Below are positions 1 through 64,000 of a stretch of 64,000 nt of DNA, one piece after another. Position 1 is the stretch's first letter, and the number at the start of each line of letters is the position of its first letter. The position numbers were made by a program, and so were the translations under genes. Source of the stretch: a virus (lineage: Duplodnaviria > Caudoviricetes); IMG/VR virus record IMGVR_UViG_2866783905_000002, positions 4,625 to 68,624 of that record, one strand, 5' to 3'. The notes beneath the pieces were generated by a model. The model did not search any database, was not told where the DNA came from, and saw only the letters and a list, made by a program, of their open reading frames with translations.

Positions 1-495
1 GGCTTCTACCGCGCCATCGGGATGCGACAGGCGGCCCGCATCAAGGACGCCGACGTGCGGGACACGGTGATCAGGTTCCAGAACTGGGTGTACCGCGAGG
101 TGCTCCCGGAGATCCGCAGGACTGGCGGGTACACGATCGCGCCTCGTACGCCGAGCGACCCGCTGGACCCTGCCACGTACACGTGGGACGAGACGACGGC
201 CGTCGTCCGGCAGCGATACGGCGTGAACGTCTCCGTCGTCCACTTCCGGCGGATCCTCCGCAGCGCCGGCGTCCTGCGCCAGTCGGGCGACCCGAAGTCG
301 AAGTACCAGCCGTGGTTCTGGTTCACCGGCTCGTGCTGGGAGGTTCTCCCGCATTGGATCCCGGCCCTGTTCCACAAGTACATGGACACGTCGGCCAAGC
401 TGCGCGGCTTCGCCCAGGACCAGCTCGGTGCCGACCACGAGCAGATGGCCATCGGCGACGTCATCGACTTTCCCAACGCGGGCGGCGCGTCGTGA
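1..495 (+). CDS. BRO-N family antirepressor-like protein, 5' truncated by window edge
   Basis: Frame open from base 1 (GFYRAIGMRQ...); FQNWVYREVLPEIRRTGGY is the typical end of BRO-N. Confidence 0.8.
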   Translation, partial: GFYRAIGMRQAARIKDADVRDTVIRFQNWVYREVLPEIRRTGGYTIAPRTPSDPLDPATYTWDETTAVVRQRYGVNVSVVHFRRILRSAGVLRQSGDPKSKYQPWFWFTGSCWEVLPHWIPALFHKYMDTSAKLRGFAQDQLGADHEQMAIGDVIDFPNAGGAS

Positions 496-689
496 CCCTC
501 GCCGAGTACCGCGACCAGGTGATTGCTGGCTGGCACGTCCGGTGCGTGTTCCGCGAGCTGGACGACGCCGAAGAGACCGCGGCCGAGCAGCCCACCCCTT
601 GAACGGCTGCGGGCCCAGCAGATGTGACCTGCCGAGCCCGCGATCCCGCTCACACCCCAGTCGGACCACGACTTAAGGAGCTGGAACCA

Positions 690-1091
690 ATGACCACTAT
701 CTCACCTGAGACGACCGGCGTGACGCCGGCGAGCATCCTGGCCGGCGCCAGCAGTGTTCTGGAGCAGCGCGGCAGGTGCACCGACCACTACGAGATCCGC
801 GACGGACAGGTCGACGCGTTCGGCGCGATGGCCCTCGCCGCCGGTGACGACCCTGGCGTGTGGACGGCGCTGTGCTGGGAGCGGACGCACGAGTGGGAGG
901 AGCAGGACCGGGCGCTGGTCGCCGCCGGACACTTCCTCGCCGACGCCGCGACCCCGGGCCTGTGCCCGCCTGACATGCCCGTGGCTGACCTGGTGGAGAC
1001 GCTGAGCATCCGGCTGGACGCCGCGTCCGACGCCGAGGTGTACGACGCGTTCACGAAGGCCGCGCACCTCGCTGAGCAGGAGGCGGCGTGA
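690..1091 (+). CDS. Phage hypothetical protein (DUF6197-like)
   Basis: RBS AAGGAG upstream of ATG 690; ILAGASSVLEQRG...DAFGAMALAAG pattern. Confidence 0.55.
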   Translation: MTTISPETTGVTPASILAGASSVLEQRGRCTDHYEIRDGQVDAFGAMALAAGDDPGVWTALCWERTHEWEEQDRALVAAGHFLADAATPGLCPPDMPVADLVETLSIRLDAASDAEVYDAFTKAAHLAEQEAA

Positions 1092-1321
1092 AGGGCATCC
1101 CCATGACCGGCCCCTCCCTGGTGGTCGGCGACACGCTCGTCTTGGACGACCGCGAGCTGGTCATCACGAAGCTGGTGCCGGCGACTGCCGCTGACGCGAT
1201 CCGGGCCGGAGCCCGCGAGGTGTTCTCCCTCGGCTGGTCGATCACGTTGGAGGGGCGCGACACCGTCAACGTGTTCCCCCGCCACGGCGCCTTCGTCGAG
1301 CAGGCGGGAGTCGCGTCATGA
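1088..1321 (+). CDS. Hypothetical protein
   Basis: Overlapping start/stop coupling with neighbours. Confidence 0.55.
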   Translation: MKGIPMTGPSLVVGDTLVLDDRELVITKLVPATAADAIRAGAREVFSLGWSITLEGRDTVNVFPRHGAFVEQAGVAS

Positions 1322-1641
1322 CCCGCATCCGCGACGAGCTCTTCGACTGCGAGCAGGCCATCCACTACCTGGCAGCTCTGCACTTCAACGGGTTCACGGT
1401 GACGATCCACTCGCCGAAGACGTCCCCCGACGGCCTGTACTGCGTGACCGCGTACGGCCACAAGGGCAAGCGCAACATGGTGTTTCGCGGCTCTCACGCC
1501 CGCCTTCACATGGCGATCCGGCAGGCGGGACGCAAGCTCGGCAAGGACCGCCTGCAGGCGTACATGCTGCACTCACTGGACGCCGGCCTGCTGCTTCTCG
1601 CTGACCAGCCCGCCGAACAGGAAGCGGGAGCGACGCCATGA
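1318..1641 (+). CDS. Hypothetical protein
   Basis: ATGA coupling on both sides. Confidence 0.6.
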   Translation: MTRIRDELFDCEQAIHYLAALHFNGFTVTIHSPKTSPDGLYCVTAYGHKGKRNMVFRGSHARLHMAIRQAGRKLGKDRLQAYMLHSLDAGLLLLADQPAEQEAGATP

Positions 1642-1904
1642 CGGGCCGCTGGTGGACGCGCACCGCCGCCGCGAAGCGCCTAGGCAAGACCCTCGACGAG
1701 GTTGAGGCGCTGATCGCCTCGGGTGACCTGCACCTGGAGTCCATCGCGGGCGACCACGAGGTCATCTCTCAGGCGTCCGTCGAGCAGTACGAGCGGGAGC
1801 ACCCGCGGCCGGCCTTCACCCCGTGGACCCGGGACGACGACCCCGAAGCCTTCCATGACCGCGCGGACTACACCCCCAACGACGAGGGAGAGCAGCTTCA
1901 GTGA
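1638..1904 (+). CDS. Helix-turn-helix DNA-binding protein (excisionase/MerR-like)
   Basis: WTRTAAAKRLGKTLDEVEALIASGDL resembles HTH_17-type motif. Confidence 0.65.
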   Translation: MTGRWWTRTAAAKRLGKTLDEVEALIASGDLHLESIAGDHEVISQASVEQYEREHPRPAFTPWTRDDDPEAFHDRADYTPNDEGEQLQ

Positions 1905-2812
1905 ACTTCACGTTCGAGCCCGCGACCAAGGACGAGGCGAAGGCGCGCATCGCGCTCACCGGCCCGACCGGCTCCGGGAAGACCTACACGGCGCTGACGA
2001 TCGCCACGACGCTCGGGCAGACGGTCGCCGTCATCGACACCGAGCGCGGATCGGCCAGCAAGTACGCCGACGAGTTCCCCTTCTCGCGGCTCAACCTCCA
2101 GTCGTTCGAGCCGATCACCCTGTGCCAGGCCCTTGCCGCTGCCTCAGCGCAGGGTCATGACGTGGTCGTCGTCGACTCGCTGACGCACTTCTGGTCCGGG
2201 ACCGGCGGCATGCTGGAGCAGGTCGACGCCGCGGCCAAGCGCGGCTACGGCGGCAACAGCTTCGGCGGGTGGAAGGAAGCCCGCCCGCAGGAACGCCAGA
2301 TGATCGACGCGCTCGTGTCGTACCCGGGCCACGTCATCGTCACGATGCGGTCCAAGACGGACTACGTCATCGAGGAGGACCAGCGCGGCCGGAAGGTGCC
2401 GCGGAAGGTCGGCCTCAAGCCTGAGCAGCGCGAAGGCATCGAGTACGAGTTCGACATCGTCGGCGACCTCGACCACGAGAACACGCTGGTCATCTCCAAG
2501 TCGCGGGCCCGGACGATCGCCGGCCGGGTGGTCCCGAAGCCGGGAGCGGAGTTCGCGCAGGAGATCGCCGCGTGGCTCGGCGATGGCAAGCCCAACCCGG
2601 ACGCGTTGCACTTCCGGGACCTGCTGCTCGACCAGTACGCCACTCTCGACGACGTCGCCGCGGCTGGTGCGGAGATCCGCAAGCGCGGCCTGTTCGGGGC
2701 GCAGGTGGTCGACGAGCACGACGAGGCGATCCAGCTCGGGGAGTTGGCCCGTCGCCGCTGGTCGGAGCTGTCCAAGGCCAAGCCTGCCGTTGATGGCGGT
2801 GAGGCTGCGTGA
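1901..2812 (+). CDS. AAA-family ATPase, Sak4-like recombination/annealing protein
   Basis: Walker A GPTGSGKT, Walker B VVVVDSLT, IDTERGSAS, EGIEYEFD motifs. Confidence 0.8.
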   Translation: MNFTFEPATKDEAKARIALTGPTGSGKTYTALTIATTLGQTVAVIDTERGSASKYADEFPFSRLNLQSFEPITLCQALAAASAQGHDVVVVDSLTHFWSGTGGMLEQVDAAAKRGYGGNSFGGWKEARPQERQMIDALVSYPGHVIVTMRSKTDYVIEEDQRGRKVPRKVGLKPEQREGIEYEFDIVGDLDHENTLVISKSRARTIAGRVVPKPGAEFAQEIAAWLGDGKPNPDALHFRDLLLDQYATLDDVAAAGAEIRKRGLFGAQVVDEHDEAIQLGELARRRWSELSKAKPAVDGGEAA

Positions 2813-3318
2813 TCGCCAACGATGTGGCGCTGGCCGAGGTCGTGCTGAAGGTCATGACCGAACGCCTCAAGCAGGCCAAAGCCAACGCCGACGCCGAGAT
2901 CCGAACCACCGCCCTGCCTGGGGACCGCACCAACGCGGTGCTGCCGGACGGGACGGTCGCCGGGTCCGTCGGGCAGGCCAAGGGCCGCACCAGCGCCCGG
3001 GTGACTGATCGGGAAAAGTTCGCCGCCTGGGTGGAGGAGACCTACCCGAGCGAGGTGGAGACGGTCACCACCACCGCTGTTCGGCCGGCGTTCGAGAAGG
3101 CCGTCCTGGACGTGTGCAAGAAGGCGGGCCATCCGGTGGACGTCAACGGCTTCGAGGTGCCCGGCATCGAGGTCGGGCAGGGCGAGCCGTACACGATGAC
3201 GAAGGTCGCGGACGGCGCCGAGGATGCTATCGCGGCGGCTTACCAGTCCGGTCAGCTCACGCAGATGCTGGAGCGTTTCACCCGCTCTGCCATTGAGGCG
3301 GGTGAGCGTGGTGAGTGA
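2809..3318 (+). CDS. Phage hypothetical protein (recombination module)
   Basis: Coupled to ATPase; helical N-terminus, VPGIEV motif. Confidence 0.65.
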   Translation: MIANDVALAEVVLKVMTERLKQAKANADAEIRTTALPGDRTNAVLPDGTVAGSVGQAKGRTSARVTDREKFAAWVEETYPSEVETVTTTAVRPAFEKAVLDVCKKAGHPVDVNGFEVPGIEVGQGEPYTMTKVADGAEDAIAAAYQSGQLTQMLERFTRSAIEAGERGE

Positions 3319-3691
3319 CGACCTGACCACACCGGTCGGCATCGAGGCCAGACTGCGCCGCATCGTCACCGATCTGACCATGTCGCAGCAGACGCTGGCC
3401 AAGGTCCGCGACGAAGAGGTGAACGCCAAACACGGCTACGAGGCGGCCCGCCGGCGGGCGCTGTTCTCCGACCACTGCCCGAAGGTCGCCCGCGGCGGCT
3501 ACACGACCGCTGACCGGGACGCCTGGGTGGACGAGCAGGTGAAGAACCAGCGCTACCAGTACGACCTGGCGGTCGCCAAGCGTGAGGCGGCGCAGGACCT
3601 TCTGCGGGTCGTCCGCGACCAGGCGATGGTCGTGATGGCGTTGGCGAACTCGGTTCGGGCCGCCTACCAGGTGGCGGGGAGCGGGCGATGA
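3311..3691 (+). CDS. Coiled-coil phage protein
   Basis: Coupled ORF, helical heptad pattern. Confidence 0.6.
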   Translation: MSDDLTTPVGIEARLRRIVTDLTMSQQTLAKVRDEEVNAKHGYEAARRRALFSDHCPKVARGGYTTADRDAWVDEQVKNQRYQYDLAVAKREAAQDLLRVVRDQAMVVMALANSVRAAYQVAGSGR

Positions 3692-3996
3692 AGCGCACGC
3701 CGATCCGCCGCGTCAGCAAGAAGCGCGAGCAGGAGAACCGCAGGCGCCGGGCGATGGTCCGCAAGCTGTGGCCTGACATGCAGCCCGGCTGCGTCGTGGA
3801 CGGTTGCCCGCGGCTGGCGGATGACGTGCACGAGCCGCTGTCGCGGGGGCGCGGCGGCTCCATCACAGACCCAGGCAACGCCGTCCCGATCTGCCGGCCG
3901 CACCACGACGAGGTCACGTTCGGCGAACCGGAGTGGGCGTACGAGCAGGGCTTGAAGGTCCATTCGTGGGACGCGCCCAAGCGGGAGGCGTCGTGA
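3688..3996 (+). CDS. HNH endonuclease
   Basis: CxxxxC...DDVHEPLSRGRGG...NAVPICRPHH. Confidence 0.8.
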   Translation: MKRTPIRRVSKKREQENRRRRAMVRKLWPDMQPGCVVDGCPRLADDVHEPLSRGRGGSITDPGNAVPICRPHHDEVTFGEPEWAYEQGLKVHSWDAPKREAS

Positions 3997-4192
3997 CGGA
4001 GCTCGAATGCCAGGCCCTGTACGAGACGGGCGAGCGCTGCGGAAAGTGCGCTGGCTGCCTGTGCCTTCAGGACCGATCCGAGTGGCCGAGCAGCGACCTC
4101 GACAGTTCCGCCTGACCCGATGACTTGCCGGTGGGTGACCTATCGGGGGCACCCGCCGGCACTCCAAGACCCTTCTGACCCAGGAGCACCAA

Positions 4193-4681
4193 GTGAGTAA
4201 CCCCTACGCGACCGATACGCCGGCCCTCCCCGCTCTCACCGAAGCAGGCATCGCCCACTTCCGGAAGCTCAACGAGCGCGACGAGAAGGAGCTGGACATC
4301 CTCCGCTCCGAGCGCACCCGCCTCAAGGCGGAGATTGCCAGCATCGACAGCGTCGTGACGGACTTGCACGAGACGATCGGCCGGCGGCAGGCCAAGATGC
4401 GCGGCGACGTCATCGCGCAGCTTCCCCTGGGTGCGGTTCCGCCGAGGAGCAACGGCTCCGACGTGATCGAGCCGACCACGGTTCAAGGGCCGGGCTCGTT
4501 CCCGGAGACGAAGCCGGACGGCCACTGCGTCCACTGCCTGGAGCCGGTGTGGCAGGTGTCGATCAGCCCGGCGAGCCCTAAGGGCTACCGCCACTCGTAC
4601 GGGGCGACGTGCAACCCGGAGGACCCGCACAGCGGCGTCGCCGAGGTCGACGAGGCGGACACAAAGGCGATCCAGTCGTGA
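4193..4681 (+). CDS. Hypothetical protein (coiled coil plus CxxC)
   Basis: RBS AGGAG before GTG; CVHC and TC motifs. Confidence 0.6.
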   Translation: MSNPYATDTPALPALTEAGIAHFRKLNERDEKELDILRSERTRLKAEIASIDSVVTDLHETIGRRQAKMRGDVIAQLPLGAVPPRSNGSDVIEPTTVQGPGSFPETKPDGHCVHCLEPVWQVSISPASPKGYRHSYGATCNPEDPHSGVAEVDEADTKAIQS

Positions 4682-4868
4682 GCCGCCTGTTCTCCCGCCG
4701 TCGTGGCCGCCACTGCCGTCACGGCTCCTACACCGGGTGGGCGGCGCTCTCCCAGATCCGCCCCGCGCAGGGCGACGACTTCTCGCGGCGCCGCACGACC
4801 TCTCTCGCCGTCTTCCCGATGGCTGCCCCCGACTACCCCCACCCCTACGCCTCGAAGGAGAACGCGGC

Positions 4869-5039
4869 ATGAACGTCGTGATGTTCACCTTCGGCCAGCT
4901 GTTCGTGCTCGCGGTGATCACCGGCGTCGTGGGGATCGGCCTGGGCGTACTCATGGCCGCCACCTACCGCAGCCGCCCGACCAGCCGTGTCCGTGCCGCT
5001 GACCTCCACGACGTGTTCGAGGAGAGCGATCGTGACTGA
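4869..5039 (+). CDS. Small membrane protein
   Basis: One hydrophobic segment LFVLAVITGVVGIGLGVLMAA. Confidence 0.55.
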   Translation: MNVVMFTFGQLFVLAVITGVVGIGLGVLMAATYRSRPTSRVRAADLHDVFEESDRD

Positions 5040-5192
5040 GCCGACGCCGCCTCCCGCCTACTGCTGCACCGTCGCCGCGTTCGAGGGCTACGCGGAAGCC
5101 CATCAGGCGGACTGCCCGTACGCCGCGGAGCGCCAGCCGCAGACGGACACCCTGTTCGACCTTCCCGAGCTCAAGAGAGGAGGGCAGCACCT

Positions 5193-6233
5193 GTGAGCGC
5201 TGCTATTCGGACGCTCAGCCTCGGGGCCGGCGTCCAATCGACCGCCCTGGTACTCCTCGCCTGCGAAGGCAGGATCAAGCCGTTCGACGCTGCGATCTTC
5301 GCCGACACCGGCTGGGAGCCGCAGAGGGTCTACGACCACCTGGACCGGCTCACCGAGTACGCCGACGCCCACGGGCTGCCGATCGTGCGCGTGTCCACGA
5401 GCAACATCCGCGACGACGCCCTCGACCCGGCGCACCGCTTCGTGTCGCTGCCGACCTTCACTCTCGGCCCGTGCCCGACCTGCATCCCGCACGGCCACCT
5501 CGGCTACGTCTACGACCTGCCGCTGCCCGATTACGACGGCGAAGGCCCGTCCACCTACACGGGCACGTGCCCGAAGTGTCGCGGGACCGGCGAAGCGCAG
5601 GGCATGGGCCGGCGCCAGTGCACCAACGAGTACAAGCTGAAGGCGGTCAAGCGGGGCACTAGGGACCTGCTCGGATACCCGCACCCGCAACCGATCCCTC
5701 GCGACGTCTTCGCCGATCAGGCTGTCGGCATCTCCCGCGATGAGATTGGCCGCGCCAAAGACTCCGGCGTGAACTACCTGCGCAGCTACTTCCCCCTCCT
5801 GGACATGCCGGGAGCCGCGGACGGACGGACCGGGTGGACCCGTGCGGACTGCCGCCGCTACCTGAAGGCCCACGGCTGGGGAGCGACACCCCGCTCGGCC
5901 TGCGTCGGCTGCCCGTTCAAGGGAAACCGGGAGTGGCGCGAGATGCGCGACAACCACCCCGAAGAATGGGCTGACGCTGTCGCCTTTGATCACGCCTTAC
6001 GCGCCGTCCCCCGCGAAGACGGGATCCGCGAGTACCTGCACGCCTCCCGCGTCCCGCTGGACGAGGCCCCCATCGACCGCGTGACTGGGCACGAGTGGCG
6101 GTCTCGACAGACGGACGTGTTCGGCCAGATCGCTGACGCCCGGCTGGAGAACGGCGACCCGGACGGCTGCTCCCCGTGGGCGTGCCGCTCTGGTGAGCCC
6201 GTGGTTGCGGCGGAGGTGCCTGATGGCGCCTGA
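5193..6233 (+). CDS. PAPS-reductase-like / adenine-nucleotide alpha-hydrolase family protein with inserted CxxC...CxxCxGxG zinc finger
   Basis: LSLGAGVQST PP-loop-like motif, FADTGWE, CTNEYK, SACVGCPF. Confidence 0.7.
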   Translation: MSAAIRTLSLGAGVQSTALVLLACEGRIKPFDAAIFADTGWEPQRVYDHLDRLTEYADAHGLPIVRVSTSNIRDDALDPAHRFVSLPTFTLGPCPTCIPHGHLGYVYDLPLPDYDGEGPSTYTGTCPKCRGTGEAQGMGRRQCTNEYKLKAVKRGTRDLLGYPHPQPIPRDVFADQAVGISRDEIGRAKDSGVNYLRSYFPLLDMPGAADGRTGWTRADCRRYLKAHGWGATPRSACVGCPFKGNREWREMRDNHPEEWADAVAFDHALRAVPREDGIREYLHASRVPLDEAPIDRVTGHEWRSRQTDVFGQIADARLENGDPDGCSPWACRSGEPVVAAEVPDGA

Positions 6234-6417
6234 CCTGACCGCCCTGGAGCGGCCGACGGACGCGGAACTGGACGCCCGAGTGGCCCGCGCTGTCGCCCAC
6301 CACAACCGCCAGCACGCCCGCGTCGACCTCGCCGCCGAGCTTGTGGAGCTCGCCGCGCAACTCCTGGCCACCCCCACCCCCCACGTTGAGAAGGAGAAGA
6401 CCAGTGGCGACGCCTAA
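6223..6417 (+). CDS. Hypothetical protein
   Basis: RBS GGAGG, coupled ORF. Confidence 0.5.
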   Translation: MAPDLTALERPTDAELDARVARAVAHHNRQHARVDLAAELVELAAQLLATPTPHVEKEKTSGDA

Positions 6418-6868
6418 CTGGAACTGGACCGAGCGTGCCGCGTGCCGCGGCGCGGACCTGCTGCTGTTCTTCGGCCGGCCCGGCGAGCGGATCGACGAGC
6501 GGCAGGCGCGTGAGGCGAGGGCGACCGCGATCTGCGGGCGCTGCCCCGTGCAGCAGACCTGCCTTCAGGGTGCGTTCGAGCGCAATGAGGGCGCGGGAGT
6601 TTGGGGTGGCCTCGGGGAGGACGAGAGGCGCTCCAGGCGCCGCGCGTGGCAGAGGAGAACCTCCTACGAGAGGCGTGCGGACACCGCAGAAACGGAGCCC
6701 GTCACGGCGAAGTGGTGCCCCGCCTGCACTGAGACGAAGCCTGCCGGCGACTTCCCGAAGGACCGCCGCCAGTCCGATGGCCTCAACCGGTACTGCAAGC
6801 CGTGCACCAACGAGGCCAACCGCGAGGTGCGGGCGCGTCAGCGGCAGCAGAAGGAGGCGGTGGCGTGA
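6404..6868 (+). CDS. whiB: WhiB-family transcription factor fused to C-terminal zinc ribbon
   Basis: WTERAAC...CGRCPVQQTC...GVWGG; C-terminal CPAC...YCKPC. Confidence 0.88.
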   Translation: MATPNWNWTERAACRGADLLLFFGRPGERIDERQAREARATAICGRCPVQQTCLQGAFERNEGAGVWGGLGEDERRSRRRAWQRRTSYERRADTAETEPVTAKWCPACTETKPAGDFPKDRRQSDGLNRYCKPCTNEANREVRARQRQQKEAVA

Positions 6869-7314
6869 TGGCCACGGAAGCGATGATCGACCTGGCTGTC
6901 TATCAGCCGAGCCGATCGGTCGGCGGCTACAACGCGGACGCGACCCTGCACCGGGCGCGCGGCTCCGAGGACGTGGAGCAGGCGGAGCGCGCCGCGGCGG
7001 CGCGCGTGATCGTCCAGCTGGTGCTGGGCCGCCACGAGTGCGCCCTCCTCCCGGTCTGCCCGGAGCACGGCAGCGACGTGTGCGACTGCCGGCCCTGCAC
7101 CCACCCCGACCATGCATCTGACATGGAGTTGGCGGGGGAGGCGCTGCGGGCATTCGGTCTGGTCGAGCACGAGCGGGTCGAGCGCAAGTCCTGCGTCACC
7201 TGCTTCAGATCGAAGCCGATCTCCCAGTTCTCCCGGATCAACGACACGTGCAAGGTGTGCCTGTCGGCGAAGAAGAAGGCCAAGGAGAGGGCGAAAGAGG
7301 CGGGGCGGGCGTGA
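6868..7314 (+). CDS. Hypothetical Cys-rich protein with C-terminal zinc ribbon
   Basis: CVTC...CKVC motif. Confidence 0.6.
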   Translation: MATEAMIDLAVYQPSRSVGGYNADATLHRARGSEDVEQAERAAAARVIVQLVLGRHECALLPVCPEHGSDVCDCRPCTHPDHASDMELAGEALRAFGLVEHERVERKSCVTCFRSKPISQFSRINDTCKVCLSAKKKAKERAKEAGRA

Positions 7315-8135
7315 TGACCGAGCACTCGCACGGGACCTTGTCCCGCTACCGGACCGGCCGTTGCCGCTGCCGGCCGTGCAAGGACGCGAAGTCCGCCTAC
7401 GGCCGGCACCGGAGCCGCATGATCGCCTACGGCCAGTGGGAGACGTACGTCGACGCTGAGACGTCCCGCCAGCACGTCAAGGAACTGATGGCTGCCGGGA
7501 TGACACGCGGCCGCATTTCCGTCCTGTCCGGGGTCACGCTGACCACGCTGGCCAAGCTGCTGACCGGCACCCCATCGAACGGCGGGAAGCCTGCACGGCG
7601 GGTACTGGCCAGAACGGAGAAGGCTCTTCTCGCGGTCCGGGCCAACCTTGACGACCTGCCCGACACGGCTCTCGTGGACGCGGCCGGGACCCGCCGGCGC
7701 GTGCAGTCGTTGGCGGCGCTCGGATACACGCTGAAGGAGCAAGCCGAGGCGATCGGCAGATTCCCGACGAATTATCAGAGGATCGCCTCTCAGCCCTTCG
7801 TGTCCGCCAGGGTGGCCCGAGCGGTTCGAGACCTGTACGACGCCTGGTCGATGACGCCGCCTCCGCAGACGTGGACGTCGGAACGCACCCGCCGGCACGC
7901 GGCTAAGCGTGGTTGGTTGCCGCCGCTCGCCTGGGATGACGACCTGATCGACCTCACCGACGAAGCGTTGGCTGCAGCTCTTCGTGAGCGGGTTGAGCAG
8001 ATGTCGGATCGGGATCTGGTTCGCGCCCACACCGCCCGCTATCGGGACGGCGACACGACGCCCCTGACCCTCGAAGCGTCGAGGGAGTACAAGCGGCGTG
8101 TGAAGGCCCGGCAGAGGCTGGGGGAGGCGTCGTGA
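7314..8135 (+). CDS. Phage DNA-binding protein with Zn motif and tandem HTH
   Basis: HGTLSRY...CRCRPC; GMTRGRISVLSGV and GYTLKEQAEAIG HTH-like segments. Confidence 0.65.
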   Translation: MTEHSHGTLSRYRTGRCRCRPCKDAKSAYGRHRSRMIAYGQWETYVDAETSRQHVKELMAAGMTRGRISVLSGVTLTTLAKLLTGTPSNGGKPARRVLARTEKALLAVRANLDDLPDTALVDAAGTRRRVQSLAALGYTLKEQAEAIGRFPTNYQRIASQPFVSARVARAVRDLYDAWSMTPPPQTWTSERTRRHAAKRGWLPPLAWDDDLIDLTDEALAAALRERVEQMSDRDLVRAHTARYRDGDTTPLTLEASREYKRRVKARQRLGEAS

Positions 8136-8140
8136 CGACC

Positions 8141-8350
8141 TCAGCCGGCGGCGTCTTCGGTGATCCGCTTGACGATGGCCCGGATGGTCTCTCGGGACCA
8201 TCCGGTGACCTCGGCCACGTCGATGATCTGCCACTCGCCGGAAGTCACCGCACGGGCGATCTCCTGATCCAGCTCGCGTCGGGCCTGCTCAAGACGCTCT
8301 TGAGCTGTCTTGTGGGCTCGAATCTTCGCCACCAGGGTTCCCGTCGCCAT
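8141..8350 (-). CDS. Small HTH regulator on opposite strand
   Basis: WQIIDVAEVTGWSRETIRAIV HTH. Confidence 0.7.
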   Translation of the reverse strand: MATGTLVAKIRAHKTAQERLEQARRELDQEIARAVTSGEWQIIDVAEVTGWSRETIRAIVKRITEDAAG

Positions 8351-8522
8351 ACGCACATCTTCGCATGTCAGTGTCATGCAATTCAGTTTGCCATAGAGAA
8401 CGCAAAGCTGCTTGGCGTATAGTAGGGACAAGTTGCTTACCGGTACGGGGTGGGGGAGCGGCTATGCGTCAGCTCCGCCCCTCCATCTCCCACAACTACG
8501 AGCACTAACCGGGGAACCACGA

Positions 8523-9332
8523 ATGACCTTGCGTCCGGTCGATCCGTTCGAGTGGCGTCGGATTGTGCGACGTTGCCGGCTCGGCGCGACGACCAAGCAT
8601 GTGGCGTCAGTCCTGGCGGACTACGCGAGCCCGGACGGGTCGGATGTCCGGCCGGGCAACGATCGACTCGTCGCGGTGACGGAGCTCGGGGAGAAGACGG
8701 TCCGGCGAGCTCTGGACAAGCTGCGGACGGTCGGCCTGATCCTTCGCGTGTTTGAGGGGTCGAAGCAGGGCCGGCGTGCGCTGGCAGACGAGTACCGGTT
8801 GACGGTCCCGGACGACCTCTCGGATCGGGTGGAGATGCTCGGCCCGGACGAGCGAGCACCGGTCAAGGTGACCGGTGATAAGCCGTCGAATCCTGTGGAT
8901 AACCCAGTGGATAACGCCGAAACACCGGTCACTGAGACCGCTGATCCTGACCTGTACGACGTAGAACACCGGTCACTGGAGACCGGAACACCGGTCACTG
9001 AGTCCAGGAACACCGGTCACGGTGACCGCCCACCTAACCAAGCACCTACCAACACACCTACCAACAACTCAAATGACCGTGATCACTTCGGTTCCGTGGA
9101 AGGGAACGACGAAGCGGCTGAGCCGAAAAGCGATCAAGGTTTGAGTTACTCCGAGGCGTTCAAGATCAACAGCTCGCTCGGGGCTGAGATCGAAACCTTC
9201 GTCCTCGCAGTCAAGGCCGACGCCATCGAATACGGCCTCGAACCGCCGAGCGGGCAAGCCCTCGCGGTCGCCGTAGCCAAACTCGCCCTCCTCAAGTACC
9301 CCCAGTTGCTTCCCGAACGGAGAACCGCATGA
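8523..9332 (+). CDS. Replication initiator (N-terminal winged HTH, lambda O/RepA-like)
   Basis: VASVLADYASPDGSDVRPG...TELGEKTVRRALDKLRTVGLI; contains iterons; precedes helicase-like gene. Confidence 0.8.
   Translation: MTLRPVDPFEWRRIVRRCRLGATTKHVASVLADYASPDGSDVRPGNDRLVAVTELGEKTVRRALDKLRTVGLILRVFEGSKQGRRALADEYRLTVPDDLSDRVEMLGPDERAPVKVTGDKPSNPVDNPVDNAETPVTETADPDLYDVEHRSLETGTPVTESRNTGHGDRPPNQAPTNTPTNNSNDRDHFGSVEGNDEAAEPKSDQGLSYSEAFKINSSLGAEIETFVLAVKADAIEYGLEPPSGQALAVAVAKLALLKYPQLLPERRTA
8856..9075. repeat. Putative origin: iterons AACACCGGTCAC x4, two DnaA-box-like 9-mers, AC-rich repeats
   Basis: AACACCGGTCAC at 8921, 8965, 8987, 9009; TGTGGATAA 8894-8902 and AGTGGATAA 8906-8914; CACCTA(A)CCAA x3 after about 9031. 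Confidence 0.8.
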
Positions 9333-10252
9333 CCCCCAACGAAACTCCCGCCGCGGACCTGGCCAGCGCCCTCAGCTCCGCTCCCAATCGCGAGCGCATC
9401 TCCACCGGATTCGCTCACCTCGACGCCCTCACCTCAGGAGGGCTCCCGCCTGGCACCCTGACCGTCATCGCCTCCCGGCCCGGCATGGGCCGCACCACAC
9501 TGCTGTACGACATCTGCCGCCACAACGCCATCCGCCACCACCTGGCGACGGGGCTGTGGACCCTGGAGGAGACCACCGAGGACGTCGCCACCCGCTTCCT
9601 GAGCGCCGAGACAGGGGTACCCCGCCACGCAATCCAGGCCGGCACCCTGGACGAAGAGGGCTGGCAGCGGATCGGCAAGCGGATGCAGGCCATTCAGGAC
9701 GCCCCGATGATCGTCGATGCGCCACCGTCCCTCACAGCCGCCGAGATCGCCAGCAAAGCCACCGAACTGGTCGCAGAGCACGGAGTCCGCCTCATCGCCA
9801 TCGACGGCATCCAGGACATCCGCCCGGAGAAGCGCAACGACCTTCGTGAACGCGAAGTTGGCGACGTCGTTCGCGATCTGAAGACCCTCGCTCGCGAACT
9901 CCAGGTCCCGATCGTCGCCACCTCGCACCTGAACCGCAGCCCTGAGTACCGACTCGACAAGCGGCCCCGGTTGGACGACCTACGCGAGTCAGGGGCAATC
10001 ACCTTCGCCGCCGACCTGATCGTCATGGTGCACCGCGAGGACTACTACGACCCCGAGTCGCACCGCGTTGGCGAGGCCGACCTCATCTTGGCCAAGCACC
10101 GGTACGGCCACACCGCCATGCTCACTGTCGGCTTCCAAGGTCACTACAGCCGCTTCCTGGACCTTGGGCCCGACTTCAACCCGCCTCGCCCGACTGGGCC
10201 CGGGTTTGGATTCGCAAACATCTTCAAGGCTGGGCCGAAGGAGCCGTCATGA
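9329..10252 (+). CDS. DnaB-like helicase C-terminal ATPase domain only; Walker A variant GMGRT
   Basis: SRPGMGRTT, IAIDGIQ, LKTLARELQVPIVATSHLNR, LRESGAI..AAD, ILAKHRYG. Confidence 0.85.
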   Translation: MTPNETPAADLASALSSAPNRERISTGFAHLDALTSGGLPPGTLTVIASRPGMGRTTLLYDICRHNAIRHHLATGLWTLEETTEDVATRFLSAETGVPRHAIQAGTLDEEGWQRIGKRMQAIQDAPMIVDAPPSLTAAEIASKATELVAEHGVRLIAIDGIQDIRPEKRNDLREREVGDVVRDLKTLARELQVPIVATSHLNRSPEYRLDKRPRLDDLRESGAITFAADLIVMVHREDYYDPESHRVGEADLILAKHRYGHTAMLTVGFQGHYSRFLDLGPDFNPPRPTGPGFGFANIFKAGPKEPS

Positions 10253-10530
10253 CCAAGACGGACTTGCCAGACCTGAACGAGGCGACCCGTGCCGCTGTCG
10301 CTGCTCTCGCCCACCGTGTCCGGGAGCGTGACGCCCTCGACGACCGCCCCGACGCCGACCTGTTCGCCACCGAGTTCCTGACCGCGCTTCGCGGTCAGGG
10401 GTGGCGCCCTACTGCTGCCCGGCCGTCGCAGCCGTGGACTGAGCAGATCGGGCCACCGCCTCGCCCTGAGACGGCCCGCCGCGGCGCCGACCTGGCACGA
10501 GCCGCTCTGCGTGGCGAGGAGGTGTCATGA
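10249..10530 (+). CDS. Hypothetical protein
   Basis: Coupled ORF. Confidence 0.55.
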   Translation: MTKTDLPDLNEATRAAVAALAHRVRERDALDDRPDADLFATEFLTALRGQGWRPTAARPSQPWTEQIGPPPRPETARRGADLARAALRGEEVS

Positions 10531-10925
10531 GCGAGCCCTTCCCGGTGTCCGTGCGGCGCCGGAGGCGAGACCGCGGTCTGACGCAGCAGCAGCTGGCCGA
10601 CCTCGCAGACGTCAGCCGGGGCACCATCCGCAACATCGAGGGCGGCATGGAGCCGTATGCGGGGACTGTCGCCCGGGTCGAGAACGCGTTCGCCCGCTTC
10701 GACGAGTCCGCGACGGCTGTTGCGGTGGCCAACGGGCCGGCGCTGGTGTTCGTGGCTCCCGATGGTGCCGCTCACGCAGTCGACAGCGACCAGTGGAACG
10801 CGTCGGTTCTGTCGCCGCGGGATCGGACGCTGCTTCAGGCGCTGCTCGGCCATGTGACCGCCCGCCTCTCCGATCCCGGTCCCCCTGACCGCCCCCCGAC
10901 ACCAGACCTGAAGGAGCCCGCGTGA
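10527..10925 (+). CDS. XRE-family HTH regulator
   Basis: RRRDRGLTQQQLADLADVSRGTIRNIEGG. Confidence 0.85.
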   Translation: MSEPFPVSVRRRRRDRGLTQQQLADLADVSRGTIRNIEGGMEPYAGTVARVENAFARFDESATAVAVANGPALVFVAPDGAAHAVDSDQWNASVLSPRDRTLLQALLGHVTARLSDPGPPDRPPTPDLKEPA

Positions 10926-12121
10926 ACGGAAGAGCGATCGTTCTCCGGGGAGACGCCCGCAACCTGCCCTTACCGGACGAGAGCGTCGACCTGATCGTGA
11001 CGTCACCGCCGTACTACGGGCTGCGCGACTACCGCGACGGCGACGAGAGCCTCGCCGGCCAGATCGGCAACGAGCCGCACCCACGCGAGTACATCGACAA
11101 CCTCCTCGACTGCACCCGTGAATGGATGCGCGTGCTCAAGCCCGAAGGCTCGATCTGGGTCAACCTGGGCGACTCCTACTACAGCGGCCGTGGCGCCCCG
11201 AAGGGGCAGGACGCGAAGTCGCCGGCCCGCCGCTTCGGTGTCCGCCCCCTCGATCGGTCGGGCCTCGGCTTCCCGCCGAAGTCGCTGATCGGGCTGCCTT
11301 GGCGATACGCCATTGGATGCGTTGATGACCTCGGGCTGACATTGCGGGCCGAGGTAATCTGGGACAAGCCCAACGGGCTCCCTGAAAGCGTGACCGACCG
11401 CGTCCGCCGCAGCCACGAGCACTGGTTCCACTTCACTCTTCAGCGCCGCTACTACTCCGCGGTTGATGAAATCCGGCAACCGGCCAGCGACTACTCCCGC
11501 CGCCCCGGAGCCCAGCGGGCGACACCGCCCGGTCAGCGCCGCCGCGCCATGGCCGACACGGTCAACCCGCTCGGTGCGCTTCCGGGCAGCGTTTGGGAGG
11601 TCGCCAGCCAGCCGCTCAACGTGCCCGAACACCTCGGCACCGACCACTACGCCGCCTTCCCCATGGAGTGGCCGCGCCGCATCATCCGCGGATGGTCGCC
11701 ACCCGGCATCTGCACCGCCTGCGGCGAGGGCCGGCGCCCGGTGTGTGAGCGCACCCCGATGGTGTGGCGAGAGTCTCCGACGATCGCTGGCCGTACCGGG
11801 GACCGTAGCTACAAGCCCGCGTCGGGCACGATGCTGACTCCGCCTGAGACCCGCATCACCGGCTACGCCTGCGCCTGCCCCACACCAGTCGCGCCCACGC
11901 GGCCTGGGGTCGTGCTCGACCCGTTCGGCGGCTCGGGCACCACCTCGCTTGTCGCGGCCACGCTCGGCCGCCACGGCGTCAGCGTGGATCGTTCCGCCGA
12001 CTACTGCCGCATCGCCCAGTGGCGCACCACCGACCCGGGGGAGCGCGCCCGAGCTCTGGGCCTGCCGAAGCCTCAGCCAGTCCACCCGGGCCAGGACAGC
12101 TTGTTCGAGGAGATCGCATGA
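10922..12121 (+). CDS. Beta-class amino (likely N4-cytosine) DNA methyltransferase with Cys-rich insertion
   Basis: Motif IV DLIVTSPPY before motif I VLDPFGGSGTT; ICTAC...CACP insert. Confidence 0.88.
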   Translation: MNGRAIVLRGDARNLPLPDESVDLIVTSPPYYGLRDYRDGDESLAGQIGNEPHPREYIDNLLDCTREWMRVLKPEGSIWVNLGDSYYSGRGAPKGQDAKSPARRFGVRPLDRSGLGFPPKSLIGLPWRYAIGCVDDLGLTLRAEVIWDKPNGLPESVTDRVRRSHEHWFHFTLQRRYYSAVDEIRQPASDYSRRPGAQRATPPGQRRRAMADTVNPLGALPGSVWEVASQPLNVPEHLGTDHYAAFPMEWPRRIIRGWSPPGICTACGEGRRPVCERTPMVWRESPTIAGRTGDRSYKPASGTMLTPPETRITGYACACPTPVAPTRPGVVLDPFGGSGTTSLVAATLGRHGVSVDRSADYCRIAQWRTTDPGERARALGLPKPQPVHPGQDSLFEEIA

Positions 12122-12164
12122 CCTCCCGCCCCCCCGACACTCCCCAACCTGAAGGAGCAGCCCC

Positions 12165-12377
12165 ATGGCTGACACCGCGAGAGACCACTCCCGTTGCGCC
12201 GCAAGCCTCAAGGGCGAGATGGCCGACATGGGCGTGGACATCGCCGTCTCGACGTCGCGCCCGCTCGTGGCGGGGCCGTACACGACGGATGGGTTTACCT
12301 GCCCGCACGGAACCACGTACTGGATCGAGCCGACCGGCGAGCAGATCGCTGCGTGGGCCCGCGATGGCGTCGAGTGA
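12165..12377 (+). CDS. Hypothetical protein
   Basis: RBS AAGGAG; FTCPHG motif. Confidence 0.55.
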   Translation: MADTARDHSRCAASLKGEMADMGVDIAVSTSRPLVAGPYTTDGFTCPHGTTYWIEPTGEQIAAWARDGVE

Positions 12378-12419
12378 CGCGATCTTCCTGTTTTTCAAGA
12401 TCGATAGAGGAGACCAACC

Positions 12420-12698
12420 ATGGGTGACACCAAGACCGAGGCCACGGTCATCGACCTGAACCGCCCGTACCTGGGCTGGTTCGACCACTACCAGGAGGGC
12501 TGGCAGGCCGTCGTCGTCTACCTGAAGGACGGGCAGAGGAAGGCGTACCGGCTCGGGAACGGACTGCCGTTCGCACGGGTCACCGAGATGTGCGAGGTGC
12601 TGTCCGAGACAACCGGGCTGCCGGTCGCTGGCGAGCTGAGCAAGCGAGAGTTCGCCCTGCCCGTCGCCGACACCACCGAGGAGACCCCCAATGGCTGA
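12420..12698 (+). CDS. Hypothetical protein
   Basis: RBS GAGGAG. Confidence 0.6.
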   Translation: MGDTKTEATVIDLNRPYLGWFDHYQEGWQAVVVYLKDGQRKAYRLGNGLPFARVTEMCEVLSETTGLPVAGELSKREFALPVADTTEETPNG

Positions 12699-13056
12699 CA
12701 CCAAGACCGAGGCGCCTCGGGAGGCGTGCGTGTCCTGCGGCGCGACACCCGACGTCCTGCATCTGATCGGGGACCCGGCGAGAGGCCCGTTCTGCGCAGA
12801 CTGCGTGGCCGCCGGCATCGTCGGCCCGGAGGAGACCAAGACCGAGACGACGATCGCCGCCGACGAACTTAAGGCTGCCGCAGCGAACCTTCTGGAGATA
12901 GCCAAGGGTGATGCCAGCTCCGCGATGGTCCATCCACACCTGGCCAAGCATCTCGCCGCCTGGATGGCGAGCGCTGCGTGGTGGGCTGAACGTCGCGGCG
13001 GCGCTGACAAGTACGCGCTGGCTGTGGCTCGGGTCCTGAACGGGACCGCCCCATGA
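12691..13056 (+). CDS. Hypothetical protein with N-terminal zinc ribbon
   Basis: CVSC...FCADC; RBS GAGGAG. Confidence 0.6.
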   Translation: MADTKTEAPREACVSCGATPDVLHLIGDPARGPFCADCVAAGIVGPEETKTETTIAADELKAAAANLLEIAKGDASSAMVHPHLAKHLAAWMASAAWWAERRGGADKYALAVARVLNGTAP

Positions 13057-13400
13057 TCGTCCTCGACGGGGTGTTCGCCCTCCTCGCCTCGCTGCGATCC
13101 CGCCCGGTCCCGTTCGGTCGGCCTGCCGTGGAGGAGGGCTCCCTGTCGGAGGTGGCCAACGTGGAGATCCCTGGACCGCACTACGTTCCGCCTGGTTCGG
13201 AGTGGCGGTTCCGGGCGAACACGGGCACGGAGCGGGCGGTGCTGGAGCAGTTGGCGGCGCTGACTGGGGAGCACGGCTCGTGGGAGGCGGCTCGTCGCGT
13301 GTTCGGCGCGGGGGCGGGGGACGGCTCGGACGGTGATGGCCGTTCCCGCGTCTCAGAGGCCGACAGAGCGGGCGTAGACGGCGTTCCGGTCTCCCGCTAA
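13053..13400 (+). CDS. Hypothetical protein
   Basis: Coupled ORF; true start uncertain. Confidence 0.4.
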   Translation: MIVLDGVFALLASLRSRPVPFGRPAVEEGSLSEVANVEIPGPHYVPPGSEWRFRANTGTERAVLEQLAALTGEHGSWEAARRVFGAGAGDGSDGDGRSRVSEADRAGVDGVPVSR

Positions 13401-13412
13401 GACCCACCCCCT

Positions 13413-13448
13413 CTCGCGGGGCTGTACGGGCATCTACGGCCCCGCGAG
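13413..13448. terminator. Stem-loop (10-bp inverted repeat)
   Basis: CTCGCGGGGC ... GCCCCGCGAG. Confidence 0.55.
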
Positions 13449-13520
13449 CCGAACTCAAGATCCAATACATCAGTCATTCACGGATCCCCTGATCCATGTT
13501 CGAGAGAGGAATCGAACGAG

Positions 13521-13844
13521 ATGAGCACATACCTCGTCTGGTCGAACGAGCACCGCGCCTACTGGGGGCCGAACAAGAGCGGCTACACCACCGACTGGCT
13601 GAACGCCGGCCGCTATGGCGCCAAGGACGCGGCCGACTGCTTCGGCGCCCGCAGCTGGGAGCCCCGCAAGCCGCCGCCCGAGGTGATGGTCCTCGCTCCC
13701 GACAGCGAGCAGAGCAGCTTCACGATCGCCGAGCTCCGAGCCCTCCCGATGGTGCTGGAGGCGCGGATCGTGAAGGCGACGAAGGCGGCCATGGCGGAGC
13801 GTCGGCGCATCGCTGCTAAGCAGCGCGCGGAGGCGTCCCGGTGA
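13521..13844 (+). CDS. Hypothetical protein
   Basis: YLVWSNEHRAYWGP motif; RBS upstream. Confidence 0.65.
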   Translation: MSTYLVWSNEHRAYWGPNKSGYTTDWLNAGRYGAKDAADCFGARSWEPRKPPPEVMVLAPDSEQSSFTIAELRALPMVLEARIVKATKAAMAERRRIAAKQRAEASR

Positions 13845-14020
13845 GCATCCGTGGAGTCGCCCTCAACTGCGACACCGAGGGCTGCTGGGCGTACTGCCAG
13901 ATCACGGGACCCACTGTGGAGGCCGTGGTCGAGATCGCCGTGGAGCGCTACGAGTGGAGCGTGCGTGACGGGCAGCACTTTTGCAGCCCGTGCACGCGTA
14001 AGGCGTCGGGGGAGTCCTGA
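13841..14020 (+). CDS. Small zinc-finger protein (59 aa, not in ORF track)
   Basis: Translated by hand: MSIRGVALNCDTEGC...HFCSPCTRKASGES; coupled on both sides. Confidence 0.6.
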   Translation: MSIRGVALNCDTEGCWAYCQITGPTVEAVVEIAVERYEWSVRDGQHFCSPCTRKASGES

Positions 14021-14289
14021 TGGCCGTAGACGTCCGCTCGCTGGCCTGCTCCTACGTCCGGAACGGCAACGTCGCAGTCGTGTCAGCCACCCCCGCCGAC
14101 GACGCGGACAGGCAGGCCGGTCACGTCATCGCGTACGTGCACGGCCAGTCCAGGACGTACCAGGTGACGTTGGGCCGGCGGGGCTGGTCGTGCACGTGCG
14201 AGGAGGCCAACTCCTGCCCGCACGCTGCTGCTGTGCAGCTCGTGACCGGGCATGACGGGCTGGCGCGGAAGTCGGGGGAGTCCGGGTGA
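14020..14289 (+). CDS. SWIM zinc-finger protein
   Basis: WSCTCEEANSCPHAAAV (CxC...CxH). Confidence 0.75.
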   Translation: MAVDVRSLACSYVRNGNVAVVSATPADDADRQAGHVIAYVHGQSRTYQVTLGRRGWSCTCEEANSCPHAAAVQLVTGHDGLARKSGESG

Positions 14290-14293
14290 ACGG

Positions 14294-14584
14294 CTACTCC
14301 GGCTGCTCGCCGGCGGCTGGCGCTTCGACTCGGTGGCTGGCGATCAGCCACTCCCGGACCTTCCGCCAGGACCAGGCCGGAGTGCCGTTGACGGTGGTCT
14401 CCGGGGCAGGCATGGGCATCTCGCGTGGGCGGGTCTCGCTGCGAGTGGGTGAGCCTTTGGCGACCCAGGCGCGGCGGTACTTCTCCCAGTTGCGGACGGT
14501 GCTGACCGGGAACTCGGCGCCGAAGTCTTCTTGGGCGCGTTCGATGATCTCGGCGTATCCGACGATGTCGTGTCTCCCTGTCAT
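14294..14584 (-). CDS. HTH DNA-binding protein (MerR-like), probably leaderless
   Basis: DIVGYAEIIER...VSTVRNW...PAWSWRKVREW; TTGACC-16-TACCCT just upstream of ATG on minus strand. Confidence 0.7.
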   Translation of the reverse strand: MTGRHDIVGYAEIIERAQEDFGAEFPVSTVRNWEKYRRAWVAKGSPTRSETRPREMPMPAPETTVNGTPAWSWRKVREWLIASHRVEAPAAGEQPE

Positions 14585-14590
14585 GTGATC

Positions 14591-14705
14591 AGGGTACCGC
14601 CCATGGCTGCAGGGTCAAGCCAGAAGCGGCTTAGTCACAGTCAGGTCACAGCTTCTTAGCTCAGCCATAAATGGCTTGATGGCTAAGCCAGATTTGGTAG
14701 TCTTG
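14591..14705. promoter_or_regulatory. Divergent promoter region with three AGCC/GGCT palindromes
   Basis: AAGCC-N6-GGCTT 14617-14632, AGCCAT-AA-ATGGCT 14663-14676, TGGCT-A-AGCCA 14680-14690; TTGATG-16-TAGTCT on plus strand. Confidence 0.55.
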
Positions 14706-14740
14706 GGTTATCAGCAAGGGACACCGCCCAGGGAGACGAA

Positions 14741-14950
14741 ATGACCGCCACGCTCACCGCCCCCACCACCATCCGCGACCTGATCGCCCGCCGCGACCAG
14801 GTGCAGCGTGAGATCGAAGCCGACCTCCGCTCCGAGGGCATCGACCCCGAGGCCGGCGACTGGGAGCACCCCCGCAACGAGGAGTGGCTGCAGCTTCACG
14901 AGGCGGTCGAGAACGCCGTCGCCCAGGCGGTCAGCAAGCTCCGCCGCTAG
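14741..14950 (+). CDS. Hypothetical protein
   Basis: RBS GGGAG; followed by hairpin. Confidence 0.6.
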   Translation: MTATLTAPTTIRDLIARRDQVQREIEADLRSEGIDPEAGDWEHPRNEEWLQLHEAVENAVAQAVSKLRR

Positions 14951-15034
14951 ACCCCAGGGCCCCGGAAGGGGCCCACCCCCTCTCCCTGACCCGAAACCCG
15001 ACCCGACCCGACTCCGGAACGGAGCACTCAACCG

Positions 15035-15652
15035 ATGACCCTCGACACCCGCGTCTACGTCCACGACGAGATCGCCTACAAGGACGTTTGGCTGAAGTGC
15101 AACCAGCTCATCGGCACGAAGGAGAACACCCGGTTCCGCGACGAGCAAGACAAGACCTGGCGCAACGGCGAGAGCTTCGTGGAGCCGGGTAACGCCTGGT
15201 CGATCGGGAACCTCGCAGGGCAAGGGCTGTGTGCCCTGCTGGACATCTCCTACCGTCCTGGCGCTCCGCTGCGCACAGCCGAGCAGGCGGCGGCGCACGA
15301 TGAGGACATCTGCAACCTGCCGGAGTCCTCCTGGTACGACGCGGAGTCCGGCCCGTGTGACGGCTCGGACCACCGTCCGGCCTGCTGGCTGGAGGTCTCG
15401 TTCGACACCACCTACGGCTACAAGGGCGACAACGGCGAAGGCTGCGGCGACCTACACGCGCGCCTGGTCGCTGAACTCGGCCAATGGCTGGATGGGCGCG
15501 GCGTCCGCTGGACATGGGTCAACGAGTTCACGGGCGAGGTCCACTCCGGCTACGAGCGGCTGATCGACCTGTGCTCTGGCGGGTTCGAGGCTACGGCGTG
15601 GTTCCGGACGTCGGTCCTCCCTGCTATCGAGGCGCACGCCCGCCCGTCCTGA
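15035..15652 (+). CDS. Phage hypothetical protein
   Basis: RBS GGAG; 205-aa ORF with GC-biased codon usage. Confidence 0.7.
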   Translation: MTLDTRVYVHDEIAYKDVWLKCNQLIGTKENTRFRDEQDKTWRNGESFVEPGNAWSIGNLAGQGLCALLDISYRPGAPLRTAEQAAAHDEDICNLPESSWYDAESGPCDGSDHRPACWLEVSFDTTYGYKGDNGEGCGDLHARLVAELGQWLDGRGVRWTWVNEFTGEVHSGYERLIDLCSGGFEATAWFRTSVLPAIEAHARPS

Positions 15653-15739
15653 CCTTCCCCGGCCCCGGTTCTCCACCACCGGGACCCTCTCCCTCTCCCC
15701 GTCCTCAGAGACGGGGAGACCCAACCCTTGGAGATCGAC

Positions 15740-15877
15740 ATGACGGAAACGCAGAAGCGCTGCCACACCTGCGGAGAGCTGCCCTTCGATAGGCCGCTCC
15801 CCGAAACCCACGAGTCTCTGCCCACCTGCCCCGACTGCCACGGCCCGCTCCTCAACCTGTGGCCCATCGACGCCTGA
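15740..15877 (+). CDS. Small zinc-ribbon protein (45 aa, not in ORF track)
   Basis: MTETQKRCHTC...CPDCHGP; RBS GGAG. Confidence 0.55.
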   Translation: MTETQKRCHTCGELPFDRPLPETHESLPTCPDCHGPLLNLWPIDA

Positions 15878-16015
15878 CCCCCGGCCCTCTGTCCCCGGGT
15901 ACGCCGGGAGGCGTTACACCCCAAGACCATCAACGACTCTTTTTCGAGGTCGGGGGCAGAGTGTTTACGCTGGAGAGGGGAAGGGTGTCGGGCGGAAGGG
16001 TGACAGGAGGCCGCC

Positions 16016-16171
16016 GTGACCGTCCTCGCGATCTTTCTTCTCGTCATTGGGACGATTCTTGTTCTCCTGGGGACGATCCTGATCGGCATCGGTGCGACCC
16101 TGGTCCTGCTGGGGATCGTGTTGATCGCTCTCGGGGCCTTCTTGCTGATCCGGAGAGCACTGAGACGCTGA
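16016..16171 (+). CDS. Very hydrophobic 51-aa membrane peptide (not in ORF track)
   Basis: RBS AGGAGG then GTG; MTVLAIFLLVIGTILVLLGTILIGIGATLVLLGIVLIALGAFLLIRRALRR. Confidence 0.75.
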   Translation: MTVLAIFLLVIGTILVLLGTILIGIGATLVLLGIVLIALGAFLLIRRALRR

Positions 16172-16350
16172 GCTGCTTGCAGGCCGCCACGCGGACCTGC
16201 TCGGCCATCTCCGCCGTCACGACGGGCGACCGCAGAGCGAGCATCGCCTCCCGGAGGGTCGCGCTCGGGTCAAGCATGACGGCCGCGATCACTTCGTCGG
16301 CCTGGACGTACAGGCCGCGCGCAGCGGAAGGGGCGCGCGGCCCTGCCCGG

Positions 16351-16629
16351 CTACCTGCGGGTGTCGGCGTACTGCTGCCCCAGCCGCTCCCGCTGAGGCC
16401 CCACCTCCTCCTGCTGAGGCTCGTGGGTTTCCTCCATGCGGAGCGCCAGCCCGAGCACGAAGAACGTGGGCGCCCACTCGCCGACGAAGATCCCCCAACG
16501 GTCCGCGCGGGCGGTGTTCTCAGCGAAGTACGACGCCACCCACGAGGCGACGGTAAAACCGATGGATGCGATGCCGGCGGCGTACGCGTGTTCGGCTCGT
16601 ATCCCCATCTTGTGAAGCGTGCGGATCAT
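16351..16629 (-). CDS. Small actinobacterial membrane protein (RADRWGIFVGEWAPTFF motif)
   Basis: Two hydrophobic segments; motif recalled from chromosomal actinobacterial hypotheticals. Confidence 0.7.
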   Translation of the reverse strand: MIRTLHKMGIRAEHAYAAGIASIGFTVASWVASYFAENTARADRWGIFVGEWAPTFFVLGLALRMEETHEPQQEEVGPQRERLGQQYADTRR

Positions 16630-16739
16630 GATGCCCCCTGCTGTGGTCGATCCATCCCGCACCCCCGTACCCGACGACATGTCCGGTAACGAGCCGTTCC
16701 GAGCTTTTGGACTGCACCTATCCGAGAGGAAGCACACAC

Positions 16740-17012
16740 GTGTCCACACCTGATCCCATCCCGGCAGAGGCCGTACAGGCCGCCACGCAGGCGATCATCG
16801 ACCACTACGGGAGCCCAGAAACCAGCTCTTACCAGATCGCCACCATCGCTCTGGAGGCTGCTGCTCCTGTCCTCGCCGCCCAAGCCCGGAGAGCGACCTC
16901 CGAGCAGATCGCCCGAGAGATCGAAGCGGGTGCGCCGTTCCACTGGTCGCGCTCTCAGGCTCGGGCCTGGGCAGCCCGTATCGCCCGCGAGATGGGAGAA
17001 GCCCGTGGCTGA
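16740..17012 (+). CDS. Hypothetical protein
   Basis: RBS GAGG; IALEAAAPVLAAQ motif. Confidence 0.6.
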   Translation: MSTPDPIPAEAVQAATQAIIDHYGSPETSSYQIATIALEAAAPVLAAQARRATSEQIAREIEAGAPFHWSRSQARAWAARIAREMGEARG

Positions 17013-17616
17013 CGACCTCCGCCAGCGCATCGCCGAGGCCATCGCCAACGCCGAGTGCGAGAAGCAGCCCCGCTGCGCCGACTGCATGGCCGACGCCGTG
17101 ATGTCCGTCGTCGAAGACGAGGCGCTCGACCGCATGACGGAGCACTTCGTCAACGAGACGAAGGTCCGCTCCATGGACTTCCGCAACGGCATGTCCATGG
17201 ATCTGGAGCCCGCCCGCGAACTGGCAGCAGTCTGGGTCGGATGCGCTCGCGGGATGCTCGGCGACGCCCCCAACTACACCGAAACCAAGGTCACGTACAC
17301 CGTCAGCCTGGCAGGAGAGGTGGAGGAGTACGCCTTCACCTTGCAGCGGGTCGGGAAGCTGACGCCGCACGAGGCGCGGCAGCGGGCTGAGCGGGAAAGG
17401 GACGAGTGGCGGGAACGCGCTGAGAGGGCCGGGACGGAGCGCGACGAGCTACGGAGCCTGATCCGTCCCCTCACTTACGCGACGCCCTGCGAGTATGACC
17501 ACGACGACCACTGCCAGGCCCACAGCCTGCACTCTAGGCCATGCCCGCACGCGCGAGCTCAGGAGCTGCTCGCCGCTCTCGACGCCCTACCTGAGGAGAC
17601 CACCGATGGCCAGTGA
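17005..17616 (+). CDS. Hypothetical mosaic phage protein
   Basis: Coupled ORF; coiled coil plus C-terminal Cys/His motif. Confidence 0.6.
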   Translation: MADDLRQRIAEAIANAECEKQPRCADCMADAVMSVVEDEALDRMTEHFVNETKVRSMDFRNGMSMDLEPARELAAVWVGCARGMLGDAPNYTETKVTYTVSLAGEVEEYAFTLQRVGKLTPHEARQRAERERDEWRERAERAGTERDELRSLIRPLTYATPCEYDHDDHCQAHSLHSRPCPHARAQELLAALDALPEETTDGQ

Positions 17617-17749
17617 ACTCCGCTGCTCCGAATGCGGCAGGCCGTGCACGGCCGAGCCGTGCGGCTTCATGCACGCCGTCATGCGGATGCAGGTCGCCCT
17701 GATCCGGCAGATGATGGAGTCGATCCTGCGGGGTGGCGGCCGTGGCTGA
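17606..17749 (+). CDS. Small Cys-containing hypothetical protein
   Basis: RBS GAGGAG; CSEC..C..C. Confidence 0.45.
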   Translation: MASELRCSECGRPCTAEPCGFMHAVMRMQVALIRQMMESILRGGGRG

Positions 17750-17777
17750 CGACCTCCGCCACCGCTAGCGTCGGCCT

Positions 17778-18008
17778 GTGGATGAACCCCTCCTGCTCGA
17801 CCTCGGCGAGCCCTCCACCCGCGACCACGTTTCCCGGTGCGCGGCCTGCAAACACCGGCTGCGCACCGACGCGTCCCGAGCTCTCGGGTTGGGTCCGGAC
17901 TGCGCGTCCAAGCTCGGCATCACCCCCCGCCGGCCCGTTCGGATCACAGGCGTGGAGAAGTGGCGAGACTGTGAAGGACAGATCGACCTGCTGGAAGAGG
18001 AGACATGA
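17778..18008 (+). CDS. DUF6011-like zinc-binding protein
   Basis: CAACKHRLRTDASRALGLGPDC. Confidence 0.7.
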   Translation: MDEPLLLDLGEPSTRDHVSRCAACKHRLRTDASRALGLGPDCASKLGITPRRPVRITGVEKWRDCEGQIDLLEEET

Positions 18009-18442
18009 CCGACGACATGCTGTCCTGGCTGAGGGAGCAGATCGAGCACCGCGTTGCCGTTGCTCGCGCTGCGACCCAGGGCTCCTGGAAGATCGGCGAG
18101 CCCCTGCCATACTCCGACCCAGGCGGCGGGATCAGCATCGACGGAGATGACGATGAGGTCGCCGGTCCAGGACATTCGGGTGGCGGAGTCTGGAAGCAGG
18201 AAGACGCGGCGCACATCACGTTCAACGACCCCCGCCAGGTCATCGCCGACTGCGAGGCCGCCTTGTCGCTGATCAAGCTCCACGACGACCTTCACGACTG
18301 CGTGACACCGACCTCATCGCAGGTATTCCCCGCAGGGGACAAGGACGAGATTCCCTGCCCCGTGCTGCAGCGGCTCGCGTTCAGCTACCGCCACCGCCCC
18401 GGTTACCGCCCCGAGTGGGCTCCCGAAGGGGCGACGTCTTGA
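18005..18442 (+). CDS. DUF6221-like protein
   Basis: WLREQI...HITFNDPRQVIADCEA...LAFSYRHRPGYRPEW. Confidence 0.75.
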   Translation: MTDDMLSWLREQIEHRVAVARAATQGSWKIGEPLPYSDPGGGISIDGDDDEVAGPGHSGGGVWKQEDAAHITFNDPRQVIADCEAALSLIKLHDDLHDCVTPTSSQVFPAGDKDEIPCPVLQRLAFSYRHRPGYRPEWAPEGATS

Positions 18443-18744
18443 GCACCGCCCACGACTGCGTCCGCCCCGACACGGCCAGCGACACCGAGTCGTGGCGCTG
18501 CCCTGACTGCGGCATGCTGTGGGAACCACTACCGCCAGAGCCGGCCGCGAAGCCGAAGAAGGAACCGTCAACAGGCAGAGACGTCATCCTGCCCACCGTA
18601 GGAATGGTCACAGTCGCGATCGCATGGGGTGCGGTCGTCAACTGGGCGGTGCGAACGCTACCGCCAGTCGTGACACTCATCGGCTTAGTCGCAACCGTGG
18701 CGATCATCGTAGTGGTTGCGCGCTGGCGGGATGCCCGATCGTGA
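18439..18744 (+). CDS. Membrane protein with N-terminal zinc ribbon
   Basis: HDC...CPDC plus two TM segments. Confidence 0.6.
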   Translation: MSTAHDCVRPDTASDTESWRCPDCGMLWEPLPPEPAAKPKKEPSTGRDVILPTVGMVTVAIAWGAVVNWAVRTLPPVVTLIGLVATVAIIVVVARWRDARS

Positions 18745-18901
18745 GACGATAGCTGTCGATCTGCCGCCCTGGCATGCGGCAGACTCTCACTAGACGCGAA
18801 AGCGACCCTCCGCCGTCACTCGGAGAGCCGCCCTCAACCCGACACTTCAACCCCAACCGCCTCAGGTCTCCCGTACAGCGTACTGATCGGGGGAAGCCTG
18901 C

Positions 18902-19576
18902 ATGTCTCAGCACACGTACGACCACTTCGCCGCCTTGCGCGACGCCCTCCAGCATTTCGACACCGCGCTCCTTCCTGGCACCCCTCGCCGATGGGCCGAA
19001 CGGGACCTGACACCGCAGCAGCGCGACCGCATGAACCAGCGCGCCATCGAGGAACGCGAAGACAAGGTGCACAACCTGGCCCGCGGCCTGAAAGCTCTCG
19101 GCGACGGCAAAGCGCCGCTCAGGCTGGAAGTCCTGGACGCCGCCGCCGACATCACCGCCTCCGTCGCGGAGCTTGAAGACGCCGTCTGTGACGCCCTCGG
19201 CCTCACCCAGCTGCAGAAGGCGACCACCGTGGACCGGATCCGCCGCATCGTCGACCTCCTCGACCGGATCGACCTCCACGAAGACCTCGCCGACCACGTC
19301 CACCACGAAGCCCAACGGCTGCGCCGGCTCGCCTCCTCCGCCATAGGAGACGCCGAGACGGTGCGCAAGCTGAAGTTCCGCTGCCACATCTGCGACGCCA
19401 CCAGCATGCGCGCCTTCCCCGAACGCGAGCTCATCATCTGCGTCAACAGCGAATGCCGCTGCGACGACGCCGAGTGCCCGTGCGGTTGGGAGCGCCCGCA
19501 ACGCCACAAGTGGACGTTCGACCAGTGGCCTTGGCTCGCATCCCTCCTGGACGAAGGCATCGGAGTGGACGCATGA
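18902..19576 (+). CDS. Phage protein with C-terminal zinc ribbon (possible late regulator)
   Basis: CHIC...CVNSEC; last large gene of early operon. Confidence 0.6.
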   Translation: MSQHTYDHFAALRDALQHFDTALLPGTPRRWAERDLTPQQRDRMNQRAIEEREDKVHNLARGLKALGDGKAPLRLEVLDAAADITASVAELEDAVCDALGLTQLQKATTVDRIRRIVDLLDRIDLHEDLADHVHHEAQRLRRLASSAIGDAETVRKLKFRCHICDATSMRAFPERELIICVNSECRCDDAECPCGWERPQRHKWTFDQWPWLASLLDEGIGVDA

Positions 19577-19788
19577 CCGGCGACATCCTCGACGACCCGC
19601 TGTTCACCGCCGAGGAAGCCGCCGAGGAGGTGGGCGTGAAGGTGGCCACCATCTACGTGTGGGTCCACCGCGGCCATCTCACGCCGGCGGGCACACGCGG
19701 CAAGCACAAGCTGTTCCGCCTCGGGGACGTGTTCGCCGCGGAGTCGACACGCGACCGAAAGAGGCGCAAACGTCCCGTTGCGTGCTAG
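19573..19788 (+). CDS. MerR-like HTH DNA-binding protein
   Basis: FTAEEAAEEVGVKVATIYVWVHRGHL. Confidence 0.8.
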   Translation: MTGDILDDPLFTAEEAAEEVGVKVATIYVWVHRGHLTPAGTRGKHKLFRLGDVFAAESTRDRKRRKRPVAC

Positions 19789-19834
19789 CCTGCTCACTGA
19801 AAGATCAAACGGCGTGCGTGAGCCATGCCCAAAG

Positions 19835-19857
19835 AGCCCCACTTCGGTGGGGCTTTT
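19835..19857 (+). terminator. Intrinsic terminator
   Basis: AGCCCCAC-TTCG-GTGGGGCT followed by TTT. Confidence 0.75.
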
Positions 19858-20163
19858 CGCATGTCAGGGCTCCTATACGCAGCTAGAGATCCCCATATGC
19901 GCGCACTCTGGCGAGGAGTGCGCAGCTCCACGGACAGCTTCCCCCAGGTGGCCCACCGTGTAGAGCGACGTGTCGGCCCGGTCCCGTTCTGAGGGGGTCG
20001 GGATCGGGATCGACACCAACCAGGGGTGCATTGAAGCGGTCGATCCCCGGGTTTCGAGCAGGTTCACGCATGTCAAGTGTGGCGTTGGTCACCTGATCGT
20101 TAACGACCTGCGGATATGTCCCGCAAGGCCCGTGTAGCACGGGGTTTGCCCAGATCAGCCCGA

Positions 20164-20184
20164 TAGAATCGAAACATCGTTCGA
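20164..20184 (+). promoter_or_regulatory. LexA (SOS) box-like site overlapping a TAGAAT -10 hexamer
   Basis: TCGAAA-CATC-GTTCGA 20169-20184, one mismatch to actinobacterial TCGAAC-N4-GTTCGA. Confidence 0.65.
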
Positions 20185-20263
20185 CCCCAATCCGGGGATG
20201 CCCTGACGGTCGCGGTAACGATCCGCCAGGGCTGCCGATCAACCTCTGCAACAGGAGATCGAC

Positions 20264-21247
20264 ATGGAGAACAGTAGCTTGCCGCCAGGATGGCCAGCCG
20301 GCCAGGGGCAGCCTTCGAGCGACGTAGCCCTCTTCGGCAACATCGAGTGGGGCATCCGCGAATTCAACGAGACTGCCATCCTGACCGCGACCATCGACGG
20401 CACCCCGTACTACGAGGCAGCGGGGCTGACCGCCCTCACCGGACACACCAACGCGGCCAAGGCCGTGCGTGATCTGGTCGCGCCCGAGCACATCGAACGA
20501 CTCGACATCACCCCAGCTCAGAGCATCATAACTTCGGTTCGCGTGGGCCGACCTGCGGTAACGCTGGGCCCCAATCCGATCCGCCTCTTCGTCACCCGTG
20601 AGGGCGCCAACCGGCTGGTCCTCGACTCCCGCCTGCCCGGCGCCCGCCGACTCAAGGCGTGGCTCGCCGACGAGGTGATGCCCGCGATCGAGGACAACGG
20701 TTCCTACATCGCCCCCGGCACCGAGACGATCGACCTCGACCTCAACGACCTCGGCGAGCTGGAGAAGCTCAACCTCGCCTTCGGCCATGCCATCGCCGCC
20801 GCCAAACAGGAGCGTGTGGGCCGCCTCAAGGCTGAGGCGCGCGTGGCCGAACTGGAACCCGCCGCCGCCCAAGCTGAGGTGTACGCCTCCGCTGATGGGC
20901 TGACCACGAAGCGCGCGTTCGCTCGTGACGTGCAGCAGTGGTACAGCCCTCGCGGCGTGAAGGTGACGCAGCAGCAGGTGTTCGACTTCCTCGGCCACAT
21001 CGGGCTCATCATCCGCGCCGCCGGCAGCGAGCACGACCAGGCGACGGCGCAGGCCATCAAAGATGACCGGGCCAAGAACGCGACCAAGAACGTGGAGATG
21101 CCCGACGGCACCATCCTCAAGGTCAAGTACGGCAAGCTCACGTCCAAGGGCGAGAAGTACGCCTGGCGGCGCATCTACGCCGCGATCGGCGAGTACGGCA
21201 CGCTCGACCTCAACGTAATCCGCAAGGCCGTCGTCCCTGTCGCCTGA
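20264..21247 (+). CDS. BRO-N plus antirepressor (KilAC/ANT-like) protein
   Basis: LFVTREGANRLVLDSRLPGARRLKAWLADEVMPAIEDNGSY; coiled coil; KLTSKGEKY C-terminus. Confidence 0.85.
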   Translation: MENSSLPPGWPAGQGQPSSDVALFGNIEWGIREFNETAILTATIDGTPYYEAAGLTALTGHTNAAKAVRDLVAPEHIERLDITPAQSIITSVRVGRPAVTLGPNPIRLFVTREGANRLVLDSRLPGARRLKAWLADEVMPAIEDNGSYIAPGTETIDLDLNDLGELEKLNLAFGHAIAAAKQERVGRLKAEARVAELEPAAAQAEVYASADGLTTKRAFARDVQQWYSPRGVKVTQQQVFDFLGHIGLIIRAAGSEHDQATAQAIKDDRAKNATKNVEMPDGTILKVKYGKLTSKGEKYAWRRIYAAIGEYGTLDLNVIRKAVVPVA

Positions 21248-21341
21248 CCTCATAGACCTCCGGGCGGGTAAGCATTCGAGGGCGACAAAATCCACTTCTA
21301 GCTGCCGCCTTCGCGCTTGGGTTAGCCCGCCCGGACCCTTC

Positions 21342-21371
21342 TCGAATACCCGTTCGATCGCTGGGTACTCT
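21342..21371 (+). promoter_or_regulatory. LexA box-like site plus TACTCT -10 for leaderless gene
   Basis: TCGAAT-ACCC-GTTCGA 21342-21357; TACTCT 21366-21371; GTG at 21379. Confidence 0.65.
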
Positions 21372-21378
21372 GACCCTC

Positions 21379-21621
21379 GTGCAGCAAGACCCTCCCGTCG
21401 TAAAACTCCCAGGCCACCCAGCCCGCGCCGGGTACCTGTTGGAGTGGAGGCAGAAGCCGGACCGCACGTGGGAAGCGCTGGTCGAGTACATGGTCGACGT
21501 GCCCGGCGGCTACCGGGCCCACCTCGAATCCCACACGGACTGGTTCCCCGCCCACCAGGTAGAGCCCCTCGCTGGCGTCGACTACAGCCGCGTACCCCGC
21601 ATCCGAGCTCAACCAGAGTAG
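21379..21621 (+). CDS. Small hypothetical protein, probably SOS-regulated
   Basis: WEALVEY...WFPAHQVEPLAGVDYSRVPR; promoter-like site upstream. Confidence 0.65.
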   Translation: MQQDPPVVKLPGHPARAGYLLEWRQKPDRTWEALVEYMVDVPGGYRAHLESHTDWFPAHQVEPLAGVDYSRVPRIRAQPE

Positions 21622-21638
21622 TAACCCGACCCGCCACG

Positions 21639-21663
21639 AAGCCCGCCGATTGTGCGGGCTTTC
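21639..21663 (+). terminator. Stem-loop terminator
   Basis: AAGCCCGC-N7-GCGGGCTT-T. Confidence 0.6.
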
Positions 21664-21685
21664 TGCATGTTCGAGGGAGTTTCAC

Positions 21686-21919
21686 ATGTCCAGCGCTGAA
21701 CGCGCCGCAGACCTTCGAGCGCAGGCCGACGCCCTCGATGCGCTGGCCAGCCTCGAAGCCGAACTGACCGCCGCGAAGGCGGCCTACACTGCCAACCCGA
21801 ATCCGGAGACGCTCGCCGCGAAGCGGGCGGCGATGGACAACATCCGCGAAGCCCGCTCCCTCACCCGCACTGAGGGTGTGTCCGTAGGCGGCGACGCCTA
21901 CGTGGATAAGGAGGTCTGA
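21686..21919 (+). CDS. Small helical protein, paralog of 43363..43632
   Basis: RBS GAGGGAG; alignable by eye with 43363 protein. Confidence 0.7.
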   Translation: MSSAERAADLRAQADALDALASLEAELTAAKAAYTANPNPETLAAKRAAMDNIREARSLTRTEGVSVGGDAYVDKEV

Positions 21920-21921
21920 CA

Positions 21922-22377
21922 GTGGCTCTCAACGGAAGCGGCCTCTTCGTCGCCACGTTCGTGGACATGCTGGACGACACCGCCCTGGACATCGACTGGA
22001 CCAGCGACACCGATCTCAAAGCCGCGCTGTACACGAACTCGATCACGACGCCCGACCTGACCACAGCTGTTGGCTACGGTGCTGCCCCGTTCAACGTCAA
22101 CGAGGTGTCTGGAGCGGGCTACACGGCCGGCGGCGCGGTCCTCACGGGCACGACTCTGACTGGCGCGGCTGGCGTGATGACGTTCGACGCGACTGATGCC
22201 CAGTGGGCCGCGTCTACGATCACAGCCGCCGAGGGCGTGCTCATCTACGACAACAGCCAGACGGGCAAGAACGGCCTCGTCCTGGTCGACCTCGGAAGCC
22301 CCTACTCGACCTCGAACGGAACGCTCCTAATTTCCTGGAGCGCGTCGGGCATTGCGGCTGTCGATCTTGTGCCCTGA
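21922..22377 (+). CDS. Putative virion structural protein ('YTAGG' family), paralog of 43616..44065
   Basis: KAALYTNSIT...EVSGAGYTAGGA...QWAASTIT...SASGI. Confidence 0.75.
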   Translation: MALNGSGLFVATFVDMLDDTALDIDWTSDTDLKAALYTNSITTPDLTTAVGYGAAPFNVNEVSGAGYTAGGAVLTGTTLTGAAGVMTFDATDAQWAASTITAAEGVLIYDNSQTGKNGLVLVDLGSPYSTSNGTLLISWSASGIAAVDLVP

Positions 22378-22405
22378 CCTGCGCTAACCATGTTCGGAGG
22401 CTGGC

Positions 22406-25117
22406 GTGGCGGTCCGGTTCGAGCCGAACGAGAACTACACCCGAGCCATGTCGCTCGGCACTCAGACGACGTGGACGGTCGCGTGCTGGGTGAAGATCGT
22501 CGTCGATACGGGGACGTTCACCACCGCCTGGGTGATCGACAACGGCGCGGCCGACTACCTCAGCCTCAAAGCCGACGGTACCGGCACCCTGATGCGCGCC
22601 TTGACCAACGAGGGCGGCACCCTCGCGAGCCGCGAGTTCACGGTCGGTACCTGGTACTTCACCGCCATCGCGATCAACGCGACGGCCGGCCGTATGGTGA
22701 CCCGGGCGATCGGTGATGGCTCGTTCACCACGGCCACCTGGTCGTCTGCGCACACGCTGAACGCAGCGAACCTGCGGATCGGTATCTGGCCGTCCAACAT
22801 GGACGGCCTGAACGGGTCCATCGCCGGGCTGAAGATCTGGCAGGCTGCCTTGTCGCAGTCGGAGATCGAAGCGGAGTACGCCCAGTTCGCGCCCGTCCGG
22901 ACGTCGAACTTGTACGCCTACTACCGGTTCGCGTCACCCAGCACCACGGACGACTCCGGTCAGGGGCGCAACCTGTCCGGCGGCACAGGCGTCACCACGG
23001 ACACGGACCCGGCGATCGGCGGAAACGCCACCGCCGCACCGGCGACCGTCCAAGCGGTCGCGTCCATCCCCGCGCCCAGCGCCACAGACGGGCAGGTCAA
23101 ACTCCGGTCACACGCCTCCGCCGCCACCCTTGGAACGTCGTCCACATGTACGGTCAACCGGCCGGCCGGGACCGCCGAGGGTGACCTGCTCCTGGCGTTC
23201 CACTCCACCAGCAACGGTCACTCCTCCGGCATGACCGCCCCGGTCGGGTGGACGCTCGTCGACACGATCGGGTCGAACTCGGCCGCCTATACCAAAGTGT
23301 GGAAGCGGACCGCGACCTCGTCCGAGCCGGGCTCGTACGCGTTCGGGCAGCTGTCCAGCTCCGAAGGCGTCGCGATCGTCGCAGCGATCACCGGCGCAGA
23401 CCACGACACCCTGGTCACCGCCCAGGGCGGCTACTCAGGCGCGACGGTCACCTGCCCCAGCATCTCCCCGGACGCGAAAAGCCTCGACCTGCGGTACGCG
23501 GCTGGCACCCTGTTCACGCCGGGCGGCATGTCGTGGTCCGCCCCAGCCGGCTACACCCAGATCGCCGACCTGCAGTCCGGGCTCTACATTTGTGGCAGCC
23601 TCGCCGTCCGTGAGTGGACCGGCGGCGCGACCGGCGCGAAAACGTTCACCGCCGGCACTTTGGGCGGCGGCACCGGCTCGTCGGTAGGCGTGAACCCGGC
23701 ACCGCCTCCATCGAACGTTGACGCCACCGCCACCCCCAGCGTGGTGTCCGGCGCCACCACGACTCCGGGTCCGACCACATCGTCCGGCTCTCGCACTGCT
23801 GCGTCTACGGTCTCGGTCGCAGCTGGTATCCCTGCGCCTACGGTCAGGGTCAACGGCACGGCCAGCGCATCAACGGTGCAGGCGAGTGCGAGCCTCCCGG
23901 CCCCGACTGTGGCTGCTGGGGTGACCGCCCAGGCCGCCACGGTGCAGGCGCCCGCGACGCTGCCCGCTCCCGCAGTTGCGGCGGTTACTACGGCGTCCCC
24001 GATCACGGTCACGGCTACCGCGTCGATTCCGGCTACTGCTACAGCCATCGGCTCTACAGCCGCCCTGAACGTCGTCGAGGCCACGGCCAGCGTGCCTGCG
24101 CCCACCACGTCTGCCGGGGCGACCTCGGCTGCTGGTGTGGTCTCGGCGACCGCCATCGTCCCTGCGGTGTCGGCTGCGTCGGGCTCAACGGCCCGCCCCT
24201 CCGTGGTGCTGGCCACCACGCAGGCTCCGACTCCGGTCATCTCCGCAGGCGCTTCGGTCGAGGCGGGTCTGGTCCAGGCCGTAGCGTCCGTCCCCGAGCC
24301 CACCGTGGCCACCGGCCAGGTCGCTCAGATTGCGACCGTCACCACGACGGTCGCAATCCCCGCACCCGAGATCGCGTACGGGCAGACCACCACAGCGGAC
24401 ACGGTCGCCGCGGTTGCGTTCATCCCGTCGCCGGCAGTCCAGTCGGGCAGCTCGACCACAGCCACCCCCGACACGGTCACAACTGCGACAGCGATCACGA
24501 CTCCGGGCGTCTCGACAGGATCCACTGCCAGCGCGCCCGTGGTCGCCGCTGAAGCCTCGATCGCTGCTTCCACGGTCTCCGCTGCGGCGACAGCGTCTCC
24601 GGGAGCTGTAGCCGCTTCTACGACGATCCCGACACCCATCCTGGCCGAGGGATCAACGGCAACCCCGGACACCATCCAGGCGAGCACCAGCATCCCCACG
24701 CCGACCGTCGAGGCCGGCGGGAACGCCACTGTCCACCCGCCTACGATCCCTGCGGCGGCGAGCATCCCAGCGCCGGGCACGACCAGCAGCTCCACAGCGG
24801 CGCCCACGCTCGTGCTCGCCACAGCCGCGGTCCCGACACCGACCACGACGGTTCTGGTCGCTGCTACGCCGGCAGCCGTTCAGGCGTACGCCACGATCCC
24901 CGCGGCGTTGATCGCGTCCACGGCGCGGCCTCCCACGGTGGCTGCGGTGGCATCCATCGCAACGCCGGCCGTGTCGAGCGGAGACCTGCCCCAAGAGATC
25001 GACATCGCCATAGGTTCGCCGCGCCGGCACTGGACAGCCGCGGAACCTCACAGAACATGGCGAGCCGAAACACCAACACGAGCCTGGTCTTCCGCCCCGC
25101 CACGACGAACGCCATGA
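22406..25117 (+). CDS. Putative virion fibre/appendage: LamG (ConA-like) domain, second beta domain, about 19 Thr/Ala/Pro-rich 22-aa repeats
   Basis: WTVACWVK...GTWYFTAI...GSIAGLKIWQAALSQSEI; repeats like TASASTVQASASLPAPTVAAGV. Confidence 0.7.
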   Translation: MAVRFEPNENYTRAMSLGTQTTWTVACWVKIVVDTGTFTTAWVIDNGAADYLSLKADGTGTLMRALTNEGGTLASREFTVGTWYFTAIAINATAGRMVTRAIGDGSFTTATWSSAHTLNAANLRIGIWPSNMDGLNGSIAGLKIWQAALSQSEIEAEYAQFAPVRTSNLYAYYRFASPSTTDDSGQGRNLSGGTGVTTDTDPAIGGNATAAPATVQAVASIPAPSATDGQVKLRSHASAATLGTSSTCTVNRPAGTAEGDLLLAFHSTSNGHSSGMTAPVGWTLVDTIGSNSAAYTKVWKRTATSSEPGSYAFGQLSSSEGVAIVAAITGADHDTLVTAQGGYSGATVTCPSISPDAKSLDLRYAAGTLFTPGGMSWSAPAGYTQIADLQSGLYICGSLAVREWTGGATGAKTFTAGTLGGGTGSSVGVNPAPPPSNVDATATPSVVSGATTTPGPTTSSGSRTAASTVSVAAGIPAPTVRVNGTASASTVQASASLPAPTVAAGVTAQAATVQAPATLPAPAVAAVTTASPITVTATASIPATATAIGSTAALNVVEATASVPAPTTSAGATSAAGVVSATAIVPAVSAASGSTARPSVVLATTQAPTPVISAGASVEAGLVQAVASVPEPTVATGQVAQIATVTTTVAIPAPEIAYGQTTTADTVAAVAFIPSPAVQSGSSTTATPDTVTTATAITTPGVSTGSTASAPVVAAEASIAASTVSAAATASPGAVAASTTIPTPILAEGSTATPDTIQASTSIPTPTVEAGGNATVHPPTIPAAASIPAPGTTSSSTAAPTLVLATAAVPTPTTTVLVAATPAAVQAYATIPAALIASTARPPTVAAVASIATPAVSSGDLPQEIDIAIGSPRRHWTAAEPHRTWRAETPTRAWSSAPPRRTP

Positions 25118-25126
25118 GAGGGGTGG

Positions 25127-25441
25127 ATGGTGCTCTGCGCTGACGGCATCCCGGAATTCCCTTCGGGGACACTGGAGTACATCCACTCCGGCACCATCAC
25201 CGGCACCTACGACCCCGCCTCCACCCCCGTCTTCATGGCGGTCGTCGCCTACAGCAACGAACCAGGAACCGACGACTGGTACCCCGCCGCATGGGACACC
25301 GAACACGGCACAGCGAAAGTCCTGTACGGGGCCGGCAGCGCCCTCGGCACGCTCGACGAAGGCATGTACGACGTGTGGGTGAAACCCGTCACCGCCAACG
25401 AGGCACCCCTCATCAAATCCGGGCCGATCAGGATCACGTGA
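25127..25441 (+). CDS. Ig-like beta-sandwich phage structural protein
   Basis: W.PAAW...G.YDVWVK...E.P pattern. Confidence 0.55.
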   Translation: MVLCADGIPEFPSGTLEYIHSGTITGTYDPASTPVFMAVVAYSNEPGTDDWYPAAWDTEHGTAKVLYGAGSALGTLDEGMYDVWVKPVTANEAPLIKSGPIRIT

Positions 25442-25445
25442 CCGC

Positions 25446-25970
25446 ATGCCCTTCTCCGACAGTCAAGGCAAGGACTGGGCACTCGACGCCTACCTCAAGG
25501 TGCGGCCCGACCACGTCATCGACATCGGCCCCGGCGCTGGCACCTACGCCAAACTGATGCGACCTCACCACAAGGCGCGCTGGGTCGGCATCGAAGCGTG
25601 GGGCCCGTACATCGCCGACTACCAGCTAGACCAGCTGTACGACGTCGCCCACGTGGCGGACGCCCGCCTCGTCGACTGGACCTGGTTCGCAGGCCGCGCC
25701 GACCTCGTCATCATCGGCGACGTGCTGGAGCACATGACGTCCGTCCACGCCGCCGTCCTCCTCGACCGGCTCAAGCGCGTGGCGACCAACCTGCTGGTGT
25801 CCATTCCGGTGCTACACATGGACCAGGGCGCCGTGTTCGGCAACCCGTTCGAACGCCACGTCGACCACTGGACATACGAGGCCATGCTGGACGAACTCAA
25901 CCCCGGCGTGGCCGACACCTGGCACGGGGGCGTCCTCGCCTACTACTGGTGGCGCAACCCCACCGCCTGA
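25446..25970 (+). CDS. Class I SAM-dependent methyltransferase (non-DNA, possibly glycan O-methyltransferase)
   Basis: VIDIGPGAGTY, GIEAW, DLVIIGDVLEH. Confidence 0.8.
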   Translation: MPFSDSQGKDWALDAYLKVRPDHVIDIGPGAGTYAKLMRPHHKARWVGIEAWGPYIADYQLDQLYDVAHVADARLVDWTWFAGRADLVIIGDVLEHMTSVHAAVLLDRLKRVATNLLVSIPVLHMDQGAVFGNPFERHVDHWTYEAMLDELNPGVADTWHGGVLAYYWWRNPTA

Positions 25971-26007
25971 GACCGCCGGGCTCTCGCCACACACGAGGAG
26001 AAACCCC

Positions 26008-26166
26008 ATGCCCGATCCCGAGGACCCCATCACCCAGCTCGCTGCCGCAGCCGTGGGACTTCACGAGCTGTATGTCAGCCTCGTAGCGGCTGGATTCACC
26101 GAGAGCCAGGCCCTGCACCTTGTAGGTCAGGCGCTCAGTGCAGCAGCCCAGGGACAGTCGGGCTGA
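26008..26166 (+). CDS. Small hypothetical protein (52 aa, not in ORF track)
   Basis: RBS GAGGAG; LHELYVSLVAAGFTESQALHLV. Confidence 0.65.
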   Translation: MPDPEDPITQLAAAAVGLHELYVSLVAAGFTESQALHLVGQALSAAAQGQSG

Positions 26167-26255
26167 ACCAGCCACGCCCGTCACGCTCTGTACAACTCGT
26201 CACATGCGGGAAGACCGAGGATCAGCTACACAGCGTGAGAACAGCAGGAGGGCCG

Positions 26256-26561
26256 ATGTCCGGCAAGTGGGCAGACTCCAACCGCCGAGCATCCCTTCCC
26301 CGCAACTGGCCTGAGATCCGCGAGCAGGTCAAACGCAGGGACGGCTACCGCTGCACAGCCACCCTCAGAGACGACACCCGCTGCCCCGACCCCGGCACCG
26401 ACGTCGACCACATAGGCGACCCCCACGTGCATGAGTTGAAGAACCTCAGACTCCTCTGCTCCTGGCACCACAACAAGAAGAGCTCAGCCCAAGGCAACAG
26501 CGCACGCAACAAGCCACCACCACTACGCCGGCCCGCAGAGAAGCACCCAGGCATGCGGTGA
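26256..26561 (+). CDS. HNH endonuclease associated with packaging
   Basis: VKRRDGYRC...C...TDVDHI...NLRLLCSWHHNKKS; adjacent to terS. Confidence 0.88.
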   Translation: MSGKWADSNRRASLPRNWPEIREQVKRRDGYRCTATLRDDTRCPDPGTDVDHIGDPHVHELKNLRLLCSWHHNKKSSAQGNSARNKPPPLRRPAEKHPGMR

Positions 26562-26800
26562 CCTCGCAAGCCAGAGCAGAGGGTGGCGGGTACCCCCGCC
26601 CCCAGGGGTATCCCGCATCGGGAAGGTGCTGTGGCCGCCCTCGCGTACGGGCCTGGGGCATTTCAGCTCTCGCTTGAGGTGCGGGCCTGTGCGTCCGTCA
26701 GTGCGGCTCTCAGGGCCGTCTAGATACTTCTCCGTCATCTGGCGGAGCTCACGTGGTGCCAGCCCGTCAGGGGCGGCGCTGCTGTCCCGACATGGGAGGT
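26562..26800. other. Probable cos/packaging region
   Basis: Non-coding gap between HNH and terS with G/C runs; positional inference only, exact cos not identifiable. Confidence 0.35.
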
Positions 26801-26807
26801 AGAAGTC

Positions 26808-27284
26808 ATGGCCGGTATGGGCCCCGCTCCGAAGGATCCGTCGAAGCGAGCTCGGCGTAACAAGGACCCTCAGCCGCAGACGATCCTGCGGTTCGAGCAG
26901 GCTGAAGCGCCAGAGCTGCCGACGTTCGAGCTCCTGCAAGAGGGCGAACTGGTCGAGTGGCGTTGGCCGGCCCGGACGGAGGACTGGTGGCAGACGTGGC
27001 GTGACTCGCCGCAGGCTGAGCACTTCTCCTCGACGGACTGGCAGTTCCTCCTGGACACCGCTCTCATTCATGCCCGGTTCTGGATGGGCGATCTTTCGGC
27101 GGCGGGAGAACTGCGACTTCGGGTGGCGAAGTTCGGGGCGACGATGGAGGACCGGGCGAGGCTGCGTATGCAGTTCGCGCAGGCCGATGAGGCGGATGGC
27201 CGCCGGCCTGAAGGCGTTCCGTCGTCGAGGGAGCGCCGCGGGGTGCTGCGCGCTCTGCCGGATCCCAAGGCGTCGAACGAGTAG
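26808..27284 (+). CDS. terS: Terminase small subunit
   Basis: GPAPKDPSKRARRN...WWQTWRDSPQA...TDWQFLLDTA...ELRLRVAKFGAT..DRARLR; precedes terL. Confidence 0.85.
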   Translation: MAGMGPAPKDPSKRARRNKDPQPQTILRFEQAEAPELPTFELLQEGELVEWRWPARTEDWWQTWRDSPQAEHFSSTDWQFLLDTALIHARFWMGDLSAAGELRLRVAKFGATMEDRARLRMQFAQADEADGRRPEGVPSSRERRGVLRALPDPKASNE

Positions 27285-27286
27285 CC

Positions 27287-28942
27287 ATGCCGTGGATTCC
27301 CCCCGAGCCTGGGGCGGTTCCTACGCTCGGCTATGACGTCATCGACTGGATCGCAGAGCATCTCGCGGCGCCGGATCGCGGCGAGTACGAGCCGTTCGTG
27401 CTGTATCCGGAGCAGGAAGACTTCGTTCTCCGCTTCTACGAGATTAACCCGCGTACCGGTAAACGCCGGTTCCGTCGTGGCGTCATCTCTCGGCCGCGAG
27501 GATGGGGCAAGAGCCCGTTTCTCGCTGCGCTGGCGATCGTGGAGGCGCTCGGCCCGGTGGTGCCGGACGGATGGGACGCGGCCGGCCAGCCGGTGGGCAA
27601 ACCGTGGTCTGAGGTGCGGACGCCGCTGGTGCAGATCGCCGCGGTGTCTGAGACGCAGACGAAGAACACGTGGGCGCCACTGCTGGAGATGCTGCAAGGC
27701 CCAGTGTTGGACGCCTACCCCGGCCTGGAGCCGCTGGAGTCGTTCGTCAATCTGCCGCGCGGCAAGATCGAACCGATCACGTCGTCAGCGCGGACGGTGA
27801 AGGGTAACCGGGCCGTGTTCGCGGTGCTGGACCAGACCGAGGAGTGGGTGAAGGGCAATGGCGGCCTGAACCTGTTCCAGAAGATGAAGAACAACGCCGC
27901 CAAGATCGGCGGGTCGTTCGTCGAGTCGCCGAACGCCTACATCCCGGGGCACGGCAGTGTCGCGGAGGAGTCGGCGGCGTTCTTCAAGGCGATCCGCGAG
28001 GGCCGCGCCAAGGACGACGGCTTGTACTACGACCATCGTGAGGCGCCGCCAGAGACGGACATGGCCGACCGGGAGTCCCTCACGGTGGGGCTGCGGCTGG
28101 CGTACGGGGACTCTGCCGGGCATCCCGAGGGGTGTGTGTTGCACACGCCGGCGTGCCCGCCTGGGCACGTGGACTTGGATATCCTGGTGGCGACTATCTG
28201 GGATCCTTCGTCGGATCCGCAGGAGTCACGCTCGGACTTCCTCAACCAGGTGACGCATGCGTCCGATGCGTGGCTGTCGCAGCCGGAATGGGCGGCGTGC
28301 GCCGATTCGGCGAAGGTGGTTGCGGACGGCGAGACCATCACACTTGGGTTCGACGGCTCACGCAAGCGGAACCGGGGCGTCACCGACGCGACCGCGTTGA
28401 TCGGCTGCCGCATCTCGGACGGGCATGTGTTCCCGATCGGGATCTGGGAGGAGCCGGAAGGTCCCGCTGCGGACGGATGGCAGGTTCCGGTGATCGAGGT
28501 GCTGGCCGCGGTGCGCAGCGCGTTCGACCGGTATGACGTGGTCGCCTTCTACGCCGACCCTGCCAAGTGGGAAGGGCACGTCGCCGACTGGGAAGCCGAC
28601 TACGGCTCCCGGTTGAAAGTGAAGGCCGCACGGGATCATCCGGTCGAGTGGTGGATGTCCGGAGGGCGGGCGGTGCAGATCGTCCGAGCCACGGAGCGGC
28701 TGCACAACGCGATCGTCGACAGGGAGATGACGCACGACGGGTCGCATGTCCTGACCCGGCACATGCTGAACGCGCGCCGCCGCACCTCGCGGACGGGACT
28801 GCAGATAGCCAAGGAGCACCCGGACTCTCCGCGGAAGATTGACGCCGCAGTGGCGTCCATCCTGGCGTGGGAAGCACGGGCGGATGCGATCGCCAAGGGC
28901 GTGCTGGAGCAGGCCGAAGAGATGCAGGGTTACACCTTCTGA
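27287..28942 (+). CDS. terL: Terminase large subunit
   Basis: Walker A RPRGWGKS, FAVLDQTEE, nuclease LGFDGS...DATAL, KIDAAVA. Confidence 0.93.
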   Translation: MPWIPPEPGAVPTLGYDVIDWIAEHLAAPDRGEYEPFVLYPEQEDFVLRFYEINPRTGKRRFRRGVISRPRGWGKSPFLAALAIVEALGPVVPDGWDAAGQPVGKPWSEVRTPLVQIAAVSETQTKNTWAPLLEMLQGPVLDAYPGLEPLESFVNLPRGKIEPITSSARTVKGNRAVFAVLDQTEEWVKGNGGLNLFQKMKNNAAKIGGSFVESPNAYIPGHGSVAEESAAFFKAIREGRAKDDGLYYDHREAPPETDMADRESLTVGLRLAYGDSAGHPEGCVLHTPACPPGHVDLDILVATIWDPSSDPQESRSDFLNQVTHASDAWLSQPEWAACADSAKVVADGETITLGFDGSRKRNRGVTDATALIGCRISDGHVFPIGIWEEPEGPAADGWQVPVIEVLAAVRSAFDRYDVVAFYADPAKWEGHVADWEADYGSRLKVKAARDHPVEWWMSGGRAVQIVRATERLHNAIVDREMTHDGSHVLTRHMLNARRRTSRTGLQIAKEHPDSPRKIDAAVASILAWEARADAIAKGVLEQAEEMQGYTF

Positions 28943-28948
28943 CTAGGG

Positions 28949-30430
28949 ATGCGGGGTGCGCTCGTGCTGGATACCACCCCGCTAACGCCGGACTGGTGGC
29001 TGCTGCGGCTCGGCCGGAAGCTTCGGGACCGGCAGATGCAGCTGAATTGCTGGTGGGACTACTACTCGGGTAATCCGCCGCTGCCGCAGGGTCCAAAGGG
29101 GCCCGCGTCGGTGTACCTGGACTTTCAGCGGAAGGCGCGCACGAACTTCCTGCAGATGGTGGTCGACGCGAGTGTTCACCGACTGCTGGCGATCGGCGTC
29201 ACCGACGCCGCCGGCAAGTCGGATGACGAAGCGTGGCGGTGGTGGCAGCAGAACCGGATGGACTCCCGCCAGAAGCAGATCTTCAGGACCGCGCTCAGTC
29301 AGTCCGAGTCGTACGCGATCGTTGGCCCGCATCCGAAAGACCCGAAGCGGCCTCTGATCACCCCGGAGCATCCGCGCGAAGTGATCGTCGAGTATGACCC
29401 GGCGACAGGGGAGCGGATCGCGGCACTGAAGGCTTGGTATGACGACGTTGAGCAGGTGGGGAAGGCTACCGTCTACCTGCCTGATGTGATCGTCAAGTAT
29501 CAGACGGGTCGGCGCTCCGGAGGCCGGGCGTTGCCGTGGGGGGCCGAGAACTGGGGTCCGCGGTTGGACTTCGACGGCAGCTATGTCGAAGCCCAGTCGA
29601 ACCCGCTGAACGAAGTCCCGGTGGTGCCGTTCACGTGTGCTCCCGAGCTCGGCGAACTGCCGCAGCCGGACTTCGCGCAGGGCATCGACATCCAGGATCG
29701 GATCAACCTGTCGATGCTGAACCGGATGACGGCCGAGCGGTATTCGGCTTTCCGGCAGAAGTACGTGACGGGTCACCGATTCCGGGAGATCAAGGACGAA
29801 GAGACTGGGCTGCCGATCCTGGACCCGATCTCGGGTCAGCCGCAGATCGAGCAGCCGTTCCGGCCTGACCCGGGCAGCTTGTGGGCGTCGACGGGGGAGA
29901 ACGTCAAGTTCGGCGAGTTCTCTCAGACGGACCTGATCGGCTACCTGAAAACTCACCAGGCCGACATCCTGGATCTGTTGATTCTGACGCACACGCCGGC
30001 GTACTACTACGCGGGCGACCTGATCAATGTGTCGGCTGACACGGTGATCGCGCTGGACACGAACCATGTGGCGAAGATCGGCGAGTATCAGACCGGGTTC
30101 GGCGAGTCCCTGGAGGACTTGTTCGGCCTGGCGGCGAAGATCGCCGGTTCGGAGCGGGATTTCGTTTCTTCAGAGGTCCGCTGGAAGGATCCGCGCCAGC
30201 TCAATCCGAGCGTCATGGCCGACATGGCGACGAAAATCAAGAGCATCGGCTATCCGCTCGGCGTCGTCGCGGAGCGGATGGGCGAATCGCCGCAGCAGGT
30301 CAAGCGGATCACCACCGGGCAGGCGCAGGACGCATTCCTCGCCGCGAGTCTCAACCCGGCCGTCGCCCAGCAGCAGGCCCCGCAGCAGCCGCGGCAGGCT
30401 GAACGGCCACCGCCGGACAACCTGGACTAG
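28949..30430 (+). CDS. Portal protein (SPP1 gp6-like)
   Basis: 493 aa directly after terL; TNFLQMVVDA, PVVPF, IQDRIN motifs. Confidence 0.9.
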   Translation: MRGALVLDTTPLTPDWWLLRLGRKLRDRQMQLNCWWDYYSGNPPLPQGPKGPASVYLDFQRKARTNFLQMVVDASVHRLLAIGVTDAAGKSDDEAWRWWQQNRMDSRQKQIFRTALSQSESYAIVGPHPKDPKRPLITPEHPREVIVEYDPATGERIAALKAWYDDVEQVGKATVYLPDVIVKYQTGRRSGGRALPWGAENWGPRLDFDGSYVEAQSNPLNEVPVVPFTCAPELGELPQPDFAQGIDIQDRINLSMLNRMTAERYSAFRQKYVTGHRFREIKDEETGLPILDPISGQPQIEQPFRPDPGSLWASTGENVKFGEFSQTDLIGYLKTHQADILDLLILTHTPAYYYAGDLINVSADTVIALDTNHVAKIGEYQTGFGESLEDLFGLAAKIAGSERDFVSSEVRWKDPRQLNPSVMADMATKIKSIGYPLGVVAERMGESPQQVKRITTGQAQDAFLAASLNPAVAQQQAPQQPRQAERPPPDNLD

Positions 30431-30438
30431 GAGGCCTG

Positions 30439-31338
30439 GTGGCGTACGAGCAGCAGGCCGCGATCGCCGCCGCCTACATCGCCTCCACCGTCGAACTCCG
30501 TCTGTCACTCCTGGACGCGATCGTGGCGTTCTTCCAGCGGCTCACCTCCTGGCGCGACGCCGACGCCGACACTTTTGTGGCCGGCACGGTGCCGATGGTG
30601 CGCGGCGCCCAGCAGGCGATGGTCACGATGACCGACGCCTACATCGCGGCGATGCTGGCGGACCTGCTCGGCGAGGACATCCAACCGCTCGGCCTGCAAG
30701 CCGAGGACAACCTCCGCGGTGTTGACGCGGAGGCGGTGTACCGGCGGCCGTTCACTCAGATCTGGACTGACCTGTCGCAGGGATCGCTTCTGCGAGACGC
30801 CATCCAGGCCGGGGAGCGGCGATCGGAAGGCCTCGCAGCGACCGATCTGGAGTTGGCCAAGACGCACGCCTCACGGCAGGCGCTCGAAGGCCACGACGAT
30901 GAGCGGATCGTCGGATACCGGAGGGTGCTGACGGGGGCGGAGAACTGCGCCATGTGCGTGCTCGCCTCCACACAGCGCTACCACATCGGGGATCTGCTGC
31001 CGATCCATCCCGCGTGCGACTGCGCCGTGGCGCCCATCATCGGCGACGCAGACCCGGGGCAGATCATCAACTCCGTCGTCGTCACCGAAGGCGCCCAGGC
31101 GCTGACGACGAACAGCCAGGGAGTGAACGTGTTCTCCGGCGACCAGCTCACAGACCTCGGGGAGCTCTTGGAGCCCCTGCACGAGGAGATCGAGAAGCGT
31201 TTCGGCAAGTCCGACAGGGGCGGCCGGGCTCTCGATTACCGCAAGGTCCTCACCGTGCACCAGCACGGCGAGATCGGCCCCGTTTTGGCGGTCAAAGGCC
31301 AGCACTTCACGGGACCTGCAGAAATTCCGACCCACTGA
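30439..31338 (+). CDS. Minor capsid / head morphogenesis protein (Mu gpF-like)
   Basis: GYRRVLTGAENCAMC...PIHPACDCAV. Confidence 0.8.
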   Translation: MAYEQQAAIAAAYIASTVELRLSLLDAIVAFFQRLTSWRDADADTFVAGTVPMVRGAQQAMVTMTDAYIAAMLADLLGEDIQPLGLQAEDNLRGVDAEAVYRRPFTQIWTDLSQGSLLRDAIQAGERRSEGLAATDLELAKTHASRQALEGHDDERIVGYRRVLTGAENCAMCVLASTQRYHIGDLLPIHPACDCAVAPIIGDADPGQIINSVVVTEGAQALTTNSQGVNVFSGDQLTDLGELLEPLHEEIEKRFGKSDRGGRALDYRKVLTVHQHGEIGPVLAVKGQHFTGPAEIPTH

Positions 31339-31381
31339 CCGCCCGTCATGGGCGCGTGTCCCGACATGGGAGATCACCCGC

Positions 31382-32134
31382 ATGAACACTGCCGTGCTGC
31401 CCGTACACCCGTACACCGGCCTCCGCGCCATTGCCGTTCTGCCCTCGGGCAGGGTGGTGTGGCCGATCATGGGAGGGTCCGGCGACGGGGGACAGCCGCA
31501 GGGGACGCAAGAGCCCGCCACGGGCCAGCCCGCCCCTGTCGCACCGGCCACAGCGCCTGCCCAGCAGACGCAGCCGGGCCAGCAGCCCCAGCCGACCACG
31601 CAGCAGCCCGCCAACGACCGCGGTTACCCGGACAACACTCCGGTCGCCGACATGACGGTCGATCAGCAGGCCGCCTACTGGAAGTCGCACGCGCGTAAGC
31701 ACGAGGACCGGCTGAAGGCGATCGACGTCACCCCCGAGGAGCTCACGCGGCTCCGCGAGGCCGACGCCGAGATGCAGAAGCTCGCCGACGCTTCCCGCAC
31801 CGACATGGAGAGGGTTGAGGCGCGAGCGACCGCCGCCGAGCAGAAGGCCGCGGCGATGGAGCCCGAACTGCTTCGGCTGCAGGCAGCCATCAAGGCCGCT
31901 CTGCCTGCCGAGGTGTCGGCGAAGCTGATCGCCGGTTCCCGCCGGATCGTCGGCAGCACAGCCGAGGAGTACGAGGCCGACGCCGCCGACTACTTCGGGT
32001 CCGCGCCGATCCAGATCGCCCCTCCCGCGCCTCCGGTGCTGGACCAGGGCGCCCGGCAGACCGGCAAGCAGGCCCCCTCCGTGGCCGCAGGACGCGACCT
32101 GTGGGCTGAACGGCACGGCAACAAGACCACCTGA
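31382..32134 (+). CDS. Capsid scaffolding protein
   Basis: QP-rich linker, AAYWKSHARKHE, coiled coil; upstream of decoration/capsid genes. Confidence 0.8.
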   Translation: MNTAVLPVHPYTGLRAIAVLPSGRVVWPIMGGSGDGGQPQGTQEPATGQPAPVAPATAPAQQTQPGQQPQPTTQQPANDRGYPDNTPVADMTVDQQAAYWKSHARKHEDRLKAIDVTPEELTRLREADAEMQKLADASRTDMERVEARATAAEQKAAAMEPELLRLQAAIKAALPAEVSAKLIAGSRRIVGSTAEEYEADAADYFGSAPIQIAPPAPPVLDQGARQTGKQAPSVAAGRDLWAERHGNKTT

Positions 32135-32153
32135 ACTCCCTGAGGAGACACCT

Positions 32154-32867
32154 ATGGACCTCAGCATGAGGACCGAGAACTTCAGCTTCGACGACCAGTC
32201 GTGGCTCGGCTCCGCTCACGGGACCGACGCCGCCCGAACCATCACCCTGGACGTGTCCGCTTTCACTGCGGGCGTCCACTACCCGAACGGCTACTTCCCG
32301 TCCGGTCTCCCGCTCGCGAAGATCACCGCGTCGGGCAAGTACGGCCCCTACGCCGCCAACCCTGGCGAGGTGCAGACGGTCACCATCACCGGCGGCCCGA
32401 CCGGCGGCACCTACACGCTCACCTTCGACGGCGAGACCACCGCGGCGATCGCCTACAACGCGACCGCGTCGGCCGTGCAGACCGCGCTGGAGGCGCTGTC
32501 CAACATCGAGCCCGGCGACGTGACCGCCGCCGGCGGCCCGCACCCCGGCACCGCGGTCACGGTCACCTTCGCGGGCGGCTACCTGGGCGAGAACGTGCCG
32601 CAGATGAGCGCCGCTTCGGGCTCACTGACCGGCGGCACCACGCCGACTGTCACCGTGACGACCACGACCGGGGGCGGCTCCGGCTCCGCGGACGGTACGG
32701 AGATGCTGGCCGGGTTCCTGTTCTGCGCCGTGGACGCCCCCGCCCTGACCACGACGGACGTCGGTGCTGCCCTGCTGGAGCACGGCCGTGTCATCGCTTC
32801 CAAGCTGCCCATCGCCGTCGACGCCGCCGGGCAGGCGGACGTCGCCGGCCGGATCATCTTCGCCTGA
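32154..32867 (+). CDS. Head decoration protein with inserted beta-sandwich domain
   Basis: DQSWLGSAHGTD...ITLDVSAF...SGLPLAK...GKYGPY; insert from NPGEVQTVTITG to TTTTGGGSG; resumes GFLF...HG.V. Confidence 0.8.
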   Translation: MDLSMRTENFSFDDQSWLGSAHGTDAARTITLDVSAFTAGVHYPNGYFPSGLPLAKITASGKYGPYAANPGEVQTVTITGGPTGGTYTLTFDGETTAAIAYNATASAVQTALEALSNIEPGDVTAAGGPHPGTAVTVTFAGGYLGENVPQMSAASGSLTGGTTPTVTVTTTTGGGSGSADGTEMLAGFLFCAVDAPALTTTDVGAALLEHGRVIASKLPIAVDAAGQADVAGRIIFA

Positions 32868-32879
32868 TAGGGGCTCCTG

Positions 32880-33914
32880 ATGCTGATCAACACTGACTAC
32901 ATCACCCCGGCGGAGCTCACCGGCTACGTGCGGGCGGGCGCCGCTGACTGGGCGCGCAACCAGTTCTCGCTCGCGAGGTGGCTGCCGAACAACCCGATCG
33001 ACGACCTGGACTTCCGCTTCACGCGCGGCGGCGAAGGTCTCATCGAGGCCGCGACCTTCCGCGCCTACGACGCCGAGTCGCCGATCGGTTCCCGGCCTGG
33101 CGCGGTCCGTATCTCGGGCGAGCTCCCGCCGATCAGCCGCAAGATCCGGCTGGGCGAGTACGACCGGCTCAAGCAGCGCAAGCTGGATGACCGGATCCGC
33201 GGCGCGCTCATGTCGGACGCCGAGCGCATGGTCAAGAGCATCATGGCGCGGATGGAGCTGGCCCGCGGCGACGCGCTCGTCAACGGCAAGGTCACCATCT
33301 CGGAGAACGGTCTCATGGTCGAGGCTGACTTCGGCCGGTCCGGGTCCATGTCTGTGGCGCCTGGCACGCTGTGGTCGGACCTGGCGACCGCCACTCCGCT
33401 GACGGACCTGCTCGCGTGGCGGGAGACCTACATCTCCACCAATGGCGAACTGCCCGGCGCGATCGTCACCAGCACGCGGGTGCTGAACTATCTGCTGCGC
33501 AACGCGGAGATCCGGGCGCTGGCCGCGACCGCGATCGGTACGCCGACGCTGGTGGCGCCGGGCATGCTGACGCAGGTGTTCGAGGCGCACGGCCTGCCGC
33601 CGGTGTACGCCTACGACGCCCAGGTCAAGGTCAACGGCTCCGCCACCCGCGTGGTGGCTGACGACAAGCTGGTGCTGCTGCCCGCTCCGGGCGACGCCAA
33701 CAGCCCCGAGTCCTCCGACCTGGGCGCCACTCTGTGGGGCACCACGGTGGAGGCCACCTCGCCGAAGTACGCGATCGAGATGGGCGAGGAGCCCGGCATC
33801 GTCGCCGGATCGTACGAGGACGAGGACCCGATCGCGCTGTGGACGAAGGCGTCCGCGATCGGCCTGCCGATCCTGGCCAACCCCGACCTCGCCATGGTCG
33901 CTGACGTCGCCTAG
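32880..33914 (+). CDS. Major capsid protein (lambda gpE-like)
   Basis: 344 aa; AATFRAYDAESP, ELPPISRK, RMELARGDAL, GLPIL. Confidence 0.9.
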   Translation: MLINTDYITPAELTGYVRAGAADWARNQFSLARWLPNNPIDDLDFRFTRGGEGLIEAATFRAYDAESPIGSRPGAVRISGELPPISRKIRLGEYDRLKQRKLDDRIRGALMSDAERMVKSIMARMELARGDALVNGKVTISENGLMVEADFGRSGSMSVAPGTLWSDLATATPLTDLLAWRETYISTNGELPGAIVTSTRVLNYLLRNAEIRALAATAIGTPTLVAPGMLTQVFEAHGLPPVYAYDAQVKVNGSATRVVADDKLVLLPAPGDANSPESSDLGATLWGTTVEATSPKYAIEMGEEPGIVAGSYEDEDPIALWTKASAIGLPILANPDLAMVADVA

Positions 33915-33923
33915 GAGGAGATC

Positions 33924-34274
33924 GTGGCTCGACTGACGACCACGGTCTACGTCGTCGACCCGGACGGGCGTCAGCGCCCGTTCGGGCCCGGCGTGGACCT
34001 ACCGGAGTGGGCGGTCACCCAGATCAGCAATCCTGATGTGTGGGACGGCGACCTCCCCGAGCATCTGAACGCCTCCGACGAGAAGGACGAGGACCAGGGG
34101 CCAGACAACGGCCAGCAGCCCGAACCCGAGCTTCAGGAACCGCCCAGAGGCGGCTCCGGATCCGGCAAGGAGGCGTGGGCCGCCTACGCCGCCGCCCGCG
34201 GTGTCGAGGTGGACGCCGACGCCTCGCGGGACGACATCATCGACCTGCTCGCCGAGCGAGGGCTGATCGACTGA
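33924..34274 (+). CDS. Phage protein with C-terminal HeH-like motif
   Basis: KEAWAAYAA...ASRDDIIDLL. Confidence 0.65.
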   Translation: MARLTTTVYVVDPDGRQRPFGPGVDLPEWAVTQISNPDVWDGDLPEHLNASDEKDEDQGPDNGQQPEPELQEPPRGGSGSGKEAWAAYAAARGVEVDADASRDDIIDLLAERGLID

Positions 34275-34660
34275 TGGCCTACGCCACGCTCGCCGACTAC
34301 GAGGCCCGGCATGGCAGCGTCTGCTCCGCCGAGCAGATCAACAAGATCACCGCCCTGCTGGATGACGCTTCGGCGCTGATCCAGTCGATCCTGCCCGTCG
34401 GATACACGCCGGCGCAGGAGCTGACACGGGCGGTCACGGTGGCGATGGTGGCGCGCGGCTCGACGAACACGGGCGGCCTTCGGTCCAAAACCGTAGGCAA
34501 CGTGTCGGAGGCGTACGCCGAGCAGGCCGGCCTGTACCTCACCGAAGGGGAGGAGCGGATGCTGCTGGCCGCCTACGACGCCGACCATTCCTCTGCCTAC
34601 ACGGTGGACGCCCGCGACGACGGACTTCCGCTGCGCCGCCGCTCATCCTGCAGGCGGTGA
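34274..34660 (+). CDS. Head-to-tail adaptor
   Basis: YATLADY...ALLDDASALI...LYLTEGE; position. Confidence 0.8.
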   Translation: MAYATLADYEARHGSVCSAEQINKITALLDDASALIQSILPVGYTPAQELTRAVTVAMVARGSTNTGGLRSKTVGNVSEAYAEQAGLYLTEGEERMLLAAYDADHSSAYTVDARDDGLPLRRRSSCRR

Positions 34661-34663
34661 CGC

Positions 34664-34990
34664 GTGCAGACCGGAGGGCAGACGGTCACGTTGGTGCGTC
34701 GCGTCGAATCCGGCCGGGACGCGCACGGAAACCCCGTCTACACGCAGACCCGGACAGCGGTGAGCGGCTGCTCGGTGCAGCCGCTCACCACCAACGAGCA
34801 ACTCGCGGCCGGCGCCCAAGTTCAGGGCCGGTGGAGGTTGTTCGGCCCCGCGGGCCTGAACCTGGACGGCATTGACGCCATCGAGGTGAACGGCCGCACA
34901 TACGAGATCGACGGCGAGGCGCAGGAGTGGCCGGACCTGTCCGGGCGGGCCGACCACGTCGAGGCTTTCCTGAGGAGAGTGACCGGGTGA
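34664..34990 (+). CDS. Head-to-tail stopper
   Basis: DAHGNP...GCSVQP...YEIDGE..W; position. Confidence 0.8.
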   Translation: MQTGGQTVTLVRRVESGRDAHGNPVYTQTRTAVSGCSVQPLTTNEQLAAGAQVQGRWRLFGPAGLNLDGIDAIEVNGRTYEIDGEAQEWPDLSGRADHVEAFLRRVTG

Positions 34991-35994
34991 GGATCCTCGC
35001 CAGATTTCACGCATACCCGCCACTGCACAACGCGGGCGCCGAATGGGCGGCGCACACGCTGCTGCGCGCGCTCGCCGAGCGGGGCCACCAGGTGCAGGTG
35101 TGGCTGTCGGAAGTAGCTGGGCGGGAGCCGTACGAGCTGGACGACGTCCAGGTGCTGCCGGCCCGCACGCAGAAAGACTTCGTCGAAGCCGTTCGGAAGG
35201 GCGCAGTTGTCGTCTCCCATCTGGAGAACGTCCGCTCTGCCGCGTCGGCGGCTCGCGGGTGGGGCAGGCCGCTGGTCGTGCTGGCCCACAACACCTTCCC
35301 TGGGACGTTCAAGGCGATCGGATCGGGCACGACAGCGCTGGCTGTCTACAACAGCCAGTGGATGGCCCAGGAGGCGACCAAGTTTTGGGCCAAGCACCCC
35401 GAGGCCGTCAAACCCGAGCGGGAGATCGTGGTCCGGCCGCCGGTGCACGCCGGCGACTACCGCGCCACACCGGGCGAGCTGGTGACGCTGGTCAACTTGT
35501 TCCCCAACAAGGGCGCTGATCTGTTCTGGAAGCTCGCCGCGGCCATGCCTGAGCGGAAGTTCCTCGCGGTGAAGGGCTCCTATGGGGATCAGGACGTGCG
35601 TGACCTGCCGAACGTGGACGTGGTCGAGAACGTGCCTGGCACTGACATGGCCAAGAGCGTGTACGGGCGTACCCGCGTACTGCTGATGCCCAGCGAATAT
35701 GAGTCGTGGGGACGGGTTGGGGTGGAAGCGTACGCGTCCGGCATCCCCGTCGTCGCCGCGCCCACCCCGGGTTTGAAGGAGTCACTCGGCGACGCCGGCA
35801 TCTTCGTTGAACGCGACGACCTGGACGGCTGGCGGGCCGCCGTCGAAGCGCTGGACGACCCGGACGCCTACAAAAGCGCCTCCGCTGCGGCGAAGAAGCG
35901 ATCCAAGCATCTGGACCCCGCTACGGATCTGGCGCGATGGTGCGAGGCGATCGAGGCGCTTAGTGGAAGTTCGGCTCGGCGGGCGCGCGGCTAG
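34987..35994 (+). CDS. GT4-family (GT-B) glycosyltransferase
   Basis: GAEW..H.L...L...GHQV; LLMPSEYESWGRVGVEAYASGIPVV. Confidence 0.88.
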   Translation: MRILARFHAYPPLHNAGAEWAAHTLLRALAERGHQVQVWLSEVAGREPYELDDVQVLPARTQKDFVEAVRKGAVVVSHLENVRSAASAARGWGRPLVVLAHNTFPGTFKAIGSGTTALAVYNSQWMAQEATKFWAKHPEAVKPEREIVVRPPVHAGDYRATPGELVTLVNLFPNKGADLFWKLAAAMPERKFLAVKGSYGDQDVRDLPNVDVVENVPGTDMAKSVYGRTRVLLMPSEYESWGRVGVEAYASGIPVVAAPTPGLKESLGDAGIFVERDDLDGWRAAVEALDDPDAYKSASAAAKKRSKHLDPATDLARWCEAIEALSGSSARRARG

Positions 35995-36536
35995 ATACGC
36001 CGCAGGATCTGCGCCTTCTTCGCCTCGAATTCGGCCTCGGTCACGACGCCCATGTCTCGGAGCTCACCCAGGCGGCGCAGCGTCTCCAATGGGTCCTCTG
36101 ATGGTGCGGCCGGCGGGGGCGGCGGTGTTGGCGCACTGCTGGGGTTGTCCACTGGGGCAAGCCGGTTTCGGATTGCGTCAGCGATGGACTTGCCGTCCGG
36201 GTTGAGGAGCTGCTTGATCTCCGCCTTGTTGCCGGATGCGAAGACAGTCAATACCCCTTGGGTCAGCCCGGACCGCCACTGCACGGACGAGATCTTCTCC
36301 AGGGGAAAGTCCTCGGTGGCCTTGTTGACCCAACCGTCGCGAAGAAACAGCAGTCTGTGGCCGGTGAGGGCCACCAGTCCAAGCCCGCCACCGTAGGTCC
36401 CGCCGGCGAGATGGTGAACAACTTCTCCTTCCCACAGGTAGTCGACCAGCCGCCTGATCTCGCGTTTGGCGCCGAACTTGGATCCCATTCGGTCGGCCGC
36501 GGCCTGGATGTCTTGCCGTAGCGCCTCATCTGTCAC
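35991..36536 (-). CDS. Bacterial PH-domain plus SHOCT-domain protein (moron)
   Basis: GLVALTGHRLLFL...FPLEKISSVQ; LRRLGELRDMGVVTEAEFEAKKAQIL. Confidence 0.85.
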   Translation of the reverse strand: MTDEALRQDIQAAADRMGSKFGAKREIRRLVDYLWEGEVVHHLAGGTYGGGLGLVALTGHRLLFLRDGWVNKATEDFPLEKISSVQWRSGLTQGVLTVFASGNKAEIKQLLNPDGKSIADAIRNRLAPVDNPSSAPTPPPPPAAPSEDPLETLRRLGELRDMGVVTEAEFEAKKAQILRRI

Positions 36537-36607
36537 GCCGTTATCCCTTCTTCGTAGCCACCCGTACGACGCGCACCACGGGTGCTTAGTTGTCGCAGGA
36601 GGTCACC

Positions 36608-36913
36608 GTGGCAGTGCGCGCCCGCTTTCGTGGCAACTACAAGGGCGTCGGACGCCTTCTGGCCTCAAAGCAGATGCAGGACGAGATGGAATCCCGCGCG
36701 AAGCGGCTCCAATCCGCGTGCGAGGCGGATGCGCCTCGGGACACCGGCGCCTACAGCCAGAGCTTCCGCGTGGAGACGGGTGTCCGGCAGGGCCGCACAC
36801 CACGCGCCGAATCCAAGGTCATCAACGATGACCCTGCCGCTCCCTACGTGGAATGGGGCACCTCCCGGACACCGCGTCATCGTGTGATGGGCAGAGCGGC
36901 AGGCGCCGAATGA
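36608..36913 (+). CDS. HK97 gp10-like neck protein
   Basis: APRDTGAYSQS...APYVEWGT; RBS AGGAGG before GTG 36608. Confidence 0.8.
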   Translation: MAVRARFRGNYKGVGRLLASKQMQDEMESRAKRLQSACEADAPRDTGAYSQSFRVETGVRQGRTPRAESKVINDDPAAPYVEWGTSRTPRHRVMGRAAGAE

Positions 36914-37287
36914 TCGACATTGAGGCGGCGCTCACCGTCTGGCTGCAGGACGCCTTCGAAGGCGTTCATGCCTCCACCGAAACTCCTCCGGACCTGGAGC
37001 GGCGTCTGCCCTGGTTGCAGGTTGAGCGCCTCGGTGGCCCGTATGACGGGTTCCGCCGCGATCAGCCGATCGTGGACATCACCAGCTTCGCCGCTACCGG
37101 TACCGCAGCATCCGACCTCGCGCTACTCGTGCAGCAGGCGCTACACGACCAGCTTCAAGGGGCCACCGCCGGCGGTGCAGTTTTCGCCCGAGTGCAGACC
37201 CGCACGGGCCCTCACAAAGTGCCTTACGACAACCCCAACCTGCGCCGCTACGAGGCGACCTACGCCTTCGTAGTCCACCCCGCCTAG
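36910..37287 (+). CDS. Tail terminator
   Basis: LPWLQVERLGG...P..VPYDNP.LRRY; position. Confidence 0.75.
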   Translation: MIDIEAALTVWLQDAFEGVHASTETPPDLERRLPWLQVERLGGPYDGFRRDQPIVDITSFAATGTAASDLALLVQQALHDQLQGATAGGAVFARVQTRTGPHKVPYDNPNLRRYEATYAFVVHPA

Positions 37288-37302
37288 CGGCGCACCTCTG
37301 CG

Positions 37303-37331
37303 AGCCCCCGAGCCGACGGCCGGGGGCTTTT
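37303..37331 (+). terminator. Intrinsic terminator-like hairpin
   Basis: AGCCCCCG...CGGGGGCT-TTT. Confidence 0.6.
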
Positions 37332-37365
37332 GCACGCCCACGACCACGAGATCTAGGAGCTCACC

Positions 37366-37950
37366 ATGGTCAACATCATTCGCGCTGCCGATCTCGCGCT
37401 CGTCGGGAGCAACGGCGGCGCATGGGTCGCCCCGCTCGGCACCGCGCAGCCGACGGACCCTGCCGGGGCTCCCACGGGCGCGTGGCTGGCGATCGGCGCC
37501 ATCTCCGAGGATGGCCTCACCAACGGAGTCGACGAGGACTCGGAGCAGTTCACCCCGTGGGGCCTGAACAGCCCGTTCCGTACGGTCGTCACCTCCAGCG
37601 TCAGGACCTTCAGTTTCACCGCGTGGGAAACCAACAGGCCCATCGTGAAGTCGCTTCAGTACCGCATCCCGGTGGAAGACCTCGCCCCTGACGAGGACGG
37701 CATCATCACCTTCGCTGAGACGGCGACTGCGGCACCCGACCGGCGAGCGTGGCTGTTCGATGTGTACGACGGCACCGTCTGGGAGCGCTTCTTCATCCCG
37801 GAGGGCGAGATCACCGAACGCTCCGAGGTGACCTACGCGCAGGGCGAGATGGTCGGATACGAGTGGACCATCAGCACCTACCCGGACAGCTCGAACAACC
37901 TCGTCTACCACTCGTACCTGGCCCCCGAGGTTGAGGAGCACATGTCCTGA
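37366..37950 (+). CDS. Major tail protein
   Basis: WVAPLGTA.P...GAISEDG...TPWG...SFTAWET...YEWTISTYPD. Confidence 0.88.
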   Translation: MVNIIRAADLALVGSNGGAWVAPLGTAQPTDPAGAPTGAWLAIGAISEDGLTNGVDEDSEQFTPWGLNSPFRTVVTSSVRTFSFTAWETNRPIVKSLQYRIPVEDLAPDEDGIITFAETATAAPDRRAWLFDVYDGTVWERFFIPEGEITERSEVTYAQGEMVGYEWTISTYPDSSNNLVYHSYLAPEVEEHMS

Positions 37951-38276
37951 TGGCAACCCCGAAGAAGGTCATCACCCAGGCCGGCAAGCCCGTTTCCATG
38001 TTCTCGCTGCGGCAGCGCACGCGGGAGGCGACGCAGGAGCCGTTCACTTTCGACGTGGACGGCGAGTACTTCACCATGGCGTCGCCGGCGGAAGCGGACT
38101 GGCAGGTGACCGCCGGCCTGTCCACGGGCGACAGCAACCTGCGCGACTTCGTGCGGGAGCTGCTCGGCGACGACTACGAACGGTTCTGCAAGATCGAGGG
38201 CGTCTCCTCCGATGACATCAGTGCCCTCATCGAGGCCGCCAGCCAGCACTATCAGGGGGTTGGCCGGGGGGAATAG
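37950..38276 (+). CDS. Tail assembly chaperone (G)
   Basis: Between major tail and tape measure; ends at slippery GGGGGAA before TAG. Confidence 0.85.
   Translation: MATPKKVITQAGKPVSMFSLRQRTREATQEPFTFDVDGEYFTMASPAEADWQVTAGLSTGDSNLRDFVRELLGDDYERFCKIEGVSSDDISALIEAASQHYQGVGRGE
38267..38273 (+). other. Programmed -1 ribosomal frameshift site
   Basis: G GGG GAA; -1 frame is open (GGA ATA GCG GGC CTC...) and in frame with ORF 38354..38794. Confidence 0.8.
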
Positions 38277-38794
38277 CGGGCCTCGTCGCGCTGCTCGCCG
38301 AGCACTACGACGAGGTCGAGGCCGATCTGTGGTTTCACGCCAACAAGACGGATGTGCGGGATGTGCTGAGGCCGGGCGGCGGCGAATCACGTATGACCTG
38401 GCGGTTGCTAGGCAATTTGATTCGCCACCTTCCGCCCGAGTCGGCCACCAAGACGGCCCTGCGCAACAAGATGAGCGACGCCGAGATCGCGCAGGCAGCC
38501 AAGCACGGCGACCCGTCGCAGGGGCAGTGGTCGCAGTTGGAGATGCTGATGGCCACGATCAGCGACAAGCTCTCCTGGCTGCTGCACGCCACGCTCGTCG
38601 CCAATGGGGGCAAATCCAAGAAGCCTGAGCCGACGCCGCGTCCCGGCGTGAAGGCGAAGAGTGCGAAGCGGCACCGTGCTCTGACCGCCGAACAGTCTGA
38701 AGCGGTGCTTCGCCGTATCCACGGCGCTGACCTGCACGGCACATGGCAGCACACCAAACCCGGGCGCGTTGCTCACCTGCCGCGCTCTAACTGA
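38270..38794 (+). CDS. Tail assembly chaperone frameshift extension (GT)
   Basis: -1 frame continuation: EVEADL...MTWRLLGNLIRHLPPESATKTA. Confidence 0.8.
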   Translation, partial: GIAGLVALLAEHYDEVEADLWFHANKTDVRDVLRPGGGESRMTWRLLGNLIRHLPPESATKTALRNKMSDAEIAQAAKHGDPSQGQWSQLEMLMATISDKLSWLLHATLVANGGKSKKPEPTPRPGVKAKSAKRHRALTAEQSEAVLRRIHGADLHGTWQHTKPGRVAHLPRSN

Positions 38795-38835
38795 ACCAGC
38801 TCGACCGCAACCCGCAGACCGCAAGGAGGTGGGTT

Positions 38836-41800
38836 GTGGCCGAGTTCCAGGCTGGCGAAGTCGTCGTACCGGTCGTCCCATCGGCGCAGTCCTTCATCAA
38901 GGACCTGCAGAAGCAGGTTCTGAAGGGCGCCTACCCGCTGGGGCAGGAGATCGGCAAGGAGATCCAGCGCGGCATCTCCGACCAGCTCAAGGGCGTCTAC
39001 GAGCCGCTGAAAGAGGAGACCCGCAAGCAGCGGCAGCAGGCGCCGAAGGACGGCGACCAGATCGGCGGCTCATTCGCGCAGGCGTTCCGCCGCCGGCTGG
39101 AAGCAGGCCTGAAGGCGCTGCCGAAGGCCGAACTGGACGCCGACGCGACCGCCGCGGACCAGCAGGTTCAGGCGCTGCGGGCGCGGCTGGCGACACTCGC
39201 CGACCAGACCATCGGCATCGACATCGACGCGGGCGCCGCCGAAACCGAGTTGGCGGCGATCCAGCGGGAACTCGCCGCCATCGACGGCGACGCGGTGACG
39301 ATCGACGTCCGGACCGATATCGCAACCGCGCTGGCGGAACTGGCTGCCGTCGAGTCCGGAATGAACCGCGTGGGCGGGATTGTCGCCCGCCCACGCGTAG
39401 ACGTCGACATCTCCGGTGCGCTCGCCAGTATCGGCACGATCTCCGCTGCTCTGGCAGGGCTGGCGGCCATCCCGGTGGCAGCGACCGTGGGAGCCGGTGT
39501 CGCCAGCCTCGCCGCCCCATTGGCGGCGGCGGGTATCGGCTTCGCCGGCCTGGCCGCGGTAGCGGTGCCGAGCGTTTCCCGGATCGGAGAGGCTCTCCAG
39601 CAGCAGGAGCAGGCGCAGAAGGCGGCCACGACCGCGACTGCGGGCGCTGCCGGTGCCGCCCAGCAGGCGCAGATCCAAGCCCTAAACCTGGCCGCGGCGG
39701 AGGATCGTGTCGCCGACGCCAAACGGGACGCCAAGACCGCAGAAGACGACCTCACCCGGGCCCGCCAAGAAGCCAAGCGGGCAGCCGAGGACCTCGCGCG
39801 GGCTGTCGCGAACGCCGCCCTGGACGAGGAGTCCGCGGCGCTCGCCGTTGAGGAAGCCCGGCAGCGGCTAGCCGAGGTGCAGGCCGACCCGAAGGCCGGC
39901 GAACTGGAGCGTAAGCGGGCCGAACTCGACGTCCGGCAGGCGGAGCAGCGCGCCAAGGACACTCAAGCACGCAACAAGCAGCTGCAGCAGGACCAGAAGA
40001 CCGCCGACAAGGCAGGCATTGAGGGATCCGACCAGGTCGTTGCGGCGAAGAAGCGGATCGAGGACGCCAACAATCGGGTTGAGGACGCCGAACGGCAGCT
40101 GCGGCTCATGCAGTTGCAGCAGGCGGCGGCTGCTCAGCAGTCGGCGGCGGCGAACCGGCAGGTGGCGGGCGAGGTCATCAAGCTGTCGCCGGCGGCACAG
40201 AAGCTGGCCAAGCAGTGGAAGTCCTTCAGCGACGTCTACGAGACCTGGCAGAAGAAGCTGGAGCCGGACGTCCTGCCCGCACTCGGCAGTGGTCTCCAGT
40301 TCGTGGAGAAGCTACTGCCGAAGCTGTCTCCGCTGGTCAAGGGCGTCTCAGGCGCTCTGGATGGCCTGATCGATTCGGCGACGAAGGCGCTCGGCGGCAA
40401 ATTCTGGACCGACTTCTTCGCCATGCTGTCTCGGGAAGCGCCCGGGATCGTGACCGGTCTGGGCAAGAGCTTCGGCAACGTGATCACGGGCGTGGCGGGA
40501 ATCGTCAAGGCTTTCCTGCCTTTCTCGGGGACGGTGGTCGGCGGGATCGAGTCTGCGACGAAGGCTTTCTCCGACTGGGGGAAGAGCCTCGGCGAGTCGC
40601 AGGGCTTCAAGGACTTCATCGCGTACGTGCAGGAGAACGCACCCAAGGTGATCGAGGTCGTCTCGAACATCGCGACGACCATCGGCAATCTGCTGTCCGG
40701 CCTGTCCGGGCCGGGGGCCGGCGCGCTCGATGTGATCGTGTCGATCTCGGAGACACTCGCCAGCCTCACCCCGGGACAACTGCAGGCCATCGCGTTGGCT
40801 GCGGCTGGGGTGTTCGCGGCGTTCAAGGCGTGGCAGGCGATCACTGGCATCGTCAACGGTGTCCGGTCCGCCATTCAGACCGCGAGCTCCATCGTTGGTG
40901 GCGCCAGGGCTGTCTGGAGTGGGCTCGGCTCTGCCGCCAAGGGGGCCGCCGGGGTTGCTCGTACTGCCGGGTCCGGTATCGCTACGGCCGCCCGTACAGC
41001 CGGGTCCGTCGCTTCGAAGGGCGCTACGGCGGCGTGGACGGGCATCCAGACCGCGGCAAGTCGGGCTGGGGCGGCGGCTCGTACCGCGGGTACCGTAATC
41101 GCGTCAGCGGCTCGTACAGCCGGTACCGCGGCGGTTGCTCTCCTTAGGGTGGCGGCCGGCTACACGCGGATCGCTGCACAAGCCCTGCTGGCGCGGACGC
41201 GGATTCTGCTCGCGACGGCCGCCCAGGTCGCTGTGCGGGCGGCGACGGCGGCGTGGACAGCGATCCAGTGGGCCCTGAATGCGGCTTTGAATGCGAATCC
41301 GATCGGTCTGATCGTCATCGCCATCGCCGCTCTGGTGGCCGGGCTGATCTACGCCTACCAGAACTCCGAGACGTTCCGGAACATCGTCGATGCCGCGTTC
41401 AAGGCCATCGGCGAGGCCGCGACGTGGGTGTGGGAGACCGTGCTCAAGCCGGTCTTCGACGCGCTGGTGGCGCTGTGGCAGAACGTGATCGCACCTGCAG
41501 CGACGTGGCTGTGGCAGACCATCATCAAGCCGGCGTTCGACGGCATTGGGGCCGCGGTCCAGTGGGCGTGGACGAACCTGATCCAGCCGGCGGTGCAGGC
41601 GCTCGTCGCGTTCTGGCAGTCCACCCTGGGGCCCGTCTTCACGTGGCTGTGGAACAACATCGTCAAGCCCGCCTGGGATGGGATCGGTAAGGGAATCAAG
41701 ATCGCCTGGGAGACGATCATCAAGCCCGCCGTGGCTGCCCTGGTCGCCTTCTGGCGGGAGACCCTTGCCCCGGTTTTCACCTGGTTGTGGAACACGATCA

Positions 41801-43059
41801 TCAAGCCCGCTTGGGACGGCATCTCGGGGGCGATCAAAACCGCGTGGGAGAAGGTCATCCAGCCCGCCGTCCAGGCGTTCTGGAAGTTCATCTCCGAAAC
41901 ACTCCCGGATGGGTTCAAAAAGGGCGTCGACATGATCGGCCGCTTCTGGGACGGCCTCAAGGAGATCGCTAAGAAGCCCGTCAACTTCATCATCGAGACC
42001 GTCTACAACAACGGCATCGTGAGCTTGTGGAACACCGTCGCGGATGCGCTCGGTCTGGACGCGAAGCTGTCGAAGATCCCCGCGCTGGCGACCGGTGGAG
42101 TTGTGCCGGGGTACACGCCAGGGCGGGACACGATGATCGCGGCCGTTGGCGGCGGCGAGGCGGTCATGCGACCGGAGTGGACGCGCGCCGTTGGCACTGA
42201 CTTCGTCAGCCAGGCGAACGCCGCAGCTCGTAAGGGCGGCATCTCCGGCGCGGCCTCGTTCATGCAGCAACGGTTCATGGGCGCCTACGCCGGCGGCGGC
42301 ATCATCGGAGACGTTCTCGCCCAGGGCGTCAGGTGGGGCGCAGAGAAGCTGCTCAACCCGATCCTGGACAGCGCCGCTTCGGCGATGGGCAGTGGCCAGT
42401 GGGCGAAGATGCTCGTCTCATGGCCGCGCAAGATGGTCGACGACGTCATCACGTTCCTGGAGGGCAAGGAGGCCGCGGCCGGCGGTCCGGGCGCACAGAA
42501 GGCGTTGGAGTTCGCGCGTCAGCAGCTCGGCAAGCCGTACCAGTGGGGCGGCGCAGGGCCGAGCTCGTTCGACTGCTCCGGTCTGACGATGCGGGCATGG
42601 CAGGCCGGCGGCAGGTCGGACATTCCGCGCACGTCACAGCAGCAGATGGGGTGGGTGCAGCAGGTCGCCAAGCCCGTTCCTGGCGCGCTCGGTTTCCCTC
42701 ACCCAGGCCATGTGTGGATGTACGTCAACCCGAACACCATCATCGAGGCCCCACAAACCGGGCTGAACGTCCGGCAGGTATCTGCCCGCGCAGCTCAAAT
42801 GGTCGGTGTGCCCCCGTCGAAGGACGCCGCCACCTACGACAACGGCGGCTACCTGCCGACCGGCCACAGCCTCGTCTACAACGGCACCGGACAGCCGGAG
42901 CCGGTGCTGACGGACCGGCAGTGGCAAGCCATGCAGGGCGGCACCCGCGGCGGCGACGGGGCGCTGATTCGCATCGATGAGTTCAACGCCACCCCGCAGC
43001 AGGACCCTTACGCGATCGCTAAGGACCTGAACTTCATTCTGGGCCGTCGCAGGCGATAG
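38836..43059 (+). CDS. Tape measure protein with C-terminal NlpC/P60 peptidoglycan hydrolase domain
   Basis: 1407 aa helical with Trp-periodic repeats; LGKPYQWGG.GP.SFDCSGL...PRTS...GHV. Confidence 0.93.
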   Translation: MAEFQAGEVVVPVVPSAQSFIKDLQKQVLKGAYPLGQEIGKEIQRGISDQLKGVYEPLKEETRKQRQQAPKDGDQIGGSFAQAFRRRLEAGLKALPKAELDADATAADQQVQALRARLATLADQTIGIDIDAGAAETELAAIQRELAAIDGDAVTIDVRTDIATALAELAAVESGMNRVGGIVARPRVDVDISGALASIGTISAALAGLAAIPVAATVGAGVASLAAPLAAAGIGFAGLAAVAVPSVSRIGEALQQQEQAQKAATTATAGAAGAAQQAQIQALNLAAAEDRVADAKRDAKTAEDDLTRARQEAKRAAEDLARAVANAALDEESAALAVEEARQRLAEVQADPKAGELERKRAELDVRQAEQRAKDTQARNKQLQQDQKTADKAGIEGSDQVVAAKKRIEDANNRVEDAERQLRLMQLQQAAAAQQSAAANRQVAGEVIKLSPAAQKLAKQWKSFSDVYETWQKKLEPDVLPALGSGLQFVEKLLPKLSPLVKGVSGALDGLIDSATKALGGKFWTDFFAMLSREAPGIVTGLGKSFGNVITGVAGIVKAFLPFSGTVVGGIESATKAFSDWGKSLGESQGFKDFIAYVQENAPKVIEVVSNIATTIGNLLSGLSGPGAGALDVIVSISETLASLTPGQLQAIALAAAGVFAAFKAWQAITGIVNGVRSAIQTASSIVGGARAVWSGLGSAAKGAAGVARTAGSGIATAARTAGSVASKGATAAWTGIQTAASRAGAAARTAGTVIASAARTAGTAAVALLRVAAGYTRIAAQALLARTRILLATAAQVAVRAATAAWTAIQWALNAALNANPIGLIVIAIAALVAGLIYAYQNSETFRNIVDAAFKAIGEAATWVWETVLKPVFDALVALWQNVIAPAATWLWQTIIKPAFDGIGAAVQWAWTNLIQPAVQALVAFWQSTLGPVFTWLWNNIVKPAWDGIGKGIKIAWETIIKPAVAALVAFWRETLAPVFTWLWNTIIKPAWDGISGAIKTAWEKVIQPAVQAFWKFISETLPDGFKKGVDMIGRFWDGLKEIAKKPVNFIIETVYNNGIVSLWNTVADALGLDAKLSKIPALATGGVVPGYTPGRDTMIAAVGGGEAVMRPEWTRAVGTDFVSQANAAARKGGISGAASFMQQRFMGAYAGGGIIGDVLAQGVRWGAEKLLNPILDSAASAMGSGQWAKMLVSWPRKMVDDVITFLEGKEAAAGGPGAQKALEFARQQLGKPYQWGGAGPSSFDCSGLTMRAWQAGGRSDIPRTSQQQMGWVQQVAKPVPGALGFPHPGHVWMYVNPNTIIEAPQTGLNVRQVSARAAQMVGVPPSKDAATYDNGGYLPTGHSLVYNGTGQPEPVLTDRQWQAMQGGTRGGDGALIRIDEFNATPQQDPYAIAKDLNFILGRRRR

Positions 43060-43102
43060 CCGGGCGGCCCGCCCCGCATTTCAGCGAGAGGCGGTTTTTG
43101 GC

Positions 43103-43366
43103 ATGTCCACGATTCAGCCGTACACGACGGCTGACCTGGCGCGTCTGAGGTCGATCCAGGCCCGCCCTCAGGGGTGGTCGCACAGGGTCAAGCCGAGAGT
43201 CACCGACGGTCGCCGCTCGTCCACGGGAGAGCGGATCAAGGTGATCCTCGACGAGCTCGGCAACAAGACGCGCATGAGACAGCACGGGCAGGACGTCAAG
43301 ATTCTCAACGTGCAGACCGTGGTCGGGCAGATCCCCGCCCACCTGGTGGATTGGAGGCGGCAGTGA
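43103..43366 (+). CDS. Hypothetical protein
   Basis: Coupled to next ORF. Confidence 0.5.
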   Translation: MSTIQPYTTADLARLRSIQARPQGWSHRVKPRVTDGRRSSTGERIKVILDELGNKTRMRQHGQDVKILNVQTVVGQIPAHLVDWRRQ

Positions 43367-43632
43367 CCAGCGCACGAGTGGTTGCGATCAGGCTGCGGCG
43401 CGAGCAGGAGTTCCTCGACGTGTGCGCCGGCCTCGAAGAGCGGTTGGAGACCGCCAAGCAGGCGGCCCGCGGTGACGCTCCGGAGTCTGCTGTGGCCGAA
43501 CTGGGGGCAGCCAAGCAGGAGATGCGGTCGTTCCGCGAGTGGGCCCGTACGGTCGGCAGCCCGAGAGAGGGCATCCCGGGCAGGGATGCGACGGTCAGGA
43601 TGGGGGGTGCTGTCAGTGGCGTGGGCAGGTAG
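43363..43632 (+). CDS. Small helical protein, paralog of 21686..21919
   Basis: RBS GGAGG; SA..LR...LE..L..AK.A...AA...R..R..RT.G shared. Confidence 0.7.
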   Translation: MTSARVVAIRLRREQEFLDVCAGLEERLETAKQAARGDAPESAVAELGAAKQEMRSFREWARTVGSPREGIPGRDATVRMGGAVSGVGR

Positions 43633-44065
43633 CGGCTGGTATGCCCAAACGCTGGTGGCGTCGCTGGGCGGGACTGAGTACCCGCTTAACTTGGACGACG
43701 ACACTCACAAGCTCGCCCTGTACGACAACACGATCACCCCCGGTTTCGGGACTGACGAGTCGTATTCGACGTCAGGCGAGATCTCCGGAACCGGCTACAC
43801 GGCTGGTGGTGCGGCGATTGCCTCGGCAACGTTCACGGTCGTTACCTCGGGCGGCGTGTACGCGGTGTGGGACGGCAACAACGTGCAGTGGGAGGCGTCC
43901 ACGCTCACCGGAGTGCGGGGCGCAATTGCGCATGCCGACGCTGAAACACCCAAGCGGCTGATACTCGGGATCGACTTCGGCCAGGCGTACCAGACCAACG
44001 ACGGGGTCCTCCTCGTGTCGTTCAACGCGTCCGGCATCGGCCGGATCAACGTCGTAAGCCCGTAG
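43616..44065 (+). CDS. Putative virion structural protein ('YTAGG' family), paralog of 21922..22377
   Basis: KLALYDNTIT...EISGTGYTAGGA...QWEASTLT...NASGI. Confidence 0.75.
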   Translation: MAWAGSGWYAQTLVASLGGTEYPLNLDDDTHKLALYDNTITPGFGTDESYSTSGEISGTGYTAGGAAIASATFTVVTSGGVYAVWDGNNVQWEASTLTGVRGAIAHADAETPKRLILGIDFGQAYQTNDGVLLVSFNASGIGRINVVSP

Positions 44066-44086
44066 TCCCATACCTTCTCCGTTCAC

Positions 44087-44108
44087 GCCGCCTCGTGCGG
44101 CTTTTTTT
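44087..44108 (+). terminator. Intrinsic terminator
   Basis: GCCGC-CTCGT-GCGGC followed by T7. Confidence 0.65.
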
Positions 44109-44146
44109 AATGCCCGCCCTACCTGACCTGACGAGAGGGGGCGGGC

Positions 44147-45976
44147 ATGCCGATTGAGATTCACTCCTCCAGCCCGGCACCAGCCACCGGGTCCGGCACC
44201 ATCACCACCGCGGCCTTCAGTCCTCCCGCAAACAGTCTGCTCGTGGCTGTGGTCGGTGCGAGCGTCAGCAGCCCTGTCATCTCCAACAGCGGGACGGCGC
44301 GCACGTGGACGCTGCGCCGCCAGCATGCTTCGGCTGCGGGTGTGGCGATCTACACGGCGCCGAACCCCACTGCGCTGAGCAACATCACGGTGTCCATTGG
44401 GACCGCTACGGGCGGCCTGAAGGTCTACGTCCTCACTGGCCAGGACCCCACCAATCCGATCGGTGTCAACGGGTCCGGGTCCAGCACCCAGAACAACGCC
44501 ACCGTCAACGGGTACGTGTCGACCGCAGTCGGGTCACGCGGGTTCGCCGTCGCCTGGGATTTGTCCGGCAACGGGCTGCCGACTTCCACGGACGAAGAGG
44601 CCGCGTGGGAGCTGTTCGGCCTAGGCGGTATGGGTCTCGCCAAGGCCTCGGGCGTTGCCACCGCGGGCGAAACCGTCACGTTCAACATGGACGCGGGCGG
44701 CACGGCGGCAGCCGACTGGGCATGGGTGGCGCTGGAAATTATCTCTGCGTCGCTGGATGCGACGATCGACGCGGTCGAAGTGGAAGCTTCGGCCGAAGTG
44801 CCTGCGGTAGCGATTGAGTCTGGTCAGACCGTCCATTCCGCAGCGGTGGAAGCGTCGGCCGAGGTCCCCGCTGTGGAACTCCACGCCGGCCAAACCGCCG
44901 ATCCCGACCCCGTTGACGCTTGGGCGCAGGTCCTCGAACCGGACGTGGTCGCGGGCTCGGCGGAGCTGGTGGAGCCGACCGTGGTCGACGGCGCAGGCGA
45001 CGTGCCCGCTCCGGCGATCACAGCGGAGCAGCATAGGACCCTGACGCCGGACGCTGTTGACGCTTCAGCGGACGTGCCTGACCCGGACATCACGGCCATC
45101 CGGGCGTGGACGCTCACTCCTTCCACCGTCGAAGCGCAAGGGCTCATCCCGTCCCCGGATGTGAACGTCCCGGTTCTGCCCGGCGATCTCATCACTGGGG
45201 ACTGGCAGATCGAATGGGCCGGCCAGATATATGGCGGCCACGGCAACGTCTACCGTGTCCTCGCTGACAGCGTCGAAGGATGGGACAACCTGCCCGGCCT
45301 CGACAGCGACAGCGCGTTACGGCCCTCGCGGCATGGGGCATGGCCGGGCAAGCAACTCGCCCAGCAGCGGGAAGTGTCGGCGATCATCGCTATTGACGAT
45401 CCGCAAACGTTCGCTGCGTCCCTGCGAGCCCTACGCCGAGCGACTCGCGTGCAAGACGGTGACGGTGAGCAGAACCTCGTTATCCGCACTTACGGCGAAG
45501 CGCTGGTGACCACCGGAGTCGTCTCAGCCCGGGAGATCCCCACCCAGCACTACGGGCAAGGCTGGGCGCAGGTCAGCGTACGTTGGACGTGCTCCGATCC
45601 GCGCCGTTACAGCTTGGCACAGTACTCGCAGGTCATCCCGGCCGGCGGGACGCAGTCGATCGCCAACGCAGGGGACGTGGCGACGTCGCCGAGGTTCCGC
45701 ATCTTGGGACCGGCGGTGAATCCGGTCCTCGTCAACGTCACCCTCGATCGCATCCTCGGGTTCGATCTCACGCTGACATCGGGCCAACTGCTCGAAGTCA
45801 ATACGCAGCTCGGCACTGTGAAGATCGGCGAGACGTCCTACATGTCCACCCTGTCGGCGGAGTCTGTCCCCGTCGAGGACTTCATCGTCGATCTGGATGA
45901 CAACGAGCTGGCTTACGAAGTCGACTCCGGAGGCGCTGCAGGCGCTGAATGCCTGTGGTCTGACGCCTACCTCTGA
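44147..45976 (+). CDS. Distal-tail (Dit)-like protein with N-terminal beta domain and about 6 acidic 22-aa repeats
   Basis: C-terminal GWDNLP...RPSRHGAWPG...WTCSDPRRY...GDVATSP; repeats TVHSAAVEASAEVPAVELHAGQ. Confidence 0.75.
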   Translation: MPIEIHSSSPAPATGSGTITTAAFSPPANSLLVAVVGASVSSPVISNSGTARTWTLRRQHASAAGVAIYTAPNPTALSNITVSIGTATGGLKVYVLTGQDPTNPIGVNGSGSSTQNNATVNGYVSTAVGSRGFAVAWDLSGNGLPTSTDEEAAWELFGLGGMGLAKASGVATAGETVTFNMDAGGTAAADWAWVALEIISASLDATIDAVEVEASAEVPAVAIESGQTVHSAAVEASAEVPAVELHAGQTADPDPVDAWAQVLEPDVVAGSAELVEPTVVDGAGDVPAPAITAEQHRTLTPDAVDASADVPDPDITAIRAWTLTPSTVEAQGLIPSPDVNVPVLPGDLITGDWQIEWAGQIYGGHGNVYRVLADSVEGWDNLPGLDSDSALRPSRHGAWPGKQLAQQREVSAIIAIDDPQTFAASLRALRRATRVQDGDGEQNLVIRTYGEALVTTGVVSAREIPTQHYGQGWAQVSVRWTCSDPRRYSLAQYSQVIPAGGTQSIANAGDVATSPRFRILGPAVNPVLVNVTLDRILGFDLTLTSGQLLEVNTQLGTVKIGETSYMSTLSAESVPVEDFIVDLDDNELAYEVDSGGAAGAECLWSDAYL

Positions 45977-46016
45977 TCGCTGTATCGGCCCTTCTACCCG
46001 GACTGGGAGGTGGGCT

Positions 46017-47831
46017 GTGGCGGTCCTGCGATCCACCTCATCGGCAACCAGCGCCAGCGCCTCATTCTCATGCCCCAAACCGTCGGGAACGCAGCAAGGC
46101 GACATCCTGATCGCCTTCCAAACCTGTTCCGACTTCGGCAACGGCAACATGACCACCCCCACGGGTGGTTCGCCCTGGCAACTGCTCGGACAGCGGGACG
46201 ACACCGAGTGGGCCGGAACCCGAGTCTGGTGGAAACGAGTAGGGGCGAGCGAACCAGCCGCGTACACATTCCGCCAGTCCGGAAACAACGACTCGATCGC
46301 CGCCATCGCGGCCGTCGCAGACGCCGGCACAGCAACGCCGCTTATCGCCTCCACCGAAAACGGCGCCGACGCCAGCGTGTCCTGCCCGTCAGTGTCATCA
46401 TCGCTATCCCCAGGCGTGACCCTCCGCTGGGCTGCTGGTCTGCGCTTCTCCTTCGTCGGATGGTCTGCGCCGTCGGGATACTCGGAGCATCTCGACCGAT
46501 GGCTGTCTGCTGGTGCGACGGCTTCGCTGGCGTCCCGCCCACGAACCGCGACCGGGGCGACAGGCGCTGTAGCGTTCACCGCTTCCAGCGCGCCGATTTT
46601 CAGTCACGGCTTCACCGTGGACGTCGGGGGAACTGCGGTTCCTCCCGCGCCGCCGCCGCCGGCGATCCCGCCTAGCAAGGACATTCATTACCGGTATGTC
46701 TTCTGCGATCTGCTGACGGATGACTACATCACCGACCTTGATCTGTCGGACGTCTCCTACGACCGGCGGATCGGGGAGCCGGGCAGCTTTTCTGGGTCGA
46801 TCAGTATTCCGTCCAACGATCCAAATCTTGCTGAGAAGGTCGCTGCGGTCGTCCCGCGCTACCCGGGTGACCTGTCTACGGGTCCTGGTAGGTGCGTGGT
46901 GCACGTCTACAGGAACGGCCTGATCTGGGGAAGCTACCTGATTTGGCAGGCGTCGCTCGGCATGTCCGACCGGGGCAACCTCCAAGCGCGCCTGTCGGGC
47001 GCCACCCTGGAGTCGTACCTCGATCGGGTGGAGGTCCGGGAGGACCTCGACTTCTCCGACACCGACCAGGTGGACATCGCGCGGGCGTTGATCGAGTCCA
47101 TGCAGGGGCAGGCGGGCGCCGACCTCGGGATCACCCTGGCTGCGGGCGGCAGCGGCGTCACCCGCACCGTGTCGTACTTGGCGGGGGAGTCCACCAGCTA
47201 CGGGCAGCGCTTGAACGAGCTGTCGCAGCTCAACGACGGCTTCGAGTGGATGATCCAGACCAGCGACCCCGGAGCCGGTACACGGATTCGTGAATGGGTT
47301 TTCGGCTATCCGAAGATCGGCGAAACCGACACCGAGCACCTGTTCACCCAGCCGGGGAACGTCGTGTCGTGGCAGGAAGACATCGACGCCACGCGAGGCG
47401 CCACGAGCTTCGTAGCGCGTGGTGAGTCCGTCAACGAGGACGCGTCCAGCTCGGGTGGCCCCACCCTGTCCGTACCGCACGACGCCGCGGCGCACTTCGC
47501 CGCCGGATGGCCCCGCCTCGACTCGACCATCACCGCGCACTTCCAGCGCGACACCGACACGCTCGACGACTACGCGGCCCGCTACGCGGCACAAAACGCC
47601 GGCGCCGTCCGCGTCCACCAAGTCTCCATCCGCCTCGACGGCGACGACTTCACCCCCGCCCACCTCGGCGACCGAGCCCGGGTCGTGCTCGTCAACCAGT
47701 GGTGGCCCCGACTCAACGGCGCCGCGTCCTTCGACCAGTCATGGCGGGTCATCGGCATCTCCGTCCAAGCAACCACACGAGGCCAGCGCGAGACCGCGCA
47801 ACTGGTCTTCGAGGAGGTCATCGACTCATGA
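46017..47831 (+). CDS. Minor tail / hub (Tal-like) protein with N-terminal beta domain
   Basis: RBS GGGAGG before GTG 46017; DLSDVSYDRRI..PGSFSGSI, HVYRNG..WG. Confidence 0.75.
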   Translation: MAVLRSTSSATSASASFSCPKPSGTQQGDILIAFQTCSDFGNGNMTTPTGGSPWQLLGQRDDTEWAGTRVWWKRVGASEPAAYTFRQSGNNDSIAAIAAVADAGTATPLIASTENGADASVSCPSVSSSLSPGVTLRWAAGLRFSFVGWSAPSGYSEHLDRWLSAGATASLASRPRTATGATGAVAFTASSAPIFSHGFTVDVGGTAVPPAPPPPAIPPSKDIHYRYVFCDLLTDDYITDLDLSDVSYDRRIGEPGSFSGSISIPSNDPNLAEKVAAVVPRYPGDLSTGPGRCVVHVYRNGLIWGSYLIWQASLGMSDRGNLQARLSGATLESYLDRVEVREDLDFSDTDQVDIARALIESMQGQAGADLGITLAAGGSGVTRTVSYLAGESTSYGQRLNELSQLNDGFEWMIQTSDPGAGTRIREWVFGYPKIGETDTEHLFTQPGNVVSWQEDIDATRGATSFVARGESVNEDASSSGGPTLSVPHDAAAHFAAGWPRLDSTITAHFQRDTDTLDDYAARYAAQNAGAVRVHQVSIRLDGDDFTPAHLGDRARVVLVNQWWPRLNGAASFDQSWRVIGISVQATTRGQRETAQLVFEEVIDS

Positions 47832-48241
47832 CAATGCCCTACCCTCGCGGGCTGGAAGACCGGCTCGAAGCGCTCGAACGCCGCGTCGAGCAGCTGTTCG
47901 CGTCAATCCAGAACCGGCAGCCCATCACCACCGCCTCGGCCGGGTGGAAGATCCCCAACCAGGGCCTGCCATCCAGCCCATCTTCTGGAGGCCACCTGAC
48001 GGCGTCCGGCGCTGAGCCGATGTGGACGGGTTCTGACGGGTCAACCTACTCGCTGAAGCCGCCCCCGCCGTTCACGCCAGCCTCTGATCCGGGCGGCATG
48101 TCCGGCCTGTCCACACCCGACGACTGGCCAAGCACCTACGACCCCACGTACGGGGAGCGGGTGCAGGACGACCTGCAGATGATCCGCCTGTGGGTGCTGC
48201 AGCTGCGTTCCAACATGCTCTCGGGCGGCCTTCTCATCTGA
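47828..48241 (+). CDS. Minor tail protein / hypothetical
   Basis: Coupled to previous gene; N-terminal LEDRLEALERRVEQL. Confidence 0.6.
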   Translation: MTMPYPRGLEDRLEALERRVEQLFASIQNRQPITTASAGWKIPNQGLPSSPSSGGHLTASGAEPMWTGSDGSTYSLKPPPPFTPASDPGGMSGLSTPDDWPSTYDPTYGERVQDDLQMIRLWVLQLRSNMLSGGLLI

Positions 48242-48369
48242 TCGCCGCCCCTTCTGATTGTGGCCGCCCGCGTATCGACCCCAGCCCTGTGAGGGTGTGC
48301 TGGACGCGTCGGTAAAGGGAGCGCGGGCGGTCCACCCCATCTCACCTACCGACCCTTGGAGGCCGCTCT

Positions 48370-48714
48370 GTGGAGTGGACGCAAATCCCCGTCGTACAGC
48401 TGGGGGCATTGGGCGTCCTGCTTGCCGTTCTCTGGCTGGTGTTCCGCGGGCACCTCGTGCCGTCGACGCTCGTGCCGCGCTCAACGCTCGACGACGTCAG
48501 ATCCGACAGGGACACCCGCCTCGCCGAGGCGAACCAGGACGCGGCCGACTGGCGGGACCTGTACGTACGGGAGTGCGAGGCACACGACCTCACCCGGCGG
48601 GCGCACGCCGAAGAGATCCGGGCGGCGCTCCTGGCCAGCACCGAAGGCGCCCAGGTGGCTGCTGTGCTGCTGGCTGAGATCCGATCCAGGCAGATCGAGG
48701 CAGGCTCATCATGA
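48370..48714 (+). CDS. Lysis-module membrane protein (holin-like)
   Basis: N-terminal TM plus GHLVP plus coiled coil. Confidence 0.65.
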   Translation: MEWTQIPVVQLGALGVLLAVLWLVFRGHLVPSTLVPRSTLDDVRSDRDTRLAEANQDAADWRDLYVRECEAHDLTRRAHAEEIRAALLASTEGAQVAAVLLAEIRSRQIEAGSS

Positions 48715-48923
48715 CCGACCGCGATGACGAGAATCTGCCTGACATTGACGAAGCCCGCCATGCCGCCGACGAGTCGCTGCAGCGAGCCGAGCAGGAACTG
48801 CGCCTCGCGCGAGAGCGCGCCAGATGCACGTTGAGCCTCGCCGACCGTCTGCGCCGGCTGAGGGAGGAGAACGGATTCCACGAGATTCTCAGCGACGCGT
48901 TCGGAGGTGCCGGCCATGGCTGA
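48711..48923 (+). CDS. Small lysis-module protein
   Basis: LRRLREENGFHEIL motif; coupled. Confidence 0.6.
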   Translation: MTDRDDENLPDIDEARHAADESLQRAEQELRLARERARCTLSLADRLRRLREENGFHEILSDAFGGAGHG

Positions 48924-49242
48924 CCAGCTCTACCTGATCGGTAGCGGACTCCTGGTCGTGTCGGCTCTGCTGGCGCTCGCGTGTGTGGCGTCTCAGGCTT
49001 TGCTGGCCCGCTGGTGGGAGACCGCTGGCGGACGTCACGTGATGGGTTTCCAGGCTGTCCTGGCGGCGGTTCTGACGTTGTGGGCGCTGCGGGTGTGGAT
49101 CCCCGACAGCGGTGTGATCCTCGCCCTGCGGTCTATCGCTTTCGCCGGCGTGCCCGCAGTCCTGGCGTGGCGGCTGGCCATCATCCTGCGCACCTGGCAA
49201 GCCAAGCGGCGCGAACATGCACAGAAGGGGCAGGATCGATGA
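48916..49242 (+). CDS. Three-TM membrane protein (putative holin)
   Basis: Three hydrophobic segments, WWET..GRH motif, basic C-terminus. Confidence 0.7.
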   Translation: MADQLYLIGSGLLVVSALLALACVASQALLARWWETAGGRHVMGFQAVLAAVLTLWALRVWIPDSGVILALRSIAFAGVPAVLAWRLAIILRTWQAKRREHAQKGQDR

Positions 49243-49934
49243 AGCTTGTGAAGCGTTCCGAGTTCGGGTGGGGCTCCTCGGGGGCGTCCTACGCGAAGCC
49301 GGCTCGCGGCTTGGTCATCCACTATGACGGCTCGGACCAGGGGTTGGCGGGTAAGCCGCACAGCGCCTGCGTGACGTATTGGAAGAACACGCGCCGCTTT
49401 CACGTGGGCTCCGCCCGCCAGTGGGTGGATATCGGGTACAGCTTCGGCGCCTGCCCGCACGGCTACGTGCTGGAGGGCCGCGGCTTGAATCGCGCGCAGG
49501 CCGCCCAGCCGACCGGCAACACGACTTTCTACAGCGTGACGCTCATGGGTGGCCCCGGCGAGGAGCCGACCTTGGAGCAGATCAACGCTGTCCGTGAGCT
49601 GCGGGCGTGGCTGATGGACAAGGGCGTCGGCCCGCTGGTGAAGGGCCACCGGGACTTTTTCCCCACCTCGTGCCCGGGAGACCGCCTGTACCAGCTGGTC
49701 AAGGACGGCACGTTCGGCAAGGCACCGACTGAGGAGGACGACGTGGACGTCAACGATGTCTGGCACAAGGCCCAGATCAAGATGAACAAGGGCGAAGAGA
49801 CGGAGTCGGAGCGGTCGCCGGCCGCGGTGCTGCAGGAGCTGGAGACCGAGCAGGACCGGATGAAGGTCCGGCTGGACAACCTGAACGGCAAGCTCGACGC
49901 GATCCTCGACAAGCTCGACGCGCTGACTCGCTGA
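49239..49934 (+). CDS. Endolysin, N-acetylmuramoyl-L-alanine amidase (Amidase_2/PGRP-like)
   Basis: LVIHY, WVDIGYSF, VLEGRG, GHRDF.PTSCPG. Confidence 0.9.
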   Translation: MKLVKRSEFGWGSSGASYAKPARGLVIHYDGSDQGLAGKPHSACVTYWKNTRRFHVGSARQWVDIGYSFGACPHGYVLEGRGLNRAQAAQPTGNTTFYSVTLMGGPGEEPTLEQINAVRELRAWLMDKGVGPLVKGHRDFFPTSCPGDRLYQLVKDGTFGKAPTEEDDVDVNDVWHKAQIKMNKGEETESERSPAAVLQELETEQDRMKVRLDNLNGKLDAILDKLDALTR

Positions 49935-50050
49935 TCAAGGTGTTAGGAATCGGCTGATTTTATCAGCGCTTCCCTAACACCCTCCTTTTACCTGCGGCAA
50001 CGCGGCAGGGTGCATGATTTTCCAACCTCAGATGAGAGGGCATTCACGCC

Positions 50051-50239
50051 ATGATCAAGGTAGGTAGTGCCGCGAAGTCCATCGTCGCCGCGGCGTCCGC
50101 TGGTACGGCTTCGCTCTTCACCGCGATGGGCGACAACGTCATCGTGACCGGCGAGTGGGTGACCATCGCCCTGGCCGTCCTCGGCGCGCTCGGGATCACG
50201 TACGCGGTGCCGAATGCCGCGAAGTCGGATCAGAGGTGA
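50051..50239 (+). CDS. Small two-TM holin-like protein
   Basis: KSIVAA...TGEWVTIALAVLGALGITYAVPN. Confidence 0.7.
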   Translation: MIKVGSAAKSIVAAASAGTASLFTAMGDNVIVTGEWVTIALAVLGALGITYAVPNAAKSDQR

Positions 50240-50421
50240 GCAGCGGGACCTTCCTTGCGCTGCTCGGGCCGTTCGTCCTGGCGTGCTGTGCGCTCGCCGG
50301 TCTGGTCTGTCTTGCACTGTACCGCTGGGAAAAGGGTTGGCTTGCTCTTGCGTTGGCGCTCGGAGGATGGGCGCTGATCACCGTGGTGATGGGCCTGCTC
50401 TCGTACAACCTGAGCGCATAG
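50236..50421 (+). CDS. Small two-TM membrane protein
   Basis: Two hydrophobic helices; coupled. Confidence 0.6.
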   Translation: MSSGTFLALLGPFVLACCALAGLVCLALYRWEKGWLALALALGGWALITVVMGLLSYNLSA

Positions 50422-50426
50422 ATGAC

Positions 50427-50488
50427 GACGCCCGCCTCTTCGTTGCCTTAGGGCAGCGGGGAGGCGGGCGTCTTTCGCGTTGTACGGC
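50427..50488. terminator. Bidirectional terminator plus GCGTTGTACGGC junction motif (copy 1)
   Basis: GACGCCCGCCTC...GAGGCGGGCGTC, then TTTC-GCGTTGTACGGC. Confidence 0.7.
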
Positions 50489-51054
50489 TACGCGGCAGCA
50501 GGATCCCTCAATCGTGGGGCTACCAGCTTGTCGAGGTTGTCGATGATGAACGCTTCGATCCGATCCCGCTCCTGAGGGTCGGTCGTGGTGACGCCTTGCA
50601 TGAGGAGGTCCAACAGGAAGGCGTCCACGTGCTCTCGCCGGTCGATGATGTTCTCTCGCATGGCGACCTCGGCGCCCTGCTCGCGGCACAGTCCACACCA
50701 GGCGGTGCCTTGCCTCAGGCTCACCCTTAGGTGGGTGTCGCACATGGGTGCGGTGACGAGGTGCTCGTGGACGCATCCCATCACGCTGATGCGGGCCGCG
50801 TTGTTCGGGCACGGGCCCGGCGTTACCCAGGGGTGGTCGGGGTCTTCGTCGATGACGCTGGCACAGGAGATCTCGATGTGGAGCGGGCCGACCATCTCGT
50901 GCATGTCGGGAACGGAGTCGATGTGGATGCCGAGACGGTCGGAGATCTGCTGCCTGGTGGTGATGCCCAGTTCGGCGAGGGCCTTGGATGTGTCGCGGAA
51001 CGAGATGAAACGGAACGCGTCCAGGCTTGTTAGAGGGATGTTCAGGACTGGCAT
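50488..51054 (-). CDS. Hypothetical Cys/His-rich protein
   Basis: RBS GGAGG; downstream of sortase in same orientation. Confidence 0.65.
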   Translation of the reverse strand: MPVLNIPLTSLDAFRFISFRDTSKALAELGITTRQQISDRLGIHIDSVPDMHEMVGPLHIEISCASVIDEDPDHPWVTPGPCPNNAARISVMGCVHEHLVTAPMCDTHLRVSLRQGTAWCGLCREQGAEVAMRENIIDRREHVDAFLLDLLMQGVTTTDPQERDRIEAFIIDNLDKLVAPRLRDPAAA

Positions 51055-51070
51055 GGCTCCTCCATCCGAG

Positions 51071-51649
51071 TCAGGCGGCGTCTGCCCACACGATGATGTT
51101 CGCGACGTAGTGCGAGGTCGTCTTGTCGAACGCTCCTCCGCAGGTGATGAGCCGCAGCGCTGGCCCGTCCGTCTCTCCCCAGATCTGCTTGACGGGCAGG
51201 GCGGTCTTGGCGGTCTGCTGCTTGCGCCCGGCGACGAACTCGTGCGTCTTGCCCTGCTTGTCGGTGACGAGGATCTTCGCGCCCTTGCTGAGGGTCTTGA
51301 GGCGGGCGAACACGTCGGGTCCGCTCTTGCTGTCCACGTGGGCGGCGATCACAGCGGGACCGTCCTCGCCGGGCTTGGGCCCTTCCTCGTACCAGCCAGC
51401 GCGCCCGAATGCCGGCGTCTCCATGCTGCCGTCCTTGGCGAGCCCGAGCGGCACCAGGCGGGCGTCCACGCCGATGGAAGGGATACGGATCCGTGCGGGC
51501 TCTGAGACTGTGCGGGCGGGCGTGCTGGGTGTGGCGACGGTGGACGGCTGATCCGCAACGCGAAATGGCTGAGACGGTCCAGGAGAGGCTTCCGCGCCGC
51601 AGGCGGACGTGAGGACCAGACAGGCGGCTACGACGGCGAGACGACGCAT
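51071..51649 (-). CDS. srtF: Class F sortase
   Basis: Lipoprotein-like signal LVLTSAC; RIRIPSIGVDA, AGWY, VIAAHVD, LRLITCGG, YVANIIV. Confidence 0.9.
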   Translation of the reverse strand: MRRLAVVAACLVLTSACGAEASPGPSQPFRVADQPSTVATPSTPARTVSEPARIRIPSIGVDARLVPLGLAKDGSMETPAFGRAGWYEEGPKPGEDGPAVIAAHVDSKSGPDVFARLKTLSKGAKILVTDKQGKTHEFVAGRKQQTAKTALPVKQIWGETDGPALRLITCGGAFDKTTSHYVANIIVWADAA

Positions 51650-51712
51650 GAGGGCTCCAGAGGTAAAGAGAAGGCTGGACGGCCCACACGGGACCGCCCA
51701 GCCGAAGGGGGA

Positions 51713-52849
51713 CTAGCGGGTCAGGCCGCCGAGACCGGTGTCCACGCGGGCGGGAACCGGGATGTTGTTCACGACCACGACCGGAGTGGTCGGGGTGGCG
51801 CTCGGCGTCTGGCAGTCCGGGGTCTCGGAGACGACGAACATCCACTCCGCCGCGGCGCCGTCCTTCAGCGTGTAGCCGTCGGCCGCCTCAGCGGTGAGGG
51901 AGACGTTGCCCGCCTCCACCGTGTACCGCTTGCCCTGCTCCACCGTCTTGCCGCTGGCGGTCTTGTAGACGACGCCGGCGACCTCGGGGATGGCGATCGA
52001 GGCAGTCTTGTCGTCGCAGGTGGCCTGCGTCAGCACCGGCGCCGCCGGCGTGGCCTCCCGCACCTCGGGGGTGTCGGTGGGGCTCGTCGTCGGCGACGGG
52101 CTCACGGGAGGCTCGGTCGGCGTGGGGCTCGGGCTGGGGCACGCCGCGGCCTTGTCGACGGTCAGGCGCCACCGCTCATCGCCCACCAGCCGGTAGCCGT
52201 CACGAGCCTCCGCGGCCACCCGGTAGACGCCCGGCCGCACCTTGTACTCGCCGGGCCGCCACGCCTCGCCGTTCACCTGGTAGGTGACGCCGTGCTTCGC
52301 CGGCACGGTCAGGGTGCCGCGGCTGGTGCCGCACTCGGGCTGGACCACCTTCGGAGCGTCGGGCGTCACCCGGGCCAGCGGACGGTTCAGGAACGACACC
52401 GGGCGGCCATCGACCCGCAGGTCCGACACGACCACCTGGCCGGGCTTGCCGTTGTCGTACACGACGCCGGCGGCGCCGATGCGGCCGTTCGCCGGCACCT
52501 TGAAGGTGACGACGCCGTTGCTGCCGCACTGGGTGCCCGCAGCGAGATTCTGGTCCCACGAGTTCGTGACGACGCCCTGCGCCTCCACGTAGACGCGGGG
52601 AGCTCCACCGTCGCACTTGGCGTCGCCCTGCAGGACGTAACGGAACGAGACCACGTCGCCAGCCTGGACGAACATGTCGAGGTTGGCGGTCTCGACGCTG
52701 GTGTTGCCGCCGACGAGACGAACCGTGTTGGAGTTGAGGATCTTCGACGGGCTGTTGGCAACCCATCCGGTAGCGGCGTGGGCGCTGGTGGCCAATCCAG
52801 CGACGACCAGCACGCCTACGGCCGCAGCCGCAGTGAGTCTGCTGAGCAT
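51713..52849 (-). CDS. Secreted repeat-domain protein, putative sortase F substrate
   Basis: Signal peptide ending SAHA; two internal TPxAP..Q..C..GV.Y..AEA.DGY.L repeats; Pro/Thr linker; C-terminal VPARVDTGLGG. Confidence 0.75.
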   Translation of the reverse strand: MLSRLTAAAAVGVLVVAGLATSAHAATGWVANSPSKILNSNTVRLVGGNTSVETANLDMFVQAGDVVSFRYVLQGDAKCDGGAPRVYVEAQGVVTNSWDQNLAAGTQCGSNGVVTFKVPANGRIGAAGVVYDNGKPGQVVVSDLRVDGRPVSFLNRPLARVTPDAPKVVQPECGTSRGTLTVPAKHGVTYQVNGEAWRPGEYKVRPGVYRVAAEARDGYRLVGDERWRLTVDKAAACPSPSPTPTEPPVSPSPTTSPTDTPEVREATPAAPVLTQATCDDKTASIAIPEVAGVVYKTASGKTVEQGKRYTVEAGNVSLTAEAADGYTLKDGAAAEWMFVVSETPDCQTPSATPTTPVVVVNNIPVPARVDTGLGGLTR

Positions 52850-53057
52850 TCGAATGTGCCTCTCGGGATGCCGGTCCTCGGGTGGGGCCGGTCGTGGCGC
52901 GGCAGCCTCCGTCCGTGTCGGGCGTGGCGGCATGCCAGCCGTATCTGATTGTGCACTATGACCAGTCATCGACGCCGATTAGCGGAAATCTGTACAGCCG
53001 ATGCGCGTATCCTTGGACGAGTTGCTCAGTCGGGAGGGCTGGCGGCGGATGCGAGAG

Positions 53058-53104
53058 GGGCCGGGCCACCTACGGGTGGCCCGGCCCTTTCTGCGTTGTA
53101 CGGC
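53058..53104. terminator. Hairpin plus GCGTTGTACGGC junction motif (copy 2)
   Basis: GGGCCGGGCCACC-TACG-GGTGGCCCGGCCC-TTTCT-GCGTTGTACGGC. Confidence 0.7.
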
Positions 53105-53190
53105 CACCTGCGCGGCGTAGCCTGATGTACGCACGGGGTCGGGTCGCCTACGGGCCGCTCGGCCCCTTTTTCGCGCAGGAAGGAGCTCCG

Positions 53191-53388
53191 GTGAGCGAGC
53201 CACCCGAGACCGTCGTATGGCATGACGGGCGAGACGTGTACGTCTACCCGGGCGGGGACTCCTTCTACGTGGACGAGATCGAAGCCATACGGGCCGGCGT
53301 GGAGGAGCGGCGCAAGCAGCCGCTCAAGGCCGACAACCTCGACGAGCTGAGGGCGAAACTAGAGGCGCTCCGAGACTGGTCATGCTGA
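53191..53388 (+). CDS. Hypothetical protein (65 aa)
   Basis: RBS AAGGAG before GTG 53191. Confidence 0.6.
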   Translation: MSEPPETVVWHDGRDVYVYPGGDSFYVDEIEAIRAGVEERRKQPLKADNLDELRAKLEALRDWSC

Positions 53389-53441
53389 CCCCGGCGACGT
53401 AGCTTGTTCGCGGGACCTCTGGTGCCGCCGGCATGGAACGA

Positions 53442-53492
53442 GAAGCCCGCCTGCCCCTTCCGGGATAGGCGGGCTTCTTCGTGTTGTACGAC
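53442..53492. terminator. Bidirectional terminator plus GTGTTGTACGAC junction motif (copy 3)
   Basis: GAAGCCCGCCT...AGGCGGGCTTC-TTC-GTGTTGTACGAC. Confidence 0.7.
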
Positions 53493-54578
53493 CTAGGCTC
53501 GCCGCACCCGTCGAGAGCTGAGACTGATCACGTTCGTGATCCGACGACTTGGGAGTTCGGACCCCGTGGCGTGCCGTGCGAGTACCTCTTCCGCGAAGGC
53601 CGGCGTCCAGTTTGCGGCGCGTGCCAAGCCTTGTGCCGGGTGGGGTCCAAACAAGGTCTCCGCCATGGCGCGAAAGCCTCGAGGCTTTGTCGGAGAGATA
53701 GCAGCTCGTTCTCGCAGCCGCTCGCCTCGGGCAGCCATCTGCTTGAACAAGCTGGTGTACCGGTGGTCGTCGATTCGTCCGAGGCGGCGAGCGGTGCGAA
53801 TGAGCGCTGCGATGGACACCCCCCATCGCCGTTTGAGCAGGGCGAAGTCTTGGAGGGTGGGATGTGCAGGGATTTCCTTCTCCATCGCGGCCAACGGGGT
53901 GAGGAAGTGCATGGCGAACTCGTCGGCCTCCTGCTCCAGGGTCTTGCTGGCGCCGGCGTCGCGATGCAGTAGAGCGTGCCCAAGCTCATGCGCCGTTGAC
54001 CAGAGCTGACGATCGCCCGCGTCTGTGTCGAGGAGTGCAAGGACCGGCTGTTGACCGAACCACAGCGAGAAGGCGTCGCGTCGCGTGTTCGGGATGGGAA
54101 GGGCGACTACTAGGAAGCCGGCGTGCTCGAGAAGCACGGGTAGGCCGAGGGCGGCATCATGAGGCCCCAACCCGAGGGCGTCTCGCGCTGCCTGCGCTGC
54201 CGCTTCGGGAGAGGTGCCGAGCGCGTGCGACTCGAGCCTTAGCGGAGGTCCTTCGAGCTGCTCGAGCATTGCCAGAGCTGCCTCGGCGACAATCTCACCG
54301 CCGCGCTTGGCCTGGTTCGACTCCTTCACGCTCATGCCTGCTCGAGCCCGGAAGTGAGTGGGTAGCCCGTCGAAGGCGACGCGCGGCCCTTGCTGAAAGA
54401 ACTCGACCGGGAAGCCGGTCGTGGTAGCGAGCTGCGTCAGCACATCCATCGGCAGCTCGGTCACGTCGCGTTCAGCGTTAGACAGCGTGCCCTGGCTGAT
54501 CCCGATCTCCGCAGCCAGGGCCTTCTGGGTAAGCAGGCAGAACTCGCGCGCTTGAGTAAGCCGAGTTCCGTAGATCAC
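53493..54578 (-). CDS. XRE-HTH plus ImmA/IrrE-family Zn metallopeptidase
   Basis: LTQKALAAEIGISQGTLSNAE; STAHELGHALLH (HExxH), EQEADEFA..FL.P. Confidence 0.9.
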   Translation of the reverse strand: MIYGTRLTQAREFCLLTQKALAAEIGISQGTLSNAERDVTELPMDVLTQLATTTGFPVEFFQQGPRVAFDGLPTHFRARAGMSVKESNQAKRGGEIVAEAALAMLEQLEGPPLRLESHALGTSPEAAAQAARDALGLGPHDAALGLPVLLEHAGFLVVALPIPNTRRDAFSLWFGQQPVLALLDTDAGDRQLWSTAHELGHALLHRDAGASKTLEQEADEFAMHFLTPLAAMEKEIPAHPTLQDFALLKRRWGVSIAALIRTARRLGRIDDHRYTSLFKQMAARGERLRERAAISPTKPRGFRAMAETLFGPHPAQGLARAANWTPAFAEEVLARHATGSELPSRRITNVISLSSRRVRRA

Positions 54579-55213
54579 TGTGCCTCTGCCTCCCCGTTCC
54601 CAGTCTTGTCGTCCCGGCGACGGTACTGCAGATCTTCAACCTGGGTGTAACGGCCCAGCAGCGGGACGCGCCAATCGATGGCTACGTGCCCGTTCTCCAC
54701 GCCGATAGGTCTGACCAGGTCGAATCGCAGGATGGTGGGCCCTTCGGCTGTCCACTGGATGATGACGTGGTTCTTCTGCGGCTTGCGCTGCTCCATCTCG
54801 TCCAGTCCGAGGTCGAGCTCGTCGTCGCCGATGAGGGGGATCTTCCGCTCGGAGACCTGGCTGATGAACCTACGCCGTGCTTCGGTGGTCGGCCTGGGGA
54901 TCTTGAAGTCGGTGGTGTGCCAGACCCGGATGATGTCCTCGGGCAGGTGCAGGATGAGGCCGCTCATGGGAAGGCCAAGGTCATCCTCGTCCTCGAGTTC
55001 CGGGTTGAGCTGCTTGAGTTCCTCGACGGCCTCCCGCCGTGTCATGTGCCGGTAGAAGTGGATGTCGCCGGCAGGCTTCCACCCTCTGTCGTCGTGCACG
55101 TAGTCGGCGGTCTGGAGGCCTTTCTCCAGCGCGCGGAAGACCTCGAGGCACGCGGTTTCCAGTCGGGCGGAGGTGGCGTCGGAGGAGTCGTCTCTGATCA
55201 CGTGATTAATCAT
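54575..55213 (-). CDS. Hypothetical protein coupled to XRE-ImmA (possible toxin/effector)
   Basis: Stop overlaps GTG start of the peptidase gene; no recognisable family. Confidence 0.65.
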   Translation of the reverse strand: MINHVIRDDSSDATSARLETACLEVFRALEKGLQTADYVHDDRGWKPAGDIHFYRHMTRREAVEELKQLNPELEDEDDLGLPMSGLILHLPEDIIRVWHTTDFKIPRPTTEARRRFISQVSERKIPLIGDDELDLGLDEMEQRKPQKNHVIIQWTAEGPTILRFDLVRPIGVENGHVAIDWRVPLLGRYTQVEDLQYRRRDDKTGNGEAEAQ

Positions 55214-55319
55214 ATTCCTAGAAAATACACACCCGCTAGTCGAACACGCCGTGATCGATGCTGCGACAAGGCGGTCCGTAACCATTCCTTAGAGCCAAGA
55301 ATCTGGGGCGGTCGTCGAG

Positions 55320-55344
55320 TCGCACGGGTGTTCGGGACTAGGAT
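55320..55344 (+). promoter_or_regulatory. Degenerate LexA box plus TAGGAT -10 for leaderless gene
   Basis: TCGCAC-GGGT-GTTCGG; TAGGAT 55339-55344; GTG at 55351. Confidence 0.45.
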
Positions 55345-55350
55345 GCGCGC

Positions 55351-55650
55351 GTGGCCGACTACGACATCCCCGACGACTTGCTGCAGCTCAAGGTGGACTT
55401 TCTCGCCGCTATGGCTCGCTGTGAGGAGATCGCAAAGCGGTTGCCGTCCGCGGTGGCGGTGCTCGCGCAGGAGGCCGAGCCTGATCCGGCGCTGCAGGCG
55501 GAGTATGACCAGGAGCGCGCCCGGCGACTCGACATCGTGGTGCGGATTTATCGGCACCCGTGGTGGGAGACGGTGAAGGAGACCCGGCATCAGGCGGATA
55601 TGGCGTTGCTGGCCGCGGCCAAGGAGGCGCTCGCGCGTCAGGAGTCTTGA
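55351..55650 (+). CDS. Hypothetical protein
   Basis: IPDDLLQLK...HPWW motif; promoter-like site upstream. Confidence 0.65.
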   Translation: MADYDIPDDLLQLKVDFLAAMARCEEIAKRLPSAVAVLAQEAEPDPALQAEYDQERARRLDIVVRIYRHPWWETVKETRHQADMALLAAAKEALARQES

Positions 55651-55845
55651 CCGTTGGTGGCGTCCGCTGCCGGCCCGGTCAGTCCTTCGGGTGGCTGCTC
55701 GTCCTGCGCGAGGAGGTAGGCGAGGCGCTCCTCCGGAGTCATGTCCACCCATACGGGGCGTAGGACGGGGTCTTCCTCGGGGGGTACGTCGCTCATGGGC
55801 GCCATCTTCGCGTGAGGGTGTGATCGCTGGCAGGCCGTTGGGCGA

Positions 55846-56052
55846 TCAGCGTGGGGCCCCTGGTTGGGCCGGGAAATCCACCACTTCCACCAGGTCGGCG
55901 AGGTCGACGTGCCGGGTGACTTGGGCGATGGTTGCGCAGTAGCCGAGCAGGTAGCGGCGGCCGTTCGTCTTCTGGGTCACCTTGAAGCGCTGCCTGTCGT
56001 TGAGGGTGATCACCTCTATGGTGATGCCTCGGGGTCCGCGCCAGCAGTGCAT
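55846..56052 (-). CDS. Small hypothetical protein
   Basis: GITIEVITLNDR...HVDLADLVEV. Confidence 0.55.
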   Translation of the reverse strand: MHCWRGPRGITIEVITLNDRQRFKVTQKTNGRRYLLGYCATIAQVTRHVDLADLVEVVDFPAQPGAPR

Positions 56053-56154
56053 GGCAGCAGGCTAACGCCGAATCGGACAAAACGGCATAGTCTGGACATG
56101 CGAAAGCCCCGGCCCGCGGGGAAGCGCGGTCGGGGCTCTCACGTGCTGATCAGG

Positions 56155-56445
56155 TCAGCCCAGCGACGGTGCCAAGCCGTAGTGCGCCCTCACTGTGTCG
56201 GCCACGCGCACCACCGGGTTGTCGTCTTCCGGACCGTCGCCGGGCCAGCCGCAGTCGAACGTCTTGTCGATCACATCCTTGGCGTCGAGGTGCCTGTACT
56301 CGGGCCGCTGGAGAAGTTGGTCCAACTCGGAGGTGAGCTCCTCCGCGATGACTTCGGTGTACTTCGCGCACACGCGCAGGCCGGCGAGCACAGCCTCATG
56401 CTTGGCGTTGTGGTACGGGGTGTCGGGCCGGTTCTTCAGAACCAT
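56155..56445 (-). CDS. Hypothetical protein
   Basis: RBS GGAGG; followed by hairpin. Confidence 0.6.
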   Translation of the reverse strand: MVLKNRPDTPYHNAKHEAVLAGLRVCAKYTEVIAEELTSELDQLLQRPEYRHLDAKDVIDKTFDCGWPGDGPEDDNPVVRVADTVRAHYGLAPSLG

Positions 56446-56520
56446 GATTTCCTCCGGGTGATGAGCGGGGTTTCGATCTCGAAAGGGTTAAGAGGGCGTG
56501 GCGCTTGCTGGCGGGAGTGG

Positions 56521-56805
56521 TCACGCTTGAGCGGCCGGGGCGTACCTGTCGATGTCCTTCACGGCCTCGATGAGGGCGCCGTCGATGTTCTCAGCGATCG
56601 TGTGAAGCTCGCTCGCGGTGATGTGCGGCATCGATGCGCGCACGGTGGCCAGCATGGAATCCATCGCCGTCTTCATCGCGTCCACGGCCTTGGCGGCGGC
56701 TTTCACTTTGGCTGCCTTCGCGTCCGGCTGCTCCAGGCCGACCTCGTAGAGGTGGTCCATTGCTGCGCTGAACCTTTTGACAGCGTCCTGGATGTTCTGG
56801 GTCAT
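56521..56805 (-). CDS. Hypothetical helical protein
   Basis: RBS AAGGA. Confidence 0.6.
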   Translation of the reverse strand: MTQNIQDAVKRFSAAMDHLYEVGLEQPDAKAAKVKAAAKAVDAMKTAMDSMLATVRASMPHITASELHTIAENIDGALIEAVKDIDRYAPAAQA

Positions 56806-56898
56806 GATCGGTTTCCTTCGGATTGGCGCGGATGGAGCTGGCTGCTCCGGGCACCCGCCACGGCCCCCGCGGTCGTGGCGAGCACCCGCAACAGCCGC

Positions 56899-57138
56899 TC
56901 ACCTCTGGCGTTCGACCCCGGCTGCGTCCAGCCATTGCTGGCCCTGCCTGCCGGCCAGTACCGCGGCTGGAGCTGACGCCACCTCCAGGGCTGTCGACGC
57001 GAACGAGGTGTGGGCTTCCGCCGCCGCGGCGAGGGCTGAGACCTTTGCCCAATCGCTTTCGCGGCGGGCCTTGGCGAGCTCGTCGAGGCAGTCCGCCGCC
57101 TCGCTGAGGTGCTCGGGTCCGGTCATTCGTCTAGCCAT
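56899..57138 (-). CDS. Hypothetical protein
   Basis: MARRMTGPEHLSEAA...ALAAAAEAHT; RBS GGAGG. Confidence 0.55.
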   Translation of the reverse strand: MARRMTGPEHLSEAADCLDELAKARRESDWAKVSALAAAAEAHTSFASTALEVASAPAAVLAGRQGQQWLDAAGVERQR

Positions 57139-57149
57139 GGGAAGGCCTC

Positions 57150-59084
57150 CTAGGACTCGTTGGGAACCATCTGGTAGACGTCGCCCTTCTGGCGGGCGAC
57201 GCCGGCCTTGGTGAGGGCACGGAGGGCGGCAGGGATCTCCGAGAGGGGCACGTTCTCGCCGATCTGCTGGCGGACGGCGGCGCACACCTTGCCGACCTCC
57301 ATCGGCCCGTTCAGCAACGCCTTCTCGACCGCGGCCTGTACGTCGCCAGACGTCGGCTGGGACGTCTTGGACTCTGAGTGTGCGGGCTTCGTCTGCCGCG
57401 GGTCACGACCGCGCGTCTTGTGGTGGCGGTACTCGTCCATCCAGGCGAGCGTCCGTTCCCCAAGCTGGCCCGCCGCGGGAGTGGAGGCGATACCGAACGC
57501 GTCACGCACGGGCATCATGCGCGCCGTGGCGCCCGGCCGGCGGTCGACGCCAGTCAGGTAGCCGAGGCCGTGAGTTTTGCTGCCGTCCCGGAAGTACTCG
57601 GGAAGCTTGGACGGGTCCGAGGGCAGGCCGACCATGCCGTGGTCCTGCGACGAGCCTGTACGGAGCGCTGTGAGGCTGCCGCCGGACAGCAGGTTGGAAC
57701 GGAACGACTGCTTGTTGAAGAAGTTGTCCAGGCCCAGGTTCTGGTTGACCACGAGCAGGCCGCCGCCGGCCTTACGCCAGGTACGGACCCCAGTGGACAG
57801 CAGCTCGTAGCCGAGGGCGCCGAACGGGCCGTCGAGGAACAGCTTCAGCTCCTCGACGCAGACCAGGATCATCGTCATGCCGTTCAGGTCCGGGTCGCCC
57901 GGCAGCAGGTACGGCTTGCCCTTGCGCTCGCGACCCAGGTCATCGACCCAGGGGGCATGTGCCACGTAGTGGGCGCGCTTGGCCATGACGAAGTCGAACA
58001 TCTGCAGGTTCTCGTACGTCGCCTCGTGCCCTTCCCCGTAGATGGGGGTGCGGCCGGACCAGTCCGGCTGAGAGCTGCCATCCTGCGGGTCGAGCAGCGC
58101 CGTGGCGATGAGCGGGCACCGGTGGGCGAGGGCAAGCAGAGCGGACACGTGCGCGGACTTACCGGAGCCGGTGTCGCCTGCGACGACGCCCATCTGCGCG
58201 CCACCGGACGGCGTCCAGAACTGCCGGCGGGCGGGCTGCAGGTCGAAGAACGTGCCGACTCTGGCGATGCCCGTTTTGGGGTCGATTGCGGCGCCGGAGT
58301 CTTCCAGCCAGATGGTTTCCTGCAGGTTGGATTCGGACCGGATGACGGTCACTCGTGCGCGGGAGGCGTCCCCGTCGCCGCAATCCTCGACGGCGACCCG
58401 CGAGGGGTGCACCTGGTTAGCCGACGCGATTGTCTCCACAGCCGCAGGCAGGATCATCTGCGAAAACCGGGTGGTGCCGGGCTCGCCGACGATGATGCCG
58501 GTGTAACCGTTCGGGACGGGCTCGACCTGCTCCAGCGCGGTCACCTTGAACGCTTGCGGGCTGGAGTTCGGGGCGACCCGCTCCTGCCACAGCGCCACCT
58601 CGGGCGCCACTGCGGCGGTTTTCTGCTGCGCGGGCTGGTCCTTCGCCGCGGGAGCGACCTTGGGGCGGGGGCGGCGCAGCACGCCCAACACGTACGGCAC
58701 CGAGAGGATGATGCCGGCGATCCACAGCAGGAGCGCCACCCATCCGTACGGGCCGAACAGGCTCGCCGCCGCTGCCCACAGCACACCGGCCGCGACGTTG
58801 ACGATCGGCAGGTCCTGGCCGCGTCGTTCGGCGTTGCCGAGCACGACAACGGCGGTGGCGGTGATGACGCCGACGCGGATCAGCGGATGCGCCTCAAGGG
58901 CGTCGGCCGCCCACGCGGTCGTGTGGAGGGTGGCCAGCCACGCCACGGGCTGCAGCAGCGCGAGCTTGCCCCGCTCGTGGTGAGCGACCCGGCGGGCGGT
59001 GCGCAGCACGGCGTCGGCCCGGTTCGGCTGGGCCTGAGGGCTCGCGTCCGCGGCTGGTGCGGTCACCGTGTCGTGACTGGACAT
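57150..59084 (-). CDS. traB: FtsK/SpoIIIE-family DNA translocase, TraB/TraSA-like conjugative transfer protein
   Basis: N-terminal TM segments; Walker A AGDTGSGKS; LLDPQ; Walker B-like LVCVEE; RTWRKAGG; C-terminal winged helix (ALRALTKAGVA...GDVY). Confidence 0.82.
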   Translation of the reverse strand: MSSHDTVTAPAADASPQAQPNRADAVLRTARRVAHHERGKLALLQPVAWLATLHTTAWAADALEAHPLIRVGVITATAVVVLGNAERRGQDLPIVNVAAGVLWAAAASLFGPYGWVALLLWIAGIILSVPYVLGVLRRPRPKVAPAAKDQPAQQKTAAVAPEVALWQERVAPNSSPQAFKVTALEQVEPVPNGYTGIIVGEPGTTRFSQMILPAAVETIASANQVHPSRVAVEDCGDGDASRARVTVIRSESNLQETIWLEDSGAAIDPKTGIARVGTFFDLQPARRQFWTPSGGAQMGVVAGDTGSGKSAHVSALLALAHRCPLIATALLDPQDGSSQPDWSGRTPIYGEGHEATYENLQMFDFVMAKRAHYVAHAPWVDDLGRERKGKPYLLPGDPDLNGMTMILVCVEELKLFLDGPFGALGYELLSTGVRTWRKAGGGLLVVNQNLGLDNFFNKQSFRSNLLSGGSLTALRTGSSQDHGMVGLPSDPSKLPEYFRDGSKTHGLGYLTGVDRRPGATARMMPVRDAFGIASTPAAGQLGERTLAWMDEYRHHKTRGRDPRQTKPAHSESKTSQPTSGDVQAAVEKALLNGPMEVGKVCAAVRQQIGENVPLSEIPAALRALTKAGVARQKGDVYQMVPNES

Positions 59085-59103
59085 GGGGTTTCTCCTCGGA
59101 GGG

Positions 59104-59853
59104 TTAGTTGTTCGCGACTTCGAGGGCGCGGTTGGCGATGCGCTCCGCAACGCCAGCGGCCTGGTTGAGCAGGTCCTGCAGCTGGGCCGTCTCGCCGAGC
59201 AGGTCGGAGTTCTCGTTGAGGATTTCCGCCATGGAGGCGGCGAGGTTCTCGCTGCCGCTCATCTGGTTCCGCAGCTCCTGCGCGAACTCCTGGTGGGCGG
59301 TGGCGTAGCTGGTCAGGCCTGTGGCCTCGGTCTGCATCTCGGTTCCTTCCTGGACGGGTTCCGCCTCCGGGCTGGGGGCGGGTTCGGGTTGCGGCTTGCT
59401 GTCGTCGGCCGGTTCGGGCTGAGAGGTAGGCTTCTGCGCTTCGGGCGCGGGCTGGTCAGTCGCAGGCGGCGGGGCGGGCTGGTCGTCGCGCTTGACGACG
59501 ACCGCCTCGATCACCTCGCCGTCGACGGGCTGGGAGTCCTTCCACTGCCGGTAGCGGTCTCGGCCGCCATCCCACGCTGACCGGCGGATGCGGTTCGCCG
59601 CGGCGATGGTCTTGCACGCGCCGTACGTGGCGGCGAGACCCCATGACGCCCACCGGCGAGGGTTGATCGCGCGGGGGTTGCCTGCGCGGAGCTTCTGCTG
59701 GGCGAAGGTGTAGCCGTCACGGAACTCGCGGACGGCCTGGCTCTTGCCGGCCTCCCACGCGCCTGAGGCGGCGGCTCTGGCGTCGGGGCGGCGCCACAGG
59801 ACGCCGCCGCACACGATCGCCGCGATGAGCAAGGAGAGGAGGAAGATGCTCAT
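59104..59853 (-). CDS. Transfer-module protein (N-terminal TM, Pro-rich linker, helical C-terminus)
   Basis: Directly upstream of traB-like gene. Confidence 0.6.
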   Translation of the reverse strand: MSIFLLSLLIAAIVCGGVLWRRPDARAAASGAWEAGKSQAVREFRDGYTFAQQKLRAGNPRAINPRRWASWGLAATYGACKTIAAANRIRRSAWDGGRDRYRQWKDSQPVDGEVIEAVVVKRDDQPAPPPATDQPAPEAQKPTSQPEPADDSKPQPEPAPSPEAEPVQEGTEMQTEATGLTSYATAHQEFAQELRNQMSGSENLAASMAEILNENSDLLGETAQLQDLLNQAAGVAERIANRALEVANN

Positions 59854-60251
59854 CGCGTGTCCACACGCGAGGTCAGGGTCTGAACGTTCGTCTCCACCAG
59901 GTCAGCCACGTAGCCGAAGGTGGTGTCCCCGGTGAACAGGACGATGGTCAGCAACGCCGGCAGAGCGAACAGGTTCCACGGCTTGTCGAGCTTCTTGTCG
60001 GACAGGTCCGCGGCGGTGGCGATGCCGAAGCCGCTCCCCAGGATGAGGGCGATGCTGCCGACGATCAGAGTGGCGACCATGCCTGCACCTGCGGCGAGTT
60101 GGGCGACCCACGCGGCGATACCCACCAGGCCCAGCCCTGCCAGGAACATGAGGGCGCCCATGACGGGCCACCACTTGTCGCGCTTCTTGAGCTGGAGCGC
60201 GGAGTAGAGGAACACGGCGGTGGCGACCAGGCCGCCAAGGATGAGACCCAT
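59850..60251 (-). CDS. Multi-TM membrane protein (Spd-like)
   Basis: Four hydrophobic segments; in traB operon. Confidence 0.6.
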   Translation of the reverse strand: MGLILGGLVATAVFLYSALQLKKRDKWWPVMGALMFLAGLGLVGIAAWVAQLAAGAGMVATLIVGSIALILGSGFGIATAADLSDKKLDKPWNLFALPALLTIVLFTGDTTFGYVADLVETNVQTLTSRVDTR

Positions 60252-60262
60252 GGTTGGTCCTT

Positions 60263-60700
60263 TCAGAGGAAGAGGGCGATGAAGGCGATGAGCAGGCCGG
60301 TGCCAGCCAGCAGGCTCGGATAGCTGATGATCAGGAGGAGGAGGTGCGCCACGGCGCTGACCGCGATGACGGGGGCGCCGTAGATGGCGTACGGGATGCG
60401 CAGGATCAGCGCGTCCTTGATGTACGGCTTCGGATCAGTCCAGAACTGGCGGGCCAGATCCGCGACCGGGCGGGGGCGCATCCCGAGGAGGCCGTCGCCG
60501 ATCCACGCGGCACGCCACCCGTCGGCAGTCCGCTCCAGCGCCGGCCGTACGGCCAGGGCCAGCGCCAGAGAACGCTTCTGATCGGCGGCCGACTCCTCAA
60601 CAGGCGCGGGCACAGAGTGGGGAAACAGCACCACCTCGGCCGGCTTCTCCGCAGGCGCCTCGCCTGGCAGGTCCAGCTGGAACAGGTCACGCGCTGGCAC
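60263..60700 (-). CDS. Membrane protein (Spd-like)
   Basis: C-terminal two TM segments; in traB operon. Confidence 0.55.
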   Translation of the reverse strand: MPARDLFQLDLPGEAPAEKPAEVVLFPHSVPAPVEESAADQKRSLALALAVRPALERTADGWRAAWIGDGLLGMRPRPVADLARQFWTDPKPYIKDALILRIPYAIYGAPVIAVSAVAHLLLLIISYPSLLAGTGLLIAFIALFL

Positions 60701-60959
60701 GGGACTTACCTCCTCTCTGCGACATCAGATGGGCGTGGTGCTTGGCGTTGAGTCCGGACGCGAACGACATGAGCTGGTTCGCGAGGGTGAGTCCCTGCTC
60801 GTGCGCTTTCGCCGCGTCCCGGCGGTCCAAGTGCTTGAGCTCGGCTACCGCCCACCAGGCCGCCCACCAGAACCGCATGACGCCGTTCTTCTCGCGGGCG
60901 ATGCGGTTCTCGTGGAAGGTGCGGCGGGTCTGAGGGCCGGTCTGGCGCTTCTGCGACAA
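60687..60959 (-). CDS. Hypothetical protein
   Basis: RBS GGAGGAG before TTG 60959. Confidence 0.55.
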   Translation of the reverse strand: MSQKRQTGPQTRRTFHENRIAREKNGVMRFWWAAWWAVAELKHLDRRDAAKAHEQGLTLANQLMSFASGLNAKHHAHLMSQRGGKSRASA

Positions 60960-61010
60960 GGGGACTCCTCCGTTGCGGATAGTGAGGTTGACAAGGGCGG
61001 TTATACTCGC

Positions 61011-61054
61011 GCGCGTAACGCTTCTGTGCGCGTTACGTAACGCTTCTGCGTTAG
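61011..61054. repeat. Nested palindrome / 13-bp direct repeat cluster (operator or cis-transfer-like)
   Basis: CGTAACGCTTCTG at 61014 and 61036; CGTAACGC-N8-GCGTTACG; TAACGC-TTCT-GCGTTA. Confidence 0.55.
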
Positions 61055-61130
61055 GGGGCCTCTCGGCAGGGTTCGGCCGGCTCGCAGGACGTCTCTCCAT
61101 GGCTTGCCGATCGGTTACGGGTTGTGACCA

Positions 61131-61538
61131 TCACGAGGTCACCTCCAACAACCAGCCGTCGAGATCGATCAGGTCCTTCTCGCGGCCGAGGGGCACCAGC
61201 CGGAAGGTGGCGTCGATGAACGCCTCCAACTTCACCCGCTCGGCGTACAGCTCCTGGCGGCGGCCGTTGAGGGGCAGTGTGAGAGTGATGTAGTCGCTGT
61301 CGACGATGTGCGGCTCGATCCGCACTGCGCCGTCGCCGGTCGGCTTCTCCAGGCCGTCGATGAGCAGCGCCCTGCCGAACAGGACCTTGGTCACGTGGCG
61401 GCCGTCGCCGCGCGGGAGCACGAGCTCAACGGCGAACGGATCTGACAGCCGGTAGACGAGCGAGGCCGCGTACGGCTGTTCGTCGTGGCGGTCCGCCACC
61501 CACAAGATGGCTGGCCGGTGCACGAAGTTGGTCTTCAC
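61131..61538 (-). CDS. SsgA-like sporulation/cell-division protein (SALP)
   Basis: ASLVYRLSDPFAVEL...FGRALLIDGL..PTGDGAVRIEP...LEAFIDATFRLVPLGRE...DLDGWL. Confidence 0.88.
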   Translation of the reverse strand: MKTNFVHRPAILWVADRHDEQPYAASLVYRLSDPFAVELVLPRGDGRHVTKVLFGRALLIDGLEKPTGDGAVRIEPHIVDSDYITLTLPLNGRRQELYAERVKLEAFIDATFRLVPLGREKDLIDLDGWLLEVTS

Positions 61539-62746
61539 GCCGACACCTCCGCCGGCTCCGAAGCGTCCGAGTCGGCGACCGATCTGGTCGGTGCGATGAC
61601 CGTTCCGTCTTGTTCGAACGTGTAGCCCTGAGCGGTCATCCGCTTCTGCACTTCCTGGACGCGCTTGAGAGCCCAGGTTTCGCTGAATCGGAACCGCTCC
61701 GCGACTTCGGTTTTCGAGGGGCGCCGACCTTCACCGTTTCTGCCACGGCACCTTGCACGGATCCACTCGCGGGCCTCGCGATTGTCCTGCTCGTCGGGCC
61801 TTTCGCGGTCGCCGTCGGAGTCGCCGTCTCGGTCGCGGGTTCGGTCGCCGAAATCGGTGTCGTCGGCGACCGTGAGCGCGACCGGTTGCGCGACCGTCAG
61901 GGGGGTGGCCGGAGCGACCATCGCCGGTCGCGTGATCGGTCGCGTCTCGGTCGCGTCGGCGGCCGGGGAAGCGACCGCCGGCGCGACCGAAGTTGTCGGC
62001 TCGCTGCTCTCCACGCCACGCATGCGGCGGGTCGTCCACGCCCTCAGTTCGGCGAGCGCCTGAGAGCCGGTGTCCGGCTCGGCGGGTTCGGTGGCGGCGT
62101 GTGCTTCCGCGATCGCCTTCGCCCGCTCGACCGCTTCAGCGGTAGCACCGTCGATGGCCGCGGCCCGTACGGCGGCGGCGTGGTACGCCTTGTGTACGGC
62201 GAGGGTGATCTGGTGCTTCAGCGTCGTGACGGCTTCGGCCGCGCAGAACACCATGATCGGCGGCACGGAGTGGAGCAGGATCAACGCCGGGTCCAGGACC
62301 GTCCACGCCGACCACGTGTTCATCGCGTACGTGAGCGCGAGCGCCGTCCACTTGGTGCGGCGGATCCACCGGCCGGCCTTGATCCGCTGTCGGGCGATGA
62401 TCTGCTCGCCGAGGAGGACGCCGACGAGGACGAGGGACACCATGGGGTCGAGCAGCCAGGCGATCCACCACCCGATCTCTTCCTGGGTGCTGCCCTGGGC
62501 GGCGAACGACTGGACGTTCGCCATCGTGAACGCCAGCCCGAGGATGAGCCCGGTCCAGATCAGCCGGTCGACGCGGGTCCGCAGCCGCTCGATGCGGAGG
62601 GCGACCACGTCCGGGTCGGTGTCGTAGGCGCGCACGTCGGCAGCGGCTTTCGCCGCGGCGGCGAGCTTCTGCGCCCGCGTTGGGCGGCGCCGCTTGGCCC
62701 AGTCGTTGACCGGGCGGTCCGGCGGGCCGTGCTGGCTACTGTTCAT
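61535..62746 (-). CDS. SpdA/DUF2637-like spread/transfer membrane protein with C-terminal HTH
   Basis: AFTMANV...AWLLDPMV...MNTW...LHSVPP...AEA; four TM; C-terminal helical motif. Confidence 0.7.
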   Translation of the reverse strand: MNSSQHGPPDRPVNDWAKRRRPTRAQKLAAAAKAAADVRAYDTDPDVVALRIERLRTRVDRLIWTGLILGLAFTMANVQSFAAQGSTQEEIGWWIAWLLDPMVSLVLVGVLLGEQIIARQRIKAGRWIRRTKWTALALTYAMNTWSAWTVLDPALILLHSVPPIMVFCAAEAVTTLKHQITLAVHKAYHAAAVRAAAIDGATAEAVERAKAIAEAHAATEPAEPDTGSQALAELRAWTTRRMRGVESSEPTTSVAPAVASPAADATETRPITRPAMVAPATPLTVAQPVALTVADDTDFGDRTRDRDGDSDGDRERPDEQDNREAREWIRARCRGRNGEGRRPSKTEVAERFRFSETWALKRVQEVQKRMTAQGYTFEQDGTVIAPTRSVADSDASEPAEVSA

Positions 62747-62941
62747 CGCTCCGGTTCCAATCAGGGGAAGGTCGGTCGTTGGCGCCCGCCCGGGACTCGC
62801 ACGCCGGGTGTCTGCTGGCCGGTCTGGGGTGGTGCCCCGTCCGCGGGGCTCTGTGGGTGGATTCCGCCCACGGACGGGGAGTGGTGTCGCCCGGCTGCCG
62901 AGCCGCAGGGTTACCGCGGTGGGATGCGGCAGCCGGGCAAG

Positions 62942-63088
62942 TCATCGCGAGCCTCGCCGTGGGCTGCAGGTGGCGCAGGTGCATCCGTTCCTGACCAGGT
63001 TGGGGCGGTCGGACGGGCGCATCGCGGTGCACGCCTTCATCGCCTGGTCGAGGGTGGCGAGTGTCGCCTTGATCTGGTCGGCGGTCAT
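62942..63088 (-). CDS. Small Cys-containing hypothetical protein
   Basis: RBS GGAGG; GCTCATC. Confidence 0.45.
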   Translation of the reverse strand: MTADQIKATLATLDQAMKACTAMRPSDRPNLVRNGCTCATCSPRRGSR

Positions 63089-63471
63089 CGGGCCACCTCC
63101 TGGGAGGTCTGCTCGTGACGGATCTGCACATCGGCGATCCGCCCGCGGATGGCCGCAGCGATAGGCCGCGGCACTGCCCGGCACATGCCGGCGTGGTCGT
63201 TGGCGTCCTCGCGGGCTTCCTGCTCACGGCGGAACCCGGGGTCGTGGTAGGTGTCGCCCTCACGTCCGTAGGAGCCGCAACCGTGGCAGCGCCAGTTGTA
63301 GCCGTCGATCTCGTACGGCTTGCTGGCCCCGTACGGGGCGCCCCTGTGGTCGAAGGTGGTGGTGAACCGCTGGCGGTCCAGGTCGACCATGGCGCCGCCG
63401 AGAGTGACGAAGCGGGCGACGAGGGTCGTGGGCCAGTCCTCAGCCTGCTCGGCTGCTCTCCGGCGGATCAT
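63085..63471 (-). CDS. Hypothetical protein with zinc motif
   Basis: WRCHGC...ANDHAGMCRA; coupled. Confidence 0.6.
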   Translation of the reverse strand: MIRRRAAEQAEDWPTTLVARFVTLGGAMVDLDRQRFTTTFDHRGAPYGASKPYEIDGYNWRCHGCGSYGREGDTYHDPGFRREQEAREDANDHAGMCRAVPRPIAAAIRGRIADVQIRHEQTSQEVAR

Positions 63472-63776
63472 CGGGCCACCGCCTGACGGGGCACGTACGA
63501 GCGGAGGTCGATGACGTCCGCCGGCATCGGCAGGCCGGCCTCGTGGCGGACGGCGGCGACCCGCTGCAGGATCGACAGCGCCCCCTGGAACAAGGCGTCC
63601 GTTTCGGTGACGATCCGCTGCTGCTTCTCGCTCGTGAGAGAGACGACGTTAGGGCCGTGTGACATCATGGTGAGCGTCCTTCCGTAACCGGACCGGTGAT
63701 GGGGGACACGCGAGTGGGCGGCTTCGTCTTGGCGGATGAGGGCCGCCCTTCGCATGTCTTGGGGGATCGCGTTCAT
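63468..63776 (-). CDS. Hypothetical protein
   Basis: Coupled start/stop overlaps. Confidence 0.55.
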   Translation of the reverse strand: MNAIPQDMRRAALIRQDEAAHSRVPHHRSGYGRTLTMMSHGPNVVSLTSEKQQRIVTETDALFQGALSILQRVAAVRHEAGLPMPADVIDLRSYVPRQAVAR

Positions 63777-64000
63777 CAGATCGCGACCTCTTCCTGCTCG
63801 GCTCCCCACTTGGGCGTGGCCAGCAGTGCGTCTACAAAGGCGCGCGGGACTTGCTTCCTGCTGCGCACTGGCACGTGCGGGAATTCGCCGCTAGCGACAG
63901 CGCGCCGGACGGTCACAGGGGAGACGCCGAGCAGTTCGGCAACCTCGGGTATCGGCAGTGCCTGCCGCCTGTCCTCACACGTAGCGCTCTGATCGCTCAA
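63776..64000 (-). CDS. Excisionase-like HTH (HTH_17) protein, possibly 5' truncated
   Basis: LPIPEVAELLGVSPVTVRRAVASGEFP...RKQVP. Confidence 0.8.
   Translation of the reverse strand: MSDQSATCEDRRQALPIPEVAELLGVSPVTVRRAVASGEFPHVPVRSRKQVPRAFVDALLATPKWGAEQEEVAI

Follow-up and report, generated by a model that had tools for sequence, protein, structure and literature searches.

Two candidate rope-and-bead fibre modules, one with its rope in a predicted distal tail protein, in an actinomycete siphophage genome

A gene pair consisting of the gene of a small bead-like protein (YTAGG) followed by the gene of a 22-aa-repeat protein is present twice in the prophage studied here. Of the explanations weighed, the likeliest is that both loci encode rope-and-bead ('chain-like') virion fibres, a reading to which we give an even chance; within it, both the binding of YTAGG to the repeats and the number of copies bound are inferred. 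The window, that is, the whole stretch of DNA that was analysed, comprises 64,000 nt (IMGVR_UViG_2866783905_000002, positions 4,625 to 68,624; Caudoviricetes).

The rope-and-bead principle has already been published for the podophages GP4, VP1 and A1002, and the remark in the sequence-only reading that no description was known is therefore wrong (PMC13730344). Chain-like fibres have been solved so far only in these three short-tailed phages of Gram-negative hosts, in which dimers of 140–171-aa proteins dock in tandem via beta-sheet augmentation (PMC13730344). In GP4, five gp80 dimers sit on a separately encoded rope (PMC13730344; Zheng 2023, J Mol Biol 435:168258, PDB 8JOU); the identity of 8JOU as GP4 gp80 was confirmed, its 10 chains being five dimers. 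The other bead proteins are VP1 gp11 and A1002 gp40/gp41, the latter on the nozzle-rope protein gp39; about 270 residues of this protein carry eleven dimers, an Ig-like domain stands at its far end, and its C-terminal part is built into the tail (PMC13730344).

The proposal of a multi-gene kit used twice is borne out: a small coiled-coil gene, a YTAGG gene and the gene of a protein with a globular N-terminus and 22-aa repeats are found at both loci (Table 1), and the modules are paralogous. YT1 and YT2 are 38% identical over their full length (E 2e-25), and both match the phrog_644 HMM full-length (E 2.9e-16 for YT1, 1.6e-13 for YT2), which confirms the homology that had been noticed by eye. 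The small-gene pair, also claimed to be homologous, does not stand by direct alignment (cc77 versus p89, E 0.1, below significance), but it does through an intermediate: both match the same small gene of a related prophage (L104:9248-9433; cc77 E 6e-8, p89 E 5e-9), and the homology is therefore transitive. Another cc77 homolog is present in G189 (L097:9980-10213, E 5e-11), and homologs of p87 in relatives stand 5' of both module kinds. The hairpin 5' of cc77 has no clear T-run 3' and was not called a terminator in the terminator scan.

Table 1. Features of the pre-terminase and tail modules (positions in the window).
Feature	Position	Strand	Basis
GC-rich hairpin just 5' of cc77	21639..21661	+	read directly: AAGCCCGC...GCGGGCTT
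cc77, small coiled-coil-like protein whose gene opens the pre-terminase module	21686..21919	+	G189 homolog
YT1, YTAGG protein (phrog_644), candidate bead subunit of pre-terminase fibre, 151 aa	21922..22377	+	HMM, AF2 model
p903, candidate rope protein, 903 aa	22406..25117	+	Pfam, PHROG, repeat HMM
LamG / concanavalin-A-like domain of p903	22460..22867	+	Pfam PF13385
Domain 2 of p903, phrog_3329-like, all-beta	23117..23653	+	phrog_3329 E 3.1e-14
Tandem array of p903, 18 copies of the 22-aa repeat, proposed docking sites	23792..24979	+	autocorrelation, repeat HMM
p104, small Ig-like protein after the rope gene, possible anchor	25127..25441	+	conserved position in relatives
p87, small gene 3' of the tape measure gene, conserved	43103..43366	+	relatives' homologs
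p89, coiled-coil-like counterpart of cc77	43363..43632	+	linked via L104:9248-9433
YT2, tail copy of the YTAGG protein, 149 aa	43616..44065	+	phrog_644 HMM, alignment to YT1
Terminator-like hairpin between YT2 and Dit, GCCGC-CTCGT-GCGGC then T7	44087..44108	+	read directly
Dit609, predicted distal tail protein	44147..45976	+	phrog_5577, phrog_33, gene order
Tal-like minor tail protein, domain 2 repeated at its N-terminus	46017..47831	+	phrog_1885 E 2.7e-49, phrog_3329 E 2e-6

Duplication as a recent event is not upheld. In the YTAGG tree, proteins group by partner-repeat type and by module, and the pre-terminase and tail copies fall into separate lineages, which are old paralogs. The 22-aa repeats are old and diverged as well, and TRF on DNA detected no tandem repeat in the p903 or Dit gene. 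Two further species, of which one belongs to a different genus, have prophages with the same two-site layout, and 10 other genomes retain the arrangement of the module.

The family phrog_644 has no annotated function. The profile of YTAGG relatives reaches 5,209 clusters (E <=1e-3; clusters at 50% identity), members are present in 240 sequenced phages, and some of them are tandem doubles of ~290 aa. NCBIfam assigned none of the module proteins to a family, megablast of the module versus phages gave no match, and tblastn with YT1 or YT2 returned one weak match each. The fold of YT1 was modelled with AF2 (pLDDT 92.8). At Z >=4.9 this model has nine structural matches, every one a phage protein of the baseplate, the tail tip, the neck or a fibre; unrelated rows appear clearly below them, at Z <=3.9. 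The best matches are baseplate or tail-tip proteins; the weaker ones include neck proteins (Sf14, Z 6.4; Bas63, Z 6.0) and the 'garland' chain of 7-7-1 (9rkv_A, Z 4.9).

The bead of GP4 is among these matches. In the VIA comparison YT1 aligns with gp80 (8jou_a) at Z 7.7 and rmsd 3.3 A over 122/136 residues, a score in the 'middling' range of the tool, where Z <8 may be merely a common arrangement. The same chain is the top Foldseek PDB match (E 1.7e-2, probability 0.99), and the Gp80 family is the nearest named cluster to YTAGG in the ESM Atlas (score 0.86), which is a lead only. By sequence, hhalign of YTAGG against gp80 gave a probability of 0.15–0.2%, and Pfam Gp80 (PF23140) had no match in YT1, YT2 or 36 relatives. 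The candidate beads are of the size of those of GP4, VP1 and A1002 (140–170 aa) and may share their beta-sandwich fold, with no detectable sequence homology, YTAGG belonging to phrog_644 and GP4 gp80 to phrog_240. Gene order is alike too: gp79, located directly 3' of gp80 in GP4, has 20–22-aa repeats; in both systems the gene immediately 3' of the small bead or candidate bead gene encodes a repeat protein with a period of about 20–24 aa. Fold match and gene order are compatible with the chain-like fibre model of GP4, VP1 and A1002.

The candidate rope of the pre-terminase module, p903, consists of a LamG domain (residues 19–154), an isolated repeat (209–230), domain 2 (238–416), tandem repeats (463–858) and a C-terminal tail (859–903) with three RxW motifs; its homologs (868–1241 aa) adjoin YTAGG genes. 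The LamG domain suspected on the long protein matches PF13385 above the curated cut-off (E 1.2e-9; 39 bits versus a gathering cut-off of 27.6). Domain 2 was said to recur in the tail region, and residues 252–416 are indeed 35% identical to the N-terminus of the Tal-like protein (E 5e-14), both matching phrog_3329. Domain 2, modelled at AF2 pLDDT >90, gave nothing at E <=1e-3 in Foldseek versus PDB, and the VIA list for the p903 model was filled by its low-confidence repeat part. Autocorrelation of p903 peaks at lags 22 and 44 (0.32 versus ~0.17 background), and with the repeat HMM 19 copies are detected in it, 18 in tandem and one on its own, together with six in the Dit gene product, in agreement with the counts made by eye (about 19, and about 6 acidic ones). 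As an AF2 monomer the array shows short strands at pLDDT 42–58, against >90 for the adjacent domain, which speaks for the rope reading.

In the tail module the rope would be part of the product of the gene that follows the tape measure gene and precedes the Tal-like gene. This product is identified by HMM matches and gene position as the distal tail protein (Dit): it matches phrog_5577 (E 5.7e-41) and, with residues 343–561, phrog_33 (E 9.8e-10), Pfam SPP1_Dit remaining sub-threshold (E 0.099). A globular N-terminal domain (residues 1–205) is followed by six acidic 22–24-aa repeats (206–345) and by the Dit core (346–609). The repeat arrays of p903 and Dit609 align with each other (E 2e-12). 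An hhalign comparison of the N-terminal domain with domain 2 reached only E 0.03 at a probability of 1.7%, and no relation is claimed. Gram-positive siphophages have 'evolved' Dit and BppU-type baseplate accessory proteins, Dit serving there as a platform displaying extra binding domains; the extras of Dit609 form an N-terminal arm (domain plus repeats), whereas those of 'evolved' Dit are galectin-domain insertions.

The pairing of the two genes recurs in other phages. Among 80 IMG/VR loci with a phrog_644 gene, the ORF 3' of this gene is periodic (21–25 aa or 42–48 aa) in 14/68 cases versus 13/388 other ORFs (odds ratio 7.5, a figure that includes related loci and ignores kinship). A repeat protein of this kind often, but not always, follows the phrog_644 gene. 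The pairing of a phrog_644 gene with a repeat protein is also seen in CcrSwift (gp073/gp074), Corndog (gp63/gp64) and Onyinye (gp43/gp44). The downstream proteins of loci L043 and L066 have 22-aa repeats of two kinds in alternation, so that the period is 44 aa; these alternating units and the ~290-aa tandem doubles are compatible with a dimer as the docking unit. In CcrSwift a terminator is annotated 3' of the phrog_644 gene gp073, as a terminator-like hairpin follows YT2, and both would match a bead made in excess over its rope; YT1 has no terminator 3' of the gene.

By analogy with the podophage fibres, polymerisation of YTAGG along the 22-aa repeats is plausible. YTAGG (~150 aa) would be a beta-sandwich bead, and the repeats an extended rope in which each repeat or repeat pair could offer a beta-strand to a bead or bead dimer, the length of the array setting that of the fibre. 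In the tail module the rope would be the N-terminal arm of Dit, with six sites and a globular cap, and six such arms decorated with YT2 would extend outward at the tail tip. The pre-terminase rope would be the free 903-aa protein, with 18+1 sites decorated with YT1 and with LamG and the second beta domain at the distal N-terminal end; it could be held on the virion by the short C-terminal tail, by p104, or by both. A point against this reading is that charge complementarity between YTAGG and the repeats is not seen, since neither partner is basic, each being acidic to neutral. The Dit609 rope would resemble that of A1002, an N-terminal arm on a tail-ring protein with a globular domain at its end, with fusion to Dit here and to the nozzle protein there. 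Other differences from GP4, VP1 and A1002 are the actinomycete host and siphovirus type, the second, free rope with 18–19 sites, LamG and another domain, and docking that is predicted here but seen in solved structures there.

The closest solved homolog could support another function. Bxb1 gp31, the tail wing arm (PDB 9D93, 9d93_Ra), is the only solved protein that the YTAGG family profile reaches among PDB sequences (profile A7, E 6.2e-6, gp31 residues 5–105; the narrower profile A1 gave no match), and it is the best small-protein fold match of the YT1 model (Z 9.6, rmsd 2.3 A), scoring above gp80. Both proteins would be accessory tail-tip components of actinobacteriophages, and the profile alignment is full-length, but gp31, at 106 aa, has no counterpart of the N-terminal ~35 residues of YTAGG. 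Six gp31 chains are present in the tail tip, described as the arm between wing base and brush and not as a chain, and gp31 touches only the wing base gp30. YTAGG might thus be a single-site adaptor, one copy or dimer joining the fibre to its base, with the repeats self-folding as a beta-solenoid or extended stalk that spaces binding domains; we regard this as possible but rather doubtful. The low-confidence AF2 repeat model does align to beta-helix and LRR solenoids (Z 7–8.6), and runs of 2–4 repeats join globular domains in homologs like a plain linker. However, regular solenoids are usually modelled confidently and the p903 array is not, and an adaptor would leave unexplained the frequent adjacency of phrog_644 genes and 22–24-aa-repeat proteins, the 44-aa alternating units and the terminator after YT2. 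The partners also differ: gp31 works with the carboxypeptidase wing base gp30 and the glycine-rich brush gp33 and has no 22-aa repeat array, while no gp30-like base was found among the neighbouring genes scanned, the ten module proteins having no peptidase family in Pfam or PHROGs that would indicate a D-Ala-D-Ala carboxypeptidase.

Where the 903-aa fibre would be attached is a separate matter, compatible with either mechanism. The long filament had been placed on the head or collar, and a site there instead of the tail tip appears unlikely, though worth weighing. The genes 5' of terminase in Bxb1 encode appendages ('tail collar fibers', gp4; 'tail collar spacer', gp6; GenBank annotation), the phrog_644 gene lies within the head gene block in MiniFlayer-like genomes and phiCbK-like phages, the chain-like fibre of GP4 rises from the tail to a docking site on the capsid (PMC13730344), and the two neck proteins are among the weaker fold matches. 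The shared domains of the fibre, Dit and Tal, the Dit fusion and the Ig-like p104 nevertheless point at least equally to the tail, as do the top fold matches; no collar protein was identified here, and no sequence or fold link to Bxb1 gp4–gp6, nor any YTAGG-like gene there, was found. The gene of p104 is kept 3' of the fibre gene in relatives G189 and G010 and is fused to the fibre C-terminus in L002. A lead to BppU-type baseplate proteins is weak: the BppU_N HMM (PF10651) matches 1/6 members of the p104 family (E 0.056), and BppU_N occurs in 12–14% of the members of its Atlas clusters. Stop-codon read-through from p903 to p104 was considered, the two being in the same frame and 9 nt apart, but was rejected in view of the different frames and own ribosome-binding sites in G189 and G010.

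It is very improbable that the pre-terminase module encodes a non-virion product, namely a lectin-like protein, secreted or displayed on the cell surface, that has a possibly glycosylated Thr/Ala/Pro-rich linker and is produced by the lysogen or in the course of infection: the repeat composition (27% Ala, 19% Thr, 11% Ser, 11% Pro) does resemble actinobacterial linkers, the repeat search also matches proteins with glycosidase or esterase domains, and a glycosyltransferase gene lies within the structural operon, but no signal peptide or membrane anchor is apparent at the p903 N-terminus (translation read by eye), the module stands just 5' of HNH, TerS and TerL in the same orientation, its small genes, like its YTAGG gene, have paralogs among the tail genes, and the repeats carried by Dit belong to the tail by construction.

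The rope-and-bead reading could extend further. With a probability somewhat short of even, phrog_644 genes with adjacent 22–24-aa repeat ropes are a general and widespread signature of chain-like fibres, represented here by one Dit-fused and one free LamG-tipped rope, with repeat number setting length. The range of such fibres would then, just as tentatively, take in actinobacterial siphophages, many mycobacteriophages, Gordonia phages, F116-like Pseudomonas phages, the satellite MiniFlayer and phiCbK-like Caulobacter phages.

If true, this would give a structural role to a large unannotated family (over 5,000 clusters, 240 sequenced phages) and a simple sequence rule for chain-like fibres, namely a small phrog_644 gene beside a 22–24-aa repeat array. 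Chain-like fibres would extend from three Gram-negative podophages to long-tailed actinomycete phages, in which the rope would be a Dit arm with interchangeable LamG-like or other beta domains at the tip. Such modular, length-tunable appendages would be obvious candidates for host-range determinants.

The window (G000:C458:11305-75304) lies inside a 106-kb contig of a 9.7-Mb genome with 67.6% GC, and the homologs carrying names come from Nonomuraea, Microbispora, Actinomadura and Streptosporangium. The region represents a siphovirus prophage, in which the late genes start with HNH, TerS, TerL, portal, protease, scaffold and major capsid, continue with connector proteins, a glycosyltransferase, tail terminator, tail tube, chaperone and a 1,407-aa tape measure, and end with three small genes, Dit-like, Tal-like and lysis genes; no separate fibre gene is present 3' of Tal among these late genes. 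The glycosyltransferase gene, within the head-tail connector block, matches phrog_26352 (E 2.8e-137) and phrog_2170 ('glycosyltransferase', E 9e-14), and together with the Thr/Ser-rich fibre repeats it raises the question of virion glycosylation. A Trp-rich 80-aa ORF, followed by a GC hairpin, precedes the pre-terminase module on its 5' side; the related genome G010 has a counterpart of a similar kind.

The two YTAGG proteins, YT1 in the pre-terminase module and YT2 in the tail module, align over their full length with 38% identity (E 2e-25). Both are members of phrog_644 and they are clear paralogs. In the candidate rope protein p903 (903 aa), a LamG domain (Pfam E 1.2e-9) is followed by an isolated single 22-aa repeat and then by another beta domain (phrog_3329); 22-aa repeats in 18 tandem copies come next, and the remaining 45 residues form a tail in which the RxW motif occurs three times. 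The Dit-like protein Dit609 consists of an N-terminal domain of 205 residues, six acidic 22-24-aa repeats and the Dit core, and the N-terminus of the Tal-like protein is a copy of p903 domain 2 (35% identity, E 5e-14). The module resemblance reported in the sequence-only reading is confirmed by the YTAGG and domain 2 pairs, and its counts of about 19 repeats in p903 and about 6 in the Dit-like protein were correct (18 + 1 and six). The likeness that it saw between the small coiled-coil-like genes upstream of YT1 and YT2 holds through an intermediate: compared directly they give no match (E 0.1), and one gene of a related prophage is matched by both (E 6e-8 and 5e-9).

The p903 tail contains three 9-residue units, PRRHWTAAE, PHRTWRAET and PTRAWSSAP. 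The p903 homolog of G010 shares the motif (SRRAWS, PRRAWS, SRSWS), and that of the related genome G189 has three SLGG units in its place. The ATG of p104, the small gene after p903, lies 9 nt from the p903 stop; the shared frame looks coincidental.

Every one of the nine solved structures that the YTAGG AF2 model (pLDDT 92.8) matches at Z >= 4.9 is a virion protein of a phage; unrelated rows appear from Z 3.9 down. Z reaches 11.5-11.9 for a T4 baseplate domain, in a chain of 1,004 residues, and for its counterpart in a Klebsiella phage; the others are Bxb1 gp31 (Z 9.6), GP4 gp80 (with a modest Z of 7.7), an HFTV1 tail protein, A511 gp105 and two neck proteins. By sequence, too, a broad family profile connects YTAGG with the Bxb1 'tail wing arm' gp31 (E 6.2e-6), and the identity of that chain was confirmed. 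The Bxb1 wing, which is dispensable, has gp30 as its base, with gp31 and the brush gp33 attached to it (PMC12646305); this nearest solved homolog of YTAGG is not known as a chain former. The family includes 5,209 clusters (E <= 1e-3), mostly stand-alone proteins of 140-160 aa with some tandem doubles, and is found in 240 phage records, being annotated as 'minor tail protein' in some cluster O mycobacteriophages. The ESM Atlas gave Pfam family Gp80, 'Podophage GP4 fiber I protein', as a lead only (score 0.86); PDB chain 8jou_a, from an entry with ten chains, is GP4 gp80. A sequence-level comparison of YTAGG with gp80 yields an hhalign probability <= 0.2%, no Pfam Gp80 match and different PHROGs; the link, as predicted from the model, is at fold level only.

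Chain-like fibres are known in three podophages, GP4 (Zheng 2023), VP1 (Pang 2024) and A1002 (PMC13730344), where dimers of a 140-171-aa protein are docked serially on a rope by beta-sheet augmentation (PMC13730344). The GP4 rope is a separately encoded protein with five dimers; the A1002 rope carries eleven dimers along about 300 A, has an Ig-like domain at its end and continues into a domain incorporated in the tail (PMC13730344). This A1002 layout corresponds point for point to that of Dit609. The earlier statement that no description was known of YTAGG polymerising along 22-aa repeats, as then proposed, does not hold, since essentially the same mechanism is published for all three phages (PMC13730344).

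Directly after gp80, GP4 encodes gp79 (325 aa), a candidate for the rope protein with about ten 20-22-aa repeats of the I-x-L-x-G-x-G type; no PDB entry matches its sequence. Among 80 IMG/VR loci (GC 30% to 71%), periodicity of 21-25 or 42-48 residues was seen in 14 of the 68 ORFs that come next after a phrog_644 gene, versus 13 of 388 other ORFs (odds ratio 7.5); the loci are not independent, so that the nominal p-value makes the difference look stronger than it is. Several of these 13 are second genes downstream of a phrog_644 gene. The same pairing occurs in the annotated phages CcrSwift, Corndog and Onyinye. In CcrSwift, an annotated terminator separates the phrog_644 gene gp073 from the gene of a 2,797-aa 'lectin-like' protein, whose 22-24/45-aa repeats lie near residues 2227-2540; Corndog gp63 is upstream of gp64, which has 23-aa repeats, and Onyinye gp43, with 22-aa repeats, adjoins gp44. 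MiniFlayer gp6, which shares 74% identity with the phrog_644 protein of the uncultured contig L012, lies directly 3' of the major capsid gene and precedes gp7 (68 aa) and gp8 (1,376 aa); L012 has the same layout.

Coordinates of the features discussed (window positions unless a locus is named)
Feature	Location	Strand	Remark
Trp-rich ORF	21379-21621	+	
GC hairpin	21639-21661		
p903 tail	24980-25126		
Glycosyltransferase	34927-35994	+	
Trp-rich ORF counterpart	L100:9033-9257		G010
HNH-like ORF	L098:14668-15606		G189
Split Dit	L098:16411-17490		
Split Dit	L108:11680-12762		
GP4 gp79	L120:57947-58924		Ralstonia phage GP4, MH638294; next after fibre subunit gp80
CcrSwift gp073 region	L118:36331-45214		Caulobacter phage, NC_019411, phiCbK-like
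MiniFlayer gp6-gp8 region	L113:5186-9997		satellite phage, OQ357865

YTAGG genes are present in 11 of the 201 genomes that belong to the same family, and each of the 11 has one copy in the order tape measure, p87 (a small gene), small coiled-coil gene, YTAGG, Dit, Tal. Dit occurs with an N-terminal display domain and repeats, or in a 'split' form, with a separate display-domain gene and a short Dit starting with three 23-aa FE(T/S)xxEWPxL repeats. The split tail module could be the fused arm in a non-covalent form. Display domains (LamG, Dit-N type, domain 2) are swapped among Dit, Tal and the free fibre. In the split modules the display-domain gene (228-230 aa) lies directly upstream of Dit, which is ~360 aa long with repeats FESASEWPxL or FETEAEWPALT. 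In the G189 tail module, a 312-aa Cys-rich HNH-like ORF, possibly a homing endonuclease, separates the display-domain gene from the small genes associated with YTAGG.

The pre-terminase module is also found in two genomes, one of the same genus and one of another, in both cases upstream of the tail copy on one contig, 23-25 kb apart. Their fibres (956 and 1,071 aa) have domains and about 20-27 repeats, and a p104-like gene follows the fibre gene in both. In the YTAGG tree, tail-fused (support 93/91) and tail-split copies (100/99) are set apart from all other sequences; across the tree from them, the pre-terminase copies join an IMG/VR relative and distant members of the family in a weak grouping (87/92), and the pre-terminase label requires two changes. 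Judged by this separation, the two copies in this phage are not a recent duplication: either they are paralogs of long standing, or one of them came in as a module.

By analogy with the podophage fibres, YTAGG beads could be docked on the 22-aa repeats, a mechanism to which we give an even chance. Some proteins alternate two 22-aa repeat variants, forming a 44-aa unit; this and the tandem-double YTAGG proteins fit a dimer as the docking unit. A hairpin + T7 between YT2 and Dit, and the terminator after CcrSwift gp073, fit a bead made in excess. The poor AF2 model of the repeat array as a monomer (pLDDT 42-58, adjoining domain >90) also counts in favour of docking. No charge complementarity was found between YTAGG and the repeats. 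Because the low-confidence repeat model is solenoid-like, an autonomous repeat stalk with a single YTAGG adaptor is a serious rival to serial bead docking.

The p903 fibre may be placed on the tail, since it has domains in common with Dit and Tal and since the Ig-like p104 gives a weak lead to BppU_N. A LamG-plus-repeat protein of locus L002 carries p104 fused at its C-terminus, and this fusion indicates that the C-terminal end is proximal. A collar or head position may also be considered: Bxb1 collar fibres are encoded upstream of terminase, phrog_644 lies within head gene blocks in other lineages, and the GP4 chain-like fibre docks on the capsid (PMC13730344). The pre-terminase module is very probably a virion appendage module, and a role outside the virion is improbable.

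The central idea of bead docking on a rope is already published for other phages, and the interpretation given in the sequence-only reading is supported in part. The present system is read as a variant of chain-like fibres: this actinobacterial siphophage probably has such fibres encoded at two sites, with a Dit-fused rope at one and a free LamG-tipped rope at the other.

Follow-up and report, generated by a model that had tools for sequence, protein, structure and literature searches.

Does a tailed phage of actinomycetes carry a plasmid-type apparatus for moving its own DNA, or do two adjoining mobile elements look like one? The question is raised by a stretch of 64,000 nucleotides, here called the window (positions 4,625 to 68,624 of the Caudoviricetes record IMGVR_UViG_2866783905_000002), in which phage genes are followed by a minus-strand gene set that an earlier note, made from the sequence alone, took for a conjugative transfer operon of the phage. 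Positions refer to the window unless marked as positions of the whole 106-kb contig. The host is a filamentous soil actinomycete of the Streptosporangiaceae, its genus probably Nonomuraea; Streptomyces was rejected in favour of that family.

Borders of the element and its phage genes

As the earlier note had proposed, the flanks were checked for att sites. A 45-bp stretch from the 3′ end of a tRNA-Ala gene is present three times on the contig, at 6549, 78749 and 94066 (copies of 45-46 bp), and the genes outside this array are ordinary chromosomal genes. The copies bound two elements, in both of which a tyrosine integrase gene lies immediately right of the left copy. Element A spans 72.2 kb (contig 6596-78748) and contains the integrase, the phage genes and the transfer-type module; its attL precedes the window by 4.7 kb and its attR follows it by 3.4 kb. 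Element B is an adjoining 15.3-kb AICE of pSAM2 type with its own int, xis, RepSA, FtsK_SpoIIIE Tra protein and SCO3933-family regulator. The note had named an integrase, RepSA and att pair right of 64000 as the mark of an independent AICE; these do occur there, together with an excisionase, but they define B, and the middle att copy at 67445 leaves the module on the phage side. Because that copy separates the module from B, we assign the module to A.

Exact and degenerate searches found no further att sequence between contig 6595 and 78749, and the window contains no tRNA gene. The claim that neither integrase, tRNA, att site, RepSA nor host gene parts the operon from the phage genes is correct; the att borders enclose both. 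One positional idea had to be given up. With the att sites outside the window, its ends do not flank an immunity switch, and on a circular map the operon would be separated from the early genes by the integrase, attP, two GntR-HTH genes and a NUDIX gene. In a second genome of the same genus, a ~10-kb element lies behind the tRNA-Ala gene and comprises an FtsK-type Tra gene and a second att copy; its integrase is 94% identical to that of B, and the phage A and module genes are absent from that genome. A B-like element thus occurs without A, and A and B are therefore independent.

The phage backbone comprises the following features:

8857-9020 (whole feature with helicase 8857..10252, +): putative phage origin, six copies of CACCGGTCA, from an 8-mer array search
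9329-10252, +: DnaB-type helicase gene (PF03796, E 2.8e-70)
27539..43059, +: virion module overall (Pfam)
27539-28942, +: large terminase, TerL (Pfam)
28949-30430, +: SPP1-type portal (Pfam)
32880-33914, +: major capsid protein (Pfam)
38836-43059, +: tape measure (Pfam)
49248..49934, +: endolysin, an N-acetylmuramoyl-L-alanine amidase (PF01510)

TerL is 62-65% identical to those of the Streptomyces phages SF1, SF3 and VWB. The endolysin ends the late genes and is convergent with the module; a sortase is among the minus-strand cargo genes near the module, in an accessory zone that likewise converges with the late genes. We favour, with moderate confidence, the view that A is one temperate siphovirus genome integrated in the tRNA-Ala 3′ end and that the module is its right arm. 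Its size counts against this, as 72 kb exceeds the 43-61 kb of the phages with the closest terminases.

The gene set and its ATPase

GC3-based gene calling on the contig bears out a minus-strand gene set at 55.8-63.7 kb:

63468-63668, −: 66-aa ORF, no match in Pfam, NCBIfam or PHROG
63085-63471, −: 128-aa protein with a CxxC motif, in the first part of the set (sequence; no family match)
61535-62746, −: 403-aa membrane protein with a disordered linker and C-terminal HTH-like helices (TM segments; low-confidence AF2 model)
61830..61990, both strands: candidate cis array of the 8-mer CGCGACCG, inside the 403-aa gene
61131-61538, −: SsgA-like protein (SALP), 135 aa (PF04686, E 7.5e-20)
60687-60959, −: 90-aa conserved core protein (homologs 50-70% identical, same position, 14 related loci)
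60263-60613, −: 116-aa conserved core protein with two C-terminal TM segments (hydropathy and homologs)
59850-60251, −: 133-aa integral membrane protein of the conserved core, four predicted TM segments, Spd-like by architecture only
59104-59853, −: 249-aa conserved core protein with N-terminal anchor, Pro-rich linker and helical C-terminus (hydropathy and sequence)
57150-59084, −: 644-aa membrane-anchored FtsK-fold ATPase with C-terminal winged helix, candidate TraB-like DNA translocase
55846..57126, −: four small ORFs 3′ of the ATPase gene (75, 79, 96 and 55 aa)

The operon had been described as tightly coupled, which holds at six junctions (4-bp overlaps at three, one of them between the 133-aa gene and the next; gaps of 11-23 bp at three) but not at the gaps of 338, 171, 138 and 141 bp. 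The SALP, the linker protein and the two membrane proteins were recognised correctly as such; the 133-aa membrane protein is Spd-like in architecture, with no sequence similarity shown to proteins that bear the Spd name. Two labels fell: the 66-aa ORF lacks any family match that would make it an excisionase-like HTH protein, and the 403-aa protein, read as DUF2637, has no match in Pfam and none by BLAST to the DUF2637 protein of PhiNon1, a published plasmid-phage of Nonomuraea gerenzanensis. What it shares is position, filled by a DUF2637 protein on a Streptomyces plasmid; its syntenic homologs in related loci have 470-583 aa.

Homologs of the 249-aa protein (33-60% identical) lie directly upstream of the ATPase gene in 15 of 17 related loci, and SsgA-family genes hold the matching position in three (L045, L050, L053). 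Towards the ends of the set, weak homologs of the 128-aa protein are encoded in L043 and G294, L039 and L043 retain the 75-aa ORF behind the ATPase gene, and PhiNon1 has a counterpart of the 55-aa ORF with 56% identity. The module also has a NUDIX gene and divergent GntR-type regulators, here two HTH-only genes; their relatives have a UTRA domain that these two lack, a point against our main reading. None of ten module proteins (the nine ORFs from the 66-aa one to the ATPase, and the NUDIX protein) matched a PHROG.

The 644-aa protein has three N-terminal hydrophobic segments and a Walker A motif, GDTGSGKS, at 303-310; G303, G306, G308, K309, S310 and E412 are invariant in 14 homologs. Its profile matches EccC/FtsK structures in the PDB (E 4e-4 to 0.01), and Foldseek with the AF2 model (pLDDT 67) retrieved the FtsK motor (E 4e-8), as well as TcpA and EccC. 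At the C-terminus, the model has a helix-helix-helix-strand-strand order, the winged-helix pattern, at 579-639 (pLDDT 82-87). The label FtsK/SpoIIIE ATPase thus stands for anchor, Walker A motif, fold and winged helix, but not for membership of Pfam FtsK_SpoIIIE, which gave no match even at E<=10; Pfam as a whole, NCBIfam and PHROG gave none either. The canonical Tra of B is a remote relative only (hhalign E 1e-3, probability 20%), and the neighbours in the ESM Atlas include a 'plasmid transfer protein TraB' cluster and another that is 65% viral. A search of 50,697 deposited phage records found no relative, and hence no phage with proven virions is known to encode this ATPase. The modelled fold suggests an FtsK-type pump of the hexameric kind, a candidate TraB-like DNA translocase.

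A repeated octamer and what the module may do

CGCGACCG is present seven times exactly (12 times at one mismatch), and its copies use both strands and all three reading frames of the 403-aa gene, where 0.05 are expected per 160 bp; its array and that of CACCGGTCA are the only two 8-mer arrays on the contig. Synonymous resampling of the gene reached seven copies in 0 of 500 trials, and arrays exceeded synonymous-codon nulls in nine of nine genes. Across 383 kb of related loci, 14 of 18 such arrays lie in a single zone upstream of the core (~3 expected), at the equivalent place and each with a lineage-specific 8-mer. The repeats therefore have a DNA-level nature beyond the coding needs of the protein, and because of this excess we consider the array a candidate clt- or sps-like cis site. 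Counting against the main reading, the arrays of the relatives coincide with peptide repeats, with about two-thirds of spacings being multiples of three, and covariation of the winged helix with the 8-mer is not clean.

In Streptomyces plasmids, clt, the site bound by TraB, is made up of direct 8-bp repeats, the regulator TraR is of GntR type and translation couples the spd genes (Thoma et al. 2015, PMC4447253). The module resembles these systems (pSVH1, pIJ101) in having an FtsK-like pump that is anchored in the membrane and bears a DNA-recognition domain at its C-terminus, a candidate short-repeat cis site, a coupled operon with small membrane proteins, and a GntR-type regulator. It differs in an ATPase outside Pfam FtsK_SpoIIIE, a constant extra SsgA-like gene, an array inside the membrane/HTH gene and a phage as carrier. 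AICEs likewise have a GntR-type KorSA and a NUDIX protein, Pif (te Poele et al. 2008, PMC2440964). With those of pSAM2 type, of which B is a full member, A shares integration at a tRNA 3′ end and KorSA-like, Pif-like and FtsK-type transfer genes, whereas its module lacks its own int, xis and rep and sits in a phage genome.

On the TraB/Spd model, after excision and replication the pump would dock on the array through its winged helix and, with its membrane partners, move phage DNA, double-stranded and unprocessed, through septal cross-walls and points of hyphal contact, while the SsgA-like protein would adjust septation; the phage would gain a capsid-independent route alongside its virions. 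Since A's borders enclose the pump, its membrane partners, the SsgA-like protein and the array alike, particle-free spread is possible, and on balance we lean towards a plasmid-type DNA-translocation module that enables it. If this is true, a 72-kb prophage may also pass between hyphae without virus particles.

The same pump, SsgA-like protein and array might instead serve vertical inheritance, loading or keeping an extrachromosomal phage genome in sporulation compartments or across the septa of one mycelium, with the array as a site of centromere or KOPS type that the pump or the membrane/HTH protein would recognise. The constancy of the SsgA-family gene in the module, the location of the array in a gene for a protein with an HTH-like C-terminus and the maintenance of PhiNon1 as a 17-copy circle (PMC5431353) speak for this, as does SpdA2 of pIJ101, whose binding site lies within the gene that encodes it and whose effect is on stability over cycles of sporulation and not on transfer (PMC4170104). 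Yet A is integrated and hence inherited with the chromosome, gene order, GntR regulator and NUDIX gene match conjugative modules, and the two functions are compatible, as TraB/Spd also drive intramycelial spreading (PMC4447253); we regard segregation in place of transfer as unlikely.

Still less probable is a membrane complex that serves host or prophage otherwise and moves no phage DNA, for example by excluding superinfecting phages or incoming plasmids, or by altering development. The accessory-zone location, convergent with late genes and beside minus-strand cargo such as the sortase, would suit it, and the Pif-type NUDIX gene of pSAM2 confers conjugal immunity (PMC2440964); however, exclusion would need less than ten conserved genes with a DNA-pump fold, winged helix and DNA-level array, and on a Streptomyces plasmid the set occupies the place of the transfer region.

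Recurrence of the module in other genomes

The module is found inside PhiNon1, four IMG/VR contigs and prophages of other genera, and also on a plain Streptomyces plasmid. The phage genomes that carry it differ in their structural genes, so its presence in A is not a local accident, and we think it rather likely to be a regular part of such genomes. That it is the remnant of a third element, an AICE between prophage and B that lost att, int, xis and rep, is the most improbable reading. In its favour, the tRNA-Ala site is a hotspot where elements stand in tandem and debris is left, AICEs in tandem at a single tRNA have been described (PMC2440964), and the right arm has AICE-like NUDIX and GntR genes without int, xis or rep. 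Against it, the stretch from lysin to module contains no att remnant, the lysin/module junction is kept in PhiNon1, the IMG/VR contig G303 and Streptosporangium sp. DT93, integrase, GntR gene and module are contiguous in the IMG/VR contig G302, and the module of those phage genomes is accompanied by neither AICE-type rep nor second integrase.

The phage and the module thus probably belong together, in a hybrid that the earlier note rightly called rare rather than unprecedented: A is a further example of a known, little-studied type with published relatives, and its closest precedents are pZL12 and PhiNon1. Streptomyces plasmid-phages were reportedly described by Zhong et al. in 2010 (pZL12/phiZL12) and Chen et al. 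in 2012 (pFP4). Like A, these are tailed-phage genomes bearing an actinomycete tra gene; unlike A, a chromosomal prophage, they are autonomous plasmids with ParAB in Streptomyces. The ATPase query of the phage collection detected no sequence link to them. Transfer of pZL12 requires the tra gene and two neighbours (PMC3583192).

PhiNon1 (NZ_LT559120.1) is a 59,257-bp circle with TerS, TerL, portal, protease, MCP, tail tube and lysin genes; it integrates at tRNA-Val, occurs mainly as the circle, and its description records an ssgA-like gene but says nothing of a transfer module (D'Argenio et al. 2016, PMC5431353). It too is a tailed phage integrating at a tRNA 3′ end in a host of the same family, and its SsgA, DUF2637 and ATPase genes adjoin the lysin gene; ATPase, lysin and SsgA-family protein are 37%, 66% and 48% identical to those of A. 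It differs in length (59 kb), HK97-type head genes, tRNA, its true DUF2637 protein and its mostly circular state.

On the co-occurrence of TerL and TraB, for which the note had suggested a search, G294 combines a TerL 70% identical to that of A with a distant ATPase homolog past the late genes; the TerL of PhiNon1 is only 24% identical. Early genes, integrase, GntR gene and module adjoin one another in G302 (CheckV 100%; portal E 1e-61), and G303 covers early genes, GntR gene, module, lysin and tail genes; the module-adjoining lysins of these two are 56-75% identical to that of A. A 96-kb linear Streptomyces plasmid has a gene order identical to the module and no phage-annotated gene within 12 kb on either side. 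G263 and G304 show a second module layout, which is phage-linked too.

Ownership of the module at a tandem att array

The window corresponds to C458:11305-75304 in a 9.7-Mb genome of 469 contigs, and both of its flanks could be read on the same 106-kb contig. Genes were called by third-position GC, the GC content being about 68%. As the best relatives of the 644-aa ATPase of the minus-strand gene set all come from Nonomuraea, Streptosporangium, Microbispora and Sphaerisporangium, the sequence places the host in the Streptosporangiaceae, probably in Nonomuraea and not in Streptomyces.

An exact-repeat scan of the whole contig turned up three copies of a 45-46-bp segment, the 3' end of a tRNA-Ala(TGC) gene, at contig positions 6549 (att1, within the intact tRNA gene), 78749 (att2, window 67445) and 94066 (att3). 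The contig therefore holds two tandem elements, flanked on the outside by chromosomal genes of ordinary type; a search across the contig that tolerated many mismatches returned no further copy.

Elements and terminal genes at the att array
contig 6596-78748: element A, 72.2 kb, between att1 and att2
L001:6681-8372, left of the window: integrase of element A, 563 aa, 88 bp from the tRNA, with tyrosine-recombinase boxes
just ahead of att2: NUDIX gene and two GntR-HTH genes of element A
contig 78794-94065 (L002:3490-18761, right of the window): element B, 15.3 kb, between att2 and att3

Element B is a complete, textbook pSAM2-type AICE. It has everything by which an AICE is recognized, namely its own tyrosine integrase adjoining att2, an excisionase (TIGR01764) and the replication initiator RepSA (PF20199, 2e-166), together with a 444-aa FtsK_SpoIIIE protein and an SCO3933-family regulator. 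Its cargo, an AAA_5 ATPase and an N6/N4 DNA methylase, is possibly a restriction or defence pair. Tandem AICEs separated by a 44-bp att have already been documented (PMC2440964).

Element A is a prophage integrated at this site. Its integrase has readable box I, box II and RYSHV tyrosine motifs; because of an insertion of about 150 residues between the two boxes, it gives a weak Pfam signal in which only the N-terminal domains are matched. This integrase and the unrelated one of element B target the same tRNA-Ala. The early region opens with an HTH_3 regulator, followed by early genes that include a DnaB helicase behind an iteron-like array. The gap immediately ahead of the DnaB-type helicase gene (9329-10252) is non-coding and contains six copies of CACCGGTCA (window 8857-9020), which are probably the iterons of the phage replication origin. 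The virion and lysis genes comprise a terminase, an SPP1-type portal, a capsid protein E, a 1407-aa tape measure and an amidase lysin.

The full virion gene set (TerL, portal, MCP, tape measure and lysin) and the module share the same att borders, with the module on the phage side of att2, which bears out the earlier note's proposal that phage and transfer operon form one element. That note had also held that an integrase, RepSA and an att pair right of window 64000 would mark the operon as an independent AICE; all of these are literally present, but they delimit element B and not the operon. The prophage attR that it had considered near 55.6 kb was not found: allowing as many as 16/47 or 4/20 mismatches revealed no concealed att site within element A. 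The module has no AICE-type int, xis or rep gene of its own between the lysin and att2, and the sole integrase of element A is at the far left end, beside the tRNA. We are therefore confident that the module belongs to the phage genome. Such att-level proof of ownership next to a separate AICE is new here, and the locus offers a worked example of telling apart tandem elements at one tRNA.

A complete genome of the same genus (G307; L072/L073, G307:C1:3058001-3094000) was examined for a vacant tRNA-Ala site, which was found occupied by other elements. There, next to the same tRNA-Ala, comes an element of about 10 kb that brings an FtsK-type Tra gene of its own; beyond it lie a second att copy and, after that, an integrase sharing 94% identity with the one in element B (310/430 residues aligned). 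No phage A or module genes occur at this G307 site, which indicates that elements A and B move independently and that the site is a hotspot.

The ATPase and its partner proteins

The minus-strand gene set is present as first described, running from window 63668 down to 57150 and then through four small ORFs to 55846. Its largest product had been read as a membrane-anchored FtsK/SpoIIIE ATPase with a C-terminal winged helix. Motor fold, anchor and helix pattern held up, but membership of the Pfam FtsK_SpoIIIE family did not. In Foldseek, its AF2 model (pLDDT 67) most resembles FtsK motor structures (E 4e-8), with TcpA, a coupling protein of conjugation, and EccC ranking next, and a profile of 14 homologs matched EccC and FtsK in the PDB over the stretch from Walker A to Walker B. 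The P-loop and E411/E412 are invariant or nearly so among homologs. Three hydrophobic segments lie at residues 65-136, within long helices modelled at 22-137, and the last 65 residues are predicted to form three helices and a beta hairpin in a winged-helix pattern (residues 579-639, pLDDT 82-87). The protein has no match in Pfam (including PF01580, FtsK_SpoIIIE, at E<=10), NCBIfam or PHROG; one distant homolog reaches E 1e-3 to PF01580, under the cut-off. The Tra protein of element B matches PF01580 at 3e-24, and its hhalign comparison with the 644-aa ATPase gives E 1e-3 at a probability of 20%.

Most other module proteins are likewise without a match in Pfam, NCBIfam and PHROGs. The SALP label was confirmed by a PF04686 match (E 7.5e-20, 71.1 bits vs a gathering cut-off of 25). 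The membrane proteins described as Spd-like are present as two small integral membrane proteins (2-TM and 4-TM), accompanied by a membrane-anchored Pro-rich protein and 4-bp gene overlaps; this is an Spd-like architecture of small TM proteins and coupled genes, and no family model matched it. Two labels of the earlier note were not confirmed. The 403-aa protein (AF2 model, pLDDT 56) does not match PF10935 even at E<=10, is not similar by BLAST to the DUF2637 protein of PhiNon1, a published plasmid-phage of Nonomuraea gerenzanensis, and agrees with a DUF2637 protein in position and architecture only. An excisionase-like HTH was likewise looked for in the 66-aa ORF and not confirmed.

A conserved order could be drawn from 17 related loci: a divergent GntR/UTRA regulator, an ORF of about 100-120 aa, a 400-580-aa membrane protein, an SsgA-family protein, an ORF of about 88 aa, a 2-TM protein, a 3-5-TM protein, a 250-300-aa anchored protein and the ATPase. 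A linear Streptomyces plasmid of 96 kb shows the same order, its third position being taken by a true DUF2637 protein, and has no phage-annotated gene within 12 kb either side of the set; the module is thus plasmid-type. Its definition as a conserved ten-gene module with a constant SsgA gene is new here. Where related modules have a single 251-aa GntR/UTRA regulator, element A has two adjoining GntR genes of 84 and 81 aa with an HTH domain only (L002:2572-2826 and L002:3028-3273; window 66572-66826 and 67028-67273 by extrapolation); either the effector-binding domain was lost or the regulator was duplicated.

Recurrence in other phages and an embedded repeat array

Among plasmids, the ATPase is best matched (37-38% identity) on 'plasmid III' from N. 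gerenzanensis, a 59,257-bp circle that encodes TerS, TerL, portal, prohead protease, HK97 capsid, tail tube and lysin, and in which the lysin has as neighbours the genes for an SsgA-family protein, a DUF2637 protein and a 654-aa ATPase homolog. This is the published PhiNon1, found both as a circle and integrated at a tRNA-Val; its description mentions an ssgA-like gene, not a transfer module (PMC5431353). Identity to element A is 66% for the lysin, 48% for SsgA and 56% for a 55-aa ORF, but only 24% for TerL, so that the module sits in two different phage backbones.

An ATPase homolog occurs in 12 of 300 sampled genomes of the host family, and four IMG/VR contigs carry homologs 47-68% identical. 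The unpublished genomes G320 and G325 were left out of the argument. One viral record, G302 (53.6 kb, CheckV 100%, Phage_portal 1e-61), has lysin, tail, capsid, portal, early genes, integrase, GntR and module in order, and its integrase/GntR junction is contiguous where that of element A is split by integration. Early genes, GntR, module, lysin and tail genes share one contig in G303, and Streptosporangium sp. DT93 repeats the ATPase, 75-aa, 99-aa, lysin order of element A. The records G304 and G263 show a second layout, with late genes, lysin, GntR and module. In G294, a genome of another genus, a phage whose TerL is 70% identical to that of element A has a distant ATPase homolog beyond the late genes. 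The TerL of element A, used as a probe, drew a blank in the four viral records and DT93; these have other terminase types, and portal families were used in its place. The linkage of phage and module is not an accident.

The module also contains a repeat array. Arrays of at least 5 copies of an 8-mer within 250 bp occur only twice in the 106-kb contig, and the background for arrays of at least 6 copies is 8 loci per 1.26 Mb. One of the two is the CACCGGTCA array ahead of the DnaB gene. The other lies within the 403-aa gene (window 61830-61990): CGCGACCG occurs there seven times, using both strands and every reading frame, against 0.05 copies expected in 160 bp from the genome frequency. Among related loci, 14 of 18 such arrays lie 2.4-6.0 kb upstream of the ATPase start (about 3 expected) and without exception occupy the 3' half of the gene for the homologous membrane protein; the 8-mer varies by lineage (CGTGTCAC, CGTGCCAC, GACACGAC, ACCCGATC and CCGTACGG).

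The arrays of the relatives fall on stretches that also encode peptide repeats (DEPRT or TPRDT, for example), and two-thirds of the same-strand spacings are multiples of three. When synonymous codons were resampled with the protein fixed, the observed copy number lay above the null in all nine genes (six gave 0/500 with either null, and the remaining three no more than 11/500), which makes the array a DNA-level feature. Mere peptide repeats are thereby weakened as an explanation for the relatives, and are rejected for the window array by its use of three frames and both strands; slippage is possible for tandem 15-bp units. A clean covariation of the third winged-helix helix with the lineage-specific 8-mer was sought and not obtained. 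The cognate TraB binds clt, which consists of direct repeats of 8 bp (PMC4447253), SpdA2 binds a palindrome in its own gene (PMC4170104) and RepAM binds 8-bp repeats in its own gene (PMC2440964). The array is a candidate cis site with two candidate binding proteins, the ATPase and the 403-aa protein, and a lineage-specific embedded array of this kind is new here.

Possible roles of the module

The usual assumption is that phages travel solely as particles and that actinomycete plasmids rely solely on TraB-type pumping of dsDNA. To our knowledge, experimental work on elements that combine both routes concerns one or two Streptomyces plasmid-phages. Such elements are a known and little-studied kind, of which element A is a further member. 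In pZL12, tra and two adjacent genes are reported to be needed for transfer (PMC3583192); pZL12 is an experimental precedent for a phage with transfer genes, and PhiNon1 is a sequence-level relative.

On balance, our analysis favours a role like that of TraB and Spd: once the phage has excised and replicated, the pump, together with its membrane partners, would carry phage dsDNA from one hyphal compartment or cell to another. Three observations were counted against transfer: the ATPase has no relative among 50,697 deposited phage records, element A measures 72 kb vs 43-61 kb for the phages with the closest terminases, and its GntR genes are HTH-only. A role of the module in segregation or spore loading is rather unlikely; one as exclusion or conversion cargo and an accidental fusion with a decayed AICE are both highly unlikely.

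Building on the transfer reading, we tentatively suggest a group of temperate tailed phages of mycelial actinomycetes with two routes, in which virions might serve between mycelia, and a TraB-like pump, with its membrane partners and a phage-encoded SsgA septation protein and docked on the embedded 8-mer array, might act within and between hyphae, driving replicating phage dsDNA through cross-walls. If true, this would amount to capsid-independent spread of a virus in a multicellular bacterium. A distinct family of predicted pumps, unseen by Pfam, is a regular component of integrating phages in the Streptosporangiaceae and occurs on plasmids too, with an SsgA-like protein, a membrane/HTH protein and an embedded repeat array as constant partners. 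The finding offers a concrete, testable system for the question of capsid-free spread through a mycelium, and PhiNon1 in N. gerenzanensis is already cultured.

Three smaller features of element A were also recorded. A minus-strand accessory cassette between the lysin and the module (window 50488-52795) consists of a sortase (PF04203, 8.5e-21) flanked by 188-aa and 360-aa ORFs. An early gene at window 6404-6868 is 46% identical, over 84 aligned residues, to a WhiB-family regulator on a module-bearing Streptomyces plasmid. Early-region pieces at window 16311-16716 and 17796-17990 are 84-86% identical to a stretch of about 0.6 kb between att3 and the chromosomal lgt gene (L003:680-1331, contig 95984-96635) that includes a DUF6011 ORF. 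In the same interval, the piece at contig 94935-95063 resembles the end of another element, one found in G307, and these matched pieces look like the debris left by older elements at this hotspot.
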